Shown: positions 1 to 56,694 of the stretch, one piece after another
Layout of the letters: every line of letters begins with the position of its first letter
How positions within the stretch are numbered: the stretch's first letter is position 1
IMG/VR virus record: IMGVR_UViG_3300021375_000032
Coordinates: 1-56,694 of that record
Direction: 5' to 3' (one strand)
Source of the DNA: a virus
Taxonomy: Duplodnaviria; Caudoviricetes
DNA: 56,694 nt
Position numbers and translations under genes: made by a program
Notes under the pieces: generated by a model
The model's input: only the letters and a program-made list of their open reading frames with translations
What the model was told of the DNA's origin: nothing
Databases searched by the model: none

Positions 1-353
1 AGATTGGTCGTCATGTGGATACTTTGGTACTCGGGTGTTGCATCACTGCAATAATGGTCTATAACCTTCCCAAAGTATTTATATGCAGTAGGTTCGCCGC
101 CACTAAAGCTAAAGTGAAAGTCAGTAAATCCGTTTGCACGAGCTTGACGTTTTATTTCGTCTATTGTGCGAGTGTAAACTTCTAAGGCTTGATGATCAGG
201 TGTGCTGCTTCTAGCATAGGGCCAGCAGTATGAACAATTATAATTACAGAACCTCGCAAGAATCCAAGACACTGTAAACAAGCCGGTATCCAACAAAGTT
301 TTTTGTCCGAACTTTGTTATGTCCTCAAACGGTATGTTTTGAAAATTGTTCAT
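1..353 (-). CDS. Radical SAM protein (partial, runs off left edge; not in ORF track)
   Basis: Manual translation from ATG at 353: MNNFQNIPFEDITKFGQKTLLDTGLFTVSWILARFCNYNCSYCWPYA...FSFSGGEPT...HMTTN. It has the CxxxCxxC and GGEP motifs and overlaps the stop of the upstream gene. Confidence 0.9.
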   Translation of the reverse strand, partial: MNNFQNIPFEDITKFGQKTLLDTGLFTVSWILARFCNYNCSYCWPYARSSTPDHQALEVYTRTIDEIKRQARANGFTDFHFSFSGGEPTAYKYFGKVIDHYCSDATPEYQSIHMTTN

Positions 354-1008
354 ATAACCAATCATAATCGTTTATTTTTTTAAGTGCTTCGATATTGCCT
401 CGACTTGCTATTCCGTAAGCAGACCCTGCTTCTGCGCCTTTAATAGCCCATTCTCCATAAGGACGGTCTTTCCCAACTGTCTGCCAGACATGTAATCGAT
501 GTTCTGTTTCTTCATTTTTCTGCCTATCTATAATCTTACTACTAAGTTTACAACATTCTCTAAATGCACTGCGCCATGTGCTAAACTCGTCTGTGTTAAA
601 TGCTGTAATGTTTGCAATTTCTTCTACAGCGATAAATTTATCACTAATACTTGTAGTCATATCAGGCTTAGATAAATCCATATTCATTGTTAATTTACGA
701 GGAAATAATTTTACTCCCCCATACCCGTATACCAAATCATTAACAGGGTTTTGACTGCGCCATACATGAACATGATCTTGCTGGTGCTCAGGAACTTTAT
801 AATCAAAATTAAAGTCATCGAAGATTATTGCATCTGCATCTACAATCCAACACATTTTAGTAAAGCATTTCTTAGCTGCTCTAATATGTGCTTGGTGTAT
901 TCCGTTAACGCCATGTACACGTTTAGCCATAGGAAATCGAGCTTTTAATAAAGAATAATTAGCGTCTGCACTAGGTTCTTGGTAACTTATGAATACAATA
1001 TCATACAT
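325..1008 (-). CDS. Glycosyltransferase-like protein (GT-A fold, DxD), paralog of 4631..5548
   Basis: WIVDADA DxD motif. Shares YDIxxxSYxEP, AKRVHGVxG, GGxKxxP and WRxxFRExxKL blocks with 4631..5548. Confidence 0.6.
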   Translation of the reverse strand: MYDIVFISYQEPSADANYSLLKARFPMAKRVHGVNGIHQAHIRAAKKCFTKMCWIVDADAIIFDDFNFDYKVPEHQQDHVHVWRSQNPVNDLVYGYGGVKLFPRKLTMNMDLSKPDMTTSISDKFIAVEEIANITAFNTDEFSTWRSAFRECCKLSSKIIDRQKNEETEHRLHVWQTVGKDRPYGEWAIKGAEAGSAYGIASRGNIEALKKINDYDWLYEQFSKHTV

Positions 1009-1020
1009 TACGTTATTATA

Positions 1021-1827
1021 CTACCTATTACTGCTATTGTCAATTAATTTATAGCACGCATTTGCAAGCCAATTATGGGCAGCAACACCAGGATGTGATC
1101 CGTCTCTAGCCGGGGGGTCGGGCAGATTCCATAAAGTTGGATTGTCAGTAACATTAAGTAAATAGTCGTTAAAAGTATGCTTATCCCAAGTCATCCAGTG
1201 TATAGTTGTTCCATACTGCTTTGCTACTACATTCGCCCAATCAATATAATCTGTAGCATAACACGCCGAAACGTCTTCTGTAAACACACTAAATATCTGT
1301 TTATGCCGTTTTTTACTTATTATCCCGTAATGATTTACAAGGACAGTATTATAGTGCCATCTCTCAGAATGTGTATGATACTCTGGAAGAAATATCCTGC
1401 CAGGAGGCGGAAGTATTATGAATGCATCACTAACAGGATGAAGTCTAATAAAGGAAGTAAATACCTTTATTATATTTGCTATTGAAGACCCTGGCATACC
1501 TAGATTAGGAATATTTGGTATATTTAATCTTTTTGCAAGTAATTCAGAAGCTGGAGTGTTAACACCAATGCCAAAAGTACAACTACATCCAAAAAATGCA
1601 GGGGACTTTTCAAATGTCCATTCACCGCCACGAAACCCGTGTTTGTTAATATGATACTCCCACGGATCTTTTTTATAATCAATCTCTGGCTCATTATAAA
1701 GGTACGGTGTTGAGTATGATTCGCCTACACGGTTTAACAGCATACTTGAATGGTGAATGCCGTGATTATGTTTATATAACTGATCTATTTTTATTTTTGA
1801 TGATTGTATTTGAGAATATTTATTCAT
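1021..1827 (-). CDS. SGNH/GDSL-hydrolase-fold protein (putative esterase/acyltransferase)
   Basis: Block I-like FFGCSCTFG, block II-like NLGMPGSS and block V-like DGSHPG occur in canonical SGNH order. Confidence 0.6.
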   Translation of the reverse strand: MNKYSQIQSSKIKIDQLYKHNHGIHHSSMLLNRVGESYSTPYLYNEPEIDYKKDPWEYHINKHGFRGGEWTFEKSPAFFGCSCTFGIGVNTPASELLAKRLNIPNIPNLGMPGSSIANIIKVFTSFIRLHPVSDAFIILPPPGRIFLPEYHTHSERWHYNTVLVNHYGIISKKRHKQIFSVFTEDVSACYATDYIDWANVVAKQYGTTIHWMTWDKHTFNDYLLNVTDNPTLWNLPDPPARDGSHPGVAAHNWLANACYKLIDNSSNR

Positions 1828-3268
1828 ATGTCGCTAGTTCTTTGTCAATATTTTTAGGATCAGGAGTTAATACCCATCCTTCTTTTTCTGCAAGTTCTGT
1901 AATACTTGCATCAGTATCTGGAATACTTTCTACCCAATCTGTTAGTATCTTAGGAAATACACTTAGGCTTTTATTTCTACGAACATCATATTGTGCATAA
2001 AATGTTTTAAAGTCACGCCATAGTGTAACTGGATTACTTGTTCTACGGTGTGGAGCATCTACCGTAACAAGATAATCAATTAGTCGTTCAATACTTGCTT
2101 TTTCAAATTCACTCCATCCAATATCGTTTTTATGTTCTTGATACCAAGTAGATAATTGCTTATGACAATGATCTTTAATATGATTAGGCAATGCTAACGG
2201 ACTTTGAAAACTTGGAAACCTTAACAAGTTTAAGCTTACTGACGGAGTTCTACTTTGTGTAAGTTCTTTTAATTTGTATACTTCATCTAAAAAGTCTGTA
2301 ATACTAAATAGGCAAAGACTATTAATAGTCATCATAATATGCACGCCTTTATAGTTTGCTTCTGTTAATACACGTTTAATATTAGATAACCACTGTTCAT
2401 AATCTAATCCATCACGAATATACTCTGCTTGAGCACCTACTGCTTCACAGCTTGTATACAATTCGAAGTTCTTCATGCCTTGAGTTTTTTCAATTAATTT
2501 GTCTATAATACTTTCTTTAGCAATAAGGTTACTATTAATTGCAAATCTCATGTCCGAATCTTGATTATTAAACCAGTCAAATAACTTCCAAGTATTTGCA
2601 CTCATCATGGGTTCGCCGCCTGTGATGCGCAATTCTTCTAAACTATCTGATAGACCGCTATCCCACCATTTCCAAAATGCTTGAATATAAGGATTATCTT
2701 CGTCATTATCATAAGGCTGTGTCCACGAACCGTCTTGCTGAAAGGCACCCGCGCCGTCACTTACAAGATTAGTATAATTACCATTCTTTTTAATATCTTT
2801 TGCCCATGTAGTACTAAAACTTGCATTACAATAACTACAAGCTAAATTACATGTTCTGTCAAACGCAATTTCAAATGTTTTTAAATTAACATTTGCATGA
2901 TGATCCATATCGTATGCACGTTGTAATTCTTCGTCGGAATAGATAATACTTTTAAAAGTCCTGTCACTAACTGCGTCGTTTTTCATATCTTCCATTTTCC
3001 AGCAGTATTCGCACTCAGCTGGGCGTTCACCGTTCTGCATCATGCGGCGCATTTCTTTTTTGTGCTTAGTATTATGAATAGCGGTGTAATCTTCTTCAAC
3101 TTCTACTAATGGAATTTTGTGAGCAGGCGGGTGATGACAACTGGCCGTAGTGCCGCTTCCGAGCCAGGTAGTAGCATTAAACCACTTAGCACCGCAAAAG
3201 CTTGTACTTTTGCTGTCTATTACCCGATTTCTATATTGCTGTAGACTTTCGTCAGGCTTCTTTGGCAT
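1820..3268 (-). CDS. Radical SAM protein with N-terminal Cys-rich (Twitch/SPASM-like) domain
   Basis: CNLACSYC and RITGGEP; N-terminal FCGAKW...SCHH...CEYCW. Confidence 0.9.
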   Translation of the reverse strand: MPKKPDESLQQYRNRVIDSKSTSFCGAKWFNATTWLGSGTTASCHHPPAHKIPLVEVEEDYTAIHNTKHKKEMRRMMQNGERPAECEYCWKMEDMKNDAVSDRTFKSIIYSDEELQRAYDMDHHANVNLKTFEIAFDRTCNLACSYCNASFSTTWAKDIKKNGNYTNLVSDGAGAFQQDGSWTQPYDNDEDNPYIQAFWKWWDSGLSDSLEELRITGGEPMMSANTWKLFDWFNNQDSDMRFAINSNLIAKESIIDKLIEKTQGMKNFELYTSCEAVGAQAEYIRDGLDYEQWLSNIKRVLTEANYKGVHIMMTINSLCLFSITDFLDEVYKLKELTQSRTPSVSLNLLRFPSFQSPLALPNHIKDHCHKQLSTWYQEHKNDIGWSEFEKASIERLIDYLVTVDAPHRRTSNPVTLWRDFKTFYAQYDVRRNKSLSVFPKILTDWVESIPDTDASITELAEKEGWVLTPDPKNIDKELATYE

Positions 3269-4634
3269 TCCATTCCTCTAATAAGTTGGCAAACTCCGGA
3301 AAAGTTTGGCTAAAATTTTTGTTTCTTCTTTTATCGTATGCGTGTATATATCTTACAAAATCTTGACGATGTTCAGTTGCTGGCTTAGTGTTGCGTAAAT
3401 ATTCGCAAAGTCGGTTTATTTGATCGTACTCTTCTAAATAAATTCTGGCATATTTTTCTGGACTATAATACTTTAACCAATTTTTACAAGTTAGCTCAAT
3501 TGAATTAGCTATTTCTGTACGAGTTTTTTTATCTAATAATGTACACTGAAGATGGGGCGGCCAATGCATTATATTAATACTAAGTGGTATTCTATTCCAC
3601 TCAAAGCTATTATTATAGATTTTACGCAAATCCATAACTGCTGTAATAAACTCAACAAATGTTGTTAGACTTAAAATATTAACTGTAGTCATAATAGCAA
3701 CTGTACTGTTTGTTTCTTTAAGAAATCTTTGTATGTTTTTAAGCCAAACATTATAATTTAATCCGTCACGAGCATATTCAGCTTGTTCACTAATACTTTC
3801 TAAACTGGTGTAGATATCAACTTTTACGCCAACTACTGAAAGAGCATTAACCTTTTCAATTAGTTTATCTATTAGTTTATCTTCGACACAACCATTTGTG
3901 TTTATAGCAATGTCTAAATCTTTACGAGGATGCTCAATAAGATAATCTAATAGTTTCCAAGTATCTTTTGACATAGTAGGCTCGCCGCCTGTAATACGTA
4001 ACACTTTTAAATACGGCAATGCATCAGGAAACCATTTCCAAAAGGCTTCTACATACGGATTATAGTCTCTGTTTCGATATGGCATTTTGCCAGACTGTTC
4101 TAAATAATTTAAATCATGTGCGCCGTGTTCAGTTGGATAAGGACCGTTTTGTTTTACATCTTCCATCCATTTACTGCTAATCTCAGGCGAACAATATGCA
4201 CATGCAAAGTTACATGCATTGCTAAAACTAACTTCTAAATAACTTGGGTATACATTGTCTTGCGGATTGCTTTTTGCAATATCTTCAAATCTATCCCATG
4301 CCCATGTGTCGCTTGTTTTATAATGTCTGTCACTAAAGTAATTTTTATCTAAGTCTTCAATCTTCCAACAGTATCCACATTCGCTAGGACGTTCTCCATT
4401 AAGCATCTTAGCACGTTGTGCTTTTTTAAATTGACTGTTGTGTAATGCAGCAGGATCTGTTGCAATTTCTTCTAATGGTATTTTGTGCGGTGCCGGATGG
4501 TGACAACTGTGATTGTATCCATTTTGAAGCATAAGTGTAGTTTGTAGCCATTTAGCCGTACAAAAACTACAACTTACGTTGTTAATTTTTTCACGCTTTT
4601 CTTTAAGTATTTGGATACGCTGTTCGTTGCTCAT
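3252..4634 (-). CDS. Radical SAM protein with N-terminal Cys-rich (Twitch/SPASM-like) domain, paralog of 1820..3268
   Basis: CNFACAYC and RITGGEP; N-terminal FCTAKW...SCHHPAPHKIPL...CGYCW; NPYxxAFWKW shared with its neighbour. Confidence 0.9.
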   Translation of the reverse strand: MSNEQRIQILKEKREKINNVSCSFCTAKWLQTTLMLQNGYNHSCHHPAPHKIPLEEIATDPAALHNSQFKKAQRAKMLNGERPSECGYCWKIEDLDKNYFSDRHYKTSDTWAWDRFEDIAKSNPQDNVYPSYLEVSFSNACNFACAYCSPEISSKWMEDVKQNGPYPTEHGAHDLNYLEQSGKMPYRNRDYNPYVEAFWKWFPDALPYLKVLRITGGEPTMSKDTWKLLDYLIEHPRKDLDIAINTNGCVEDKLIDKLIEKVNALSVVGVKVDIYTSLESISEQAEYARDGLNYNVWLKNIQRFLKETNSTVAIMTTVNILSLTTFVEFITAVMDLRKIYNNSFEWNRIPLSINIMHWPPHLQCTLLDKKTRTEIANSIELTCKNWLKYYSPEKYARIYLEEYDQINRLCEYLRNTKPATEHRQDFVRYIHAYDKRRNKNFSQTFPEFANLLEEWNAKEA

Positions 4635-5548
4635 AACTTTTCTATAAACCTTTGATGATCAGTTCTCGAAGGATGCTGATATACTGATTTAAAGAATTTA
4701 CTTTGTTGTGCATCAAGTGGTTGTTCTGCGATAGGAATATCTAGTTGATCAATTAATTTAATACCATATTCTTCGATTTCGTAATCAACATCTTCAATTG
4801 ACTCAAAAGAAACTTTCCATAAATCATTTAGATACTTAAAGTCTCGAACTTGAATGTAATCCCAGTCAGTACACATAGTCATGTACAATCCTGCTCTTGT
4901 TCCAAGTATAGCCCAGTCACCGTTTTCTATATCTTTGCCCACCATACTCCATATGTACAGCCAGTGCAAGCAGCGCCAGTGATTGTTTTTTAGTTCTTCT
5001 TTCGAAATTCTTACGCCGCGATCAGTTGCAAGTTTAACACCTTCTCTAAATCCTGCTCGCCATGCTTGTGCAGGAGTTTCATTATTGTACACATCGCTAT
5101 AACAACTGTTCATTTGAATATATTGTGCATCCCAGCAAAAGTCTACTTGAGCATGAGCATTATTAGGATCTGCATTTTCGTGTGTGCGCATATTAAGAAC
5201 GTATTTTTTAGGCCAACATTTTAGTCCGCCGTTGCCGTACATTAAACCATTAATCTCATTTCTGCCGCACCAGCTAATTACAGTATTTTGTAAATCTGCG
5301 TGTTCATCAAAATCAATTTCTTGATTTAGAAATTCTTCGCGTATGCGATTGTCGCCGTCTACTGTAATAAAGCGTTCTGTTTCACTTAATTCTGCGCAGG
5401 CTTTGTGTGCTGCATCTGATCCTTCTACTCCGTGTACACGCTTTGCCCAAGGTACCTTTTTACATAAGTCAGCATAGTTTTTTTCAGCATTAGGCTCGTC
5501 GTAACTAAGATAAATGATATCGTAATCGATTGGTTTAAATTTTGTCAT
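4631..5548 (-). CDS. Glycosyltransferase-like protein (GT-A fold, DxD)
   Basis: FITVDGDN motif; paralog of 325..1008; start overlaps the upstream stop (TAATG) and stop overlaps the next start (ATGA). Confidence 0.6.
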   Translation of the reverse strand: MTKFKPIDYDIIYLSYDEPNAEKNYADLCKKVPWAKRVHGVEGSDAAHKACAELSETERFITVDGDNRIREEFLNQEIDFDEHADLQNTVISWCGRNEINGLMYGNGGLKCWPKKYVLNMRTHENADPNNAHAQVDFCWDAQYIQMNSCYSDVYNNETPAQAWRAGFREGVKLATDRGVRISKEELKNNHWRCLHWLYIWSMVGKDIENGDWAILGTRAGLYMTMCTDWDYIQVRDFKYLNDLWKVSFESIEDVDYEIEEYGIKLIDQLDIPIAEQPLDAQQSKFFKSVYQHPSRTDHQRFIEKL

Positions 5549-6483
5549 TATATAATCTCGTGTGCATAGTTTTCAAAATATTTTGCTGTATATATACTTA
5601 CATTGTTAGCATCATGTTCTACATCATATATGAACGGAATAGTTGGCGAAGATTCCATAACTAAATCACCTACAGTAAATTCTAAACTTCTATAAAATAT
5701 ATTAGGATCGTGTTTAGCAGTAATACTAAAATAAAGTGTTTCTTTAGGATTATACCCGCTCATACGTAAGAATTTTTTAGTATGAATATTAAGTGAAATT
5801 CTCCAAACACCATCATTGGTATTTTGTCGTATAATAATATCATATTTTTCGTTATTAGAAACAGGTTCGAAATCAAACACAAATATACTATTATTTTTTA
5901 GAATCAAATCTCCAATATCTATTGTATTATCTATTTTTAGTTCTTTATTTTCATCACTGAGCAATTTTACATTTTTGACAATAAGTTCTGCATTGTCTAT
6001 ATTAAATTTAGTATTTGCAGGTTGATCTTTTATTACTTTGTAAACATTGTTATTTTTCCAAACATGCTGACCTGCAAGATGAAATAATTCGTCATACCAT
6101 ACATCAATATGCATACCGACATATTGAGGGGTTAGTATTTGTCGTTTAGTAAAATCATCTATGTATTCTCTAATATCAAGCATCGGTAACTGATAACACA
6201 TTGTGTCTGCGGTTTTAAACGTATCATCATATGCAACTTCTTTTAATCGTAGCTGTTTTAAACTAACATCATATGCAATTACAAATTCGTCTGTGCGTCT
6301 TTCTCCTGTAAGAATAGGCTTAACTTCGTTAGTTTCAATTTCAAAAACTTCAAAACCCTCTTCAGCAATATTTTTTGAACTAATCTTATGTATTTTGCCA
6401 TTTTCTTTGTTGTAATATACATAAGATTGAGTACTTGCAGGGACTGTACTAAGTCGATTAATTAATGATTGTAAATCAGACAT
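5548..6483 (-). CDS. Hypothetical protein
   Basis: 311-aa ORF translationally coupled at both ends; no recognised catalytic motif. Confidence 0.75.
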   Translation of the reverse strand: MSDLQSLINRLSTVPASTQSYVYYNKENGKIHKISSKNIAEEGFEVFEIETNEVKPILTGERRTDEFVIAYDVSLKQLRLKEVAYDDTFKTADTMCYQLPMLDIREYIDDFTKRQILTPQYVGMHIDVWYDELFHLAGQHVWKNNNVYKVIKDQPANTKFNIDNAELIVKNVKLLSDENKELKIDNTIDIGDLILKNNSIFVFDFEPVSNNEKYDIIIRQNTNDGVWRISLNIHTKKFLRMSGYNPKETLYFSITAKHDPNIFYRSLEFTVGDLVMESSPTIPFIYDVEHDANNVSIYTAKYFENYAHEII

Positions 6484-7318
6484 TTATTAGACTCCTGTGT
6501 CTTTCTAATACTGGTGATTTTTCTATAAAATCTTTTTCTGTATAATGCAGTATTCCAGTTTGGGCATAATTACCAATTTTTATGCTTCCGTCTTTAGATA
6601 CATAAACGCCTACTTGATCCTGCCAGCTTGATTGCACATTTGTCCATCCTTGACAATGAGGCTTCATATGTGTAAAACTTGGAAATTTTGCAATTTTGTT
6701 TGTAATAGTAGATTCGCAATCTAATATACGTGTTACAATAGCAGCACATACATCTATACTTACATGTTTAGGACGAGTCGATCCTTCTAGATGCTGTTCA
6801 TAAAATGCTTCCCAATTGTTAACTACTAATTCTAACCAATTATAAAACTCTTGAGCAAAATCACATTTTTTAAAATAGTGAAATCCACTAAACAAGTTAG
6901 GTAACTTGTTTTCTATAAATGTTTTTCTATAGTAACTGGTGTCTGCACGTTCGCCTCTGTAATTTAATACATTGCTAGCGAAAAACATTTCATACTTAGA
7001 CAAAAATTTCCACCATGTATCAATATTTTGCAATATTAACATGTCAGTATCCATTACAATTGTTTCATCGTATGGAGTTGCGTGGTATAATTTCCAACGA
7101 TTTTCAACTTTCCAGTCTGAATTTTCAGCACTGTCATTAAACGGAATAGGAATAATTTTATCAAACAATTTTTTATATTCATCTGGCACGTTATCGTTTG
7201 TAACAATACTAATAGGTACACTGTTATGTACTTGCAAACTCATTGCTAATACGCATGCTTGTTCTACATAATTGTCTGTTGTGTTATTTTGGGCAAGAAC
7301 TACAATTCCTTTAGTCAT
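6476..7318 (-). CDS. Glycosyltransferase, GT8-like nucleotide-diphospho-sugar transferase
   Basis: TPYDETIVMDTDML DxD motif, FSGFHYFKK and C-terminal LHY. Likely start MTKG at 7318 (ATGACTAA overlap); the ORF track starts at 7336. Confidence 0.7.
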   Translation of the reverse strand: MTKGIVVLAQNNTTDNYVEQACVLAMSLQVHNSVPISIVTNDNVPDEYKKLFDKIIPIPFNDSAENSDWKVENRWKLYHATPYDETIVMDTDMLILQNIDTWWKFLSKYEMFFASNVLNYRGERADTSYYRKTFIENKLPNLFSGFHYFKKCDFAQEFYNWLELVVNNWEAFYEQHLEGSTRPKHVSIDVCAAIVTRILDCESTITNKIAKFPSFTHMKPHCQGWTNVQSSWQDQVGVYVSKDGSIKIGNYAQTGILHYTEKDFIEKSPVLERHRSLINV

Positions 7319-8162
7319 CTGCAAACTCTTTATCAATTATTCTATTAAGGCTAATTTTATTCATTACATGAATACTTTGTCCTGATGTTTTTAATGCTGT
7401 ATACTCACCTAAATAGTCTTTCTTTTCTACTAAAAACATCATATCATCGCCGTTTAATTGCCATAGTACATCTTTATCAATAGTATACATCATACTTCCT
7501 GGTAAATCTTGTACAAAATTTCCGTTTTGAAATCCGTTCATAATATGTATAGCAATACTAAAAGCAAAATCATTTCTAAATAAACTGGATGTTATTTGAT
7601 AAACACGTCTATAATGATTCCATTCATCTTCGATATGTTTTATAAGATCAAAGAAAACTTTGTTTGTTTGTGTTTTTCTAAAATACACAACGGTTGCCCA
7701 GTAAAACTCAACACTAGTATTACTAATAAATTCAAATTCATCCTCTTCTCTAACCTTTGCAATATCATCTGACTGTCTATATAACATAAGATTAGATTTA
7801 GATTCAAAACATGATTTTAATAAGTCGTTTGATATAATGTAATCTGTATCCATTAGCAGTGTTTCGTCATAGGGCGAAAGATCATAAACGCTTGCTCTAT
7901 TACTGTTTTTAAAATTAGCGGTCTTTTTAGATAAACTACCGTCAAAGAAATATCGAGTATTTGTTCCTTTAGAATATTCTAAAGGAATAATTTTATCAAA
8001 ATCCTTAGTACCAAACGTATCTGTCAAATAGTCTACACTATCGGTAGCAATAGTTACAGGCATACCAAGATGATTTTTTATTCTTCTTGCCAGAAACACT
8101 GCTTGTTTTACATAGTCTATAAAACCGTTATTTTTTGCAATTAAAAATACACCCTTAGTCAT
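7311..8162 (-). CDS. Glycosyltransferase, GT8-like, paralog of 6476..7318
   Basis: SPYDETLLMDTDY, WATVVYFRK, RND and HVMNK. Likely start MTKG at 8162 (ATGACTAA overlap); the ORF track starts at 8168. Confidence 0.7.
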   Translation of the reverse strand: MTKGVFLIAKNNGFIDYVKQAVFLARRIKNHLGMPVTIATDSVDYLTDTFGTKDFDKIIPLEYSKGTNTRYFFDGSLSKKTANFKNSNRASVYDLSPYDETLLMDTDYIISNDLLKSCFESKSNLMLYRQSDDIAKVREEDEFEFISNTSVEFYWATVVYFRKTQTNKVFFDLIKHIEDEWNHYRRVYQITSSLFRNDFAFSIAIHIMNGFQNGNFVQDLPGSMMYTIDKDVLWQLNGDDMMFLVEKKDYLGEYTALKTSGQSIHVMNKISLNRIIDKEFADD

Positions 8163-8505
8163 AATCAACTAATTTCTCTATACTTCTGTTCTTTTTTAAA
8201 TTTACATACGCTGTGTGATATGTGTTAGATGCAGAAGCATATTGATTTAAAATTTCGCCATAAAAATTATCTAAATCATGTACTAAGCAAGGAATATTAT
8301 TGTCATCTACAAGTACAACTTCATCTTGATCTGCTGATACCATTACACTTACAAATGTAATTAATTCACGAGTAATCGTAAACTGTGATCCACTGTAAAA
8401 ATAAATTAATGATTCTTGATATTTTTCTGCTAACAATCTTTTTTGAGTGTTAAGTGTCAACATATAATTAGAAAAGTCTAGTGCTTTTTCTAAACGCTCA
8501 TCCAT
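8155..8505 (-). CDS. Hypothetical protein, first gene of the enzyme operon
   Basis: 116-aa ORF with an AGGAG Shine-Dalgarno and an upstream promoter. Confidence 0.8.
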   Translation of the reverse strand: MDERLEKALDFSNYMLTLNTQKRLLAEKYQESLIYFYSGSQFTITRELITFVSVMVSADQDEVVLVDDNNIPCLVHDLDNFYGEILNQYASASNTYHTAYVNLKKNRSIEKLVDYD

Positions 8506-8531
8506 AGTTAAACTCCTAGTTTATTACTAGT

Positions 8532-8560
8532 AGTATATATTAGATTTAACGTATTGTCAA
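8532..8560 (-). promoter_or_regulatory. sigma70-type promoter TTGACA-17 bp-TATACT driving the enzyme operon
   Basis: The plus strand has tgtcaa at 8555-8560 and agtata at 8532-8537, separated by exactly 17 bp. Confidence 0.85.
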
Positions 8561-8571
8561 GAGCAGACTGG

Positions 8572-10809
8572 TTATGGATTTACCTGAACACTTGCGCCTG
8601 CTGATCCGCCAGCTGTTGATATACTAGCATTCCATGTACCAACTATACCCAATGTACTTGATACACTGCCAGAAAGATCACTGGAAGGAATAGTGCCGCC
8701 ATCTGGCCCTGTAATAATTACACTTGCTGATGATGCTCCATTAGCATTCCAAGATATAGTATACACTGTACTATTAATAGTTCCAGAGCTTGGTGTAAAG
8801 CTAATACTAGGGGGCGGTATTACAGGAGGGGGCGGTGGAGGAGAACTTACTGTTACTGATGCAGATGCGCTTCCGCCACTAGTATCAATTGTTGCACTCC
8901 ATGTGCCGACTATGCCTAATGTACTCGATGCAGACCCGCTTGCATCAGTAGTATTATATGTCGGTCCTTCTGGAGAATTTAATGTAACTGTTCTCGATCC
9001 TGCGCCAGCATCATCCCATGATAGTGTATAAATTGTATCATTGATATATCCAGAACTCGGTGTAAAGCTAATGCTCGGATCTGCTGGTCTTGCAGTTCCT
9101 GACCAACTTCTAGAGAACGACTCTGTACTGCTATAAAATAAGAACGAGCCGGTGCCGGTGCCAATTGTTAATGGTTCAATGCCAAGGATAACCGAACGAC
9201 TCTGGCCGGCGCTCATTGAGAAAGAAGTTGATGCTCCTGGACTACTTATTCCGTCTACGGATACACTCCACTGACTAGGTCTACTTGTTTCTTGAACTAT
9301 AATCGATCCGCTTCCACTGTTGCAAGTTACTGTATATGCATAGCTAACAGTGCCTTGAGATATCGGTATATTAAAGTTCATGTCAGAAGCAGGACTGACC
9401 GAGAAAGTAAATCCTGCAGGAGTTGGACCCGGAGACGGACTCGGATCTGGTGGCGGAGTTGGTGGCGGAGTTGGTGCAGGTGTTGTGCTAGTATCACCAA
9501 TATTAACAATGCCGCTAGTTGCTAGTATTTCTCCAGAAACTGAACCCGATCGTAAACTAATTGAAAAACTTTCAACTCCTTCTGTTGCTAAGTCATTGCT
9601 AAGTGTTCGTGTAATTGTACCGGCATTGTTATTAATAGTAACTGTACCAGATGTTACTCCATCAGTAAAATCTAAGCCAGTTGGCTGGCTGCTGGATACT
9701 GCATTTGTTGACCAATATAATGTTGTAGAGTTTGAAACATTAGTAGTTGTAATTGTAAATGACGCATTTGCACCTTCGTTAGCGTTTGCAGGTCCGCTAA
9801 TATTATAACTCGGTGTAATAACACCTGATAATGTTCTTATGGTTGCTCCTACTGGCGGAGAATCAATAATAACTGCATCATGTACTGTTCCGTTAATAGA
9901 TATTTGACTGCTAGGAGTTGCTGTTGATATACTACTATTAAATGTACCAAATACTGCTTCATCAATTCCATAAGTAAGATCATTAGGAAGTCCGTCTGTA
10001 AACTCTACTTTAAATTTTATAGCAGATGTACCATCTAATGTTGTTTCATTAGTAGCATATATGTTATAACTATTACGAGAATAAACCGCGCCGCCGGTTG
10101 TAGAATAAACTAATTGATATGTTGAATTAAGATCATAATTTCCTATACTAGATCCAGAACCAATTCCTGCATTATTAACTGTTGATTCTGCCTTGAAACT
10201 AGTTGTTCCCATAATGTTTAATATTGTTTGCCAGTCTACTGTTTTAGCTTGACTTCCTGTATAATCAACCGATGCACCAAACCGAATTTCGCCGCCGGCG
10301 TTAAAAAAATGTCTCCTATCAAGGACAGACGGAAATGTTACTGTAAAAATATGACTAAGTGTTCCATTCCATGAACCCGAACTTGCGGGACGGGTACTGC
10401 TTGCTTCTGGTAAACTAGCTATAGTTAAGTTAGCAGGAGCAACAATTAATCTATCAGTATCAATACTAGTTGCTAATGATTCTAATCCTAAAATATATGC
10501 TTCTTCAATTTTATCAGCAGTTGCAGTATTAGCTTCGTAATCACCGATTACAAATTCGTCAATAGCAACCGATGCTCCAACTTGATGTGAACGTGTCCTA
10601 ATTAAATCAATATATAAATCTTCGTAGTCTTGTGCAGAAACTTTATCTGCATTAGCAAGATCATTTGCTGCACGAGAACCAACCACACTGTTTGTACTAA
10701 ATGGTTGGCCGTAGCCGTAAGTGGCAGAAATATCAGCAGAAGTGCCAAGTACTAAATTTACTTGATTTCTAAGTGTGTTATATCTACTTGCTAATATAGT
10801 TACTGACAT
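8572..10809 (-). CDS. Virion structural/adhesin-like protein: conserved N-terminal domain, Calx-beta-like domain, Pro-rich linkers, duplicated C-terminal beta domains
   Basis: N-terminal ~300 aa is homologous to 10871..11794 (YGQ..., R.HQVG, FFNxGGEIR, SSIGNYDL). Also ANEG...TEGVESFSISLRSGS, PTPPPTPPP linkers and two PSISFTPSSG...SSTLGIVGTW repeats. Confidence 0.65.
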   Translation of the reverse strand: MSVTILASRYNTLRNQVNLVLGTSADISATYGYGQPFSTNSVVGSRAANDLANADKVSAQDYEDLYIDLIRTRSHQVGASVAIDEFVIGDYEANTATADKIEEAYILGLESLATSIDTDRLIVAPANLTIASLPEASSTRPASSGSWNGTLSHIFTVTFPSVLDRRHFFNAGGEIRFGASVDYTGSQAKTVDWQTILNIMGTTSFKAESTVNNAGIGSGSSIGNYDLNSTYQLVYSTTGGAVYSRNSYNIYATNETTLDGTSAIKFKVEFTDGLPNDLTYGIDEAVFGTFNSSISTATPSSQISINGTVHDAVIIDSPPVGATIRTLSGVITPSYNISGPANANEGANASFTITTTNVSNSTTLYWSTNAVSSSQPTGLDFTDGVTSGTVTINNNAGTITRTLSNDLATEGVESFSISLRSGSVSGEILATSGIVNIGDTSTTPAPTPPPTPPPDPSPSPGPTPAGFTFSVSPASDMNFNIPISQGTVSYAYTVTCNSGSGSIIVQETSRPSQWSVSVDGISSPGASTSFSMSAGQSRSVILGIEPLTIGTGTGSFLFYSSTESFSRSWSGTARPADPSISFTPSSGYINDTIYTLSWDDAGAGSRTVTLNSPEGPTYNTTDASGSASSTLGIVGTWSATIDTSGGSASASVTVSSPPPPPPVIPPPSISFTPSSGTINSTVYTISWNANGASSASVIITGPDGGTIPSSDLSGSVSSTLGIVGTWNASISTAGGSAGASVQVNP
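9449..9472. repeat. 12-bp tandem repeat (ggtggcggagtt x2) encoding a Pro/Thr linker
   Basis: Seen directly in the sequence. Confidence 0.85.
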
Positions 10810-10833
10810 CTATCATCTCTTTTTGTTATCAAG

Positions 10834-10840
10834 TATTTAT
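10834..10840 (-). promoter_or_regulatory. Late promoter-like ATAAATA
   Basis: Intergenic, ~25 nt upstream of the 10809 start; resembles T4 late TATAAATA. Confidence 0.6.
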
Positions 10841-10870
10841 TTAAAAATATTTCAAGCACAAAAAGTTTGA

Positions 10871-11794
10871 TTATGCTAATGTTTGTGTATTATAGTAAGA
10901 CGGTGCTGATACTACTACGTCACCGTTTGCACGATAATGTTGAATTGTACTTTCTAATCTGCCATCAACGTTGTTGTCAACATTATTATCAAATACTACA
11001 TCATTGAATTCAATTCTAAAAATGATACGTGTATCAATATCTGAACGTGCTTTAACAGTATAAATATTGCCAGCATATACTGCACTATATGTGCCGCTGC
11101 CAACTTTTGTGTATATATCTTGATATGCACTTGTTAAATCATAATTACCAATCGACGAGCCGCCGCCAGTAGTTGAAACTGTTGTTTCTGCACTAAATTT
11201 AATTGTTCCTACTTGCGAACATAATTGACTCCAATCTAATCCTTTAGGTGTTGAAGATCCGGTGTTGTTTGCACTAATTCGTATCTCGCCGCCTGTATTA
11301 AAGAAAAAGCGTTTGGCGTCAGCTGAACTAAATGTAGCAGTTACTTCGTGATAAATTAATCCGTTCCAAGAACTAGTTCTTGCACTAGATATAGCAGGTT
11401 CTAATGCAGATTGTGTAGGATGTATAAGTTGTTTATCTGCTTGAACTTGTGCCATTAGATTTTCAAAGTCTACTATTCCCTTTTTAAATCCGTCTGGGTC
11501 TATTGAAGTTACGCCATTATCGTTAATAAACGAACTTGTTTGTTCTGCAACAATATTAAGATTCTGTATAACTTCAGCAATTCCTATATCAGTTACGCCT
11601 ACTTGATGCACTCTTGCTTTAAGTATGTCGGTATAGATAAGATTTATATCTTCAGCAGTTATAATATCATCAGTATTATTAACTGGTAAACTAGAAACTA
11701 TTTGTCCATATCCGTTTTGTCCGGACCCGGATCCTAGTATTAGTGCAATACTAGATTGTAAGTTATTAATTCGTGCTGCTGTGATATCTGCCAT
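10871..11794 (-). CDS. Putative virion structural protein (paralog of the N-terminus of 8572..10809)
   Basis: Shared motifs with its neighbour; AAGGA RBS; lies in the tail region. Confidence 0.65.
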   Translation of the reverse strand: MADITAARINNLQSSIALILGSGSGQNGYGQIVSSLPVNNTDDIITAEDINLIYTDILKARVHQVGVTDIGIAEVIQNLNIVAEQTSSFINDNGVTSIDPDGFKKGIVDFENLMAQVQADKQLIHPTQSALEPAISSARTSSWNGLIYHEVTATFSSADAKRFFFNTGGEIRISANNTGSSTPKGLDWSQLCSQVGTIKFSAETTVSTTGGGSSIGNYDLTSAYQDIYTKVGSGTYSAVYAGNIYTVKARSDIDTRIIFRIEFNDVVFDNNVDNNVDGRLESTIQHYRANGDVVVSAPSYYNTQTLA

Positions 11795-11803
11795 GATGAT
11801 TCC

Positions 11804-13291
11804 TTAAACTTTTAGTACACATTCTACTAGTTTTTCGCCCTCATCACTATTGCTTTCGAGTGCAACACCGACTAAACTTCCTCCGTTAATTGCTGTGCTT
11901 GCACAACCGTTATCATTAACATAAACTTCTTGCCCTTTTTTAACTGCACCTATAACACGAACTGGTAAACGCCCTTTAAGACCAATGTATTGACCTTCTG
12001 CTTCACTGTTCATCATCACAGCAGGATCAGTTGATACAACACCAATTGCAATTGTACCTACACTTGCTGCTTCAACTTCGTGATCTTCGTGTGCGCACAC
12101 TGTAACTACTGTTCCAGGTGCTAGTTCTTCTGCTGTAGAATACTTTTCTGCTAAGTCAGCATAACGTGCTTGTGTTGCTGTACCTTGGAACAAGTTTGCA
12201 GCAATTGATCCAGTTGCATCTCTAACTGCAACTGTATTATTAGTTGCACTAGCACTTGCACTACGGAAATCACTACCTACTCTTAGTGTAGAAGCTTTAG
12301 ACGCTTCGCCTGTAAAGTTAGCAGCATAAACATTTGACCATCCTAGACTAGCACTACCTAATGTAAATGTGTTGTCTGCTGCTGGTACAACTCCAGTTGA
12401 TGTAACTGTGCCAACATGTGTTAGTACGCCTGCGCCGCTAGTAACTTTTAGTTTAATGGTGCCATTATTAGTAATATTTTGTATAATACCGTCAAAACCG
12501 TTGTCATCAATCTTTATTTGTAGATCTTGTGATGCGCCTATTAGTATTCCGTCATCTGTTTGGGTTTCAATTGCACTTGTAAATATAGTGTTGCCTACGC
12601 CTGTTTGTACAAAGTTTGCTGCTGCAACTCCACCTAGCTTTTCAGCATTAGTAGCAGTTCCGTGGAATCTATCAGTTGTACTTGTGACGCCAGCTGTGGC
12701 TAGTTTAGTATTTCTTAGGGTAATGCCTTTATTAATTCTATCAAAGCCTTGTGATATAAGTGACGACTCACTAGCATTTAAATCAAACGTAGAAAGACTT
12801 ACAACATAAGTTGTTTCGTCCTCAATAACAGCAGCAATTATTCCTCTTGTTGTACTTGTAGTATCAAGAACTTCTAGGCTTTGCATTTGGGTTACACCTT
12901 CGCCTGCGTTCTGTGGTCCTATAAGTACAAAGTTTGTACCGTTGTATACATATAATTGATCGTTGCCACTGTCCCACCAAAAGTCGCCATTGGCTAAACC
13001 GGTTGGCTCTGCTGCTCCGATTTCTGCGCCGCCTGTTGTGCGCCACTGTGTGCCATCGTAAAATTTTAATTTACTTGTTCCGCTATCAAACCATACTTGA
13101 CCACTAATTGGTCTTGCTGGCTGATTTGCTCCGCTAAAGTTTTCTAACAAAAACAAGAAGTTTTCGTTTTGTATTTCACCGTACCCTGCGTAGTTTTTAC
13201 CGATGAATTTTAGGTCAGTTGTTTGATCAACTGTTCCATCTTCCACTGTGGTTAGCAGTGTGTTGTTATATCTGTCTATTGAATAAGCCAT
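11804..13291 (-). CDS. Tail-fibre-like protein with C-terminal intramolecular-chaperone (peptidase G2/S74-like) domain
   Basis: N-terminal NENFLFLLENF..P..GQVWFD...LKFYDGTQW module; C-terminal YADLAEKY...GTVV...IGVVSTDPA..MN...GLKGRLPVRV.G..KG. Confidence 0.7.
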   Translation of the reverse strand: MAYSIDRYNNTLLTTVEDGTVDQTTDLKFIGKNYAGYGEIQNENFLFLLENFSGANQPARPISGQVWFDSGTSKLKFYDGTQWRTTGGAEIGAAEPTGLANGDFWWDSGNDQLYVYNGTNFVLIGPQNAGEGVTQMQSLEVLDTTSTTRGIIAAVIEDETTYVVSLSTFDLNASESSLISQGFDRINKGITLRNTKLATAGVTSTTDRFHGTATNAEKLGGVAAANFVQTGVGNTIFTSAIETQTDDGILIGASQDLQIKIDDNGFDGIIQNITNNGTIKLKVTSGAGVLTHVGTVTSTGVVPAADNTFTLGSASLGWSNVYAANFTGEASKASTLRVGSDFRSASASATNNTVAVRDATGSIAANLFQGTATQARYADLAEKYSTAEELAPGTVVTVCAHEDHEVEAASVGTIAIGVVSTDPAVMMNSEAEGQYIGLKGRLPVRVIGAVKKGQEVYVNDNGCASTAINGGSLVGVALESNSDEGEKLVECVLKV

Positions 13292-13321
13292 GTTCTTATG
13301 TAACCCCTAATGCTATTATAT

Positions 13322-13328
13322 TATTTAT
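13322..13328 (-). promoter_or_regulatory. Late promoter-like ATAAATA
   Basis: Intergenic, ~30 nt upstream of the 13291 start. Confidence 0.6.
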
Positions 13329-13333
13329 CGTTT

Positions 13334-15244
13334 TTATGGATACGCAGTAGTTCCTACGAAATCCCAACTTGTTCCGTTTGACTGGTATGTCATTAAAGTT
13401 CTTTCTGGTGTAAGGATAACGTTACCACTAGCTCCTTCAGCAGCAAATGCAATATCTTGCACTACTGATTCATTCTGTGTTCCGTTTGAATCTACTGCAA
13501 TGTAGCTTACATTTTTTGCACCTTCTACATCCACGCCTTCAACTGTTGCTCCAGCATAAGACGTTGTGTGTATACGTGCAGTTTTATTAGTGTTTAGTGT
13601 TACAGCCGGATATAAATCATTTAAGTAAGCTGCAACTGCTGATTGCAATGTAAGACCTGTTCCTAAACCAGTAATATCCATACTAAATACTACTGGATCT
13701 GTAGCAATTTCTTGGTCGACGTACTCTTTTGTTGCAACTGTATTATTTACTGATTCTGTTACAGATAACAATGCAGCTTGTCTTGCGCTAACTGCTTTGG
13801 CTACACCTGTAATTTTCTGGTTATCTGTAATGTTAATATCATTACCAGCTGTAATTGCAATACCATTAGTAGATGTAATTGCCATATCATTAGTAGATGT
13901 AATTGTTTTACCATCAATATTAACTTCATCAATTTGTAATGATAAAAGTGTACCAATTTGATTCAAGTCTAATGCCTTAGTAACATTTACTAATGTATCA
14001 TTTGTTAGTTTATCAACGCCGCCGATTTTGTAACTTGAAGTATTACTTAATAAGTCAAAATTTACGTTTGAAGTAAATGCATTTGTTACATTTTTCCAAA
14101 GTATATCTTTACTTCCTGCACTACTATTAACTTGTATGCCTGAACTGTCTGCCTGTGCATCTGTTAGTTCTGTACTGTCATTAAGTACGCCAATTTCAAT
14201 AATCTTATCTTCTACTCTTAGTGTTTGTATATCTAATGCAACTCTGTCGCCTTCGACAATTAAGTCACCTGTAACTCTTAAATCACCTTCGACATCTAAT
14301 GTATATTCTGGTAATCTGTTAGTAGTAAATATACCAACTCGTGCTGTGCTTGCATCTACATAAATTGCATCAACAGAAATAGATCCAAAAGACGTCGATT
14401 TAACACGTAAACTTAAATCGTGGTCAGTAAGTTGGTTTTCAATATAAAAACGTGGACCAACAACTTTTTGTACGTTGTTCTGAGATAGTCCAATTGTTAA
14501 ACCGCCTGAGTTTTGAATTGTTAGTGTACCAGTCGTAATACCGTTTGCAGTCGATGGTAGGAAACTGTCAGCAGTTCTAACAATGCCAGTAGTAGTTACA
14601 AGAGCATTTGCAGAATTTGCAATTCCTCTAAATTTAAAATTAGCAGTATCAATTATGTTGTATCCTACACGAATAATTCCATTTGGATTATCTGCTGTAA
14701 CTAATCCTAAAACTCGTTGTGCATAAATTGGAGTAAATTCAATGCTACTAATTACCGCAGAAAGAGTCCCGCCGGTATATAAGTACACCACTGTTCTCGA
14801 TCTACTTTGTTGATCAAGTATACTGCCGACTTCAAATCCGCTCTTGCCTTGAGTTACTGTATATTGCGGACCCATCAGCATTAAGTCAGTGCCGTCAAAC
14901 GCATAAACTTGATTGTTTAGATTATCAATCCACATGTCGCCTGCAACCATTTGTGGACGAGTATTTTGTACAATCGGACCGCCGCTAGCTTTCCATACTG
15001 TTCCGTCATAAACTTTTAAACGCTGATCTGCATTATCCCACCACGTTTGTCCTGTTAACGGATTACTTGGCGCAGCAGTATTACTAAAATTTTCTAGTAA
15101 ACGAATAAAGTTTTCGTTAAAGTATTCTCCGTATCCTGTATAGTTTCTACCAACTAATGTAAGATTAGTACTAGCTGTATCAATCTGTCCATCGATTAAG
15201 TCTAGTAGCAGAGTGCCGTCTGTTTTGTTTAGTTGATAACTCAT
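13334..15244 (-). CDS. Tail-fibre-like structural protein
   Basis: Same N-terminal module (GRNYTGYGE..NENFIRLLENF...GQTWWD...LKVYDGTVW); LDVEGDLRVTGDLIVEG fibre-type repeats. Confidence 0.65.
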   Translation of the reverse strand: MSYQLNKTDGTLLLDLIDGQIDTASTNLTLVGRNYTGYGEYFNENFIRLLENFSNTAAPSNPLTGQTWWDNADQRLKVYDGTVWKASGGPIVQNTRPQMVAGDMWIDNLNNQVYAFDGTDLMLMGPQYTVTQGKSGFEVGSILDQQSRSRTVVYLYTGGTLSAVISSIEFTPIYAQRVLGLVTADNPNGIIRVGYNIIDTANFKFRGIANSANALVTTTGIVRTADSFLPSTANGITTGTLTIQNSGGLTIGLSQNNVQKVVGPRFYIENQLTDHDLSLRVKSTSFGSISVDAIYVDASTARVGIFTTNRLPEYTLDVEGDLRVTGDLIVEGDRVALDIQTLRVEDKIIEIGVLNDSTELTDAQADSSGIQVNSSAGSKDILWKNVTNAFTSNVNFDLLSNTSSYKIGGVDKLTNDTLVNVTKALDLNQIGTLLSLQIDEVNIDGKTITSTNDMAITSTNGIAITAGNDINITDNQKITGVAKAVSARQAALLSVTESVNNTVATKEYVDQEIATDPVVFSMDITGLGTGLTLQSAVAAYLNDLYPAVTLNTNKTARIHTTSYAGATVEGVDVEGAKNVSYIAVDSNGTQNESVVQDIAFAAEGASGNVILTPERTLMTYQSNGTSWDFVGTTAYP

Positions 15245-15247
15245 CTA

Positions 15248-17302
15248 TTATTGCCCCGTATAAATTATGTAATTAACTGCTAAGTAAGGATTCATAACAC
15301 CTAATGGCGTTCCTAATGCAGATTCAGTTTTGATGCCGCCGCTGGATGCAATTCCTTGTGTTCCGCCTAATCCTGGCTCAATAGGCAATGTAATTGCATT
15401 ATCATCAACAGGTTCGCCTGCTCCAACTCTAACACCATAAAATTGTGTTCCGCTATCGCCTTCTAGATCATGTTCGTGTTCTGGTAGATTATTAGTTCCT
15501 ATTGTTGTTGTTTCATTGCCAGCGTTCCCGCCAATAGCATCAGCAGCAATGTCTGTTACTCTATTTGCACTTGGGCCACCCATGTTGTCAAGACCTAGTG
15601 CAAATCTGCCTCTAAAGTCTGGCAATGTAAATTTAGCAACACCGTTGTCACTAACTAAACTAGCATCTTTAAAGTTATGTTGAATTGCAATCCAAAGTTC
15701 GTTGTAATCAGACTTATTAACTTCTTGTCCGTCACATAGTAACCAACCATCAGGTGCTTCTTCTCCACCAAATGGCATCATTGCTCCAGCTGGTACTAGT
15801 GGAATTGTTTTTAAGAAGTTACGTTTTGTAATTCTGTATACACCAGTAGTTCCTGTTGTTACGTTTAATAATAATTCGTCTGCATTTCCTGCATCATACG
15901 TAACTTCTTTGTTACTAATAAAACTGTTTGCAATATTTACTGCAAATGTTTTTGTACTGCCACCTGTTTGTCCGTCAAATTCAAAGCTGTTTGGTTCTAC
16001 ATCACCACTTAGTGTAAAAGTAGTAGCACTTGCTAATCTGTCTGCCGAACCGGCCCTGCCACTTACTGTACCACTTACGTTACCTTGTAGATTACCAAAG
16101 AATGTTGTTGCATAAACTTGATCATACTTGTTAATCGACGTACCAATATTTCTTACACTATTACTATCAGGAGATATATTACCTGTTTGTAGTACACCGC
16201 CAACATCAACGTCGCCGCCAATGTATGCATTAAGTGCAATACCCAAGCCGCCTGTTGTTACAATACTTCCTGTGCCGATTGATAATGAATTTTCAGTGCT
16301 TGTAACTTTTAATATACCGGTCTCAGCTGCGCCTGCTTTGGGCGCAATCTTAATGTTACCTTTTACATCAATAGTTTCTTCAGGCGCATTATTATTAAAT
16401 CCTACATTACCATCACTGTTAATACTTATAATAGTCGGAGTTAAATTTCCGTTACGCATTCTAACATCAATACTTGATCCACTAGTATTGTGTTGTATTA
16501 TACCAGTTTCACCATCAATACCTAAACTTAGTTGGCCTCCGGTACCTATTTTAACACCGTCATTACTTTTAACACTTAATTGGAAATTTGTACTGCTTGC
16601 TGCATTTCCTCTTAAAAAGTTACTTGCAGGAATTGCAGTATTGCCAACTACTAATGCTTCTGCTTTTTCAGCTGTTCCGTAATACTTTAGTGCCTGTAAT
16701 CCAACAATTGCTTCATCTGCAATGTTCATGCCAGGATTAATACCTTTTCTAAATCCTTTAATTGATACTTTTGGTATAAAACTTTGACTACTAATAATAA
16801 TTACTGGCTGATCTTCAACTTTAATTGCTAGCACGTTGTATGTTATATCATCAGTGCCTACAATTTCCTGTGCTTGTGCACCAGTTAATAGTCCATCACT
16901 AAAATCTGGACCAACTAGTACCCATGAACTGCCTGTAAATAAATATAGCTGCTGACTTTCTGTGTTGACCCACAAGTCGCCTGCACTTGAATTTGCAACA
17001 GCCGGTGCAGCACTAGCCTTTTTAAGGCCGCCGCTCGCTACCCAGTTTGTACCGTCGTATACTTTAAGCTGATCAACTCCGTCTGTAGTATCATACCAAA
17101 GTTGTCCTTCTACTGGACGAAGAGGAGGTGTTGTATTTGCAAAATTTTCTAGTAAGTGTAAGAAGTTTTCGTTTACTGCTTGACCATACGCTGTAGTGCC
17201 TCGTCCTGGAAAATTTAAACTTGTTTCGCTATTAAGTGTGTTGTCTTCTACTGTAATTGAACCTTTATTAACAGTGTCAGTGTAACTTATTGTATATGGC
17301 AT
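15248..17302 (-). CDS. Tail fibre protein with C-terminal phage tail-collar domain
   Basis: Same N-terminal module; PAGAMMPFGG..APDGWLLCDGQ...FTLPDFRGRF...NLPEHEH...NPYLAVNYII is a tail-collar/short-fibre tip signature. Confidence 0.8.
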   Translation of the reverse strand: MPYTISYTDTVNKGSITVEDNTLNSETSLNFPGRGTTAYGQAVNENFLHLLENFANTTPPLRPVEGQLWYDTTDGVDQLKVYDGTNWVASGGLKKASAAPAVANSSAGDLWVNTESQQLYLFTGSSWVLVGPDFSDGLLTGAQAQEIVGTDDITYNVLAIKVEDQPVIIISSQSFIPKVSIKGFRKGINPGMNIADEAIVGLQALKYYGTAEKAEALVVGNTAIPASNFLRGNAASSTNFQLSVKSNDGVKIGTGGQLSLGIDGETGIIQHNTSGSSIDVRMRNGNLTPTIISINSDGNVGFNNNAPEETIDVKGNIKIAPKAGAAETGILKVTSTENSLSIGTGSIVTTGGLGIALNAYIGGDVDVGGVLQTGNISPDSNSVRNIGTSINKYDQVYATTFFGNLQGNVSGTVSGRAGSADRLASATTFTLSGDVEPNSFEFDGQTGGSTKTFAVNIANSFISNKEVTYDAGNADELLLNVTTGTTGVYRITKRNFLKTIPLVPAGAMMPFGGEEAPDGWLLCDGQEVNKSDYNELWIAIQHNFKDASLVSDNGVAKFTLPDFRGRFALGLDNMGGPSANRVTDIAADAIGGNAGNETTTIGTNNLPEHEHDLEGDSGTQFYGVRVGAGEPVDDNAITLPIEPGLGGTQGIASSGGIKTESALGTPLGVMNPYLAVNYIIYTGQ

Positions 17303-17312
17303 AATTTACTCC

Positions 17313-17915
17313 TTACCCTGCTAAACTTTGTACACGCACTGTGTAGTCGATTTGAATTAATCTGTTGAGCGACTTTTGTACAGGGTGGAAAATAACATGA
17401 GTAATTAATTTGCCAGTGCCGCTTGTACTGTAACTTCTTAAACCTAATTCATCAAACACATACGGACTATCTGTTGCACTAGCTGTATCAAATGCATCTT
17501 GGCCGTTTGGTTCGCCGTAGTCCAACAAGCAACTTACTACAATATCAGTATAGTTTGTACCACTAACATGTCTTGTTTCTAGTTTATTACGTACAGGATC
17601 TGTATTATTTACACTTCTGTCATCAACAACCTTAGTATAGGTTTGGTTATATAGACTTGCATTTGTGCCAGTACTGTTTGGCGTTAGATATGTAATAATA
17701 CCGGTTGGATCGACACTTGTGCCGCCGTTGCCAAATGACATTTCATATATAAAGCCTTGCCCAGCATTTGACAAACTTTCTGCTAATGCAATACTCATAT
17801 TTTCATAATGAATTGCATTACGCTTATTAATATAAACTTTTTGTGATTCAGGGTCGAATATCTTAATATGTCCCTGAACTAATACTCCGTTTGTGTCTTG
17901 CATGTTATCGCTCAT
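17313..17915 (-). CDS. Putative baseplate/tail structural protein
   Basis: 200-aa ORF between the giant protein and the fibres; GHIKIFD...N.I, FDELGL and ITHVIFHPVQKS...IDYTV resemble fibre-attachment baseplate proteins. Confidence 0.55.
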   Translation of the reverse strand: MSDNMQDTNGVLVQGHIKIFDPESQKVYINKRNAIHYENMSIALAESLSNAGQGFIYEMSFGNGGTSVDPTGIITYLTPNSTGTNASLYNQTYTKVVDDRSVNNTDPVRNKLETRHVSGTNYTDIVVSCLLDYGEPNGQDAFDTASATDSPYVFDELGLRSYSTSGTGKLITHVIFHPVQKSLNRLIQIDYTVRVQSLAG

Positions 17916-17934
17916 TTATTTGTTTCCTATACTG

Positions 17935-17941
17935 TATTTAT
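17935..17941 (-). promoter_or_regulatory. Late promoter-like ATAAATA overlapping the stop of the giant gene
   Basis: ~20 nt upstream of the 17915 start. Confidence 0.55.
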
Positions 17942-20900
17942 TCAGGTAGCTCGGATGTTCCGGCACGTACGAATCTTGCAATTGAATTTTCTGTATCACC
18001 TAGTGCTGTACCTAGTATTGTCCAACTTTGTCCTACTTTCTTAACAACTGTTACTCGTGTATCTTTTGCAGGAGTAGTAAGTAATGTAATTTCATTTGTA
18101 TCTGCGTTAAATGTAAAGTCTGCTGCAACTGATGTATCGCCGTCTGGACTATCTAATGCTGTTGCATAGTTAAACACATCTAGTGCCGTCTTACGCATAC
18201 GCACACCGCCTACAAACACTTCAATCTCATTAATCGATGCTACTGGGTAACCAATCTCAAACGTTGCTGTAAGACCGTCTGCTCCTATTTTTTTAGTTCC
18301 ATCCTCTACATAAGATGCATTATAAGATAAAATTTGATCTTTATACGGAACAGTTTTACTTATGTTTTGATCAAATACTTTTGTATCTGTTGCATATGTA
18401 TCTTTAACACCAGTACCTAATGTACCTCTGCGTAGTTGACGTAGCGTGTTTTCTTCTTTTACAAAGTATTCAATACGCTCGCCTTCAATAAAGATCACAC
18501 CAGGTAAGTTTTGACCTTTGTTTGGTTCTGATAATTCACTTGCATCGTCTAGTTCAATTCTTAAATCATAATAATTTAATGATTGTGCTAATTTAGCAGC
18601 AGATTTATCAAGACGTTTGAAATGTGTTCTATTAAGCATGTCTTTAAATTGTCTATAAGAAAATTTAGGCTTGCTAACTGGTGCTGTAAAATGTATAATA
18701 TCAATAACATCATTTGCTGCCGGCTGTCTAACTAGTTGTACTTTTAACTTGTCGTCAGTTACAGAATAGTCTACGCTAGGTGTTAATAGTTCACCGTTTA
18801 CACTTACCCATACATACTGTGCATCAACTGCTGGTTTACGTAATGTAACTTCGCCAACTGTTAATCTGTTATAGGTAATATAATCAACATCTTCAGGTAT
18901 TAGTGTTGTTCTCGATACAACATCGTAATTAATACGTTCAATTCCTAATAAGTCGTGATTTGCAAATTGTATTATTTCTACTACTGCACCGTTGATAGGA
19001 GCAGTATCTAAAGTAATACTTTTACCATTGATTCTATAATCGCCGTCAGTAATTACATACATTTCAATTAAATTACCCGGAATACCAACATCGTCAGTAA
19101 GAGTTATACTACTATTAGCTATTTCAAATCGCCAATCTAAAGGAGTAAATTTCTCTTCTCCATTTAAGAAAATTTTAACATCTGCAACATCTAAACTACC
19201 TTGCGGCATTTGGAATATTTCTAATGGATACTCTCTTTGATTGTTTTCAGGTATTGTATACTGAATATTATATCCTGCATTTAATATTTTATTGTCAACT
19301 TTAACTATTATATTATGCTCACTCGGAATCGCATAAAGTGGCGCACTTGCAAGTGTAAACTCTCTAGTAGATCCGTCTCCTGTAAATACGTCTTTGGTAA
19401 TTTGACTATAATTAATTTGTTCATCTGCTGAAAATACAGTATAATTAATTACAGCACCGTTTAATACTACTTCCTCAAATCTAATAACAGTTTTAGATGT
19501 AGTGTCTGATTTAAATGCTACAACTGTTTGTTGTACTCCATTAATGCTTGCATACACGCTTGCATTTTCTTCCCAGTCAACTGTTGTTTCAAACTCTGTA
19601 GTTGAACCATCACCAACAAGTTGTCCAAAGTCTAATATATTTTGTATACCTTGGGAAACTGTTACAATATTAAGCTCGGCGCCTACAACTGCTGTATCAA
19701 GTGTTACGGTATTTGCACTCCAATTAATAGTGTACTCAGTTTGTGGAAGTATAATATTATTAACTTTTACAATAACTGCATCACTACTATTTGGTGTAAC
19801 ACCTAAATCATAAGTTACAGTACTGTCCATAATATAACTTTGGCTGTTAATCACTCCTTGTCCTTGGCTATCTCTTGTGTACACTTTAATATCTAGTGTA
19901 TCAAGGACTTGTCCAGGAACAACTTCTTCAGGACCGGCGCTTGTAGTTGGAGTAACAAATCCGTCACCGTCAACAATAATTTCTTCTGCTGCTATACCAC
20001 GTGCTGTTGTATATGCTAAGTCGCCGCCTGTTAGCGCAGTATCATAACTTTCTGCATCAGGAAGAACGCTACCGTCACTTGTTGTTTTTCTTACAACAAA
20101 TACATCATTGTCTAATAATTCTATTCCCAAATCCTGCACATAAACAATGTCTGTAACGCCGTCACCTGTAATGCTGTTTGTAATAGCATACACGTTTGTC
20201 GGAGTTCCTGCATCATAATTAGGATCATCAATTCTTACACCGTTTTTATATAAGTTATAAACAACACCATCTTCTAAAGGAGCACTTAATTGTACTGCAA
20301 TAGTCGAGCCGTCTGCTGTAAATACCTCGTCTTCAAATGTGTCGTCGAACTCGTCCCAGTTATCTGTGTACCATGGCAGACTATCAAACCCACTTGGACT
20401 CGAGAAGTCAAAACTGCGTACTTCAACACCGCCGTAATCTACACCAGTCATTAACTGTGCCAAGTCGTTGCCGTACATTCCTGCAATCGGATTGTAAGCA
20501 AATTTAATTCTGTCTTCTGCATTTAACATGCTTAACGGAATATTGTACTCAACACGTATTACAGAGTTAAGCTTAGGAGGCGTTGCAAATAATATTTTAC
20601 CTTGTTCTCTTACATAAGATTTATCTGTGTTTTTAATATTCTCAAATGTATATTTGCTACGCAATTGTAAAATATTATCTACGTAAACATTAACTTTTTT
20701 AATGTCAAGATCCATTGGCCATTCAAGGAAGAATCTATTTTCAAATCCTGTTCCTGTAAATGTTTCTGTTTTAGCTAATGTATCAAAAGTGAATGTTCCG
20801 CTAGTTCTGTCAAACTTAATTTTAATACTCGGCGTTCTTACAACACCGTTACCCAGTACTGCTGTTGCTCTCGCAGGAGTACCTGTTTCTACTTGTGAGC

Positions 20901-23900
20901 CGGATATAACAACAGAAGGCGCACTAGTATATCCATTACCTGGGTTAGTTATTTTGATGCTAGTAATTTTGCCATAACCTAAGTATGCCTTTGCAGTTGC
21001 GCCTGAGCCGCCCCCGCCTACAAGTGTAACAGTAGGCTCAAATGTAAATCCTGAGCCACTACTGCCTAATTGGATTTCTGTTATTTGGTATCCGAGATTA
21101 TCTTTCCAATTTTTACGTGGATAAACAGATATATCTAGATTTTCTTTTTGTATTTCATTATCAACAATAATTGCATTACTTGATTCTATTGATTTTATAA
21201 GTTTATTATAGAAAGGTGGTAGATCAAAATCACTTATGCTACTATTTGTAGGATCAATAGCAGTATATTCACTAACAAACTCTCTAATTTTTGTCGAATA
21301 CGGTTTAAATTCTTCAACAAAATCTTGATAGCTTTGTAAATTATCGTTATTAAATGTTATATCTTGTTGACTTAAAGATTCTCTATTATGTTTTGCTTTT
21401 ACAAAACTAGTTTTAAACATCCAGTCAACTGATTGCTGTTCTGACATTACATATCGTAACGCTGCCATAAACAGTTGATTGTATTCAATTTCTAAAGCAT
21501 TTGTAAATAGTTTATCTCTAATAGTTTCGAGTATAATTCTTAATTCAACACTCGGATTATTATCAAAGAAATTACTATCAAAACTGCGGTTACTATATCC
21601 TACAGCGTTTTTTGAATAATCATATAGTGTATCTTTAAATTGTATTGTGCCGTTTTGACGGCCAATTGTTTCATAATTTATAGTATAATCTTCACTATCT
21701 TGATTATCAATTTTACGAAGTAATAACCAACCACCAGATCCTACATTTTCAATTTTTGTAATATCTCCAATGTTGTTACTTAGTGATGGAATTTGGTATG
21801 ATCCTAGAACTGTATCATTAATATTTGTAAATTGATTATAGCCTTCTGCGTACCAATCTATATAATTCCAGTATAACTCAACATTATAACTTTGTATTTT
21901 TCTTCTATACCATTCAGTACCGTTCCACGAATACAATGCCCATTTATCTTGTACAGATTCGTCTGCATTAATTAATACAGTAAACGGTCTAATTGTAATT
22001 GTTGTAGACGAATTATAACCCGATCCTGTATTAGTAATATTAACATCAGTAATCTGACCTAAGCTATTAATAATAATATCAAAATCTGCATCTACACCTT
22101 CTCCATTAATCTTAAAGCTAGGAGCAACTTTATAACCACGTCCTGAATCTGTAATGTTTATTCTCGAAATTCTACCATTAGTAATTACAGGAGTCAATAC
22201 CGCAGGAGTAATTTTATTTGTGCTTACAAATTTAAGATCTGCAAAAGTGTCAATAGCTAGATCATATTCTTTTGATATTAGCGTTGGCAAGGTATCTTTC
22301 TGTGTTAGTGAAGAAATATCATATTCGTCTACTATAAGATTTTCAGAAAGTTTTAGATTTATTCTCTCAATAGTTTGTTTCAGTGCTTCAAATCTATTGA
22401 CAAACATACTTTGTCTTGGACGGTTTTGTACGCCGTAACGATTTTTAACAGTAATAGTTGGATCAGGTACAATTCTATTATTGTCATCAAAACCAATTAA
22501 GCTGTCAAACCACTTACGTTCAATATCAGGATCAGGCTTACTTGTTTCTAATCCGTCTGATATTAGTTTATACTGGCTGTGTATGTTTTGTAATTTTTTA
22601 GGTCCAGTTGAATATTTAATATTCAACACTAGATCGTCGTTGTCAACAAATGTGTCAAAGTTATTAAGTACAAATTTATTATTAGAAAGCAAGCTTAAGA
22701 ATGGATAAGCCTGTATTCTAGGATTTTCTATAAGAGCTGCAATGTCGCGAATACTTAATCTTCTATTCTCTAACACCGGAACTACAACACTATTGACTAT
22801 CCAGAAATAATATTTGTTATTAAAAGTTTTACTAAACTCATCATAGGTTATTTTAGTTGAATACCTAGCGTCACCAAATAAACTTGTGCCACTAATTCCG
22901 TTAGCTATACCATCAGGAGTATCAGCAATGCCATCTCTAATGCTCGGTATAAGGTTACTTTCTACCCACTCATATACATCAATTCTTGCGCCAGGTGTTA
23001 GTTTATTCCAATTATTTTTTTGGAAAGTAGTTGAACCTTGATAAGCGTGTGTAAATTTAGCAGTACCAATATTCCACCATACTTGCCCAACGTGTTTATC
23101 AGTCCATGCTCTGTTAGGATCAACTGAACTATCCGATGTATTACCTGTATTATATACTGCTGGATCAAACGGAGTTTTGAATGTAATTTCTTGATCAGCT
23201 GGTCCTGCAATCTTACCCTGTACTGGATCAATGTAATCTATATAACTTACAATTCTATTTTCGCGCTTGTTGTATAAAAAGGCGCCTTGGATATTATCAA
23301 CATCTACAGGTGTAATGCCTTCTTTAAGAATGTTCCAACCAAACACTCCTTTGTTTTTTCTAAAGTCTAGTAACTGTCCCTTAGTACTATCGTTGAACTG
23401 ATCTGGCATTCCAATATAAACGTGATTGCTATTAGCATAAATGTTTTCGCCGAATGTAGTTTGTGTTAGTGGATATACAAACTGCTCTGAATAGATTAGA
23501 CTTTCGTTAACTTCTTCGTATACATAAACAACACCTTTGTCTAACTTAACATTTCTAAAGTTTGTAAAATCTCTGTCAAATGTAGTTACTGTATCTTCTG
23601 TTTCAGCATATACACTTACATCGAATGTAGTTGGAATAATTTGATCGCCATTTAAACTCGATACTACTAAATTATCAGTGCCAAAGTCTAATCCAAATCC
23701 AAATCCTTCACTTTCTTCATTTTGTGGTGGCGTTAAGGTTTGTGTTAATACAAACGTGCCGTCTGTTTGTGTATATACATAAACAACACCTTGATTAACT
23801 TTGTTAGTATCGACTAACATTGAACTAATTGCCAGCTGCGTTCCTGCAGGATTTAGTGCAACTTTATCTGCCCATGCTGTAACATTGTCAGGTGCGGTTA

Positions 23901-26900
23901 TTATTTGATCTACTTGGAACTGATCACCTACTGCACGATAAATTACAAGTTTTGTATTTACAGTACTATCGTTGTCTGCTTCTTGCTGTTTACTTGTTAC
24001 AACTAGTACTTGTGCATCGTTACTAATATCAAAATTCTTACTAAATTCTAATATATTTTCAATAGGATCAAATACTTCTTCGTTATAAAATGCATTTGCT
24101 GTTAAGTTAGGCAAATACCCTACATAATCAATATTAGTACTCAACAAAGTCCAAGAGTTATTTGATTCACTAGGAATTGATGCTCCAACTGCTATATTAG
24201 TAGCAGCTTTCCATAATTTATTATCTTGTACAACAATGTTTTCTTTTTTATAAGTGTATGTATTATCAAATACGCCGCGGTAATTTGAATCTTTACCGTG
24301 TTTCCAACTTATATTATTCCAATAAATCGGATCTGTAATTACATTTTGTGAATTAGTTGTTGCTTTTTGGCAGATGTAGTAATTGTCTTTGTATATTACA
24401 ATATCATTAACTTCGTAAGCTGTAATTTTATATTCGCCTTTGAAACTATCAGTTAGTTTTGTGCCATGGCGGAATAATTCAATTGATCCAGGATGAGCTC
24501 TTCTTTCAGTAGAGTCATCGCCTGGTAGTACAACACTGTTGCTGCTAACTAATAACGTATAATAGTTTCCTGTTTGTACTATTTTAACAGTTTCGCCGAA
24601 GTTTCTATTAGCTTCTCTATACTCTGAAACAAAAACATTTTGGAATCTATAAGTTCCATCGCGCAATTTTCTGTAAATAGCAACAGCACCTTCATTTTCA
24701 ATTGTTTTTTCTGTTCCGAATTCATTAGCTGGAATATTATAAATTTGTATATAATCTTTGTTTAAGCTAAACGGTGGGTTTGGCAAACGTTCGATTCCCA
24801 ATTCTGTTGTCTCATCAAAGAACCAATATTCTTCGTCAATGATTTTCGGAGTTTCAACAATGTCAAAATTAGTAGTATTCTCAAATACTACTAATTTACC
24901 TACAAGAGAATTTCCTAGTATTATACTGTTGTTAATATCTGTTATAGTACCAATTGCACGATCTACATCAGTTGCGCCGCGCAACGACGTGTTTGCCTTT
25001 CTACGTATTTGAAAGCGTCCGATATTTGATTGTTCTAACCACTCGCCGCTTAATACTTTTAAATAAATTCTAACATTGTTAAATTTTCTCTGCATAAACA
25101 TAACTTCTGCACTACTAGTAGTAATGCTTGTTAATGCTAAACCGCCTTGACCGTCTCTTGGATATTGGATATCTTCAACAATATCGCCAACTTGTGGTTC
25201 AAATGCAAACCCTTGGAAATCAAATTCGCTTAATTCAAAATCGATATAACCGTCCCATAGATCAACAATAGTCTGCTGTTTGTTTATATTGTTATATGTA
25301 AAGCCTGCTCCTGCAACATCGATTATTCTATTGTCAAGATTATATAATCTCATTTCAGTAGTATCGCCCACTGTTAAAGTGTCGCTATAAGTTTTACCAA
25401 CTCTAACTACCCACTTGTTACTTAATACATCTTGCTCGACTCCATCTTGTGCATCGGCTCCTGCTGGATCTCCTCGATATGATAATTGCTCGATGTAACT
25501 TGCTTGGTTCTTGTTAGTTACATATACACCAATTGCGCCAACAGTATCTTGAATGTTATAGTATTCGTTAAGATCTCTTACTGATCCTTGTAGTTTAATA
25601 TCAGCATAAACTAATCCACGACCAGTATCATAATATATACCGTTGTTTGAATATTCAAATCCAGTGTTAATCATCCAATAGCCAGCAACTGCATCACTAG
25701 GTGTATATGTTAACTCTTCAGTATAAAATCCAACAAAGTCTAGTTCTTCAATAAACAGCTCGCCTGTAACATCAAATACACCGTTTGTATTTTTAAGGTA
25801 TACAACCGCACTGTCTCTACGAGTACTTACATAAGCTACTTCGGCACTACCTGTATTAGTTGTTACAATAGATCCTACAACTGGTAAGGATATAAATGTT
25901 TCAAGAAATAACACATGGTCAATTTTTTCAACAATCGTATGTTCTTGAGATATAAAATCTTTATTGATTAACGGAATATTCCCGTCAAATGGGATGTAAT
26001 TATCAAGTGTAGGATATGTATAGCTACGCTGATTCCAAAATAAATTTAATATATCGCCTGGTTTAGTACCAATATACATATCTTTAGGAGCACGTACTAG
26101 TAAGTGACTTGTTGTATTATTTTCTAATCCTGGGTCGCCGGCTACTAAAAGATTTAACGTTGTGCTATCGCTGTCTGCTTGAGCAGCAATATTTATATAT
26201 GTATCAAATGTACTAAAAGGCTGATTTTCAATTGCTGGAAGTATTTCTCTATTTGTTTTCCATAAACTTTCTCTATATCGTACAATATCATTTTTAGTAT
26301 AAGTAGCATCTGGTTGAAAATCAAAAGTCTCTTGGCTAGTATTAGCATCAATTTTATATGCTAGTTTAGTTTTCACACTACTTGCATTTGGTATACCTAC
26401 AACAAGGTATTCGCCGTCTGGTGATACTGAAATACTTTTACCAAATTTAATATTACTGATATTAAATAAATTATCATCTTCAAAGATTATTTCTTGGTCT
26501 AGTATTAAATTATTTTGTTCTCTAGTTCTTCTATAATAAGAAACTTTTCCATTTGCATCATCAGGTGCTGAAACAAAAACATTATTGTTATCATGTGTTA
26601 TAGCAACGCTATCACTAAATTTTTGATCTGTACTATCATATTCCGAAGTATTAAAAATAGATTGAGAATTTAGATATACAGGATTATTTTCTAAAACAGC
26701 CCATTCGTCATTATAAGTATCAATCCATAATTTTTGATTGTCGTATATTGTTTGGTTAGTTGCAGCATTTATTTCGGCAACATTATCAACTCGTATTGTT
26801 CTTAATGTAGATATTACATAACTTTCATTGTTTTCTACTTCAAGGTCTGTTATTTCGTTATCTAACGGAACTCTAATTCTAACAGTATTAAGGTTAATAC

Positions 26901-29900
26901 TATCAATCTCGTACAATCCGTTAATATTATATGTTTGTGCTTCACGAACTCCGATGTAATCTCCTACAACAAAGTTTTCAATTGCCCACTTGTCTAAAGT
27001 TAGTTCAACTAACCTTAGTCTGTTTGTAGCAACTTCAGTAATAAGAGTGTTTATACCAATAACATTAACTTTTGATCTTATTAATTGTTTTACTGTCCAA
27101 GACTTATTGTCTGTGTCTGTTACCCATATAGTATTTCCAAGACTGATTAAATTAGTGTTAACTGATGCAAGATCTAATAAGTTGCCTACAACAAAATCAA
27201 CATCATCTTCATTTACATATCCTGAAGTTCGAATATACTCATTAGTTAAAGGTTTAGTCGGAAATGGTGCATGATCGTAGTCTGCAGGCTTATCAAATAC
27301 TTCATTTGGAAGTATTCTGTATATTTTATCAAAGTTAGTTGCAGGTAATGTGTTTACAAGTTCAACTGCTTGAGGAGATTCTTGCATTTTATCTTGTTTC
27401 AAGTTATATTCAACCTGCTGTACATCATCAACAGCACCGTAACGTCCAACTTGAATTGCCCACTCTTCATAGAATTCTAAATTGTCAGTTGTATTGCCTA
27501 GTGCATTAAACAATTTAGTAAACACATTTAGAGTGCCTTTGTCTGCTATCGCACCTCTATAGAATTTAAATTGACTTACATCGTCATTTATAATATTAGC
27601 AAGATATTGACGTTTTTGATATCCGATCAAATGCTGTGCCATTGTTTGCTGTTCGACATCAAAGCTATCTGAATCTAAATCGTAAAAATCGGTAAACTGT
27701 GTAATTCTATAATCAAAGTTAGTCATCAACTGTGACTCAGGCTTTTCGCTAAGTCTATACCAGAAATTAGAGTTAAAGTTTTGTGACCCTGATACATTAA
27801 TTGTTGCTACATAATAATATTGTTTGTATTTTACAATGTCACCGATATGATAATCTTTCCAAGCAGTCCAGTCAGTAAATCTTGCATCATCGTAAACAAA
27901 TCCAGGAATATTTAATCCACCGTTCCAGTTGTCTGATCTATAACCGTTAACACGAATACGCTCTTGTCTATATCCAGTTGCAGGATTATATATAGTATCA
28001 TTGAAGTCTGTAGTATTATCAAGTAATACTACATGTTCTTTTTGTACTAATGGCAATGCAACGTGATATAATCCTTCTTCAGTGCCTACTGTTTCAATAC
28101 CAAAGCTATTTTGATCTCTTAATAGACTATTAAATTCAGAATCTAAAAATAAACCGTCTGCCTTGAAAACATTATATCCGTAAAATTCATCTTTAATATT
28201 ATCAACTACATAGTAATCTCTCTTAAACTCTATTAAGTTTGCACCAGGACTTAAGGCAATTAACGAGTTATTTGCCCATCCTTGTGTTGTCCAGAACAAG
28301 AACTGTTTTGCTGCTGTATTCCAGTTTTCAACTTCATTAGTGCCGCTAATAACATTTTCAAAACTAAATCCAATCTCTAGTTGTCGTGCGCTATAACCTA
28401 ATATAAAGTCAACAACTTCTTGTGCTGTACTAAAACGACTTCCGTATTGCAAACGTTTAACTGAAGTAGTATCAAAGTTTTTCTTAAACTCTGCTGTTCG
28501 GCCGCCGGTAAGAGGCAATGCAGGAAGTTTGACAATATTGTCTGTATCAAATGTTTTGCTACTAGTAAATGAATCAATAACTCTGTAGTAAGCATTGTTA
28601 TGTAAAATTACTTCTCCACTTAGGTATGAAGTATTTGAATCCCATAGAACTACTTTTTCACTTATGCCGCCAACTGTTACTACACTTGCTGACGAATCCT
28701 GTATTGAACTATAATATTCAAAATAAGGTTTTTCTAAATTATAACCCCTAACAATATAGCCTAGTTCAGCCCGTTCAACTACTATTCCACTATACACTGC
28801 TAGTTTGCTGGGACTACTTGTATTTAAGAAAACTTGATAATTTTCTTGTGGTACAAAAATGCCATCTTGAGTAAGAGATTGTGTAGGAGATCTACTATCA
28901 AGTACTAGATTAAATTTTTCCTTACTTGTAAACCCTGCAATTTTAATAGCAAGTTGGTTAGTAATGTTTTTTAATTCAGTTTTATAATCTTCATAAACTG
29001 TTAGAATATCACTTGCAACTAGATTGTAAATGTAATTTACTAATCCAGATGTATTAGTTCTAACATCTGATTTAAATGTATTCGGTAAGTTTAAATCTTT
29101 GAGAACGATCGGTTTGTTAGTTGTTATATCAACCCATTGATTTGCTAAATTTTTGGATATTCTTGAAATATCAAACCCTAATCCCATAGTTTTTGCAGGT
29201 TGATTTAACAACATTGTTGTTAATACTGAAAACGGATATTCAGAACTTCTGCGCCATGCATTTTCTACAGGGGTATAATCTCCAAATTTAAAATTATTAG
29301 TTGCACTTCTTATATCAAAATCTTTAGCATATCTTGAATCTAATGGTGATAATAATTTTCCAGTACTATCAACTGGGATAAAATTAGTTAACCCAGGGCG
29401 AGCATATTTAGGATTAATTCTTGTATTATTAGGCTCTGCAATTTTTCCTTCTTCGAGATCTTTCCAAAGTACTAAGTTATCGCCTGTATAAGGAGCAGGA
29501 CCATACACTGTATTCCACCAGTTTGGTTTAGTTGTTATACCAAGCATCTCCCAAGGATGACTGTGCGGACGGTCAGTGTCAAATGCTCTTACATATACAC
29601 TTCTCCAAAATCCTGGATTTATATTTCCGGATGGAGACTTAGTTTCACTATAGTTAAATGTCCAATTATTAGTTCTGTCATAAAACGTATTATCAGTATA
29701 ATTTGTGTCATTTAAATTTTCTAAAAGCCAACTTTGAAAATTGCCAATCAATGTATTATCAATTTCTGTTTTTGTAAATTCATTTGTTCTAAATTCGCCG
29801 CCGATAAAAGCATTAACATCTAATCTATCAGTCGAATATTCAGCTTTAATATTATTAAAAATTCTTTTTTCAAATTCCAACAGCAATTCGTCTCTAAAAT

Positions 29901-32900
29901 CTTTATATGCTTTTATATAGCTGCCGTCGTGTCCGCGAATAAATGCAACACCGATAGGATATTCATCTATTTCAATGTCGTCATTACCTGCCAATATGGC
30001 ACCTTCGGTAGGAACATAAAACAATTTATTCATACCTACAAAAGTATAAGATTTCGATGCTGCGCCTTTGCCTGCTGCACTCTTTGATGTATATACTGGA
30101 TAGAACCAACCTCTGTTACCAGTTGCTTCATCTTCGCCGTATATTTTAAACGGACCAGATGTTTCAGGAACAGTAGCTTGCACTGTGTCGTCAATAGTTA
30201 ATTCGGGATAGTATTTTGGATATAAACCTAGCTTACTTGGAGTAGGTGCAATAAAACTTCCGTCGGTTTTGTCATACTCGTGTATTTCAATTATATCATT
30301 TTCTACTTGTCCGGCATCAATCGAAACGTATCCTGCTACATTAAAATTATAATCTTTGGTGTGTGTTAATTGTTCATTGTTTAAATAAACAAGAATACTT
30401 TTTGAACTTAAATCAGTTAAATTAAAATTATTAGTAACAGGATAATCACGAGTCCTTGCATCATAAACAGTATATTCAATTTTGTTAAATGCTCCTGTCG
30501 CAATCATATCTGAGAAATAAAATGGCTGTGATTGTAACTTATCACTATTAATTGTTTTTAATATAAGATCAACATGTTGTTTTACAGGACCATCATACCC
30601 TAAAGACGAAGCAGTATCTAAAAATATTTTTTTATATCTTGTATACTCTTTATTTGAATATTTTAATGCTTTTATAATATTATATTTTTTATTTGTTATA
30701 TGATATAACGGTAAATTAATGGTACCACTATGCTTAACAAAACGCTTGCCATACTTATCAAGGTCGCCTAAGTCACGTAGATTGCTCTGTCCTAAATAAT
30801 TTCCAGTATATCTAGGAATATCTTCCAACATACTATCAACGTGGTCAATTACTTCACCAAGAGTAAATTGACTAACATCATCATTTAACGGATTACGTTC
30901 TAGGTTATACGGAAATTCATAATAGCCATTGGTATTTTTTATAATTTTAGTATCTGTTTTAATCTTAATAACATCATTTATTTCTAAAGGTTTATTAAAA
31001 ACAACCACTACGTTATCATTGCTTTTGTCAATTGTGTAATCAGTATTAATTAATTTTAGTTTATTATTAACAAACACAACTACTTTTAAATCTGTAATAC
31101 TACTAGAGTTGTCATAACAATTAATTACAAAATTATTATTTTGGATATCTGATGCAGAATATTGTGTTATAACATATTGTTTACTAATTGTTGGTGTACT
31201 ACTAAATCCATTAACATATGAAAAATCAGTTAAACTTTTATACTTTTTTAAATATCCACTATCAATTTTTTGTGTATATAAATCTTCTTCTGTTTGGTAT
31301 GTAAATGTATCATTTAATAGATTAAAATCAAATACAATATCTCCGGAGTTTTCGATAGATTTATAACTTAGTGCAAAGCCTAATTCAGTATCAACTGTGC
31401 CTTCGCCTTGTGCATAAGAAAATAGTTTAGTTCCTTTAAATGTAGACGATCCGTAATATGTTTCATCGCTATAATTATTCCCATTAACATCACATACTTC
31501 GAACATAGGAGTTTGATTTCGTGTTGTTTTTTCTTGTGCAAGTGTCCATTTGCCGCCTTGATAGTGGTAACTTTTACCTGAATTTTTTACACCCTGTGTA
31601 ACTAATACAGTTTCAAGATCGATTGGATTAGTATCGTTAGTTTCGACTAAACTAATTTGTCTATTATTGCTGATATTAACAAATTTTACTTGATATATTT
31701 TTCCACTTACTAGTATATCAGTATCTGCTGCAAACAATACTCGCATATTGTCAGCAAGTTCTACGCCGTCAATATTATATCCTAATTGTCCTTCGATTGT
31801 ACTAAAAACATCTGTAGTAAAAGTGTCAATTAAATCAACATCTTGTTTAGCAACAGCTCCAAAATTATTTAACTTTAGTCCAGCTTCAAATTCAATAATT
31901 GGGCGTTTTGCACGAGTTAATTCGTCAACGTTAATTGGCAAATCATTATATTCAAAACTTTTTATAATTACGTCTTTGTGATGCCATCTATTATAACGAC
32001 TCCAAGCATTTCTATCCAGTGAAGCTCTATTAACAACAATGTAATCTTTTTCTGTTGCATATGCACTTGCATCACTAAATGGCAACGTATCAAAATTATC
32101 ACTGTCAAATGCAATACGTTTTGTATCATTGTATGCTGCTGGAATAATTAAGTTACTGTCCTTAATTAGTTTAATTTTGTCGCCAACACCTTCTACATAC
32201 CAATCGTTAGTTTCATACTCAACGGGTAAGACATCACCTTGAAATCTAATTTTCATTCCGTTAGATAATTCAACACCGTTTGCACTTAAATAAGTTTTCT
32301 TGCCTAATATTTCTTCAGCAACATTAAGAAATGCATTTTCTTCAATGTCATAAATTCTAAATTGTCCACTTGTATCTACAGCATTTTTACTAATATAAAA
32401 TAATCTGTCAGGAGCATTAAAAGGTATTGTAAATTCAATTGTGCCTTTTTCAATGTATGCAACTGCTACTTCATCGCCTTCTTCACCTAACTTACGAATA
32501 CCGTCTGGATATAGTGTACTAACATTATCGTCGTCAGCAAAAGTAACACTTCCGCCGCTTGGTAGAATAATATATTCTCCTTGGTCGTATTCATTACCGT
32601 ACAGAACTGTATCAAATAATCCATCGGCACGTAGTCCTTCTGTTCCTGCTGTTAAAATTGCAGTACCAGGAGTAAATGTTCTACTAATAGCAATAGCCAT
32701 AGGATGACCAGGTGCATCAATTTCAAAACGATATGTTTGGCCGCGATATAATTTTAAATTAGGATTACGTGTTAATCCGTCATTAAACACGTAAGAAATG
32801 TTATCGCCTTGATCCTCGGTAGTAACAGTATATGTACTAACAATGTCTCTACTTTGACCTCTTACAGGTATACTAATAGGCCCATTTGGCATCCAATAGT

Positions 32901-33342
32901 ATTCACGGAAGTTTACAAATTTGTCCCAATCAATATTTGGGTTCCATGCATAAGTTTCTTGGCTGTTTAATCTACTATGATTGTCTGTGTTTGCACCAAA
33001 TACACCTAACTGTCCAATATAATCATTATAGTCTTTATAGAAAGTTACATTGTTGTAGTTGTCTTTGATAACTGTCGCAGGCTCTAACTGATAGTTTGTT
33101 CTGTCGGCAGTTACATCATCTATATAATTGTCTGTAGTTTTATATGCTTTAGCAGTTGTTCTGCCATAGTAGCCGTTAATTTTTTCTGCAACACCTGGCT
33201 GTATAAGCTGGTCTAGTGTACCTTGTAAAAACTTTTTATTTGCTTGTGTTCTAAAGAATTTAGGTAAAAAATCACTCGCAGTAATTTTATTGTTTTGTCC
33301 TGGTACTGGCAGGGCGCTTTCGTTTTGATCATTTTTAGCCAT
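17938..33342 (-). CDS. Giant (5134 aa) multidomain virion protein, probable baseplate wedge/receptor-binding scaffold
   Basis: Uninterrupted 15.4-kb ORF coupled (TAATG) to the gp6-like gene. It has beta-propeller-type FG repeats, GSGY-type repeats, W/F...Y..GD.V.Y modules and C-terminal GDGST..F modules. Confidence 0.75.
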   Translation of the reverse strand: MAKNDQNESALPVPGQNNKITASDFLPKFFRTQANKKFLQGTLDQLIQPGVAEKINGYYGRTTAKAYKTTDNYIDDVTADRTNYQLEPATVIKDNYNNVTFYKDYNDYIGQLGVFGANTDNHSRLNSQETYAWNPNIDWDKFVNFREYYWMPNGPISIPVRGQSRDIVSTYTVTTEDQGDNISYVFNDGLTRNPNLKLYRGQTYRFEIDAPGHPMAIAISRTFTPGTAILTAGTEGLRADGLFDTVLYGNEYDQGEYIILPSGGSVTFADDDNVSTLYPDGIRKLGEEGDEVAVAYIEKGTIEFTIPFNAPDRLFYISKNAVDTSGQFRIYDIEENAFLNVAEEILGKKTYLSANGVELSNGMKIRFQGDVLPVEYETNDWYVEGVGDKIKLIKDSNLIIPAAYNDTKRIAFDSDNFDTLPFSDASAYATEKDYIVVNRASLDRNAWSRYNRWHHKDVIIKSFEYNDLPINVDELTRAKRPIIEFEAGLKLNNFGAVAKQDVDLIDTFTTDVFSTIEGQLGYNIDGVELADNMRVLFAADTDILVSGKIYQVKFVNISNNRQISLVETNDTNPIDLETVLVTQGVKNSGKSYHYQGGKWTLAQEKTTRNQTPMFEVCDVNGNNYSDETYYGSSTFKGTKLFSYAQGEGTVDTELGFALSYKSIENSGDIVFDFNLLNDTFTYQTEEDLYTQKIDSGYLKKYKSLTDFSYVNGFSSTPTISKQYVITQYSASDIQNNNFVINCYDNSSSITDLKVVVFVNNKLKLINTDYTIDKSNDNVVVVFNKPLEINDVIKIKTDTKIIKNTNGYYEFPYNLERNPLNDDVSQFTLGEVIDHVDSMLEDIPRYTGNYLGQSNLRDLGDLDKYGKRFVKHSGTINLPLYHITNKKYNIIKALKYSNKEYTRYKKIFLDTASSLGYDGPVKQHVDLILKTINSDKLQSQPFYFSDMIATGAFNKIEYTVYDARTRDYPVTNNFNLTDLSSKSILVYLNNEQLTHTKDYNFNVAGYVSIDAGQVENDIIEIHEYDKTDGSFIAPTPSKLGLYPKYYPELTIDDTVQATVPETSGPFKIYGEDEATGNRGWFYPVYTSKSAAGKGAASKSYTFVGMNKLFYVPTEGAILAGNDDIEIDEYPIGVAFIRGHDGSYIKAYKDFRDELLLEFEKRIFNNIKAEYSTDRLDVNAFIGGEFRTNEFTKTEIDNTLIGNFQSWLLENLNDTNYTDNTFYDRTNNWTFNYSETKSPSGNINPGFWRSVYVRAFDTDRPHSHPWEMLGITTKPNWWNTVYGPAPYTGDNLVLWKDLEEGKIAEPNNTRINPKYARPGLTNFIPVDSTGKLLSPLDSRYAKDFDIRSATNNFKFGDYTPVENAWRRSSEYPFSVLTTMLLNQPAKTMGLGFDISRISKNLANQWVDITTNKPIVLKDLNLPNTFKSDVRTNTSGLVNYIYNLVASDILTVYEDYKTELKNITNQLAIKIAGFTSKEKFNLVLDSRSPTQSLTQDGIFVPQENYQVFLNTSSPSKLAVYSGIVVERAELGYIVRGYNLEKPYFEYYSSIQDSSASVVTVGGISEKVVLWDSNTSYLSGEVILHNNAYYRVIDSFTSSKTFDTDNIVKLPALPLTGGRTAEFKKNFDTTSVKRLQYGSRFSTAQEVVDFILGYSARQLEIGFSFENVISGTNEVENWNTAAKQFLFWTTQGWANNSLIALSPGANLIEFKRDYYVVDNIKDEFYGYNVFKADGLFLDSEFNSLLRDQNSFGIETVGTEEGLYHVALPLVQKEHVVLLDNTTDFNDTIYNPATGYRQERIRVNGYRSDNWNGGLNIPGFVYDDARFTDWTAWKDYHIGDIVKYKQYYYVATINVSGSQNFNSNFWYRLSEKPESQLMTNFDYRITQFTDFYDLDSDSFDVEQQTMAQHLIGYQKRQYLANIINDDVSQFKFYRGAIADKGTLNVFTKLFNALGNTTDNLEFYEEWAIQVGRYGAVDDVQQVEYNLKQDKMQESPQAVELVNTLPATNFDKIYRILPNEVFDKPADYDHAPFPTKPLTNEYIRTSGYVNEDDVDFVVGNLLDLASVNTNLISLGNTIWVTDTDNKSWTVKQLIRSKVNVIGINTLITEVATNRLRLVELTLDKWAIENFVVGDYIGVREAQTYNINGLYEIDSINLNTVRIRVPLDNEITDLEVENNESYVISTLRTIRVDNVAEINAATNQTIYDNQKLWIDTYNDEWAVLENNPVYLNSQSIFNTSEYDSTDQKFSDSVAITHDNNNVFVSAPDDANGKVSYYRRTREQNNLILDQEIIFEDDNLFNISNIKFGKSISVSPDGEYLVVGIPNASSVKTKLAYKIDANTSQETFDFQPDATYTKNDIVRYRESLWKTNREILPAIENQPFSTFDTYINIAAQADSDSTTLNLLVAGDPGLENNTTSHLLVRAPKDMYIGTKPGDILNLFWNQRSYTYPTLDNYIPFDGNIPLINKDFISQEHTIVEKIDHVLFLETFISLPVVGSIVTTNTGSAEVAYVSTRRDSAVVYLKNTNGVFDVTGELFIEELDFVGFYTEELTYTPSDAVAGYWMINTGFEYSNNGIYYDTGRGLVYADIKLQGSVRDLNEYYNIQDTVGAIGVYVTNKNQASYIEQLSYRGDPAGADAQDGVEQDVLSNKWVVRVGKTYSDTLTVGDTTEMRLYNLDNRIIDVAGAGFTYNNINKQQTIVDLWDGYIDFELSEFDFQGFAFEPQVGDIVEDIQYPRDGQGGLALTSITTSSAEVMFMQRKFNNVRIYLKVLSGEWLEQSNIGRFQIRRKANTSLRGATDVDRAIGTITDINNSIILGNSLVGKLVVFENTTNFDIVETPKIIDEEYWFFDETTELGIERLPNPPFSLNKDYIQIYNIPANEFGTEKTIENEGAVAIYRKLRDGTYRFQNVFVSEYREANRNFGETVKIVQTGNYYTLLVSSNSVVLPGDDSTERRAHPGSIELFRHGTKLTDSFKGEYKITAYEVNDIVIYKDNYYICQKATTNSQNVITDPIYWNNISWKHGKDSNYRGVFDNTYTYKKENIVVQDNKLWKAATNIAVGASIPSESNNSWTLLSTNIDYVGYLPNLTANAFYNEEVFDPIENILEFSKNFDISNDAQVLVVTSKQQEADNDSTVNTKLVIYRAVGDQFQVDQIITAPDNVTAWADKVALNPAGTQLAISSMLVDTNKVNQGVVYVYTQTDGTFVLTQTLTPPQNEESEGFGFGLDFGTDNLVVSSLNGDQIIPTTFDVSVYAETEDTVTTFDRDFTNFRNVKLDKGVVYVYEEVNESLIYSEQFVYPLTQTTFGENIYANSNHVYIGMPDQFNDSTKGQLLDFRKNKGVFGWNILKEGITPVDVDNIQGAFLYNKRENRIVSYIDYIDPVQGKIAGPADQEITFKTPFDPAVYNTGNTSDSSVDPNRAWTDKHVGQVWWNIGTAKFTHAYQGSTTFQKNNWNKLTPGARIDVYEWVESNLIPSIRDGIADTPDGIANGISGTSLFGDARYSTKITYDEFSKTFNNKYYFWIVNSVVVPVLENRRLSIRDIAALIENPRIQAYPFLSLLSNNKFVLNNFDTFVDNDDLVLNIKYSTGPKKLQNIHSQYKLISDGLETSKPDPDIERKWFDSLIGFDDNNRIVPDPTITVKNRYGVQNRPRQSMFVNRFEALKQTIERINLKLSENLIVDEYDISSLTQKDTLPTLISKEYDLAIDTFADLKFVSTNKITPAVLTPVITNGRISRINITDSGRGYKVAPSFKINGEGVDADFDIIINSLGQITDVNITNTGSGYNSSTTITIRPFTVLINADESVQDKWALYSWNGTEWYRRKIQSYNVELYWNYIDWYAEGYNQFTNINDTVLGSYQIPSLSNNIGDITKIENVGSGGWLLLRKIDNQDSEDYTINYETIGRQNGTIQFKDTLYDYSKNAVGYSNRSFDSNFFDNNPSVELRIILETIRDKLFTNALEIEYNQLFMAALRYVMSEQQSVDWMFKTSFVKAKHNRESLSQQDITFNNDNLQSYQDFVEEFKPYSTKIREFVSEYTAIDPTNSSISDFDLPPFYNKLIKSIESSNAIIVDNEIQKENLDISVYPRKNWKDNLGYQITEIQLGSSGSGFTFEPTVTLVGGGGSGATAKAYLGYGKITSIKITNPGNGYTSAPSVVISGSQVETGTPARATAVLGNGVVRTPSIKIKFDRTSGTFTFDTLAKTETFTGTGFENRFFLEWPMDLDIKKVNVYVDNILQLRSKYTFENIKNTDKSYVREQGKILFATPPKLNSVIRVEYNIPLSMLNAEDRIKFAYNPIAGMYGNDLAQLMTGVDYGGVEVRSFDFSSPSGFDSLPWYTDNWDEFDDTFEDEVFTADGSTIAVQLSAPLEDGVVYNLYKNGVRIDDPNYDAGTPTNVYAITNSITGDGVTDIVYVQDLGIELLDNDVFVVRKTTSDGSVLPDAESYDTALTGGDLAYTTARGIAAEEIIVDGDGFVTPTTSAGPEEVVPGQVLDTLDIKVYTRDSQGQGVINSQSYIMDSTVTYDLGVTPNSSDAVIVKVNNIILPQTEYTINWSANTVTLDTAVVGAELNIVTVSQGIQNILDFGQLVGDGSTTEFETTVDWEENASVYASINGVQQTVVAFKSDTTSKTVIRFEEVVLNGAVINYTVFSADEQINYSQITKDVFTGDGSTREFTLASAPLYAIPSEHNIIVKVDNKILNAGYNIQYTIPENNQREYPLEIFQMPQGSLDVADVKIFLNGEEKFTPLDWRFEIANSSITLTDDVGIPGNLIEMYVITDGDYRINGKSITLDTAPINGAVVEIIQFANHDLLGIERINYDVVSRTTLIPEDVDYITYNRLTVGEVTLRKPAVDAQYVWVSVNGELLTPSVDYSVTDDKLKVQLVRQPAANDVIDIIHFTAPVSKPKFSYRQFKDMLNRTHFKRLDKSAAKLAQSLNYYDLRIELDDASELSEPNKGQNLPGVIFIEGERIEYFVKEENTLRQLRRGTLGTGVKDTYATDTKVFDQNISKTVPYKDQILSYNASYVEDGTKKIGADGLTATFEIGYPVASINEIEVFVGGVRMRKTALDVFNYATALDSPDGDTSVAADFTFNADTNEITLLTTPAKDTRVTVVKKVGQSWTILGTALGDTENSIARFVRAGTSELPE

Positions 33343-36300
33343 TAGTAACTATAACCTCCACCGGTGTTTGAACTGCTTGATGTATTAGATGTTGATGCAC
33401 TACTTGTTATTCCTGATGTTATAGCAGTTGATACACTATTAATTACTGTACCGCTTGCTTGTAGGTTAATTGCTGTTAACTGATCAATTGTTTCAATATC
33501 ACTTACTTTAGCAGCACTTGCAAATATTTCGTCGGGTTCGCTTTTTATCTCAAATAAGCTACCAAAACTTTGTGTAGTTTGTCTTGGTACTATTAGTATG
33601 CTTACTAGCTTTGGTGATAATTCATTCATAATATAGGCACTAAGTTCTTGGAAATAAAATGTTTCTCCAAAGTCCCAGTTTTCAATATCAAAAAATTTGT
33701 TAATCGCTTCGATAATTTGTGATTTTAATTCATTGTCATTAATAACTAAGTTAGTATTTTTAACAATCTTAAATTTAACTTGTAAATCAGCCGGTGCCGT
33801 ATCACCGAATAATATTTTGTACTTTACTGGATGATAAATGATTTCGTCGCTAATTGATTTAATCTTATTAATCTCTGTTCCGTAACTTCTAAACAATTCG
33901 TCGTTGCTAGGCGGTTTAGGTTGTATTAAAGTTGTTCCAGCAATATATTGTTTAACTTGCGTATCATATGTTTTAGATAATACATAAGTATCGATAATAT
34001 TACTTGCACTCGGATCTATCCTATAGCCACTGTCAGCAACATGAATATAATGGAATTTTAAATCTGCTCTTCCAAAATATGCTTTATAGTCTGTATTAAT
34101 TGTTGTATTGTTTAGTGCTTTATTAAGTTTTCTAAAAATACCTTCATCGATTAGATAAAATATTTGTCCTTCTAAACGGCTGCTATAAGGAGCAATTAAT
34201 GCTTCATTTTGAACAATAATAATTTCAGCATTTGTATTTGCAAAATATTTAAAATCTTCTACACCGTCAGTTGTTGTATATTTCTTTTGTAATATTAATT
34301 TAGCTGCTGTAGAAATTGAAGTGTCTTCTTCGCCTACAATTTGCTCAAAGATATCTGGATCATCAACTACGCCGTCGTCATCTAAGTCAATAAACTGTAC
34401 TTGAATTTTACGACTGTCTAAGTATCCTTCTACATCTCTGTATGCGTCAGTAATTGTCCAGCTAAAATCTCTAGTAAACGGAATCAGTTCGCCAGGCTTT
34501 CTGTTAATATTTAAAATATCAATTTTGTCTCTAACAATTTGACCAGTGGCCGGATCATAAATTTTATCAGCTGCATCAAAGAAGAATCTAATCTCGTCTG
34601 CACTTTCCATTACATATCTTAAATTACGGTATGTAATTGTATATTTTTCTCCGTCGGTTTTAAAATATAACATCCAACTTGCATCAAGATTTTCACCTGT
34701 TGTATCACCTGCTTTACCTGGTGCCCACTTATTAAGAGTGTTAATGTTTTCTGCTAGTACTATTTTCCATTGTCTATCATATTGATCATAACGCAGCGCA
34801 AAATCATTGTACTCAAAAACTTGATCAATTAATTGTGTTTTTATATCATTAATTAATACTTTAGAAAAGTTTGGAACAATTTGTTGTAGTATTGCATCAG
34901 AAGGCAATACATCATTAACTACAATAGGCGCAATTCCGTCTTCGTCAATAACAGTCCCGTTACCTGTTACTGAAATAACCTTTACCCATTTGTATGTTGT
35001 TTTTCCTAAATGATCTACAACTCCACTATTGTCCATTAACGTACCATCAGTCATAAAGTGCTTGCCTTCTGGTGCAACAAATTTTAACATAGTTCCTGCT
35101 TCTAATAAACGTAAACTATTAGCTGTAAATGAACCTACGTTATAAGGATTTTCATCAATATCTCGAAGTAGCCCTAAAGTTTGATTTGTACTAGTGCTAG
35201 ACTGTAGCCACGATGCATTAAGGTCACTAACAATAATTTTTGGATATTTTGCAAGATAAAAGTTTTGAGCGTTTACACTACTTAACATACCTTCAATTGT
35301 ATTATATATAACACCTTCAATGTCTGTTTGAGTTGCAAACGTAAAAGACTGCTTTTCTACAAATTCTTCTTTATAGAGCACACCATCATCAGCAAACAAA
35401 CTAGTATTTGAATATTTTCCACTAGCATCTTTTAAATCAAAGAAACGACTTATTCCGCTTGAAATTCTGTTTGAACTTTTAGTCTTAATAATATCTTGAC
35501 TAATAGCAAGAGGACCAATATTATAATCTTCACCTGTAATTAATCTGTTTTGTGTATAATAAGTTGCAGGTGCATTTTGTTTAATTTCTGTATTAGTTTC
35601 AGTAGCAGTACCGTTGCTAATTGTATAATTTAATTTAAACCCAATAGTAAGTGTTTGTCGTGCACCAGTTCTTGATTGATAAGGAATATCAATACTTACT
35701 GTTCCAACTGCACTAGGTGTAATTACACTTCTTGTATTATTACTAGTTCTATAATAAGTTCTAAAATTTCCCGAAGGCAAATTACCAAAAACCCCGTCAC
35801 TAAAGTTTAAATTAATTCTATCTCCAATGCGACTAGTTACAGCAAAGACATCTCTAGTTTTATTAAATAAACTGTTATAGATAACGTTGTTGCCTTCTAC
35901 GGCATCAATTTTTGTCCATTCGTTATTTTCAAATCCTGCACTGTTTAATGAAAATAGCCATACGTCACTGTCATTAATATTTTCAGCATCAATTTGCACT
36001 GCTTGATTTGGTGTTGGATTGGAAACATTAAAATTACCTGTTTCAAGCTTACCTTGACGGAAATGCATAAAGAATCCAGTGTTTGAACTACCTGCACCTT
36101 GGCCGTCATCTCTAAATAGAAACGCAGGACTATTACCTGGTAAAGGTGCTTCTTCTAAAATACTGTCATCTATGATATCAGTACTTACAATTTCAAAACG
36201 TGTGCCTACGCCTTCAATACGCTTAGTAAACGGATAAATTGCTTGCCCTGTATTTGTAGCATTTAAACGATATTTTTGTGTTTGAACATCTGCAATCAGT

Positions 36301-36830
36301 GCAGATTTTAAAGGATTGCCTATTGAATTTGAAAGCGGTAATGCTGAATTTAGTATTTTTGTAAATTGTTCAAAATAATTTGTGTTAGTTTGATCATTCC
36401 ACTTAATTGTAATTCCTGCTAGATTTAAACCATTTGAATCTAATAGATTTTCAGTTGTTTTAATTGTGTCAAATTTTAGTAAACCGTTTGCTGCTTGATT
36501 TCTGCGAGGGTTATATGACAGCATACGTGCAAGACGTAATACGCTTTCTCTGCGTTCTGCCGTTTCAAGGAAGTTTTCACGTGCGTTTAAATCAATACGG
36601 AATGATAAGTTTTGCCCAAGGAATGCAATCATATCAATTAGTGCAAGATATTCGCTAGACTCAATATAGTCGTTAAAATCTTCTGGATAATTCTGACGTA
36701 AGTAGTTGATCATCGTACGGCGTAGATTGTCAAAGTCATAACTTTGAAAATCAGCGTTACGGAATGATTGGTAAATTCTTTTCCAGTCCTCAGCTACTAG
36801 TAGCCTTGACTGTCTATCATTTGAAGACAT
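33342..36830 (-). CDS. gp6: Baseplate wedge subunit (T4 gp6-like)
   Basis: DFDNLR..MINYL...F.DY.ESS....LID..A, ENFLETA.RRESVL.LA.ML.Y.P, FSDGVFG.LP and APATYYTQNR.IT.EDY are gp6 family motifs. Start is 36830 (AAGGA RBS) or 36836. Confidence 0.85.
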   Translation of the reverse strand: MSSNDRQSRLLVAEDWKRIYQSFRNADFQSYDFDNLRRTMINYLRQNYPEDFNDYIESSEYLALIDMIAFLGQNLSFRIDLNARENFLETAERRESVLRLARMLSYNPRRNQAANGLLKFDTIKTTENLLDSNGLNLAGITIKWNDQTNTNYFEQFTKILNSALPLSNSIGNPLKSALIADVQTQKYRLNATNTGQAIYPFTKRIEGVGTRFEIVSTDIIDDSILEEAPLPGNSPAFLFRDDGQGAGSSNTGFFMHFRQGKLETGNFNVSNPTPNQAVQIDAENINDSDVWLFSLNSAGFENNEWTKIDAVEGNNVIYNSLFNKTRDVFAVTSRIGDRINLNFSDGVFGNLPSGNFRTYYRTSNNTRSVITPSAVGTVSIDIPYQSRTGARQTLTIGFKLNYTISNGTATETNTEIKQNAPATYYTQNRLITGEDYNIGPLAISQDIIKTKSSNRISSGISRFFDLKDASGKYSNTSLFADDGVLYKEEFVEKQSFTFATQTDIEGVIYNTIEGMLSSVNAQNFYLAKYPKIIVSDLNASWLQSSTSTNQTLGLLRDIDENPYNVGSFTANSLRLLEAGTMLKFVAPEGKHFMTDGTLMDNSGVVDHLGKTTYKWVKVISVTGNGTVIDEDGIAPIVVNDVLPSDAILQQIVPNFSKVLINDIKTQLIDQVFEYNDFALRYDQYDRQWKIVLAENINTLNKWAPGKAGDTTGENLDASWMLYFKTDGEKYTITYRNLRYVMESADEIRFFFDAADKIYDPATGQIVRDKIDILNINRKPGELIPFTRDFSWTITDAYRDVEGYLDSRKIQVQFIDLDDDGVVDDPDIFEQIVGEEDTSISTAAKLILQKKYTTTDGVEDFKYFANTNAEIIIVQNEALIAPYSSRLEGQIFYLIDEGIFRKLNKALNNTTINTDYKAYFGRADLKFHYIHVADSGYRIDPSASNIIDTYVLSKTYDTQVKQYIAGTTLIQPKPPSNDELFRSYGTEINKIKSISDEIIYHPVKYKILFGDTAPADLQVKFKIVKNTNLVINDNELKSQIIEAINKFFDIENWDFGETFYFQELSAYIMNELSPKLVSILIVPRQTTQSFGSLFEIKSEPDEIFASAAKVSDIETIDQLTAINLQASGTVINSVSTAITSGITSSASTSNTSSSSNTGGGYSY

Positions 36831-36854
36831 GTGCATTTCCTTGTTTACTGATAA

Positions 36855-36861
36855 TATTTAT
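36855..36861 (-). promoter_or_regulatory. Late promoter-like ATAAATA
   Basis: Intergenic, upstream of the gp6-like gene. Confidence 0.6.
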
Positions 36862-36888
36862 CTTATAGGAAAAAGTGCGTATTTAATT

Positions 36889-37329
36889 TTAAGACTGAAG
36901 CAAGCCGTTTTCTTTATCAAATTTAAAACGTAATTGATCTGTTATACCGAATGGCAAAACTATAATTGTGCAATCAATTTGTATACCTTGTTCATAAGTA
37001 TCAATAATAATATCATCAGCTTTTATTCTAGGATCATAATTAATAATACGTGTTACGTCTTCAATTATGGCTTCTTGTACTTCAATAGTAAACGGTTCGT
37101 ATAATATATCCCAAATAATTGTGCCAAATGTAGGATCACTTAGCTTTTCAGTTTGACGTATATGAAAATGATTAATTAAATCTTGTTTAATTAGTTCAAA
37201 ATCGTATATACTAAAACTCTTAGCATCAGCAACTGTTGAAAATCCTCTGTATTTTCTTCCAGTAGATGCTGTTTGAGCTGTAGAGTTTACTGTTACACGT
37301 TTATATAAGTTTTTTTCTAATTGGCTCAT
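36889..37329 (-). CDS. gp25: Baseplate wedge subunit (T4 gp25-like)
   Basis: LIKQDL.N.F...EK...P.FG..I..LYEP...I..YDPRI pattern of the gp25/GpW family; positioned between gp5 and gp6. Confidence 0.85.
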   Translation of the reverse strand: MSQLEKNLYKRVTVNSTAQTASTGRKYRGFSTVADAKSFSIYDFELIKQDLINHFHIRQTEKLSDPTFGTIIWDILYEPFTIEVQEAIIEDVTRIINYDPRIKADDIIIDTYEQGIQIDCTIIVLPFGITDQLRFKFDKENGLLQS

Positions 37330-37333
37330 ACTA

Positions 37334-37339
37334 TATTTA
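37334..37339 (-). promoter_or_regulatory. Late promoter-like TAAATA 4 nt before the ATG (leaderless)
   Basis: Minus strand reads GGTAAATATAGTATG; no SD. Confidence 0.55.
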
Positions 37340-37345
37340 CCTTAA

Positions 37346-39829
37346 TTATTGTGCATTACTTGTAGGTGTAACTGATCTTGTAGCAGCACTATTATCCGTT
37401 GGATCTGACACTGGAGGATTTGCTTGTGCTTCTGCAATTTCTTGTTCTAAACTTCTAAGTGCATCTGCTTCTTCATTGTGAAATCTGTTAACAACACTAT
37501 TTCTAACTGCTTGTGTACTACTGGGGAAATATCTTGCACCGTTTCCTGCTCGTCGTTGGGCATAAACTGCTCTAATTAGTGCAGCATCAGTAGGCTCTGT
37601 TGCGGTAGGAGTGTTTGGCGGATACCCTAAAGTTTCTAATGCATTTCTAAACACGCTTGATGCACCCCCAGCGCCGTGTTGTATTGATGTAGAAAAACCC
37701 ATTTGATTTACAGTTGAAGATCGTAATTCGAGATCAAGTCCTGTTCCATTTTTAATTCGTCTAATGCCAGGAAGATAGTATTGTATCCCTGCATATTCGC
37801 TTTGTGCTGCGCTGCCTGCGGCTGTTCCCATAACCTGTGCCCATGCTGCCTTGTATGCATCTGTGCCTGCTCTTGCGCCGGTAGGCCCGCCGGCTGCTGC
37901 TAATTGTGATTCTAAATCAGGATGAGCGGTAGCTAACCAATTGTGGAATTCATTTAATGATCCGGTGTTTGCTGCTAATTGATATTTTCCGTAACTCCAG
38001 CCGCCTGTGCTATCCCAGCCTATAATTGCAGGATTGCCTCGAGATTCATACCGCTCACTCAATGCACCAATATTATCATCGAATGTATAATCGCTTGAAT
38101 AATCACCAGGTGGTACACCAGGTTGTCCATTGCTGCCTGGACGACCTGCATTTCCTGTGCTAACGTTGCCGCCGCTTCCTTGCACAAATGCACTTGACTT
38201 TCTACCTTGTAAATTCTTGTTAAAGGTATCCGGAGTAAGTACACGATCTGCACTAGGAAGTGCTCCAGGTGCGTCTCTATCTGTTTGAATTTTCTTAAAC
38301 GACAACGGATCTAAATTTTCATGATGAGGCCAAGGCTCATGTTGTGGTGACCTTGCAAGTATACTTTCAACACTTGATATTTGGCCGCCTGGTTTTACCT
38401 TCGGTAATGTGTTTACAGTTAAAGTTCGAACCTCACTTGCAGGACTTGCAACTGGTGCAGTTGGTCCATTCATATGTACATATATTGCAGTTTCTCTATG
38501 TTCTTTTGCACTGTTAATAAAAGTATTGCCGCTGGTCGATGTTAATCTATTATCTTGTTCTGTTTTGATATGTAAGTTTCCAGTAGTATCAATATATTGA
38601 TTTGCCTTTACTTTTATATGTTGATTCTGTCCTACAGTAATTTTACTATCTTTACCAACATGCAGGTTAAAATTATTTTTAGATTCAATCTGTACTCTGC
38701 CAGATTCTACTCCAGAAGTATTACGCCCTGCTGCTTTGATATTAACATTTCTTCCTGCTTCCATGTTTATATCACGTTCAGCATTAATGTTTAAATCATT
38801 ATCAGTGCTAATACTAACACTATCGTGTGCATAGATGTCAATTTTACCATCACTGGTCATTTCGATCCAAGTAGTGCCGCGAGCATTTCCGATATAAATC
38901 AAATCTTCTGAATTATTCATTAGTATCTGATGACCAGTACGTGTTCTTAGACGTAATAATTCATTTTGGGGTATAGTTCTGTCGCCGCCTGGTTCGTTTG
39001 CGCCTTTGTTTTTATAAATTGGTGGGCCGTCTTCTGCATGTGTTGCACGTACAAAACGCTCGTCGCCATCATCCATTACAATTGACGAGCCGCCTAATCT
39101 ATTAGATGGAGAAGAAACTTTCTGTCCTTTGGTGCCGATTTCTGATGTAGGCGATCCGTCTCGGCGATCCTTAGGACCAGGTGTGCTTATACCAAATACC
39201 ATACTTGGTATTTCTCGTCTTGCACTACTTGTGGTTGTTCCTCTAATTTCGTCGTTTAGCAATCCTTGTATTTCAAGAGTTTCTGCAAAATCTTTATTGT
39301 AAGGTTTTTCAAAAAGAGTAGGATCAACTCTTGAGCCAGTTTCAATTGCTTTGTTGTACTCGCCTGTTGGCAATTTGCGTCCTCTTAAACTTGGAGGCGT
39401 TATTCCTGTTGTATTTTCAGTTGATGCTCTGCCATCAGGAACCATAAAATTCATATAATCTGCTGGTATACATCCTATCCAATAACCAAAATTAGGATTG
39501 CCTTCTGCAAAGATTACAAGAACTTTTGTGCCTACGTCTGGCGGAACCATCCACATGCCATAACTTTTTTGTGTATGCTCATATCCGTCATTTGCAGTAA
39601 GTGCAGCATTTGGAGTGACTCCGTAAAAAGGACTAAGGTATTTTACGTTTAATAGTTGTCCGCTACGTTCAGGCGTGCCACCTGAACTAGTGTAACGCAA
39701 TAATTCAACAACAAGTCCGCCCATATATTTTGTATCTAAGTTATTAACTACAATAGCTTCATAGGGACCTGAATTTCTAAATCCAGTTGTTTGCGAACTA
39801 GTAGTTCTTGTATAATTTCCGTTTGACAT
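37346..39829 (-). CDS. gp5: Baseplate hub/central spike (gp5/VgrG-like) with C-terminal lysozyme-like domain
   Basis: OB-fold-type YGMWMVPPDVGTKVLVIF.EG....YWIG; RTRTGHQI...beta-helix repeats; C-terminal LSERYES.G......GGWSYGKYQL resembles VgrG3-type muramidases. Confidence 0.8.
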   Translation of the reverse strand: MSNGNYTRTTSSQTTGFRNSGPYEAIVVNNLDTKYMGGLVVELLRYTSSGGTPERSGQLLNVKYLSPFYGVTPNAALTANDGYEHTQKSYGMWMVPPDVGTKVLVIFAEGNPNFGYWIGCIPADYMNFMVPDGRASTENTTGITPPSLRGRKLPTGEYNKAIETGSRVDPTLFEKPYNKDFAETLEIQGLLNDEIRGTTTSSARREIPSMVFGISTPGPKDRRDGSPTSEIGTKGQKVSSPSNRLGGSSIVMDDGDERFVRATHAEDGPPIYKNKGANEPGGDRTIPQNELLRLRTRTGHQILMNNSEDLIYIGNARGTTWIEMTSDGKIDIYAHDSVSISTDNDLNINAERDINMEAGRNVNIKAAGRNTSGVESGRVQIESKNNFNLHVGKDSKITVGQNQHIKVKANQYIDTTGNLHIKTEQDNRLTSTSGNTFINSAKEHRETAIYVHMNGPTAPVASPASEVRTLTVNTLPKVKPGGQISSVESILARSPQHEPWPHHENLDPLSFKKIQTDRDAPGALPSADRVLTPDTFNKNLQGRKSSAFVQGSGGNVSTGNAGRPGSNGQPGVPPGDYSSDYTFDDNIGALSERYESRGNPAIIGWDSTGGWSYGKYQLAANTGSLNEFHNWLATAHPDLESQLAAAGGPTGARAGTDAYKAAWAQVMGTAAGSAAQSEYAGIQYYLPGIRRIKNGTGLDLELRSSTVNQMGFSTSIQHGAGGASSVFRNALETLGYPPNTPTATEPTDAALIRAVYAQRRAGNGARYFPSSTQAVRNSVVNRFHNEEADALRSLEQEIAEAQANPPVSDPTDNSAATRSVTPTSNAQ

Positions 39830-39831
39830 TT

Positions 39832-41067
39832 TTAAAATGGTCCTGTTTGTCTTGGATTACGTGCAGTTACTGGTGGGCCAAACTCACCGTATTGAGAAGA
39901 GCCAAATCCTGCTGCTTCTGCACTAGCAGCAGACGACATAGTCGACGGGCCTTGTGATGGTGTTACAGTTTGTCCGCTATTATTTCTACTTGGTCCGTTG
40001 TTAGGAGTATACACTTTTTTTCCTGTATTAAAATCATATCTATCAAATCCTGGAGTGATAGGCTCGTATATATATACGTTTGGAGGGCGTGGCTTTGCTG
40101 TAGCTGAACTTGTAGGAGTCGACGGAGGCTGTGTAACTGTAGTAGGCGCTGTTGCTGTAGCAGCAGCATCTGCTCTACGTTGCGCTAATTCAGCTGCCCC
40201 GTTGCCTCTGCCTCCTCTGGCACTAGGAATTACTGATGCAGGTGCAGCGGCTGCTGCTCTAGCTTGTCTTAATATAGCATCATCATAAGGCACTGACGCA
40301 GGCGGAGTTGCGCCTGAACCTGATCCCATATTTTGTGGTAAACACGGTCTTGGACCGTCTGATTCAATTTTTCCAGTAGCTCCTGATACTACTGCCGGTC
40401 CTGCACCTCCAAATGCATCTAAGCTGACATCAGCTTCTGTAACTGCCGGTCCTGCACCTCCAAATGCATCTAATCCAACTTCTGCAGGTATGGTTTGGCT
40501 TTCTGTAACAACGCCTGCGGCGCCTGGTTTTGCAGTAGTGGTTGTTTCAACTGTTGTGCCTGTAGTTGCTCCGGTAGTAGACCCAGTCTGTGATTCTGGA
40601 CGATTGTCATCGATTGCCGGATCTCTAATATAGATAGGATAACCCTGAAATGTATCAACTTTTATTCTGCCAGAGCCTAAGAAGTTTAAATTTGATTCGG
40701 TTTTGAAATCTTCCATAGTTGCAGAACCTTCTTCTACTAGAATAGAAAAATATTCTACACTATGTCGAAAATATAATTGTACAAATCCAGCGTCGTAATC
40801 TGCATTTTCTAAAATCCAGTAGTGTTTGTTTTTTTGATAACTCGGCAGTCCAGCATCTTCATTATCGATAACTAATACTACTGTTGCACTACTACCAGGT
40901 TTTCCACTAACAATATCTGGACCATATTTTTCCATATCTGCAAAGTTTTGAAAAGTCCACATATCTTCAGAATTTTTCCAAGGACCTTCAGTACTTACAG
41001 GAACTGCATTTGTTTGATCTAACTTATTACTGCTTTCTTCTGGTAAGCCGACATCTTCTTCTGACAT
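39832..41067 (-). CDS. Hypothetical protein with long low-complexity A/T/P/G-rich C-terminal half
   Basis: 411-aa ORF in the tail operon with an AGGA RBS. Confidence 0.7.
   Translation of the reverse strand: MSEEDVGLPEESSNKLDQTNAVPVSTEGPWKNSEDMWTFQNFADMEKYGPDIVSGKPGSSATVVLVIDNEDAGLPSYQKNKHYWILENADYDAGFVQLYFRHSVEYFSILVEEGSATMEDFKTESNLNFLGSGRIKVDTFQGYPIYIRDPAIDDNRPESQTGSTTGATTGTTVETTTTAKPGAAGVVTESQTIPAEVGLDAFGGAGPAVTEADVSLDAFGGAGPAVVSGATGKIESDGPRPCLPQNMGSGSGATPPASVPYDDAILRQARAAAAAPASVIPSARGGRGNGAAELAQRRADAAATATAPTTVTQPPSTPTSSATAKPRPPNVYIYEPITPGFDRYDFNTGKKVYTPNNGPSRNNSGQTVTPSQGPSTMSSAASAEAAGFGSSQYGEFGPPVTARNPRQTGPF
40391..40473. repeat. 32-bp perfect direct repeat, 51-bp period (LDAFGGAGPAV x2)
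   Basis: actgccggtcctgcacctccaaatgcatctaa at 40391-40422 and 40442-40473. Confidence 0.9.
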
Positions 41068-41071
41068 AGTA

Positions 41072-44056
41072 TTATCCTAACAAACTTCTAACACGATTTT
41101 TGGCTGCATCTGTTACTGAATTTATTTTATTATTTACTGCACCTGTAGCAGCATCTCTTGCCTTATTAACTATCTCAAGATCAGCAGCAAGTGCATCAAG
41201 TGCATTTGTTTCGTCGCCAGGTCTTATATTAGGTAATGCTCCTCTTATTCTTGCACTTGATACGCTGCCTATTGCAACAAGTGCTTTGTCTGAAATTCCA
41301 GTAATCTCATTAAGAGTACCTGTTATACCCTGTTCAAGTCCTGCACCGATATTTCCTAATACATTTGTTGCACTAGAAAGTGCAGTTTCCAGTGCTTGCT
41401 GTGTTGCAGCATTATCCATGCTCATTTTATTATCAATTGCTGGCATTAAATTTCTTATATCGTCTTGCGAAGGGGCAGGTTCGCAATCGGTCCCAGGTGT
41501 TGCTGATGCTCCAACTGTTCCGTCTGATTGTACGCCATCTTTATTCAATGCTGCTGAATTATCAACTTGTACTACACCGCTTGGACCTGTAGTTGCTTCG
41601 TCATCTTGACCTCTGCGTCTAATCATTTTAAGAGTCTGTGTAAACTTGCCTTGATTAAAGTTATTAACTACTGCCCATATTTGGTATATTCCACTAAAAC
41701 CTGGAACAAGCTGAGGGAATTCCATAGTAGCTCCTTTTGTTTGGTAATCAAATGGAGTTCTAAAATTTACTACACAAAATACTGATTGATCCAACGCATT
41801 TAAAGTACCGTCTTGCATTATACTCGGGCTCGATCCTTTGTCTGCAACATGATTGCCTGTTTGTTGTGGAATAAAATACGGGTCTCCCATTATTTCCATT
41901 TCCGCAGTAACCATATCTACAGTCATATTTGTAATTTTATCATTAAAAACTTCTGCAATTTTACGTCGGATATCATTGCTGCCGGTGGCTGACGGAAGTG
42001 CTACTTGTGTAATCTGTTGTGTTCCGCCCATTGCTTCATTTGCAGAGTTTAAATCTCCTGTTTGCATAGTTGTTGTGCCACTGTCTGTTCCATTCCCTGA
42101 AGAAGTAGTTTTTGCTCCGTCTGGATCACGCAAGGGCGCAGTATTCATGCCTAAATCTGCATATGCTGCCATCATAAATGCATTATTAAAATTAATATTA
42201 AAATTTAATACATCTTCATTTTTGCCAGTGTAGATATAATTATATTCTTTCACTGCCATCTTTCTTAGGCCAGCGTTATTTGTCGCACGTTTGTTGTTAT
42301 TAATTGTAACTGCTTCGTCTACTTCGTATTCGATAACACTATATACATAAACTTTTGGACGGCGGCCCATTGTTGCTTCAGTCAACGGGCTTTCATCAAA
42401 ATAAACATGAGTGTCAATTCTAAACCATTTGTTTAATCCGTTTGTAGTTTCTTGAGTTGCACGTTCAGCAGCATATTCAGATTGCATTATAGTTTTTTCG
42501 ATAATATCTGTTATTCGCTCGTTTTGATTAAATTGTAGTTCTCTAGTCTTATCAATAGGCTGTGTTGCTTGATTACCAGGATCAACAAGTCCAGATTCTG
42601 GATCAGTTGCTGCTGCCGGCTCTGCTTCTCCTGATGACCCGGGTGCATTAGTGTCTTGATTTATTGGACTTATTCCAATTGCATTCATTTGATTGGTGTC
42701 TTCGGCAAAACTTTTTAATATAGCATACGTTTGGCTGGGTTTAGTAACTGTTATAGTTGTAGGACTAAACGAACCGCGCAATCCATCATCTGGTCCTGTA
42801 TAACCTCTACGTTCTGCTTCTTGTTCTTCTGGTGATGTAGTGAATGCCGATTCGTCAACATTACCAGCAGTTAATGCCGCGTGTAAGAGTTGTCTATTTT
42901 TTGGAAAACAAATTACATATCTATCATACGGTGCAAGTGCGCCTGCTTCTTCTAGATCTTCGATTGCTCTATTTATCGACCCTGTTAACGATTGATCGTT
43001 TGTTTCCAACACTTCATGACATAATGTGCCAGCAGCTCGAACAGAACTATTAATTTTATTAATATTATCAGAAAGCCCTGTTTCGCTCATTGGTACTGCT
43101 TTTACTTCATATTTACTGCCTTGACCTGAAACATTAAAATCCATATTGATTATTTGTATAGGCACGAACATCGGTTGTCCTATAAAGTTTGCATCAGTAG
43201 AACCGTCTTGATTCCATCCAACAAAATCAATTTTCAAACAAAACGGTGCTTGAGTATAGCCACTATATCCAGCGGCGCTTGCAGATCCAATAACTGCTTG
43301 AATAAAATTTCCCATACTATAAGGTTCAATAACAGTAAATGTTAAACTAGTGCCCAATGTTAATCTAGTATTTGGATTTGGAGCAACAATACTATCTAAA
43401 TTAATATCGTCAATATAATATTCTGCGTGATCACTTGATCCGCCGCCTGTTTCGTCAAACACTTGATAACGCTTGTTTAAATTTCCGCCACTGCTTTGTA
43501 TTACATAATTTTTAAAGCCGCCTGCACTTCTATACAGCTCCGGATTGTTATATTCTGTAGGATCAAGAACTCCTAGTGTTATAAAATAATTAAATCCATT
43601 GTGATTTCTTAGAGGATTAGGTATTTTGCTTGCAGAACTATCATCTCCTTTATAAGAAGGTCTAAACCCACTATCTAAAAAGGTATCAACAGCAACACTG
43701 CGTTCAGATAATTCTCTAAATTGTTCTAATTGTAATCCGTATTCGCCGCCTACTATACCTGCTAAGTCTGCTACACCACGTTCTACAATTTTTAGAGCAT
43801 TATTTTGTAATCCCGTTAGTTCTTCTGCATTAGCAATTAAGCCGCCTAACTTAGTTTGTATGCCGCCAAGTAATTGATTTCCTAGAGCACCTTGTGCTGC
43901 ACCTAATAATGCACCTTTGATGTCACCGCCCGATAATGCTGAATTAATTAATTGACTATTGACACCTGATACAGCAGAACTAATGCGCTGACTAACAGTG
44001 TTTACAACTGACGATTTTAAATTACTTTTTAAAGATGCACCTAAATTAAATGCCAT
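41072..44056 (-). CDS. Putative baseplate hub / tail protein (gp27/GpD-like)
   Basis: C-terminal MEIMGDPY...FSGIYQI..V.N.F.QGKFTQTL...R is typical of hub proteins; adjacent to gp5- and gp53-like genes. Confidence 0.6.
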   Translation of the reverse strand: MAFNLGASLKSNLKSSVVNTVSQRISSAVSGVNSQLINSALSGGDIKGALLGAAQGALGNQLLGGIQTKLGGLIANAEELTGLQNNALKIVERGVADLAGIVGGEYGLQLEQFRELSERSVAVDTFLDSGFRPSYKGDDSSASKIPNPLRNHNGFNYFITLGVLDPTEYNNPELYRSAGGFKNYVIQSSGGNLNKRYQVFDETGGGSSDHAEYYIDDINLDSIVAPNPNTRLTLGTSLTFTVIEPYSMGNFIQAVIGSASAAGYSGYTQAPFCLKIDFVGWNQDGSTDANFIGQPMFVPIQIINMDFNVSGQGSKYEVKAVPMSETGLSDNINKINSSVRAAGTLCHEVLETNDQSLTGSINRAIEDLEEAGALAPYDRYVICFPKNRQLLHAALTAGNVDESAFTTSPEEQEAERRGYTGPDDGLRGSFSPTTITVTKPSQTYAILKSFAEDTNQMNAIGISPINQDTNAPGSSGEAEPAAATDPESGLVDPGNQATQPIDKTRELQFNQNERITDIIEKTIMQSEYAAERATQETTNGLNKWFRIDTHVYFDESPLTEATMGRRPKVYVYSVIEYEVDEAVTINNNKRATNNAGLRKMAVKEYNYIYTGKNEDVLNFNINFNNAFMMAAYADLGMNTAPLRDPDGAKTTSSGNGTDSGTTTMQTGDLNSANEAMGGTQQITQVALPSATGSNDIRRKIAEVFNDKITNMTVDMVTAEMEIMGDPYFIPQQTGNHVADKGSSPSIMQDGTLNALDQSVFCVVNFRTPFDYQTKGATMEFPQLVPGFSGIYQIWAVVNNFNQGKFTQTLKMIRRRGQDDEATTGPSGVVQVDNSAALNKDGVQSDGTVGASATPGTDCEPAPSQDDIRNLMPAIDNKMSMDNAATQQALETALSSATNVLGNIGAGLEQGITGTLNEITGISDKALVAIGSVSSARIRGALPNIRPGDETNALDALAADLEIVNKARDAATGAVNNKINSVTDAAKNRVRSLLG

Positions 44057-44057
44057 A

Positions 44058-44357
44058 TTAGAATCCTAATGTATTGCGTAATGCTGCTGGATCTGGTAGA
44101 TATATTTCTGTACCTGCTACAAAATCAAAAATAGGATCTTTTAATGTATCTAAATTTCTTTGTGCAAATACCCACCATAATTCTTTTTTACCGTAAGTAA
44201 TGTGTGCTAACAAATCTGGACGATATGTAAATTCAGTTGTAATTACAAAAGATATATCATTCTGATTTACAGGAACAGGTCTAGGAGATAATATATCTAG
44301 ATAGCCGTTTCTATTAATTGGCGTTCTTGCATACGGGCTTAAACTATTTTTTTCCAT
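44058..44357 (-). CDS. Baseplate wedge protein, gp53-like LysM-type
   Basis: RPDLLA...YG...LWWVFA..N....DPI.DF.AG..I.LP motif. Confidence 0.75.
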   Translation of the reverse strand: MEKNSLSPYARTPINRNGYLDILSPRPVPVNQNDISFVITTEFTYRPDLLAHITYGKKELWWVFAQRNLDTLKDPIFDFVAGTEIYLPDPAALRNTLGF

Positions 44358-45211
44358 TATACAAATCCTTCATCGCCATTAACATGCCCGCCGCTTGCAA
44401 ATTGATTTAAACTAAATCCTGACTGTGAACGTCTTGCATACTGTGGCTGTAATGTAACTGTAATAGAGCTTTGTGTAGGAACATAGTTTGGCAATCCATT
44501 TACTGTACACTGTATATAATCTACATCAACTGGTAAATCTGTTGTAAAGTTTGTAATTACAACAGGAATATTGTTTAAAACGTGTTTACCATAACCGTTT
44601 AGTCTACAAACTACTGGCGGATTGCCTAAAGGATAACTGTTACCATAAAACATTTTAGTTGCACTTCTTAAAAAGTGCAAACATGCAATCCAATACTTTG
44701 CATCGTTTTCGTTTTCTTGATAAAATTCGCCTGTGATTGTAATTGCATCAACTTGACTATTTTCATATGCATTGTAAGGATAATTTGTATGTGTAGGTTG
44801 TATTTGGCTGTAGTTTGCACTATGACTTAATAGTACTGTAGGGTTAAACGGAAATATCATTCTGTTTCCTGTATTAAATGCACTTGACCCGCTAGCTTCC
44901 CTCAATGGTGCTAGTATGTCACCGTTGTCTAGAATAACGTCAGGAACACTAATACTAACACGCCAGTCACTTGCATCCGAAACTGAATTGTTAGACGAAA
45001 TTATAGCACGTGATATTGTTCTATTGTTTGGTCCGCCGCTGTTGAAGCCGCCAGTTTGGTTGATAAATGTTGCAGCAAGTTTTCCAAGTGGGCCGAGACT
45101 GCCTAACTTTTGATTAATGGTATCACCAATTGCGCCTTTAACAGCACTTTTTGCATCGCTGACAATACTACTAACAAAGTTGCTTGCATCGAAATTAATT
45201 TTAAACGGCAT
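44357..45211 (-). CDS. Putative baseplate tail-tube initiator/cap (gp48/gp54-like)
   Basis: FPFNP, ITITGEF and PPVVCRLNGYG......PVVITNF...LP..VDY resemble tube-initiator proteins; first gene of the tail operon. Confidence 0.55.
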   Translation of the reverse strand: MPFKINFDASNFVSSIVSDAKSAVKGAIGDTINQKLGSLGPLGKLAATFINQTGGFNSGGPNNRTISRAIISSNNSVSDASDWRVSISVPDVILDNGDILAPLREASGSSAFNTGNRMIFPFNPTVLLSHSANYSQIQPTHTNYPYNAYENSQVDAITITGEFYQENENDAKYWIACLHFLRSATKMFYGNSYPLGNPPVVCRLNGYGKHVLNNIPVVITNFTTDLPVDVDYIQCTVNGLPNYVPTQSSITVTLQPQYARRSQSGFSLNQFASGGHVNGDEGFV

Positions 45212-45234
45212 AATTATCGTATCTCCTACACTAC

Positions 45235-45240
45235 TATTTA
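45235..45240 (-). promoter_or_regulatory. Late promoter-like TAAATA for the tail operon
   Basis: ~24 nt upstream of the 45211 start, followed by an AGGAG RBS. Confidence 0.6.
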
Positions 45241-45241
45241 G

Positions 45242-45270
45242 TTGACAAAATTAACAGAGTATATTATAAT
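45242..45270 (+). promoter_or_regulatory. Perfect sigma70 consensus promoter TTGACA-17 bp-TATAAT
   Basis: ttgaca at 45242-45247 and tataat at 45265-45270. Confidence 0.9.
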
Positions 45271-45289
45271 ATATATAACATAACCGGAG

Positions 45290-46144
45290 ATGTCAATGAG
45301 ACCTAAAAATTATCTGAATAATAAAGATATACTTAAAGAAATACACAAATCAAAAAATCAATTCAACAGCTATCTTGCACCAGAATATGCAGATTACGAT
45401 ATTATTCTGCCAAGTGTTGACAAAATTAACCGTTTGACTGTTGCAGAAGCAAAGCGTAACAAAGCAAAAAAGCTATCATCTGCTGAATACGAACGTCGTA
45501 AAGGACTCGGGGAGAAGGTTAAGCAAGCAGAGTGCGAAACACTTGCATCTGAAATTACAAAAGAAGAACTAATCTTCCGTGTAATGACGTTTGATCATAT
45601 TCCAGAAGAGCCAGGTCGTAAAAAGAACCCAAAGACTGTTGCCGATACACGAGTTAAACTTCCGTTTCCTCCCTTTCAACATTACAAATATAACGACGAA
45701 GGCGAAATTGTACTAGTAGGCAAAAGTCACTGGGTAGGCGGCATGGACAACGGACATTTTAGTCATCAACATGGTAAAGCAACAGACAAACTTGCTATGA
45801 TGTGGTTAAAACTTGTTGATCGTTATGCTACTCGCGGCAATGTTCGTGGTTACACTTACAATGACGAAATGAAAGGTCAAGCTATCTTGCAACTTTCACA
45901 AATTGGACTACAATTTGATGAATCTAAGTCAGATAATCCGTTTGCTTACTACACAGCAGCAGTTACTAATAGTTTTGTTCGTGTTATCAACATAGAAAAA
46001 CGCAATCAAAATATTAGAGATGACATTCTTGAAATGAACGACTTGAATCCAAGTTACACGCGGCAAAATGCAGGCGAATGGGAAGCAAGTGTGAAGCGAA
46101 ACGAAGAAGCACCATTAACAGAATACACAAATGCCAAAAAATAG
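45290..46144 (+). CDS. gp55: Late-transcription sigma factor (T4 gp55-like)
   Basis: NYLNNK.IL.EI, N.RGYTY.DEM...A.LQ......FDE.KS.NPFAYYT....NSF.R....EK; sits next to gp47/gp46 as in T4-like phages. The start may be the second Met (45296). Confidence 0.85.
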   Translation: MSMRPKNYLNNKDILKEIHKSKNQFNSYLAPEYADYDIILPSVDKINRLTVAEAKRNKAKKLSSAEYERRKGLGEKVKQAECETLASEITKEELIFRVMTFDHIPEEPGRKKNPKTVADTRVKLPFPPFQHYKYNDEGEIVLVGKSHWVGGMDNGHFSHQHGKATDKLAMMWLKLVDRYATRGNVRGYTYNDEMKGQAILQLSQIGLQFDESKSDNPFAYYTAAVTNSFVRVINIEKRNQNIRDDILEMNDLNPSYTRQNAGEWEASVKRNEEAPLTEYTNAKK

Positions 46145-46145
46145 G

Positions 46146-46174
46146 TTGACAACTGTTAATATTTACTATATACT
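46146..46174 (+). promoter_or_regulatory. sigma70-type promoter TTGACA-17 bp-TATACT
   Basis: ttgaca at 46146-46151 and tatact at 46169-46174; GGAGG RBS before the TTG start at 46202. Confidence 0.85.
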
Positions 46175-46201
46175 TTAACAAGTATATATGGAGGATACTC
46201 T

Positions 46202-47218
46202 TTGTTTAAAAAAGCTGCGGTGTTTACGGACATCCATTTTGGTTTGAAGGGCAATAGTCGTGTTCATAACGAAGATTGCGAAGAATTTATTGATTGGTAT
46301 ATAGAACAAGCACAAGCTGCCGGTTGCGAGACTGGCATCTTTTGCGGAGACTGGCATCACAATCGTAATTCACTTAATCTTACCACTATGGATGCAACAA
46401 TCAGAAGCATGGAGAAGCTAGGTGCTGCATTTGAGAAGTTTTACTTCTTTGATGGTAATCACGACTTGTATTATAAAGACAAACGTGACGTTAACAGTAC
46501 TGCTTTTGCTAAACACATTCCAGGAATTACATTTGTAGACGAAATTCTTATTGAAGATGACGTTGCACTTGTTCCTTGGCTGGTTGGAGACGAGTGGAAG
46601 AAGATGAGTGACATAAAAACAAAGTATTTGTTTGGTCACTTTGAACTTCCTAGCTTCTATATGAACGCTCTAGTGCGTATGCCAGATCACGGTGACTTAA
46701 AACCTGAGCATTTTAAGCATCAAGACTATGTTTTTAGCGGACACTTCCACAAAAGACAAAAACAAGGTGCTATTCACTATATCGGCAATGCATTTCCGCA
46801 CAATTATGCTGATGTAGGCGATGACGACCGTGGTATGATGATACTTGACAAGGAAAATAACCTAGAACCAGAGTTTATTAACTGGCCTGATTGTCCTAAG
46901 TACCGTACTGTTACCCTTAGTCACTTGATTGACAATGCAGATACCTTTATTAAGAGTAAAATGTACCTGCGTGTAACACTTGACTTGCCTATTAGCTACG
47001 AAGAAGCAAGTTTTATCAAAGAAACATTCATTAACAACTACGGATGTCGCGAAATTACACTGATTCCGCAAAAACAACTAGAAGAAATGAGTACAGAGCT
47101 TGATATTGCACAGTTTGAAAGTGTAGATCAAATAGTAAGCAACGAAATTGCAGAACTAGACACTAACAACTATGATAAAAGTATGTTGCTACAGATTTAT
47201 AATGGATTAGACCACTAA
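46202..47218 (+). CDS. gp47: Recombination endonuclease subunit, Mre11/SbcD-like (T4 gp47)
   Basis: Metallophosphoesterase motifs DIHFG, GDWHH, GNHD, GHFE and SGHFH. Confidence 0.95.
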   Translation: MFKKAAVFTDIHFGLKGNSRVHNEDCEEFIDWYIEQAQAAGCETGIFCGDWHHNRNSLNLTTMDATIRSMEKLGAAFEKFYFFDGNHDLYYKDKRDVNSTAFAKHIPGITFVDEILIEDDVALVPWLVGDEWKKMSDIKTKYLFGHFELPSFYMNALVRMPDHGDLKPEHFKHQDYVFSGHFHKRQKQGAIHYIGNAFPHNYADVGDDDRGMMILDKENNLEPEFINWPDCPKYRTVTLSHLIDNADTFIKSKMYLRVTLDLPISYEEASFIKETFINNYGCREITLIPQKQLEEMSTELDIAQFESVDQIVSNEIAELDTNNYDKSMLLQIYNGLDH

Positions 47219-48988
47219 ATGATTAAGATCAAAGACTTAACCGTAAAAAACTTCATGAGTGTGGGCAATCAGACTCAAGCAGTAGATTTTGACCACGAAC
47301 AATTAACACTTGTACTAGGTGAGAACTTAGATCAAGGTGGCGATGACAGTGGATCACGTAATGGTACTGGTAAAACTACTATTATTAACGCATTGAGCTA
47401 TGCATTATATGGACAAGCGTTAACTAATATCAAACGTAACAATCTTATTAACAAAACTAACTCAAAAGGCATGTTAGTTACGCTTCAATTTGAAAAAGAC
47501 GGCAATAATTATCGTATTGAACGTGGACGTTCACCAAATATCTTTAAATTCTATATGAATGATCAAGAAAAGTTGGTAGATGAGTCACAAGGCGACAGTA
47601 GACAGACACAAGACGATGTAAACACACTGTTAGGCATGAGTCATGACATGTTTAAGCACATTGTTGCACTGAATACCTACACAGAACCGTTCTTGAGTAT
47701 GAGAGTTAACGATCAAAGACAGATTATTGAACAGTTGTTAGGTATTACTATCCTTTCAGAGAAGGCTGATGCACTAAAAGAACAAACACGTCAGACAAAA
47801 GATGCTATCACTGAAGAAACTCTAAAGATCAACGCTATTCAAACAGCTAATGAGAAGATTGAAGGTAGCATCGACGGACTTAGAAGAACACAACGTGCAT
47901 GGATTGCAAAGAACAAGCAAGATCAAGACAAACTTGCAGGTGCAATTGAAGAATTAGAGAAGTTAGACATTGAAACTGAACTGGATGCACACGAAAAATT
48001 AGCAAACTGGACTGAGCATAACAATGCCATCCTTGCTCTTAGAAAAGAATTAGGCACACTTGAGCCTGCACTGCAACGTGCTGACAAAAGTGTAACCAAA
48101 GCAGAAAAAGATATTGCAGAACTAGAAGATGCTACTTGTTATACTTGTGGTCAAGAACTTCATGCAGACAAAAAAGCAGAGATTGCAGAACGTAAAGGCA
48201 AGGAACTAGAAGATGCTATTGCTTATCAAACAGAAATTACTGGAAAAGTAAAAGATGTTGCACTTGCTCTTGAAGAAATTGGTGACATCAACGGTAAGCC
48301 CACTACATTCTATGACACTGCTAAAGAAGCATACGAACACAGAAGCAATGTAGACAATCTAAAGAAAGCTCTTGAAGATAAAAGTCAAGAAACTGATCCA
48401 TATGCTGCACAAATTGTTGAGCTAGAAGAAACTGCTATTCAAAAAGTAGACTGGAACAGTGTTAACGAACTTACAAGTTACAAAGAACACCAAGAGTTCT
48501 TGCTCAAGTTGCTAACAAACAAAGATAGTTTTATTCGAAAAAAGATTATTGATCAAAACTTAGCGTACTTGAACAATAGACTTACATATTATCTTGACAA
48601 ACTAGGATTGCCACATCAAGTGTTGTTCCAAAACGATTTGAATGTTGAGATTACTCAACTAGGACAGGACTTAGACTTTGACAACTTGTCACGTGGCGAA
48701 CGTAACAGACTTATCTTAGGTCTCAGCTTTGCGTTCCGTGATGTTTGGGAAAGCTTGTATCAAAATATCAACTTGTTGTTCATTGACGAGCTTATCGACA
48801 GTGGCATGGACACTGCTGGTGTTGAAAATAGTTTAAGTGTCCTCAAGAAGATGGCAAGAGAGCGTAGCAAAAACATCTATCTTATCTCGCACAAGGACGA
48901 ACTTATCGGTCGTGTTAATCATGTGTTGAGAGTTGTAAAAGAAAATGGATTTACAAGTTATGCAAATGACTTGGAGGTAGTGGAATGA
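47219..48988 (+). CDS. gp46: Recombination ATPase subunit, Rad50/SbcC-like (T4 gp46)
   Basis: KNFMSVGN, Walker A NGTGKT, coiled coil with CYTC zinc hook, LSRGE signature, Walker B LLFIDE and ISH. Confidence 0.95.
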   Translation: MIKIKDLTVKNFMSVGNQTQAVDFDHEQLTLVLGENLDQGGDDSGSRNGTGKTTIINALSYALYGQALTNIKRNNLINKTNSKGMLVTLQFEKDGNNYRIERGRSPNIFKFYMNDQEKLVDESQGDSRQTQDDVNTLLGMSHDMFKHIVALNTYTEPFLSMRVNDQRQIIEQLLGITILSEKADALKEQTRQTKDAITEETLKINAIQTANEKIEGSIDGLRRTQRAWIAKNKQDQDKLAGAIEELEKLDIETELDAHEKLANWTEHNNAILALRKELGTLEPALQRADKSVTKAEKDIAELEDATCYTCGQELHADKKAEIAERKGKELEDAIAYQTEITGKVKDVALALEEIGDINGKPTTFYDTAKEAYEHRSNVDNLKKALEDKSQETDPYAAQIVELEETAIQKVDWNSVNELTSYKEHQEFLLKLLTNKDSFIRKKIIDQNLAYLNNRLTYYLDKLGLPHQVLFQNDLNVEITQLGQDLDFDNLSRGERNRLILGLSFAFRDVWESLYQNINLLFIDELIDSGMDTAGVENSLSVLKKMARERSKNIYLISHKDELIGRVNHVLRVVKENGFTSYANDLEVVE

Positions 48989-49185
48989 TAGAAGATGACG
49001 TACATGATATGCTTATAAAAGCGTATCTAGATTATTTTAAAGCAAACGAGAAGTTTGAAAAGATGAACAGTGTGCGGACACATCGCACAGTACGAAGATG
49101 CTTGCGCGATATTCGAGCATTAGCAAAAGAACGTGCAGAAGAAATACATGAAAAACACAACACAACAAGGCAAACCAGAAAGTAA
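48985..49185 (+). CDS. Small basic helical hypothetical protein
   Basis: 66 aa; ATGA overlap with the gp46 stop; GGAGG RBS. Confidence 0.7.
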   Translation: MIEDDVHDMLIKAYLDYFKANEKFEKMNSVRTHRTVRRCLRDIRALAKERAEEIHEKHNTTRQTRK

Positions 49186-49217
49186 TTAAAATAAGTCAGG
49201 CACTGGTAAGTATACTC

Positions 49218-49667
49218 ATGCAGTGGACTTACCGAGGACAAACAATTGACACTATACCAGACGAGTATGAAGGATTTGTTTATCTTATTACCAATACCAC
49301 TACAGGCCAAAAATACATAGGCAAGAAACTAGCAAAGTTTAAAACTACTAAGCCACCCCTAAAAGGCAAGAAAAATAAAAGACGCGGCTACAAAGAAAGC
49401 GACTGGAGAGACTATTACGGATCCAGTGATAGATTAAATGCAGACGTAGCGGCACTAGGCGAAGATAAGTTTACAAGAGAAATATTATACCTATGTAAAG
49501 GTAGAGGCGAAATGTCCTACATAGAGGCACGAGAACAGTTTGATCGTAGAGTACTCGAAACAGATGATTACTACAATGGAATCATTAATGTTAGAGTTGG
49601 CGGCTCAGACAAACTCAAACAGGCATTGCTAGAACATCACATCCAGGCAAAACAATCCAACACATAA
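49218..49667 (+). CDS. Short GIY-YIG-family endonuclease
   Basis: GFVYLITN....KYIGKK, YYGSS, catalytic-type E (YIEAREQ) and YYN; no separate C-terminal DNA-binding domain. Confidence 0.8.
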   Translation: MQWTYRGQTIDTIPDEYEGFVYLITNTTTGQKYIGKKLAKFKTTKPPLKGKKNKRRGYKESDWRDYYGSSDRLNADVAALGEDKFTREILYLCKGRGEMSYIEAREQFDRRVLETDDYYNGIINVRVGGSDKLKQALLEHHIQAKQSNT

Positions 49668-50040
49668 GGTTGGCGGGCTAGTTCGAAAATACCGCTGTGG
49701 AAAAAGCTACCGTATAGGAGCACACGTAACATACTGATCGACTCCCCAGAGGGAGGAAGCCATCAAACAAATTGGGCTCACAGGTTGGTATAGATAGATT
49801 GTTGGCTGTCGAAAAACTGCACATTACACATAAAAACTCTTTAGCAACAGGAACGAAGCGAGAGGTAGTTGGAAACAACGATGTCGACGTAGGTTGGGAA
49901 AGGTCAGAGCCCATTGTGTAGCAGTATAACAAACACCTACTTCCAATGTCTATGGCTGGATAAGACTCACATGAAGTTATATCTTTTTAGACGACGGGGC
50001 CGTAACAGGTTCCGTCTGACTGAAACAATCTACATGAAAT
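49668..50040 (+). ncRNA. Candidate large structured non-coding RNA of unknown family
   Basis: No credible ORF; visibly GC-richer than its flanks; several local hairpins and at least five long-range complementary pairs, several mutually crossing (see findings). Boundaries and strand are inferred. Confidence 0.6.
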
Positions 50041-50045
50041 TAATA

Positions 50046-50152
50046 CAATATTACATTCGTAATATTGCTTGTTCATATATAAATCATTTAATTAAAACGA
50101 AGTATATGTAGTTTGAGCGTTAGCGAAAACTAATATCTACGAAGTAGATATT
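50046..50152. repeat. Cluster of perfect inverted repeats/hairpins
   Basis: caatattac-attc-gtaatattg (50046-50067); tagttt...aaacta (50109-50132); aatatctac-gaa-gtagatatt (50132-50152). Confidence 0.8.
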
Positions 50153-50160
50153 CAAACAGT

Positions 50161-50170
50161 TAAATAAATA
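50161..50170 (+). promoter_or_regulatory. Late promoter-like TAAATAAATA
   Basis: ~25 nt upstream of the 50196 start, followed by an AAGGA RBS. Confidence 0.6.
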
Positions 50171-50195
50171 CATTACAGTATTAAGGAATACCACG

Positions 50196-50744
50196 ATGAA
50201 AATGAATGACTTACTTGTTGAATCACAGCTTGATGAATTTATACCTCTGACTAAACAAGGCAGAGCTATTAAGAGAGCTGAGAAAGCAGGTGCTGCTGAT
50301 TTAAAGCAAACAGTGCAAGACTTAACAACTGAATTTGCAAGTATGTTAGGGACTCAAGGCAAGAAATTTAAAACTGCAACTACTGATGATGTTATTCAAT
50401 TTTTACAATCTAAAAAAGTAGACACTAAAAAAATTGATGCTAAACAGCCTATGGATTCAAAAAGAATTCAAACAATCTTTACTACGTTAGTTAAAGATAA
50501 AATGGGTGGTAAGAATGTTGCAGGCGCTGCTGATAAAGCTGAACAGCCGGCAACTGATCCTAAAGTATTAAAGACTGTGTATGCTCAAACTAAAGATGCG
50601 TTTGCTCAACTTAATATGAAAGAGAAAAGACGTTTACTTGCTGCTCTTGAAAAAGACATTTCTGCTAACGCTAGAAAGCCAGCAGCTAAAGCGCAACCTG
50701 CTCCGTCATCAAAGCCAAGAGTAAGAATAAAGCCACAAGCTTAA
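50196..50744 (+). CDS. Hypothetical Lys/Ala-rich protein
   Basis: 182 aa with RBS and late-like promoter; MKMNDLLVE-type N-terminus. Confidence 0.75.
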   Translation: MKMNDLLVESQLDEFIPLTKQGRAIKRAEKAGAADLKQTVQDLTTEFASMLGTQGKKFKTATTDDVIQFLQSKKVDTKKIDAKQPMDSKRIQTIFTTLVKDKMGGKNVAGAADKAEQPATDPKVLKTVYAQTKDAFAQLNMKEKRRLLAALEKDISANARKPAAKAQPAPSSKPRVRIKPQA

Positions 50745-50947
50745 AAGAATGGCATCTGAGTTTTCTTAGTTGTTTCTAAGTTGTCTTTGATAATGTCATT
50801 GATCAACTGCCGATCTTCGAAAGATAGACAAAATCCTTCGTCTAGTGTTATGCCGCCACGCATATACCAACAAAGTCTCATTATTTCTGATTTAAGTTCT
50901 TTTTGTTGATTTTCGTAGTTTTTAACTTCTTGTAGGATCTCAGCCAC
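50741..50947 (-). CDS. Small baseplate/tail assembly ORF (gp51-like position); probably the -1 frameshift extension of the upstream gene
   Basis: LCWYMRGG.......LS.EDR..I..II..N. The frame stays open back to the slippery site, and its GTG start is buried in a hairpin. Confidence 0.65.
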   Translation of the reverse strand: MAEILQEVKNYENQQKELKSEIMRLCWYMRGGITLDEGFCLSFEDRQLINDIIKDNLETTKKTQMPFF

Positions 50948-50977
50948 TGGCCAAGCTAAGATCCTTATTCGAAAAAA
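50935..50977 (-). other. Programmed -1 ribosomal frameshift signal
   Basis: T TTT TTC heptamer (50977-50971), 6-nt spacer GAATAA, then a 10-bp stem GGATCTTAGC/GCTGAGATCC (50964-50935). Confidence 0.75.
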
Positions 50978-51846
50978 TTTGATTGATCAAATGTTACTGG
51001 TACTTCCCACTCTTCTGGAACGCCAGCGGCAACATCTTCCTCATTACTTTTTACTTTAATAGGCTCAATTGCAAACTTTTTACGTTGTTGTTCTAAATGG
51101 TCAGTTATACCTTTAAAAAATTCTTTATCAACATTATCAACAAATTCTTCAATGTGAGATTGAGATGTTACTTCGTCGTCGCCTATTTGGATTTTAGCAA
51201 TACTTTTACTCAACATATTTACAGTTAGGTCTGTAAGCTTTTTAAAGCTTTCGCTAAACCTACTAAGTTTTTCTGAGTCATCCATATTATCGTCATTAAC
51301 TAAACTAAAGATACGTTGCTCTTCAAAAGTTTTTAAATTGCTATCGGTAAATTCTTTGTAGCTGAGAGGCTTTAACTCTACGTTAATATCATTTAACTTT
51401 AATATATTTTCGTATTCTGGAGTTACAAGTTTATTTAAAATTTGTCTTAGATCTACACTAAATTCTCTTTCTTCACCAAGAACAGGAACTCTTGTAGTAA
51501 TATCTAATTTTTCACCATACGTAGCAATTCTTATTGCTACAAGACAAGCGTCTAGGTCAACACTAGGCATAAGCCACGGGTTAGTAATATTTGGAATACA
51601 ACTTTTAATAACATCGACTGTTGCTTGACCATTAAGTAAAGCATCTGGAGTTTTAATAATTAATTCATCCTTTGCTGTCATTGCAAACACTGGTAATTCG
51701 CCAGTTTCTGGCATATTTAATACACCTTCTGGATAAAATTTTCCACGTGAAGGCAGTGTAATGTACACTTTAGGTTGACGAAAATATTTACGCAAAGGAT
51801 TTTGCTCAATATTAGTGTTAAATTCCGCAGGGTTAAATTCTGGCAT
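50965..51846 (-). CDS. gp26: Baseplate hub assembly protein / tail assembly chaperone (T4 gp26-like)
   Basis: P.VYITLPS.G, MTAKDE, D.DA.LVAIR.ATYGE, L.PL.Y and terminal NFF are gp26-like; GGAG RBS. Confidence 0.7.
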   Translation of the reverse strand: MPEFNPAEFNTNIEQNPLRKYFRQPKVYITLPSRGKFYPEGVLNMPETGELPVFAMTAKDELIIKTPDALLNGQATVDVIKSCIPNITNPWLMPSVDLDACLVAIRIATYGEKLDITTRVPVLGEEREFSVDLRQILNKLVTPEYENILKLNDINVELKPLSYKEFTDSNLKTFEEQRIFSLVNDDNMDDSEKLSRFSESFKKLTDLTVNMLSKSIAKIQIGDDEVTSQSHIEEFVDNVDKEFFKGITDHLEQQRKKFAIEPIKVKSNEEDVAAGVPEEWEVPVTFDQSNFFE

Positions 51847-51857
51847 GATGCTCTCCG

Positions 51858-51897
51858 TATAAATACAATGTATAAGTATGTATCTATCTTATTTATA
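51858..51897. promoter_or_regulatory. Two face-to-face T4-consensus late promoters TATAAATA
   Basis: Plus strand 51858-51865 and minus strand 51897-51890, between the divergent gp26-like and tape-measure genes. Confidence 0.75.
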
Positions 51898-51923
51898 TGC
51901 GCACATAACTTAGGGATTAAATA

Positions 51924-54587
51924 GTGGCTGAAGAAGTAAACATTGGTAATGTAGGTGGTGAAGGAGTTGCAAGTGAAGTAACTCTTGCCAATCTATTAAG
52001 TGTCACAGAAAAGATGGCAAGAAAAGCCGGCATTGATCCTAAAGATGTTAACAAAAAACTCAAAGCACTGAGTACGGCAACAGAAGATACTATTAAAGTT
52101 AGTACAAAACACAGGGATGCCCAAAAGAAGAATACCAAAACACTAAATGTAGCTACTAGCGCACTCAAGAAACTCAGCAGCGCAGCAGGCGGAGCACTAT
52201 TGTCAACGTTTGGTGCTCTTGCAAGAAGTGGCACTGAAATGACTAGAGCGTTCATCAACGGTGAAACTTCGATGACTGCATTTGCAAGTCAATTGCCGCT
52301 GATAGGAAACCAGCTTGGTATTCTAACCGGATTGTTTGATAATACGTTTACTGCATTTCAAAATGTTGCCCAGGCGGGTGCTGCATTCAACAACAGTCTT
52401 GTTGAACTAAGAAATACAGCCGCAGGCGCTATGATGCCATTAGACGAGTTTACTTCGATGGTGGTTGCAAATAGTGAAAAACTTGCAGCATTTGGTGGCA
52501 CAGCAACGCAAGGTGCTCAGCAAATGGTCAAGCTCAATAAAGCTCTTGGTTCAAATAGAACTGACTTGCTGAATATGGGTTTAAACTTCCAAGATATAAA
52601 CGAAGCGTTGATCGATTACCAATATCTAACACGAGCTGGTAGTAGAACCGAACGAGGACAACAGCAGTCTGCTAAACAACAAGCGGCAGCCGCAGCTGGG
52701 TACACCAAAAACTTGTTGACTCTTGCTAAACTAACAGGTCAAGATGTCAAAAGTCAACAAGAAAAGATTGCAGTAGCGCAAATGGATATTGCAATGCAAA
52801 AGAAGCTTGCTACTCTGACTGAAGATGAACGTGATAAGTTCAATCTACTAATGGCAGATGCACAATCTGCCGGTCCAGATGCAGTAAGAGCATTACAACA
52901 ACAATTTTTAAACATGCCGCCTCTAACTGAAGGTATGGCTCTGTATCAATCACAATTCGGCGAAGCGTTCAATGTATTTGGCCAAGGTCTTGATGCAGTG
53001 TATGATAAAAATGTCAAAACTGCTGATTTTGAACAACAGTCATTAGACAGACAGCTTGCTGTTATGCAAGGTATGGATGCTGCCTCTGCTAGACTTGGCA
53101 CACTACTTGAAGTTGCTGCTGCTGGCGGAGAAGGTTTACCAGCTACACTAAATGAAATTTTTGCTAATTCAGGATTAAAAATGGACGCTTATCTAGACGA
53201 ACGAGGACGTCTAGATGTAGCAGCAGCACAAGCAGGTATGGATGCCGCAGCCGCCGAAGCAGCCGCCCGTGCCGCCGAAACAAAAATTATGGCAGATTTC
53301 TATTCAACAATAACACAGATGCAATCAGCATTTCAAACCAGCATTATTACTCCTCTGATGGAAGCAGTTACACCTGCATTAAGTGCATTGGTCGAAGCTA
53401 TACGCGGACCAGTTGACGAAGCTGGCGAACCGTTAGGTGAAAGTGGATTTATGTCTGCAATTACAAAAGTAGGCGATTATATAAACAATACACTTGCTCC
53501 TGGTATACTTGAGTTTATTAACAACCTTAAAGATCCATCTAAAAATCCGCTTGATGTTATATCTGGAGTGATAAAAGATTTCTTCTTAGGTACAGAAATA
53601 CAAGGGCCACTTATGCCTGGACAAGAAAGAGATCGCTCAGGAGGCCTTATCGAAACTGCAATAGTTCCACTATTATCAGCTGCTGGAGATGCTATAGTTG
53701 AAGGTGTAAAAGCCTGGTGGAGTGACCAAAGTCTCTTTACACAAACAATGATAGCAGGCGCAGCAGCTCTATTTGTTGCAGGCGGCCCACTTTCTGCTGC
53801 TATGGTTGCTGGTGCATCGGCAGCATTTGGCGCAGCAAGAAATGCAATGAGACCTTCTACAACTACTGCACCGGGACCAACTGTAGGCCGAGATCCTAAA
53901 ACTGGAAGATTTACACGATTACCAGACGCAGGCGGAAGTAAATTAGGCAGACTTGCTCGGTTAGCAGGCCGTGGCGCAAAATTTATTCCAGGTGTTGGAC
54001 TTATTGCTGCTGGTGCAATGGGTGCGTTTGATGCAGTATCAGGATTCAATGCTGATCCAAATGCAAGCATGGGCGAAAGTTTTGGAAACGCTGGTAGTAG
54101 TGTAATAAACGGATTAACATTTGGGTTACTAGGACGTAGTCCAGATGAAATTGCTGCTGATGCTGCCAACGGTAACGCTAATTCTAATGGTGCAACACCT
54201 CTTTCAACAGCAGAATTAGCAACCGTTAATAATCCTACACTACAAGACAACATAGACGCACTAAAATCACTTGACGTATCGTCAGTTAGAAACTATACTG
54301 AAGCAGTAGAAGGATTAGTCGAAGCTCTAAACAAGTTAAACGAAGAGTTGTCTCAAGATAATGATACAACGTTTACAAGTAGAGCAGACGCAGGAGAGCT
54401 TTTAAGTGGCATTAGTGCATCCACAAGCGGTACAAGTCAGAGCACAGAACAGTTAAATAACACTATGCATCAGGTCCTAGTATTATTAAGAGAGATGCGT
54501 GACATTGATATAGGTGTTGAACGCAATACAAGAAATATAGTAGGAAGCAATTTAGCCCGAGGCAATGTAAGTAGTGTTGGACGTTAA
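51924..54587 (+). CDS. Putative tail tape measure protein
   Basis: 887 aa, Ala/Gln-rich and helical, with hydrophobic Gly/Ala segments near the C-terminus (GAKFIPGVGLIAAG, GLTFGLLG); adjacent to the chaperone-like gene. Confidence 0.65.
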   Translation: MAEEVNIGNVGGEGVASEVTLANLLSVTEKMARKAGIDPKDVNKKLKALSTATEDTIKVSTKHRDAQKKNTKTLNVATSALKKLSSAAGGALLSTFGALARSGTEMTRAFINGETSMTAFASQLPLIGNQLGILTGLFDNTFTAFQNVAQAGAAFNNSLVELRNTAAGAMMPLDEFTSMVVANSEKLAAFGGTATQGAQQMVKLNKALGSNRTDLLNMGLNFQDINEALIDYQYLTRAGSRTERGQQQSAKQQAAAAAGYTKNLLTLAKLTGQDVKSQQEKIAVAQMDIAMQKKLATLTEDERDKFNLLMADAQSAGPDAVRALQQQFLNMPPLTEGMALYQSQFGEAFNVFGQGLDAVYDKNVKTADFEQQSLDRQLAVMQGMDAASARLGTLLEVAAAGGEGLPATLNEIFANSGLKMDAYLDERGRLDVAAAQAGMDAAAAEAAARAAETKIMADFYSTITQMQSAFQTSIITPLMEAVTPALSALVEAIRGPVDEAGEPLGESGFMSAITKVGDYINNTLAPGILEFINNLKDPSKNPLDVISGVIKDFFLGTEIQGPLMPGQERDRSGGLIETAIVPLLSAAGDAIVEGVKAWWSDQSLFTQTMIAGAAALFVAGGPLSAAMVAGASAAFGAARNAMRPSTTTAPGPTVGRDPKTGRFTRLPDAGGSKLGRLARLAGRGAKFIPGVGLIAAGAMGAFDAVSGFNADPNASMGESFGNAGSSVINGLTFGLLGRSPDEIAADAANGNANSNGATPLSTAELATVNNPTLQDNIDALKSLDVSSVRNYTEAVEGLVEALNKLNEELSQDNDTTFTSRADAGELLSGISASTSGTSQSTEQLNNTMHQVLVLLREMRDIDIGVERNTRNIVGSNLARGNVSSVGR

Positions 54588-54596
54588 GGAAAATAA

Positions 54597-56363
54597 ATGA
54601 GTTGGAAAAAATATTTTACTCCAGTACCCACAGGAGATAATCAAAACGGTAGCTATTCGCCGCTGACCAGTCGAGGTAATGGTAATATGGCTGGCCCTGC
54701 TCGCTCTAATTATTCAAGTTATTTGCCTGATGTTTATGTAGGCTCTCCTAATCGTGTTGAACGCTACGGACAATACAATACTATGGATCAAGACAGTGAA
54801 GTTAATGCTGCACTTGATATTCTTGCTGAATTTTGCACACAAAAGAATAAACAAAACAATACTCCGTTCCTTGTAGACTACAGAGGCAAAACTGCAACTA
54901 ATAGTGAGATTACTATTATTGGGCAGTATTTGCAACAGTGGAATAAACTACAACACTTTGAAACAAAGATATTTAGAATATTACGCAACGTATTTAAAAT
55001 GGGAGATCAGTTCTTCTTACGAGATCCAGAAACTAAAAAATGGTTTCATGTTGATCCTGCAAACGTAACACGAATTATTGTAAACGAATCAGAAGGTAAA
55101 ATTCCTGAGCAATATGTTATTAGAAATGTAAACTTTAATTTTAAAGACGGCATTGCAACAACTCCATATGTAAACAACGGCAACATGAGCCCTGCAGGCG
55201 GCGGACAGTATAGTAGTTCAAGCACAGTAGGCGGAGGCGGAGCCAAAGGTATGGTAGGTCCGCAGTCTAGTATGAGCGGATCAAGATTTACAACTGATGA
55301 TAGTGAATTTACAGTTGATGCCGATCACGTTGTGCATTTAAGTCTAAGTGAAGGTTTAGATAACAATTATCCATTTGGTAATTCATTACTTGAAACTATT
55401 TTTAAAGTTTACAAACAAAAAGAATTACTTGAAGATGCGATTATTATCTATCGAGTACAACGTGCGCCTGAGCGCAGAGTATTCTACGTTGATGTGGGTA
55501 ACATGCCAAGTCACCTTGCTATGCAATTTGTCGAGCGTGTCAAAACGGAAATACATCAAAGACGTATCCCATCGTCAACAGGGGGCGGCCAAAATGTTAT
55601 AGACAGTTCATATAACCCCTTGTCAATCAACGAAGACTACTTCTTCCCTCAAACAGCAGAAGGTAGAGGTTCTAAAGTTGAAACACTTCCAGGCGGTACA
55701 AACTTAGGAGAGATTGATGACCTTAGATACTTTACTAATAAGTTGGTACGCGGCTTACGTATCCCAAGTTCGTACTTACCAACTGGAGCAGATGATTCAG
55801 CTTCGCAATATAATGATGGCAGAGTGGGAACAGCTTATATCCAAGAGCTACGCTTTAATACCTATTGTGAACGTTTGCAAAACTTAGTTGTTGAAGAGTT
55901 TGACACAGAGTTTAAACGCTACTTACTCGAAAAAGGTGTAAACATTGACACTGCAATGTTTGATCTTAAATTTCAACCACCGCAAAACTTTGCAAGTTAT
56001 AGACAAGCTGAAATTGATAATGCTCGTGTACCAACATACACACAGATGAGTGCTATTCCTTATATTTCAAATCGCTTTGCAATGCAACGCTTCTTAGGAT
56101 TGTCAGAAGAAGAACTTGCAGAGAACGAACGTCTATGGCGCGAAGAAAACGAAGAAAATCTTGAGCCAATTCCAGGAGATGCAAATTCAGAAATGCGCGA
56201 CGCAGGAATTAGTAGTGCAGGAATTGCAGATGACTTAGGCGGAATAGAGGATGAAGCACCTGAAGGTGCTGGCGGCGAAGACGGCGGTGACGGAACAGCA
56301 CCTGACACTGTTACAGGACAAGAGCTAGGAGCTCCGGCACCAGGAACTGAACAAACGATATAA
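54597..56363 (+). CDS. gp20: Portal vertex protein (T4 gp20-like)
   Basis: LEDAIIIYRVQRAPERRVFYVDVGNMP, EDYFFP...GRGSKVETLPGG.NLGEIDD..YF..KL..GL.IP and ELRF; acidic tail. Confidence 0.95.
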   Translation: MSWKKYFTPVPTGDNQNGSYSPLTSRGNGNMAGPARSNYSSYLPDVYVGSPNRVERYGQYNTMDQDSEVNAALDILAEFCTQKNKQNNTPFLVDYRGKTATNSEITIIGQYLQQWNKLQHFETKIFRILRNVFKMGDQFFLRDPETKKWFHVDPANVTRIIVNESEGKIPEQYVIRNVNFNFKDGIATTPYVNNGNMSPAGGGQYSSSSTVGGGGAKGMVGPQSSMSGSRFTTDDSEFTVDADHVVHLSLSEGLDNNYPFGNSLLETIFKVYKQKELLEDAIIIYRVQRAPERRVFYVDVGNMPSHLAMQFVERVKTEIHQRRIPSSTGGGQNVIDSSYNPLSINEDYFFPQTAEGRGSKVETLPGGTNLGEIDDLRYFTNKLVRGLRIPSSYLPTGADDSASQYNDGRVGTAYIQELRFNTYCERLQNLVVEEFDTEFKRYLLEKGVNIDTAMFDLKFQPPQNFASYRQAEIDNARVPTYTQMSAIPYISNRFAMQRFLGLSEEELAENERLWREENEENLEPIPGDANSEMRDAGISSAGIADDLGGIEDEAPEGAGGEDGGDGTAPDTVTGQELGAPAPGTEQTI

Positions 56364-56366
56364 ATA
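56359..56366 (+). promoter_or_regulatory. Late promoter TATAAATA 4 nt before the ATG (leaderless)
   Basis: TATAAATA-CAAT-ATG, overlapping the portal stop. Confidence 0.65.
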
Positions 56367-56370
56367 CAAT

Positions 56371-56619
56371 ATGATACTTAGAGAATTATTTTATCACGAC
56401 CCGGAAACTGTTGACTCTGTAGAAGACAAACGCTACGAGGCAGACTATGATGACTCGCCTATGAAAAAAGACGATACTCGCAAAACACGGTTAACTCTAA
56501 GCCAAATCAATAGAATCCGCAAAGCATCTGAGCTACATACAGAAGAAAAGCGTAAAGAACAAGAGTTCGTAAAGCAAATGTATGGATTAGCAGCAAACGC
56601 AGAAGCTGGCGGAGTTTAA
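56371..56619 (+). CDS. Hypothetical protein downstream of the portal (possible head assembly protein)
   Basis: 82 aa; DTRKTRLTL.QIN.IRK...QMYG. Confidence 0.75.
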   Translation: MILRELFYHDPETVDSVEDKRYEADYDDSPMKKDDTRKTRLTLSQINRIRKASELHTEEKRKEQEFVKQMYGLAANAEAGGV

Positions 56620-56622
56620 TTA

Positions 56623-56694
56623 TTGAAAAAAACAGCATTTGTGCTAGGCAATGGCACTAGCAGAAAATCAATCGATTTAAATCAACTAAAAGAA
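56623..56694 (+). CDS. Partial ORF with GNGxS nucleotide-binding start (sialyltransferase/MptE-like fold possible)
   Basis: TTG start after GGAG; MKKTAFVLGNGTSRKSIDLNQLKE, then runs off the window. Confidence 0.5.
   Translation, partial: MKKTAFVLGNGTSRKSIDLNQLKE

What the first reader, a model, noticed from the sequence alone, without database searches (positions are those of the whole stretch)
49207..50040. Minimal GIY-YIG nuclease immediately followed by a ~370-nt, apparently multi-pseudoknotted RNA: candidate nuclease-RNA system
Seen: the largest non-coding gap in an otherwise tightly packed window begins right at the GIY-YIG stop (49667) and is GC-richer than its flanks. Local hairpins: ctccc-caga-gggag (49742-49755), gttg-GAAA-caac GNRA loop (49868-49879), gacggggcc-gtaaca-ggttccgtc with two G-U pairs (49993-50016). 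Long-range pairs: agccat 49758-63/atggct 49952-57; tgggctc 49773-79/gagccca 49907-13; tagattgtt 49795-803/aacaatcta 50024-32; actgc+tacaca 49816-30/tgtgtagcagt 49915-25; gtaggt 49889-94/acctac 49935-40. Several of these cross, implying pseudoknots or alternative folds. G-U pairs and the GNRA loop favour a plus-strand RNA. The 149-aa nuclease lacks an appended DNA-binding domain but carries a K/R-rich insert (KTTKPPLKGKKNKRRGYK). Known: I-TevI/Seg homing endonucleases use extra DNA-binding domains; HEARO/omegaRNA elements pair nucleases with structured RNAs; GOLLD and ROOL are large phage-associated RNAs. Inference: this is a co-transcribed ribonucleoprotein (possibly RNA-guided or RNA-regulated nuclease) or a new ribozyme-sized ncRNA. 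I do not recognise it as a known family.
Basis: partly seen in the sequence, partly recalled or inferred. Interest (0 to 1): 0.9.

Follow-up and report, generated by a model that had tools for sequence, protein, structure and literature searches.

The report
New phage RNA beside GIY-YIG nuclease
Next to a very small DNA-cutting enzyme gene, marine giant phages carry a large, conserved, knotted RNA of a kind not yet catalogued, which shows the same short variable sequence twice, as a guide would, though its function is unknown.

Summary
The non-coding stretch after the GIY-YIG gene is a real structured RNA on the + strand, about 49657-50066. It starts inside the last codons of the nuclease gene and ends at a terminator-like hairpin. 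Folding energy alone is no better than shuffles (z -0.67). Covariation is strong: 26 of 71 pairs have compensatory changes, against 5-8 in slid controls. This includes two pseudoknots.

Three long-range pairings (B, C, D) show no covariation.

Rfam 15 gives no match for the window or for relatives, and four literature searches found no description.

The order gp46, small basic ORF, GIY-YIG, RNA holds in 105 of 107 loci found by an RNA motif. It persists in more distant phages, where the RNA body is unalignable.

All these RNAs keep a 3' module in which one variable 7-10 nt sequence occurs twice around a hairpin. The two copies are identical in 109 of 113 sequences, across 12 variants. No complementary partner lies nearby.

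The RNA also occurs without the nuclease (5 loci), and the nuclease without the RNA (Melnitz-type phages).

Best reading: a new RNA family genetically coupled to the nuclease that recognises something in trans. An RNA-guided nuclease is possible but unproven.

The parts
48985..49185 (+). 66-aa basic ORF between gp46 (SbcC-like) and the nuclease. It is conserved at this place in distant relatives and fused in frame to the nuclease in some metagenomic proteins.
   Evidence: ORF. Homologous small ORFs in L311 and L323. Fused forms P0001 and P0010. Atlas lead: Hc1 histone-like family on 10-18% of members of two of the three listed nearest clusters (a lead only).
49206..49237 (+). Hairpin GGTAAGT...ACTTACC that encloses the nuclease start codon. 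Possible translational control.
   Evidence: Read directly from the sequence. The same arrangement is seen in about 7 of the 18 other loci printed. Not tested further.
49218..49667 (+). Minimal GIY-YIG nuclease, 149 aa, with a conserved K/R-rich insert.
   Evidence: Pfam PF19835, E 1.8e-35. PHROG 447, E 1.3e-39. AlphaFold2 model with pLDDT 82. The top PDB fold matches are the I-TevI catalytic domain, TM 0.59-0.60 on the target, but with E 0.73, which is not significant. 71 columns are invariant in 12 sequences.
49657..50066 (+). The structured RNA as a whole, from the 5' strand of helix Pa to the terminator-like hairpin.
   Evidence: Conservation profile. Covariation. One-sided A-U to G-U changes fit the + strand only (helix 12).
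49657..49662 (+). Pa 5' strand. It lies inside the last codons of the nuclease ORF and pairs with 49800-49805, which lies in the loop of H4. This makes pseudoknot 1.
   Evidence: 6 pairs, 98.2% paired, 4 pairs with compensatory change (8, 2, 7 and 3 sequences of 19).
49672..49725 (+). H1 (49672-76/49692-96), H2 (49697-99/49723-25) and the hairpin inside H2 (49706-11/49717-21).
   Evidence: All 5 pairs of the inner hairpin show compensatory change.
49731..49791 (+).
   Evidence: 6 of 9 pairs show compensatory change. Alternative forms of the insert appear in the alignments.
49793..49810 (+). H4 hairpin. Its loop (49800-05) is the 3' strand of Pa.
   Evidence: 3 of 5 pairs show compensatory change.
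49816..49830 (+). It crosses H7, making pseudoknot 2.
   Evidence: All 6 pairs of 49825-30/49915-20 are compensatory. The outer part, 49816-20/49921-25, is misaligned in my alignments and remains tentative.
49837..49864 (+). H5 hairpin with an invariant loop containing AGGAACGAAG.
   Evidence: 99% paired, 3 pairs with compensatory change.
49866..49881 (+). H6, a hairpin of variable length. In the window it is short with a GAAA loop.
   Evidence: alignment. Lengths run from 12 to more than 110 nt (L007).
49883..49947 (+). Near-invariant core. It holds H7 (49886-94/49935-43), the invariant hairpin 49895-98/49910-13, and the 3' strand of H8.
   Evidence: Conservation at or near 1.00. H7 has compensatory change in 2 pairs.
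49969..49975 (+). R1: first copy of the variable 7-nt segment (ACATGAA).
49993..50016 (+). H10 hairpin between the two copies.
   Evidence: helix 12. In distant classes a hairpin of quite different sequence stands at the same place.
50017..50031 (+). Conserved linker TGACTGAAACAATCT. Its counterpart in distant RNA classes reads TGAATAAAACATCT or similar.
50032..50038 (+). R2: second copy of the variable segment.
   Evidence: identical to R1 in 109 of 113 distinct sequences.
50047..50066 (+). Terminator-like hairpin, AT-rich, followed by a short T-containing tail. Likely the 3' end of the RNA.
   Evidence: Variant sequences keep a hairpin here (listing). Column counts are only 66-80% paired because of alignment shifts. 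The terminator scan did not list it.
50108..50131 (+). Separate conserved hairpin with the loop GAGCGTTAGCGA. Not shown to belong to the RNA.
   Evidence: Conserved block. Stem variants UAGUUU/AAACUA and GUGUUA/UAACAC were read by eye.

Best explanation
This is a previously uncatalogued family of large structured RNAs, about 410 nt. It has two pseudoknots, a near-invariant core and replaceable peripheral hairpins.

Genomic setting. The RNA is encoded directly after a minimal SegE-type GIY-YIG nuclease gene and overlaps its stop codon. The carriers are a very abundant clade of uncultured marine T4-like or jumbo phages. The conserved order is SbcD, SbcC (gp46), small basic ORF, GIY-YIG, RNA.

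Inferred working part. I take the 3' module to be the working end. One variable 7-10 nt sequence (R) is presented twice, upstream and downstream of a hairpin. It sits in unpaired context as far as I can tell. Both copies stay identical through evolution and nothing nearby is complementary to them. I therefore infer that R pairs in trans with a nucleic acid that differs between phage lineages.

Most likely mechanism. The RNA, the nuclease and the small basic protein form one functional unit. The RNA is made with or just after the nuclease message and supplies sequence recognition or control for a nuclease that has no DNA-binding domain of its own.

Shown here: the RNA, its structure, its strand, its linkage to the nuclease and the twin variable segment.
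Inferred only: pairing in trans, co-transcription, and any physical or functional tie to the nuclease.
For: Structure:
- 71 pairs are 88.8% paired, against 36-44% when slid. 26 pairs show compensatory change, against 5-8 when slid. 0 of 500 shuffles reach the observed covariation.
- The 5' domain including Pa is 92.5% paired, against 28-43% when slid. 23 pairs are compensatory.

Novelty:
- No Rfam match at gathering score or at E up to 10.

Linkage:
- 105 of 107 motif-found loci with room have the nuclease 194-584 nt upstream.
- 75 of 76 gp46 loci have the nuclease.
- In distant phages the same gene order holds. There, 52 of 68 loci have at least 395 nt free of ORFs after the nuclease (group medians).

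The twin segment:
- R1 equals R2 in 109 of 113 sequences across 12 variants. Of 36 non-majority sequences, 33 are identical. Shuffles give a mean of 55 and a maximum of 67.
- An R-hairpin-R module is found in 51 of 52 loci with long non-coding regions. Controls give 27 of 207 shuffles and 6 of 68 coding stretches.

Other pointers:
- One contig (L218) has both the nuclease and the RNA core deleted.
- The small ORF is fused to the nuclease in P0001 and P0010.
- The RNA region is held by contigs of 14 metatranscriptome runs from 10 studies.
Against: - The RNA occurs without the nuclease in 5 loci of another phage type: L111, L118, L279, L280 and L281.
- The nuclease occurs without the RNA in Melnitz phages and 14 similar loci, where the ORF-free stretch has a median of 75 nt.
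- All linked loci share one ancestral gene order, so the counts are not independent events.
- Seven bases are too few to pick out a unique target.
- Two identical copies are not what known guide RNAs show.
- No target was found.
- The metatranscriptome evidence is contigs only, so transcription, RNA ends and strand are not shown.
- The fold of the single sequence is no better than shuffles.
- No binding test was made.
Confidence: 0.4

Rival explanations
1. The RNA is an independent trans-acting non-coding RNA gene. The GIY-YIG gene is a Seg-type free-standing homing endonuclease that has lodged at its 5' edge because the invariant RNA gene offers a stable homing site. T4 segB sits among tRNA genes in a similar way. 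On this view RNA and nuclease do not work together.
For: - The RNA exists without the nuclease and keeps its 5' motif ACAGAACATAAGG there.
- The nuclease exists without the RNA.
- The nuclease stop codon lies inside the conserved RNA 5' motif CATAAGG, as if the ORF had been added onto an older RNA.
- Third-codon identity to the window is higher in the nuclease (mean 0.70) than in neighbouring gp46 (0.55) in 34 loci. This fits exchange between phages.
- About 9 loci have an extra insert of about 300 nt between nuclease and RNA.
- The SegB precedent comes from the abstract of PMC2330249, seen in the listing.
Against: - The nuclease is fixed, not sporadic, in this clade: 75 of 76 loci.
- The pair stays adjacent although the genes on both sides vary.
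- It also stays adjacent across phages so distant that the RNA body no longer aligns.
- No DNA-binding domain is seen in the 149-aa protein.
- One contig has lost both parts together.
Confidence: 0.33
2. The RNA is a ribozyme of an intron-like or self-processing mobile element, and the nuclease is its homing enzyme, as with group I introns and I-TevI. The twin R segments would then be the processing or joining sites.
For: - The conservation pattern is ribozyme-like: invariant single-stranded blocks, covarying helices and replaceable peripheral hairpins.
- The order of strands in pseudoknot 2, with two hairpins (H5, H6) between, recalls P3/P7 with P4-P6. This comparison rests on my own knowledge of group I architecture.
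- RNA and nuclease each occur alone, as introns and their endonuclease genes do.
Against: - No match to Intron_gpI or any ribozyme family, even at E up to 10.
- No P8 hairpin between the 3' strand of H8 and the 3' strand of H7. An extra hairpin stands where group I has none.
- The 3' boundary reads AUCU, not G.
- The element lies between genes, and the flanking genes differ among loci.
- No internal sequence complementary to R was found.
- No joint between R1 and R2 was seen in the laid contigs (table 5).
Confidence: 0.1
3. The RNA is a cis-acting 3' untranslated region that stabilises or regulates the nuclease message or the next gene.
For: - No terminator-like site was found between the ORF and the RNA on the + strand.
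- The RNA overlaps the ORF end.
- A hairpin covers the nuclease start codon, which suggests tight control of this gene.
Against: - The same RNA stands without the nuclease in another phage type.
- The downstream genes differ between loci.
- About 410 nt with two pseudoknots and 30-nt invariant blocks is far more than known mRNA stabilisers need. This comparison rests on my own knowledge.
Confidence: 0.07

Closest known systems
OMEGA systems (TnpB or IscB with omega RNA; HEARO RNA, Rfam RF02033)
   Same: - A nuclease gene with a large structured RNA encoded next to it and overlapping the ORF end.
- A conserved scaffold plus a short variable segment.
- The setting is a mobile genetic element or phage.
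   Different: - The nuclease here is GIY-YIG, not RuvC or HNH.
- There is no Rfam match.
- The variable segment is only 7-10 nt, lies inside the conserved RNA and is present twice.
- No transposon ends were seen.
- RNA guidance is not shown.
Group I intron with a GIY-YIG homing endonuclease (T4 td intron and I-TevI)
   Same: - A GIY-YIG gene paired with a pseudoknotted RNA of ribozyme size in a T4-like phage.
- Each partner can occur alone.
- The nuclease model is closest to the I-TevI catalytic domain.
   Different: - The element does not lie within a gene.
- There is no P8, no terminal G and no Intron_gpI match.
- The nuclease lacks the I-TevI linker and DNA-binding domain.
T4 SegB, a free-standing GIY-YIG endonuclease in the tRNA gene cluster
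   Same: A Seg-type nuclease gene lodged among conserved structured RNA genes of a T4-like phage (abstract of PMC2330249, listing).
   Different: - Here the nuclease is fixed in the clade.
- It has no C-terminal DNA-binding part.
- It overlaps the RNA.
- The RNA is not a tRNA.
GOLLD and ROOL, large ornate RNAs found in phages and prophages
   Same: Large, complex phage-borne RNAs of unknown function that were recognised by covariation.
   Different: - No Rfam match to either.
- Different neighbours.
- Neither is known to me to have a twin variable segment.
IS110 bridge RNA
   Same: One structured RNA with two separate specificity segments. This comparison rests on my own knowledge.
   Different: - Bridge RNA loops bind two different DNAs. 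Here the two segments are the same.
- Bridge RNAs go with a recombinase, and no recombinase is present here.

Membership tests
GIY-YIG nuclease superfamily (protein) | GIY and YIG motifs about 10-11 residues apart, followed by conserved Arg, Glu and Asn | tested here: met
   - Pfam PF19835, E 1.8e-35 over the whole profile.
- FVY...KYIG, E103/E106 and N120 are invariant in 12 sequences.
- Assigning these residues to catalysis rests on my own knowledge.
GIY-YIG nuclease superfamily (protein) | GIY-YIG alpha/beta fold | tested here: inconclusive
   The AlphaFold2 model has pLDDT 82. The top three PDB matches are the I-TevI catalytic domain, TM 0.57-0.60 on the target, but with E 0.73-1.1.
Seg-type free-standing homing endonuclease | C-terminal DNA-binding domain after the GIY-YIG domain | tested here: not met
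   - Only 26 residues follow the domain, and they vary.
- The longer forms are N-terminal fusions or read-through.
Seg-type free-standing homing endonuclease | Sporadic presence among related phages | tested here: not met
   - 75 of 76 gp46 loci carry it.
- It is absent from the distant phages PA5oct and Phosso.
Group I intron (Rfam RF00028) | Match to the covariance model | tested here: not met
   No hit at E up to 10 in 1.4 kb of the window or in six small relatives.
Group I intron (Rfam RF00028) | Lies within a gene, with exons on both sides, and ends in G | tested here: not met
   The RNA lies between genes and its neighbours vary. The 3' boundary reads AATCT before R2.
Group I intron (Rfam RF00028) | P3/P7 pseudoknot with P4-P6 between them and P8 after P3' | tested here: inconclusive
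   The crossing helices H8 and H7 have H5 and H6 between them. There is no hairpin where P8 should be, and there is an extra hairpin at 49895-49913.
HEARO / omega RNA | Match to RF02033, and an adjacent IscB, IsrB or TnpB gene | tested here: not met
   No Rfam hit. The neighbour is GIY-YIG.
GOLLD, ROOL, tmRNA, RNase P RNA | Match to the Rfam models. For tmRNA, also ARAGORN. | tested here: not met
RNA-guided nuclease (general kind) | A variable segment of the RNA is complementary to a target that the nuclease cuts | not testable with these tools
   A variable segment exists, but no target was found. A biochemical test is needed.

The most novel reading that the evidence does not exclude
A GIY-YIG nuclease that takes its target specificity from an RNA. 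The minimal nuclease, with the small Hc1-like basic protein, would be aimed by the twin R segments of the RNA encoded at its 3' end. That would make it the first RNA-directed member of the GIY-YIG superfamily. It would also be a new type of guide, with two identical short seeds presented on a large ribozyme-like scaffold.
Probability: 0.2. Interest if true: 0.95.

Novelty: categorically new. Interest (0 to 1): 0.8.

Why it matters
- The RNA would add a large, complex class to the few known in phages. Its carriers are very abundant in the sea: at least 8000 clusters of the neighbouring nuclease at 90% identity, on contigs of up to 313 kb.
- Two identical variable segments held in step through at least 12 variants have no counterpart that I know of among described RNAs. 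They point to recognition of a partner by base pairing.
- If that recognition serves the adjacent minimal GIY-YIG nuclease, it would extend RNA-directed cutting to a fourth nuclease fold. It would also offer a very small enzyme for engineering.
- If it does not, the RNA is still a well-defined orphan. It has a testable working end and a clear set of natural variants for experiments.

Tried and rejected
- Known RNA families. Rfam at gathering score on the whole window found nothing. Rfam at E up to 10 on 48900-50300 gave only a chance tp2 hit at E 4.9. Six small related loci gave only chance miRNA and snoRNA hits. Five loci of the distant classes gave none. ARAGORN found no tRNA or tmRNA.
- R1 pairing with R2. 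RNAalifold proposed this through the CATG palindrome. I rejected it because variants change both copies alike and break the pairs, for example GCATAAAG twice and ACATAAT twice.
- A partner for R nearby. No exact reverse complement of 7-8 nt was found in the loci. No run of 6 or more pairs, G-U allowed, stood at a consistent place from -800 to +320. No other column covaries with the R columns.
- A third copy of R at the 5' edge of the cassette. The window has TACATGAAA at 49145, but the same place in relatives does not follow their R. In six distant loci only L317 has extra copies.
- R versus the nuclease start region: no relation.
- A decayed C-terminal DNA-binding domain as the origin of the gap. 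I rejected this because of 1-nt indels, compensatory changes and the nature of the longer protein forms.
- A small ORF across R1 and R2, or ribosome hopping. R1-R2 spacing ranges from 50 to 70 nt and is not a multiple of three. Some R variants also lack AUG.
- Pairing with a tRNA anticodon loop. I considered this because the identical core is 7 nt and its sixth base is invariant A. I left it as a lead because position 2 is C or G where a pyrimidine would be needed, and some variants would read stop codons. This argument rests on my own knowledge of tRNA.
- Helices H8a (49816-20/49921-25), H11 (49948-52/49988-92) and H12 around R1. Column counts fail (12% and 42% paired). In minimum-energy folds only 38 of 112 sequences have R1 free in a hairpin loop. 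These helices are tentative.
- RNAalifold on the 3' modules of 19 diverse loci predicted no pairs, because the 5' strands misalign.
- Cultured relatives. PA5oct and Phosso have no cassette after SbcC. blastn of the phage collection found only the Melnitz nuclease gene.
- Depth in metatranscriptome contigs is higher over 49270-49940 than over the flanks. The runs were chosen for holding this RNA and contigs cannot rank genes, so I draw nothing from it.
- phmmer against PDB sequences: no hit at E up to 1.
- Literature. Four full-text searches found no description of this RNA or of an RNA tied to a GIY-YIG nuclease. I read passages of PMC9602691, PMC13565253 and PMC10690425. The supplement of PMC10690425, with about 10,000 candidate phage RNAs, could hold this motif, and I could not see it.
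I therefore could not search whole long contigs for R targets or run a full R-scape-like analysis.
Full report
WHAT IS THERE

The window is one IMG/VR virus record of 56,694 bases, estimated 16% complete. Its SbcC-like protein is closest, at about 50% identity, to those of jumbo phages such as Pseudomonas phage PA5oct. At 44-49% it matches Sinorhizobium phage Phosso and Agrobacterium phage Atu_ph07.

Genes around the finding, all on the + strand:
- late sigma factor, 45290-46144
- SbcD-like, 46202-47218
- SbcC/gp46-like, 47219-48988
- a 66-aa basic ORF, 48985-49185
- the 149-aa GIY-YIG protein, 49218-49667
- a gap
- a 182-aa ORF of no known family, 50196-50744

The nuclease matches Pfam SegE_GIY-YIG over the whole profile (E 1.8e-35). 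Its AlphaFold2 model (pLDDT 82) has the I-TevI catalytic domain as best PDB match, although the Foldseek E-value of 0.73 is not significant.

THE OBSERVATION

The gap and its higher G+C are real. On its own the sequence folds no better than shuffles: z -0.67 on the + strand and +0.23 on the - strand. Comparative evidence overrides it.

THE RNA IS REAL

A search of viral contigs with the nuclease gave 597 relatives among 599 matched stretches. The best 80 were kept. In all of them the stretch after the gene aligns with the window at 72-88% identity, as far as each contig reaches.

The conservation profile shows near-invariant blocks at 49829-66, 49883-49916, 49965-76 and 50009-37. Variable stems and length-variable hairpins lie between them.

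On an alignment of 44 sequences RNAalifold found 57 pairs, 13 of them with compensatory change. My refined structure has 71 pairs in 12 helices.
- It is 88.8% paired, against 36-44% when the 3' partners are slid.
- 26 pairs have changes on both sides, against 5-8 when slid.
- 0 of 500 shuffles reach the observed covariation score.

A second alignment holds 19 more diverse 5' domains. There the structure is 92.5% paired, against 28-43% when slid, and 23 pairs are compensatory.

Several findings rule out a coding region. There are indels of one base. Hairpins are replaced by other hairpins. One-sided A-U to G-U changes occur that would be A-C mismatches on the other strand. The last point also fixes the strand as +.

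ANATOMY, IN WINDOW COORDINATES

- Pa (49657-62) pairs with 49800-05. Its 5' strand lies in the last codons of the nuclease ORF and its 3' strand lies in the loop of hairpin H4. This makes the first pseudoknot. Four of its six pairs are compensatory.
- H1, H2 with an inner hairpin, and H3 follow. H3 encloses an insert that takes at least three unrelated forms in relatives.
- After a GAAAAAC joiner comes H8 (49816-30 with 49915-25). It encloses H5, the variable hairpin H6 and the 5' strand of H7 (49886-94 with 49935-43).
- H7 and H8 cross, making the second pseudoknot.
- The stretch 49883-49916 is almost invariant.
- The 3' domain holds H10 (49993-50016) and a terminator-like hairpin (50047-66). 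Helices H11 and H12 around R1 remain tentative.

The hairpins 49742-55, 49868-79 and 49993-50016 hold. So do the long-range pairs 49816-30/49915-25 and 49889-94/49935-40.

The pairs 49758-63/49952-57, 49773-79/49907-13 and 49795-803/50024-32 show no covariation. The first two use the replaceable insert as one strand, while the other strand stays invariant where the insert is missing.

THE TWIN VARIABLE SEGMENT

The 7-nt sequence ACATGAA stands at 49969-75 (R1) and again at 50032-38 (R2), on either side of H10.
- In 113 distinct sequences the two copies are identical in 109.
- There are 12 different versions, for example ACATAAT, ACATGAT, ACGTGAA, GCATAAA, GTATGAA and ACAGAAA.
- Of 36 sequences with a non-majority R1, 33 have the same R2.
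- Dealing R2 out at random gives 55 identical on average and 67 at most.
- One of the four counted differences, L111, is an alignment gap. By eye both copies there read ATCATCAAGT.
- The sixth base is A in all 107 sequences of one alignment.

The changes are the same in both copies, not complementary. The two copies therefore do not pair with each other. I found nothing complementary to them nearby.

LINKAGE TO THE NUCLEASE

Of 117 new loci, 105 have the nuclease 194-584 nt upstream of the motif. Two have room but no nuclease, and 10 are cut off.

Starting instead from gp46, 75 of 76 loci have the nuclease, and the other has only 71 nt of room. 40 of the 76 also show the RNA core. The rest end too soon, except L218. 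In L218 both the nuclease and the RNA core carry internal deletions.

The link is not obligatory.
- Five loci of another phage type carry the RNA without any GIY-YIG (L111, L118, L279, L280, L281). There it lies between a 165-aa ORF and a putative small-terminase gene. That gene call rests on my reading of the sequence, with only a weak HTH match at E 0.098.
- Methylophilales phage Melnitz has the nuclease at another place in its genome and no RNA.

MORE DISTANT PHAGES

I used the Melnitz nuclease as query. Of the loci found, 68 have at least 450 nt downstream. These fall into about ten groups by the sequence after the gene.
- One group of 17, which includes the window, is this RNA.
- One group of 14 is Melnitz-like and one group of 2 has genes directly after the nuclease.
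- The remaining groups, 36 loci in all, have 483 to 1482 nt free of ORFs (group medians). Apart from L358, which shares a 12-nt core match, they have no detectable sequence similarity to this RNA.

The seven representatives I examined lie in the same gene order: gp46, usually the small ORF, nuclease, non-coding stretch. These are therefore the same locus in more distant phages, not independent associations.

All of them keep the 3' module: a copy of R, a stable hairpin of unrelated sequence, a linker like TGAATAAAACATCT, and the second copy of R. Versions of R include GGTGAAG, TGTCAAG, TGCCAAG, TGGTAAAGTT, AGATAATG, AGATGATG, TCGTGAT and GGGTAAT.

A simple detector searched for a direct repeat of at least 7 nt, 45-80 nt apart, around a hairpin of -12 kcal/mol or better.
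- It finds such a module in 51 of 52 loci of the groups with long non-coding stretches.
- Among the other groups it finds one in 5 of 14 Melnitz-like loci and in 0 of 3 others.
- In controls it finds one in 27 of 207 shuffles and in 6 of 68 coding stretches.
- In five loci (L349-L352 and L323) the detector kept a repeat other than the R pair.

OTHER POINTERS

- The nuclease is very conserved, with 71 invariant columns in 12 sequences that go down to 65% identity.
- Its third-codon identity to the window averages 0.70, against 0.55 for neighbouring gp46, in 34 loci. This fits either exchange between phages or extra constraint.
- The 66-aa ORF is fused in frame to the nuclease in the metagenomic proteins P0001 and P0010.
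- Two of the three listed nearest clusters of that ORF in the ESM Atlas carry the Hc1 histone-like family, on 10-18% of their members. This is a lead only.
- The core motif occurs in only 1 contig among one genome each of 185,579 prokaryote species, and that contig belongs to a metagenome-assembled genome.
- 14 metatranscriptome runs from 10 studies hold part of the RNA. These are contigs only, so they show presence in RNA libraries, not transcription, ends or strand.

WHAT IT IS AND HOW IT MAY WORK

Shown here:
- a new, large, doubly pseudoknotted RNA family on the + strand
- overlap with the nuclease ORF
- fixed next to it across a wide and abundant phage clade
- a conserved 3' module that presents one variable short sequence twice

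Inferred: because both copies are kept identical through many changes and have no partner in cis, R most likely pairs with something in trans.

My preferred reading (0.40) is that RNA, nuclease and small basic protein form one unit, in which the RNA gives recognition or control to a nuclease without a DNA-binding domain.

The main rival (0.33) is an independent RNA gene at whose edge a Seg-type endonuclease gene has settled. An intron-like ribozyme (0.10) and a cis-acting untranslated region (0.07) are less likely. The remainder is unassigned.

COMPARISON WITH KNOWN SYSTEMS

It works most like the OMEGA systems in layout: a nuclease gene, an overlapping scaffold RNA and a variable segment. It resembles the intron plus homing-endonuclease partnership in that each part can stand alone. 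It is a member of neither, because the defining features tested here were not met (see the membership table). I found no description in Rfam 15 or in four literature searches. The supplement of PMC10690425, which I could not see, may list it as an unnamed candidate.

LIMITS

- The 3' domain around R1 is not settled.
- No target of R is known.
- No experiment or raw-read data bear on expression or binding.

Noticed in passing
window 49206-49237: The hairpin GGTAAGT...ACTTACC encloses the nuclease start codon, and no Shine-Dalgarno sequence is evident. The same arrangement recurs in about 7 of the 18 other loci printed. It suggests translational control of the kind recalled for T4 homing endonuclease genes.
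   Followed up: partly
window 50108-50131: A conserved hairpin with the loop GAGCGTTAGCGA lies about 70 nt after R2. Its stem changes with compensation in relatives (UAGUUU/AAACUA against GUGUUA/UAACAC). Related GAGYG...ACGAA motifs follow the RNA in other phage types.
   Followed up: partly
L001-L080 and L201-L276, at places matching window 49700-49980: 27 of 80 contigs end 21-339 nt after the nuclease stop, several at exactly +139 or +146. The same happens in the gp46 set. The likely cause is assembly graphs breaking where invariant RNA blocks meet swappable hairpins (H3 insert, H6). It is not a genome end.
   Followed up: partly
L218:4510-5200: One contig carries both a broken nuclease gene (internal deletion and early stop) and an RNA lacking about 75 nt of its invariant core. 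This could be joint decay or an assembly error.
   Followed up: partly
proteins P0001 and P0010; window 48985-49667: The 66-aa basic ORF is fused in frame to the nuclease in some metagenomic proteins. The ESM Atlas gives an Hc1 histone-like lead for it. It may be the missing nucleic-acid-binding part.
   Followed up: partly
L094, L098, L101, L113, L129, L130, L146, L156: About 300 extra nt lie between the nuclease and the RNA, putting the motif 495-584 nt after the gene. In L113 the junction sequence ATATAACAGCACATAA is duplicated on both sides of the insert.
   Followed up: no
window 49200-49210 and 49663-49670; loci printed: A motif like ATAGGC or CATAAGG stands about 20-25 nt before the nuclease start in many loci. 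It stands again at the 5' start of the RNA in all classes. It may be a promoter or processing signal.
   Followed up: no
window 17938-33342 (- strand): A single ORF of 5134 aa.
   Followed up: no
L278:6411-7424 (Sinorhizobium phage Phosso): A 1-kb unannotated stretch lies after the Holliday junction resolvase gene, near SbcC. It looks G+C-rich and full of hairpins. It has none of this RNA's motifs.
   Followed up: no
L086, L091, L107, L148: These loci keep the RNA core and 3' module but have a wholly different 5' domain, and the nuclease tail differs with it.
   Followed up: partly
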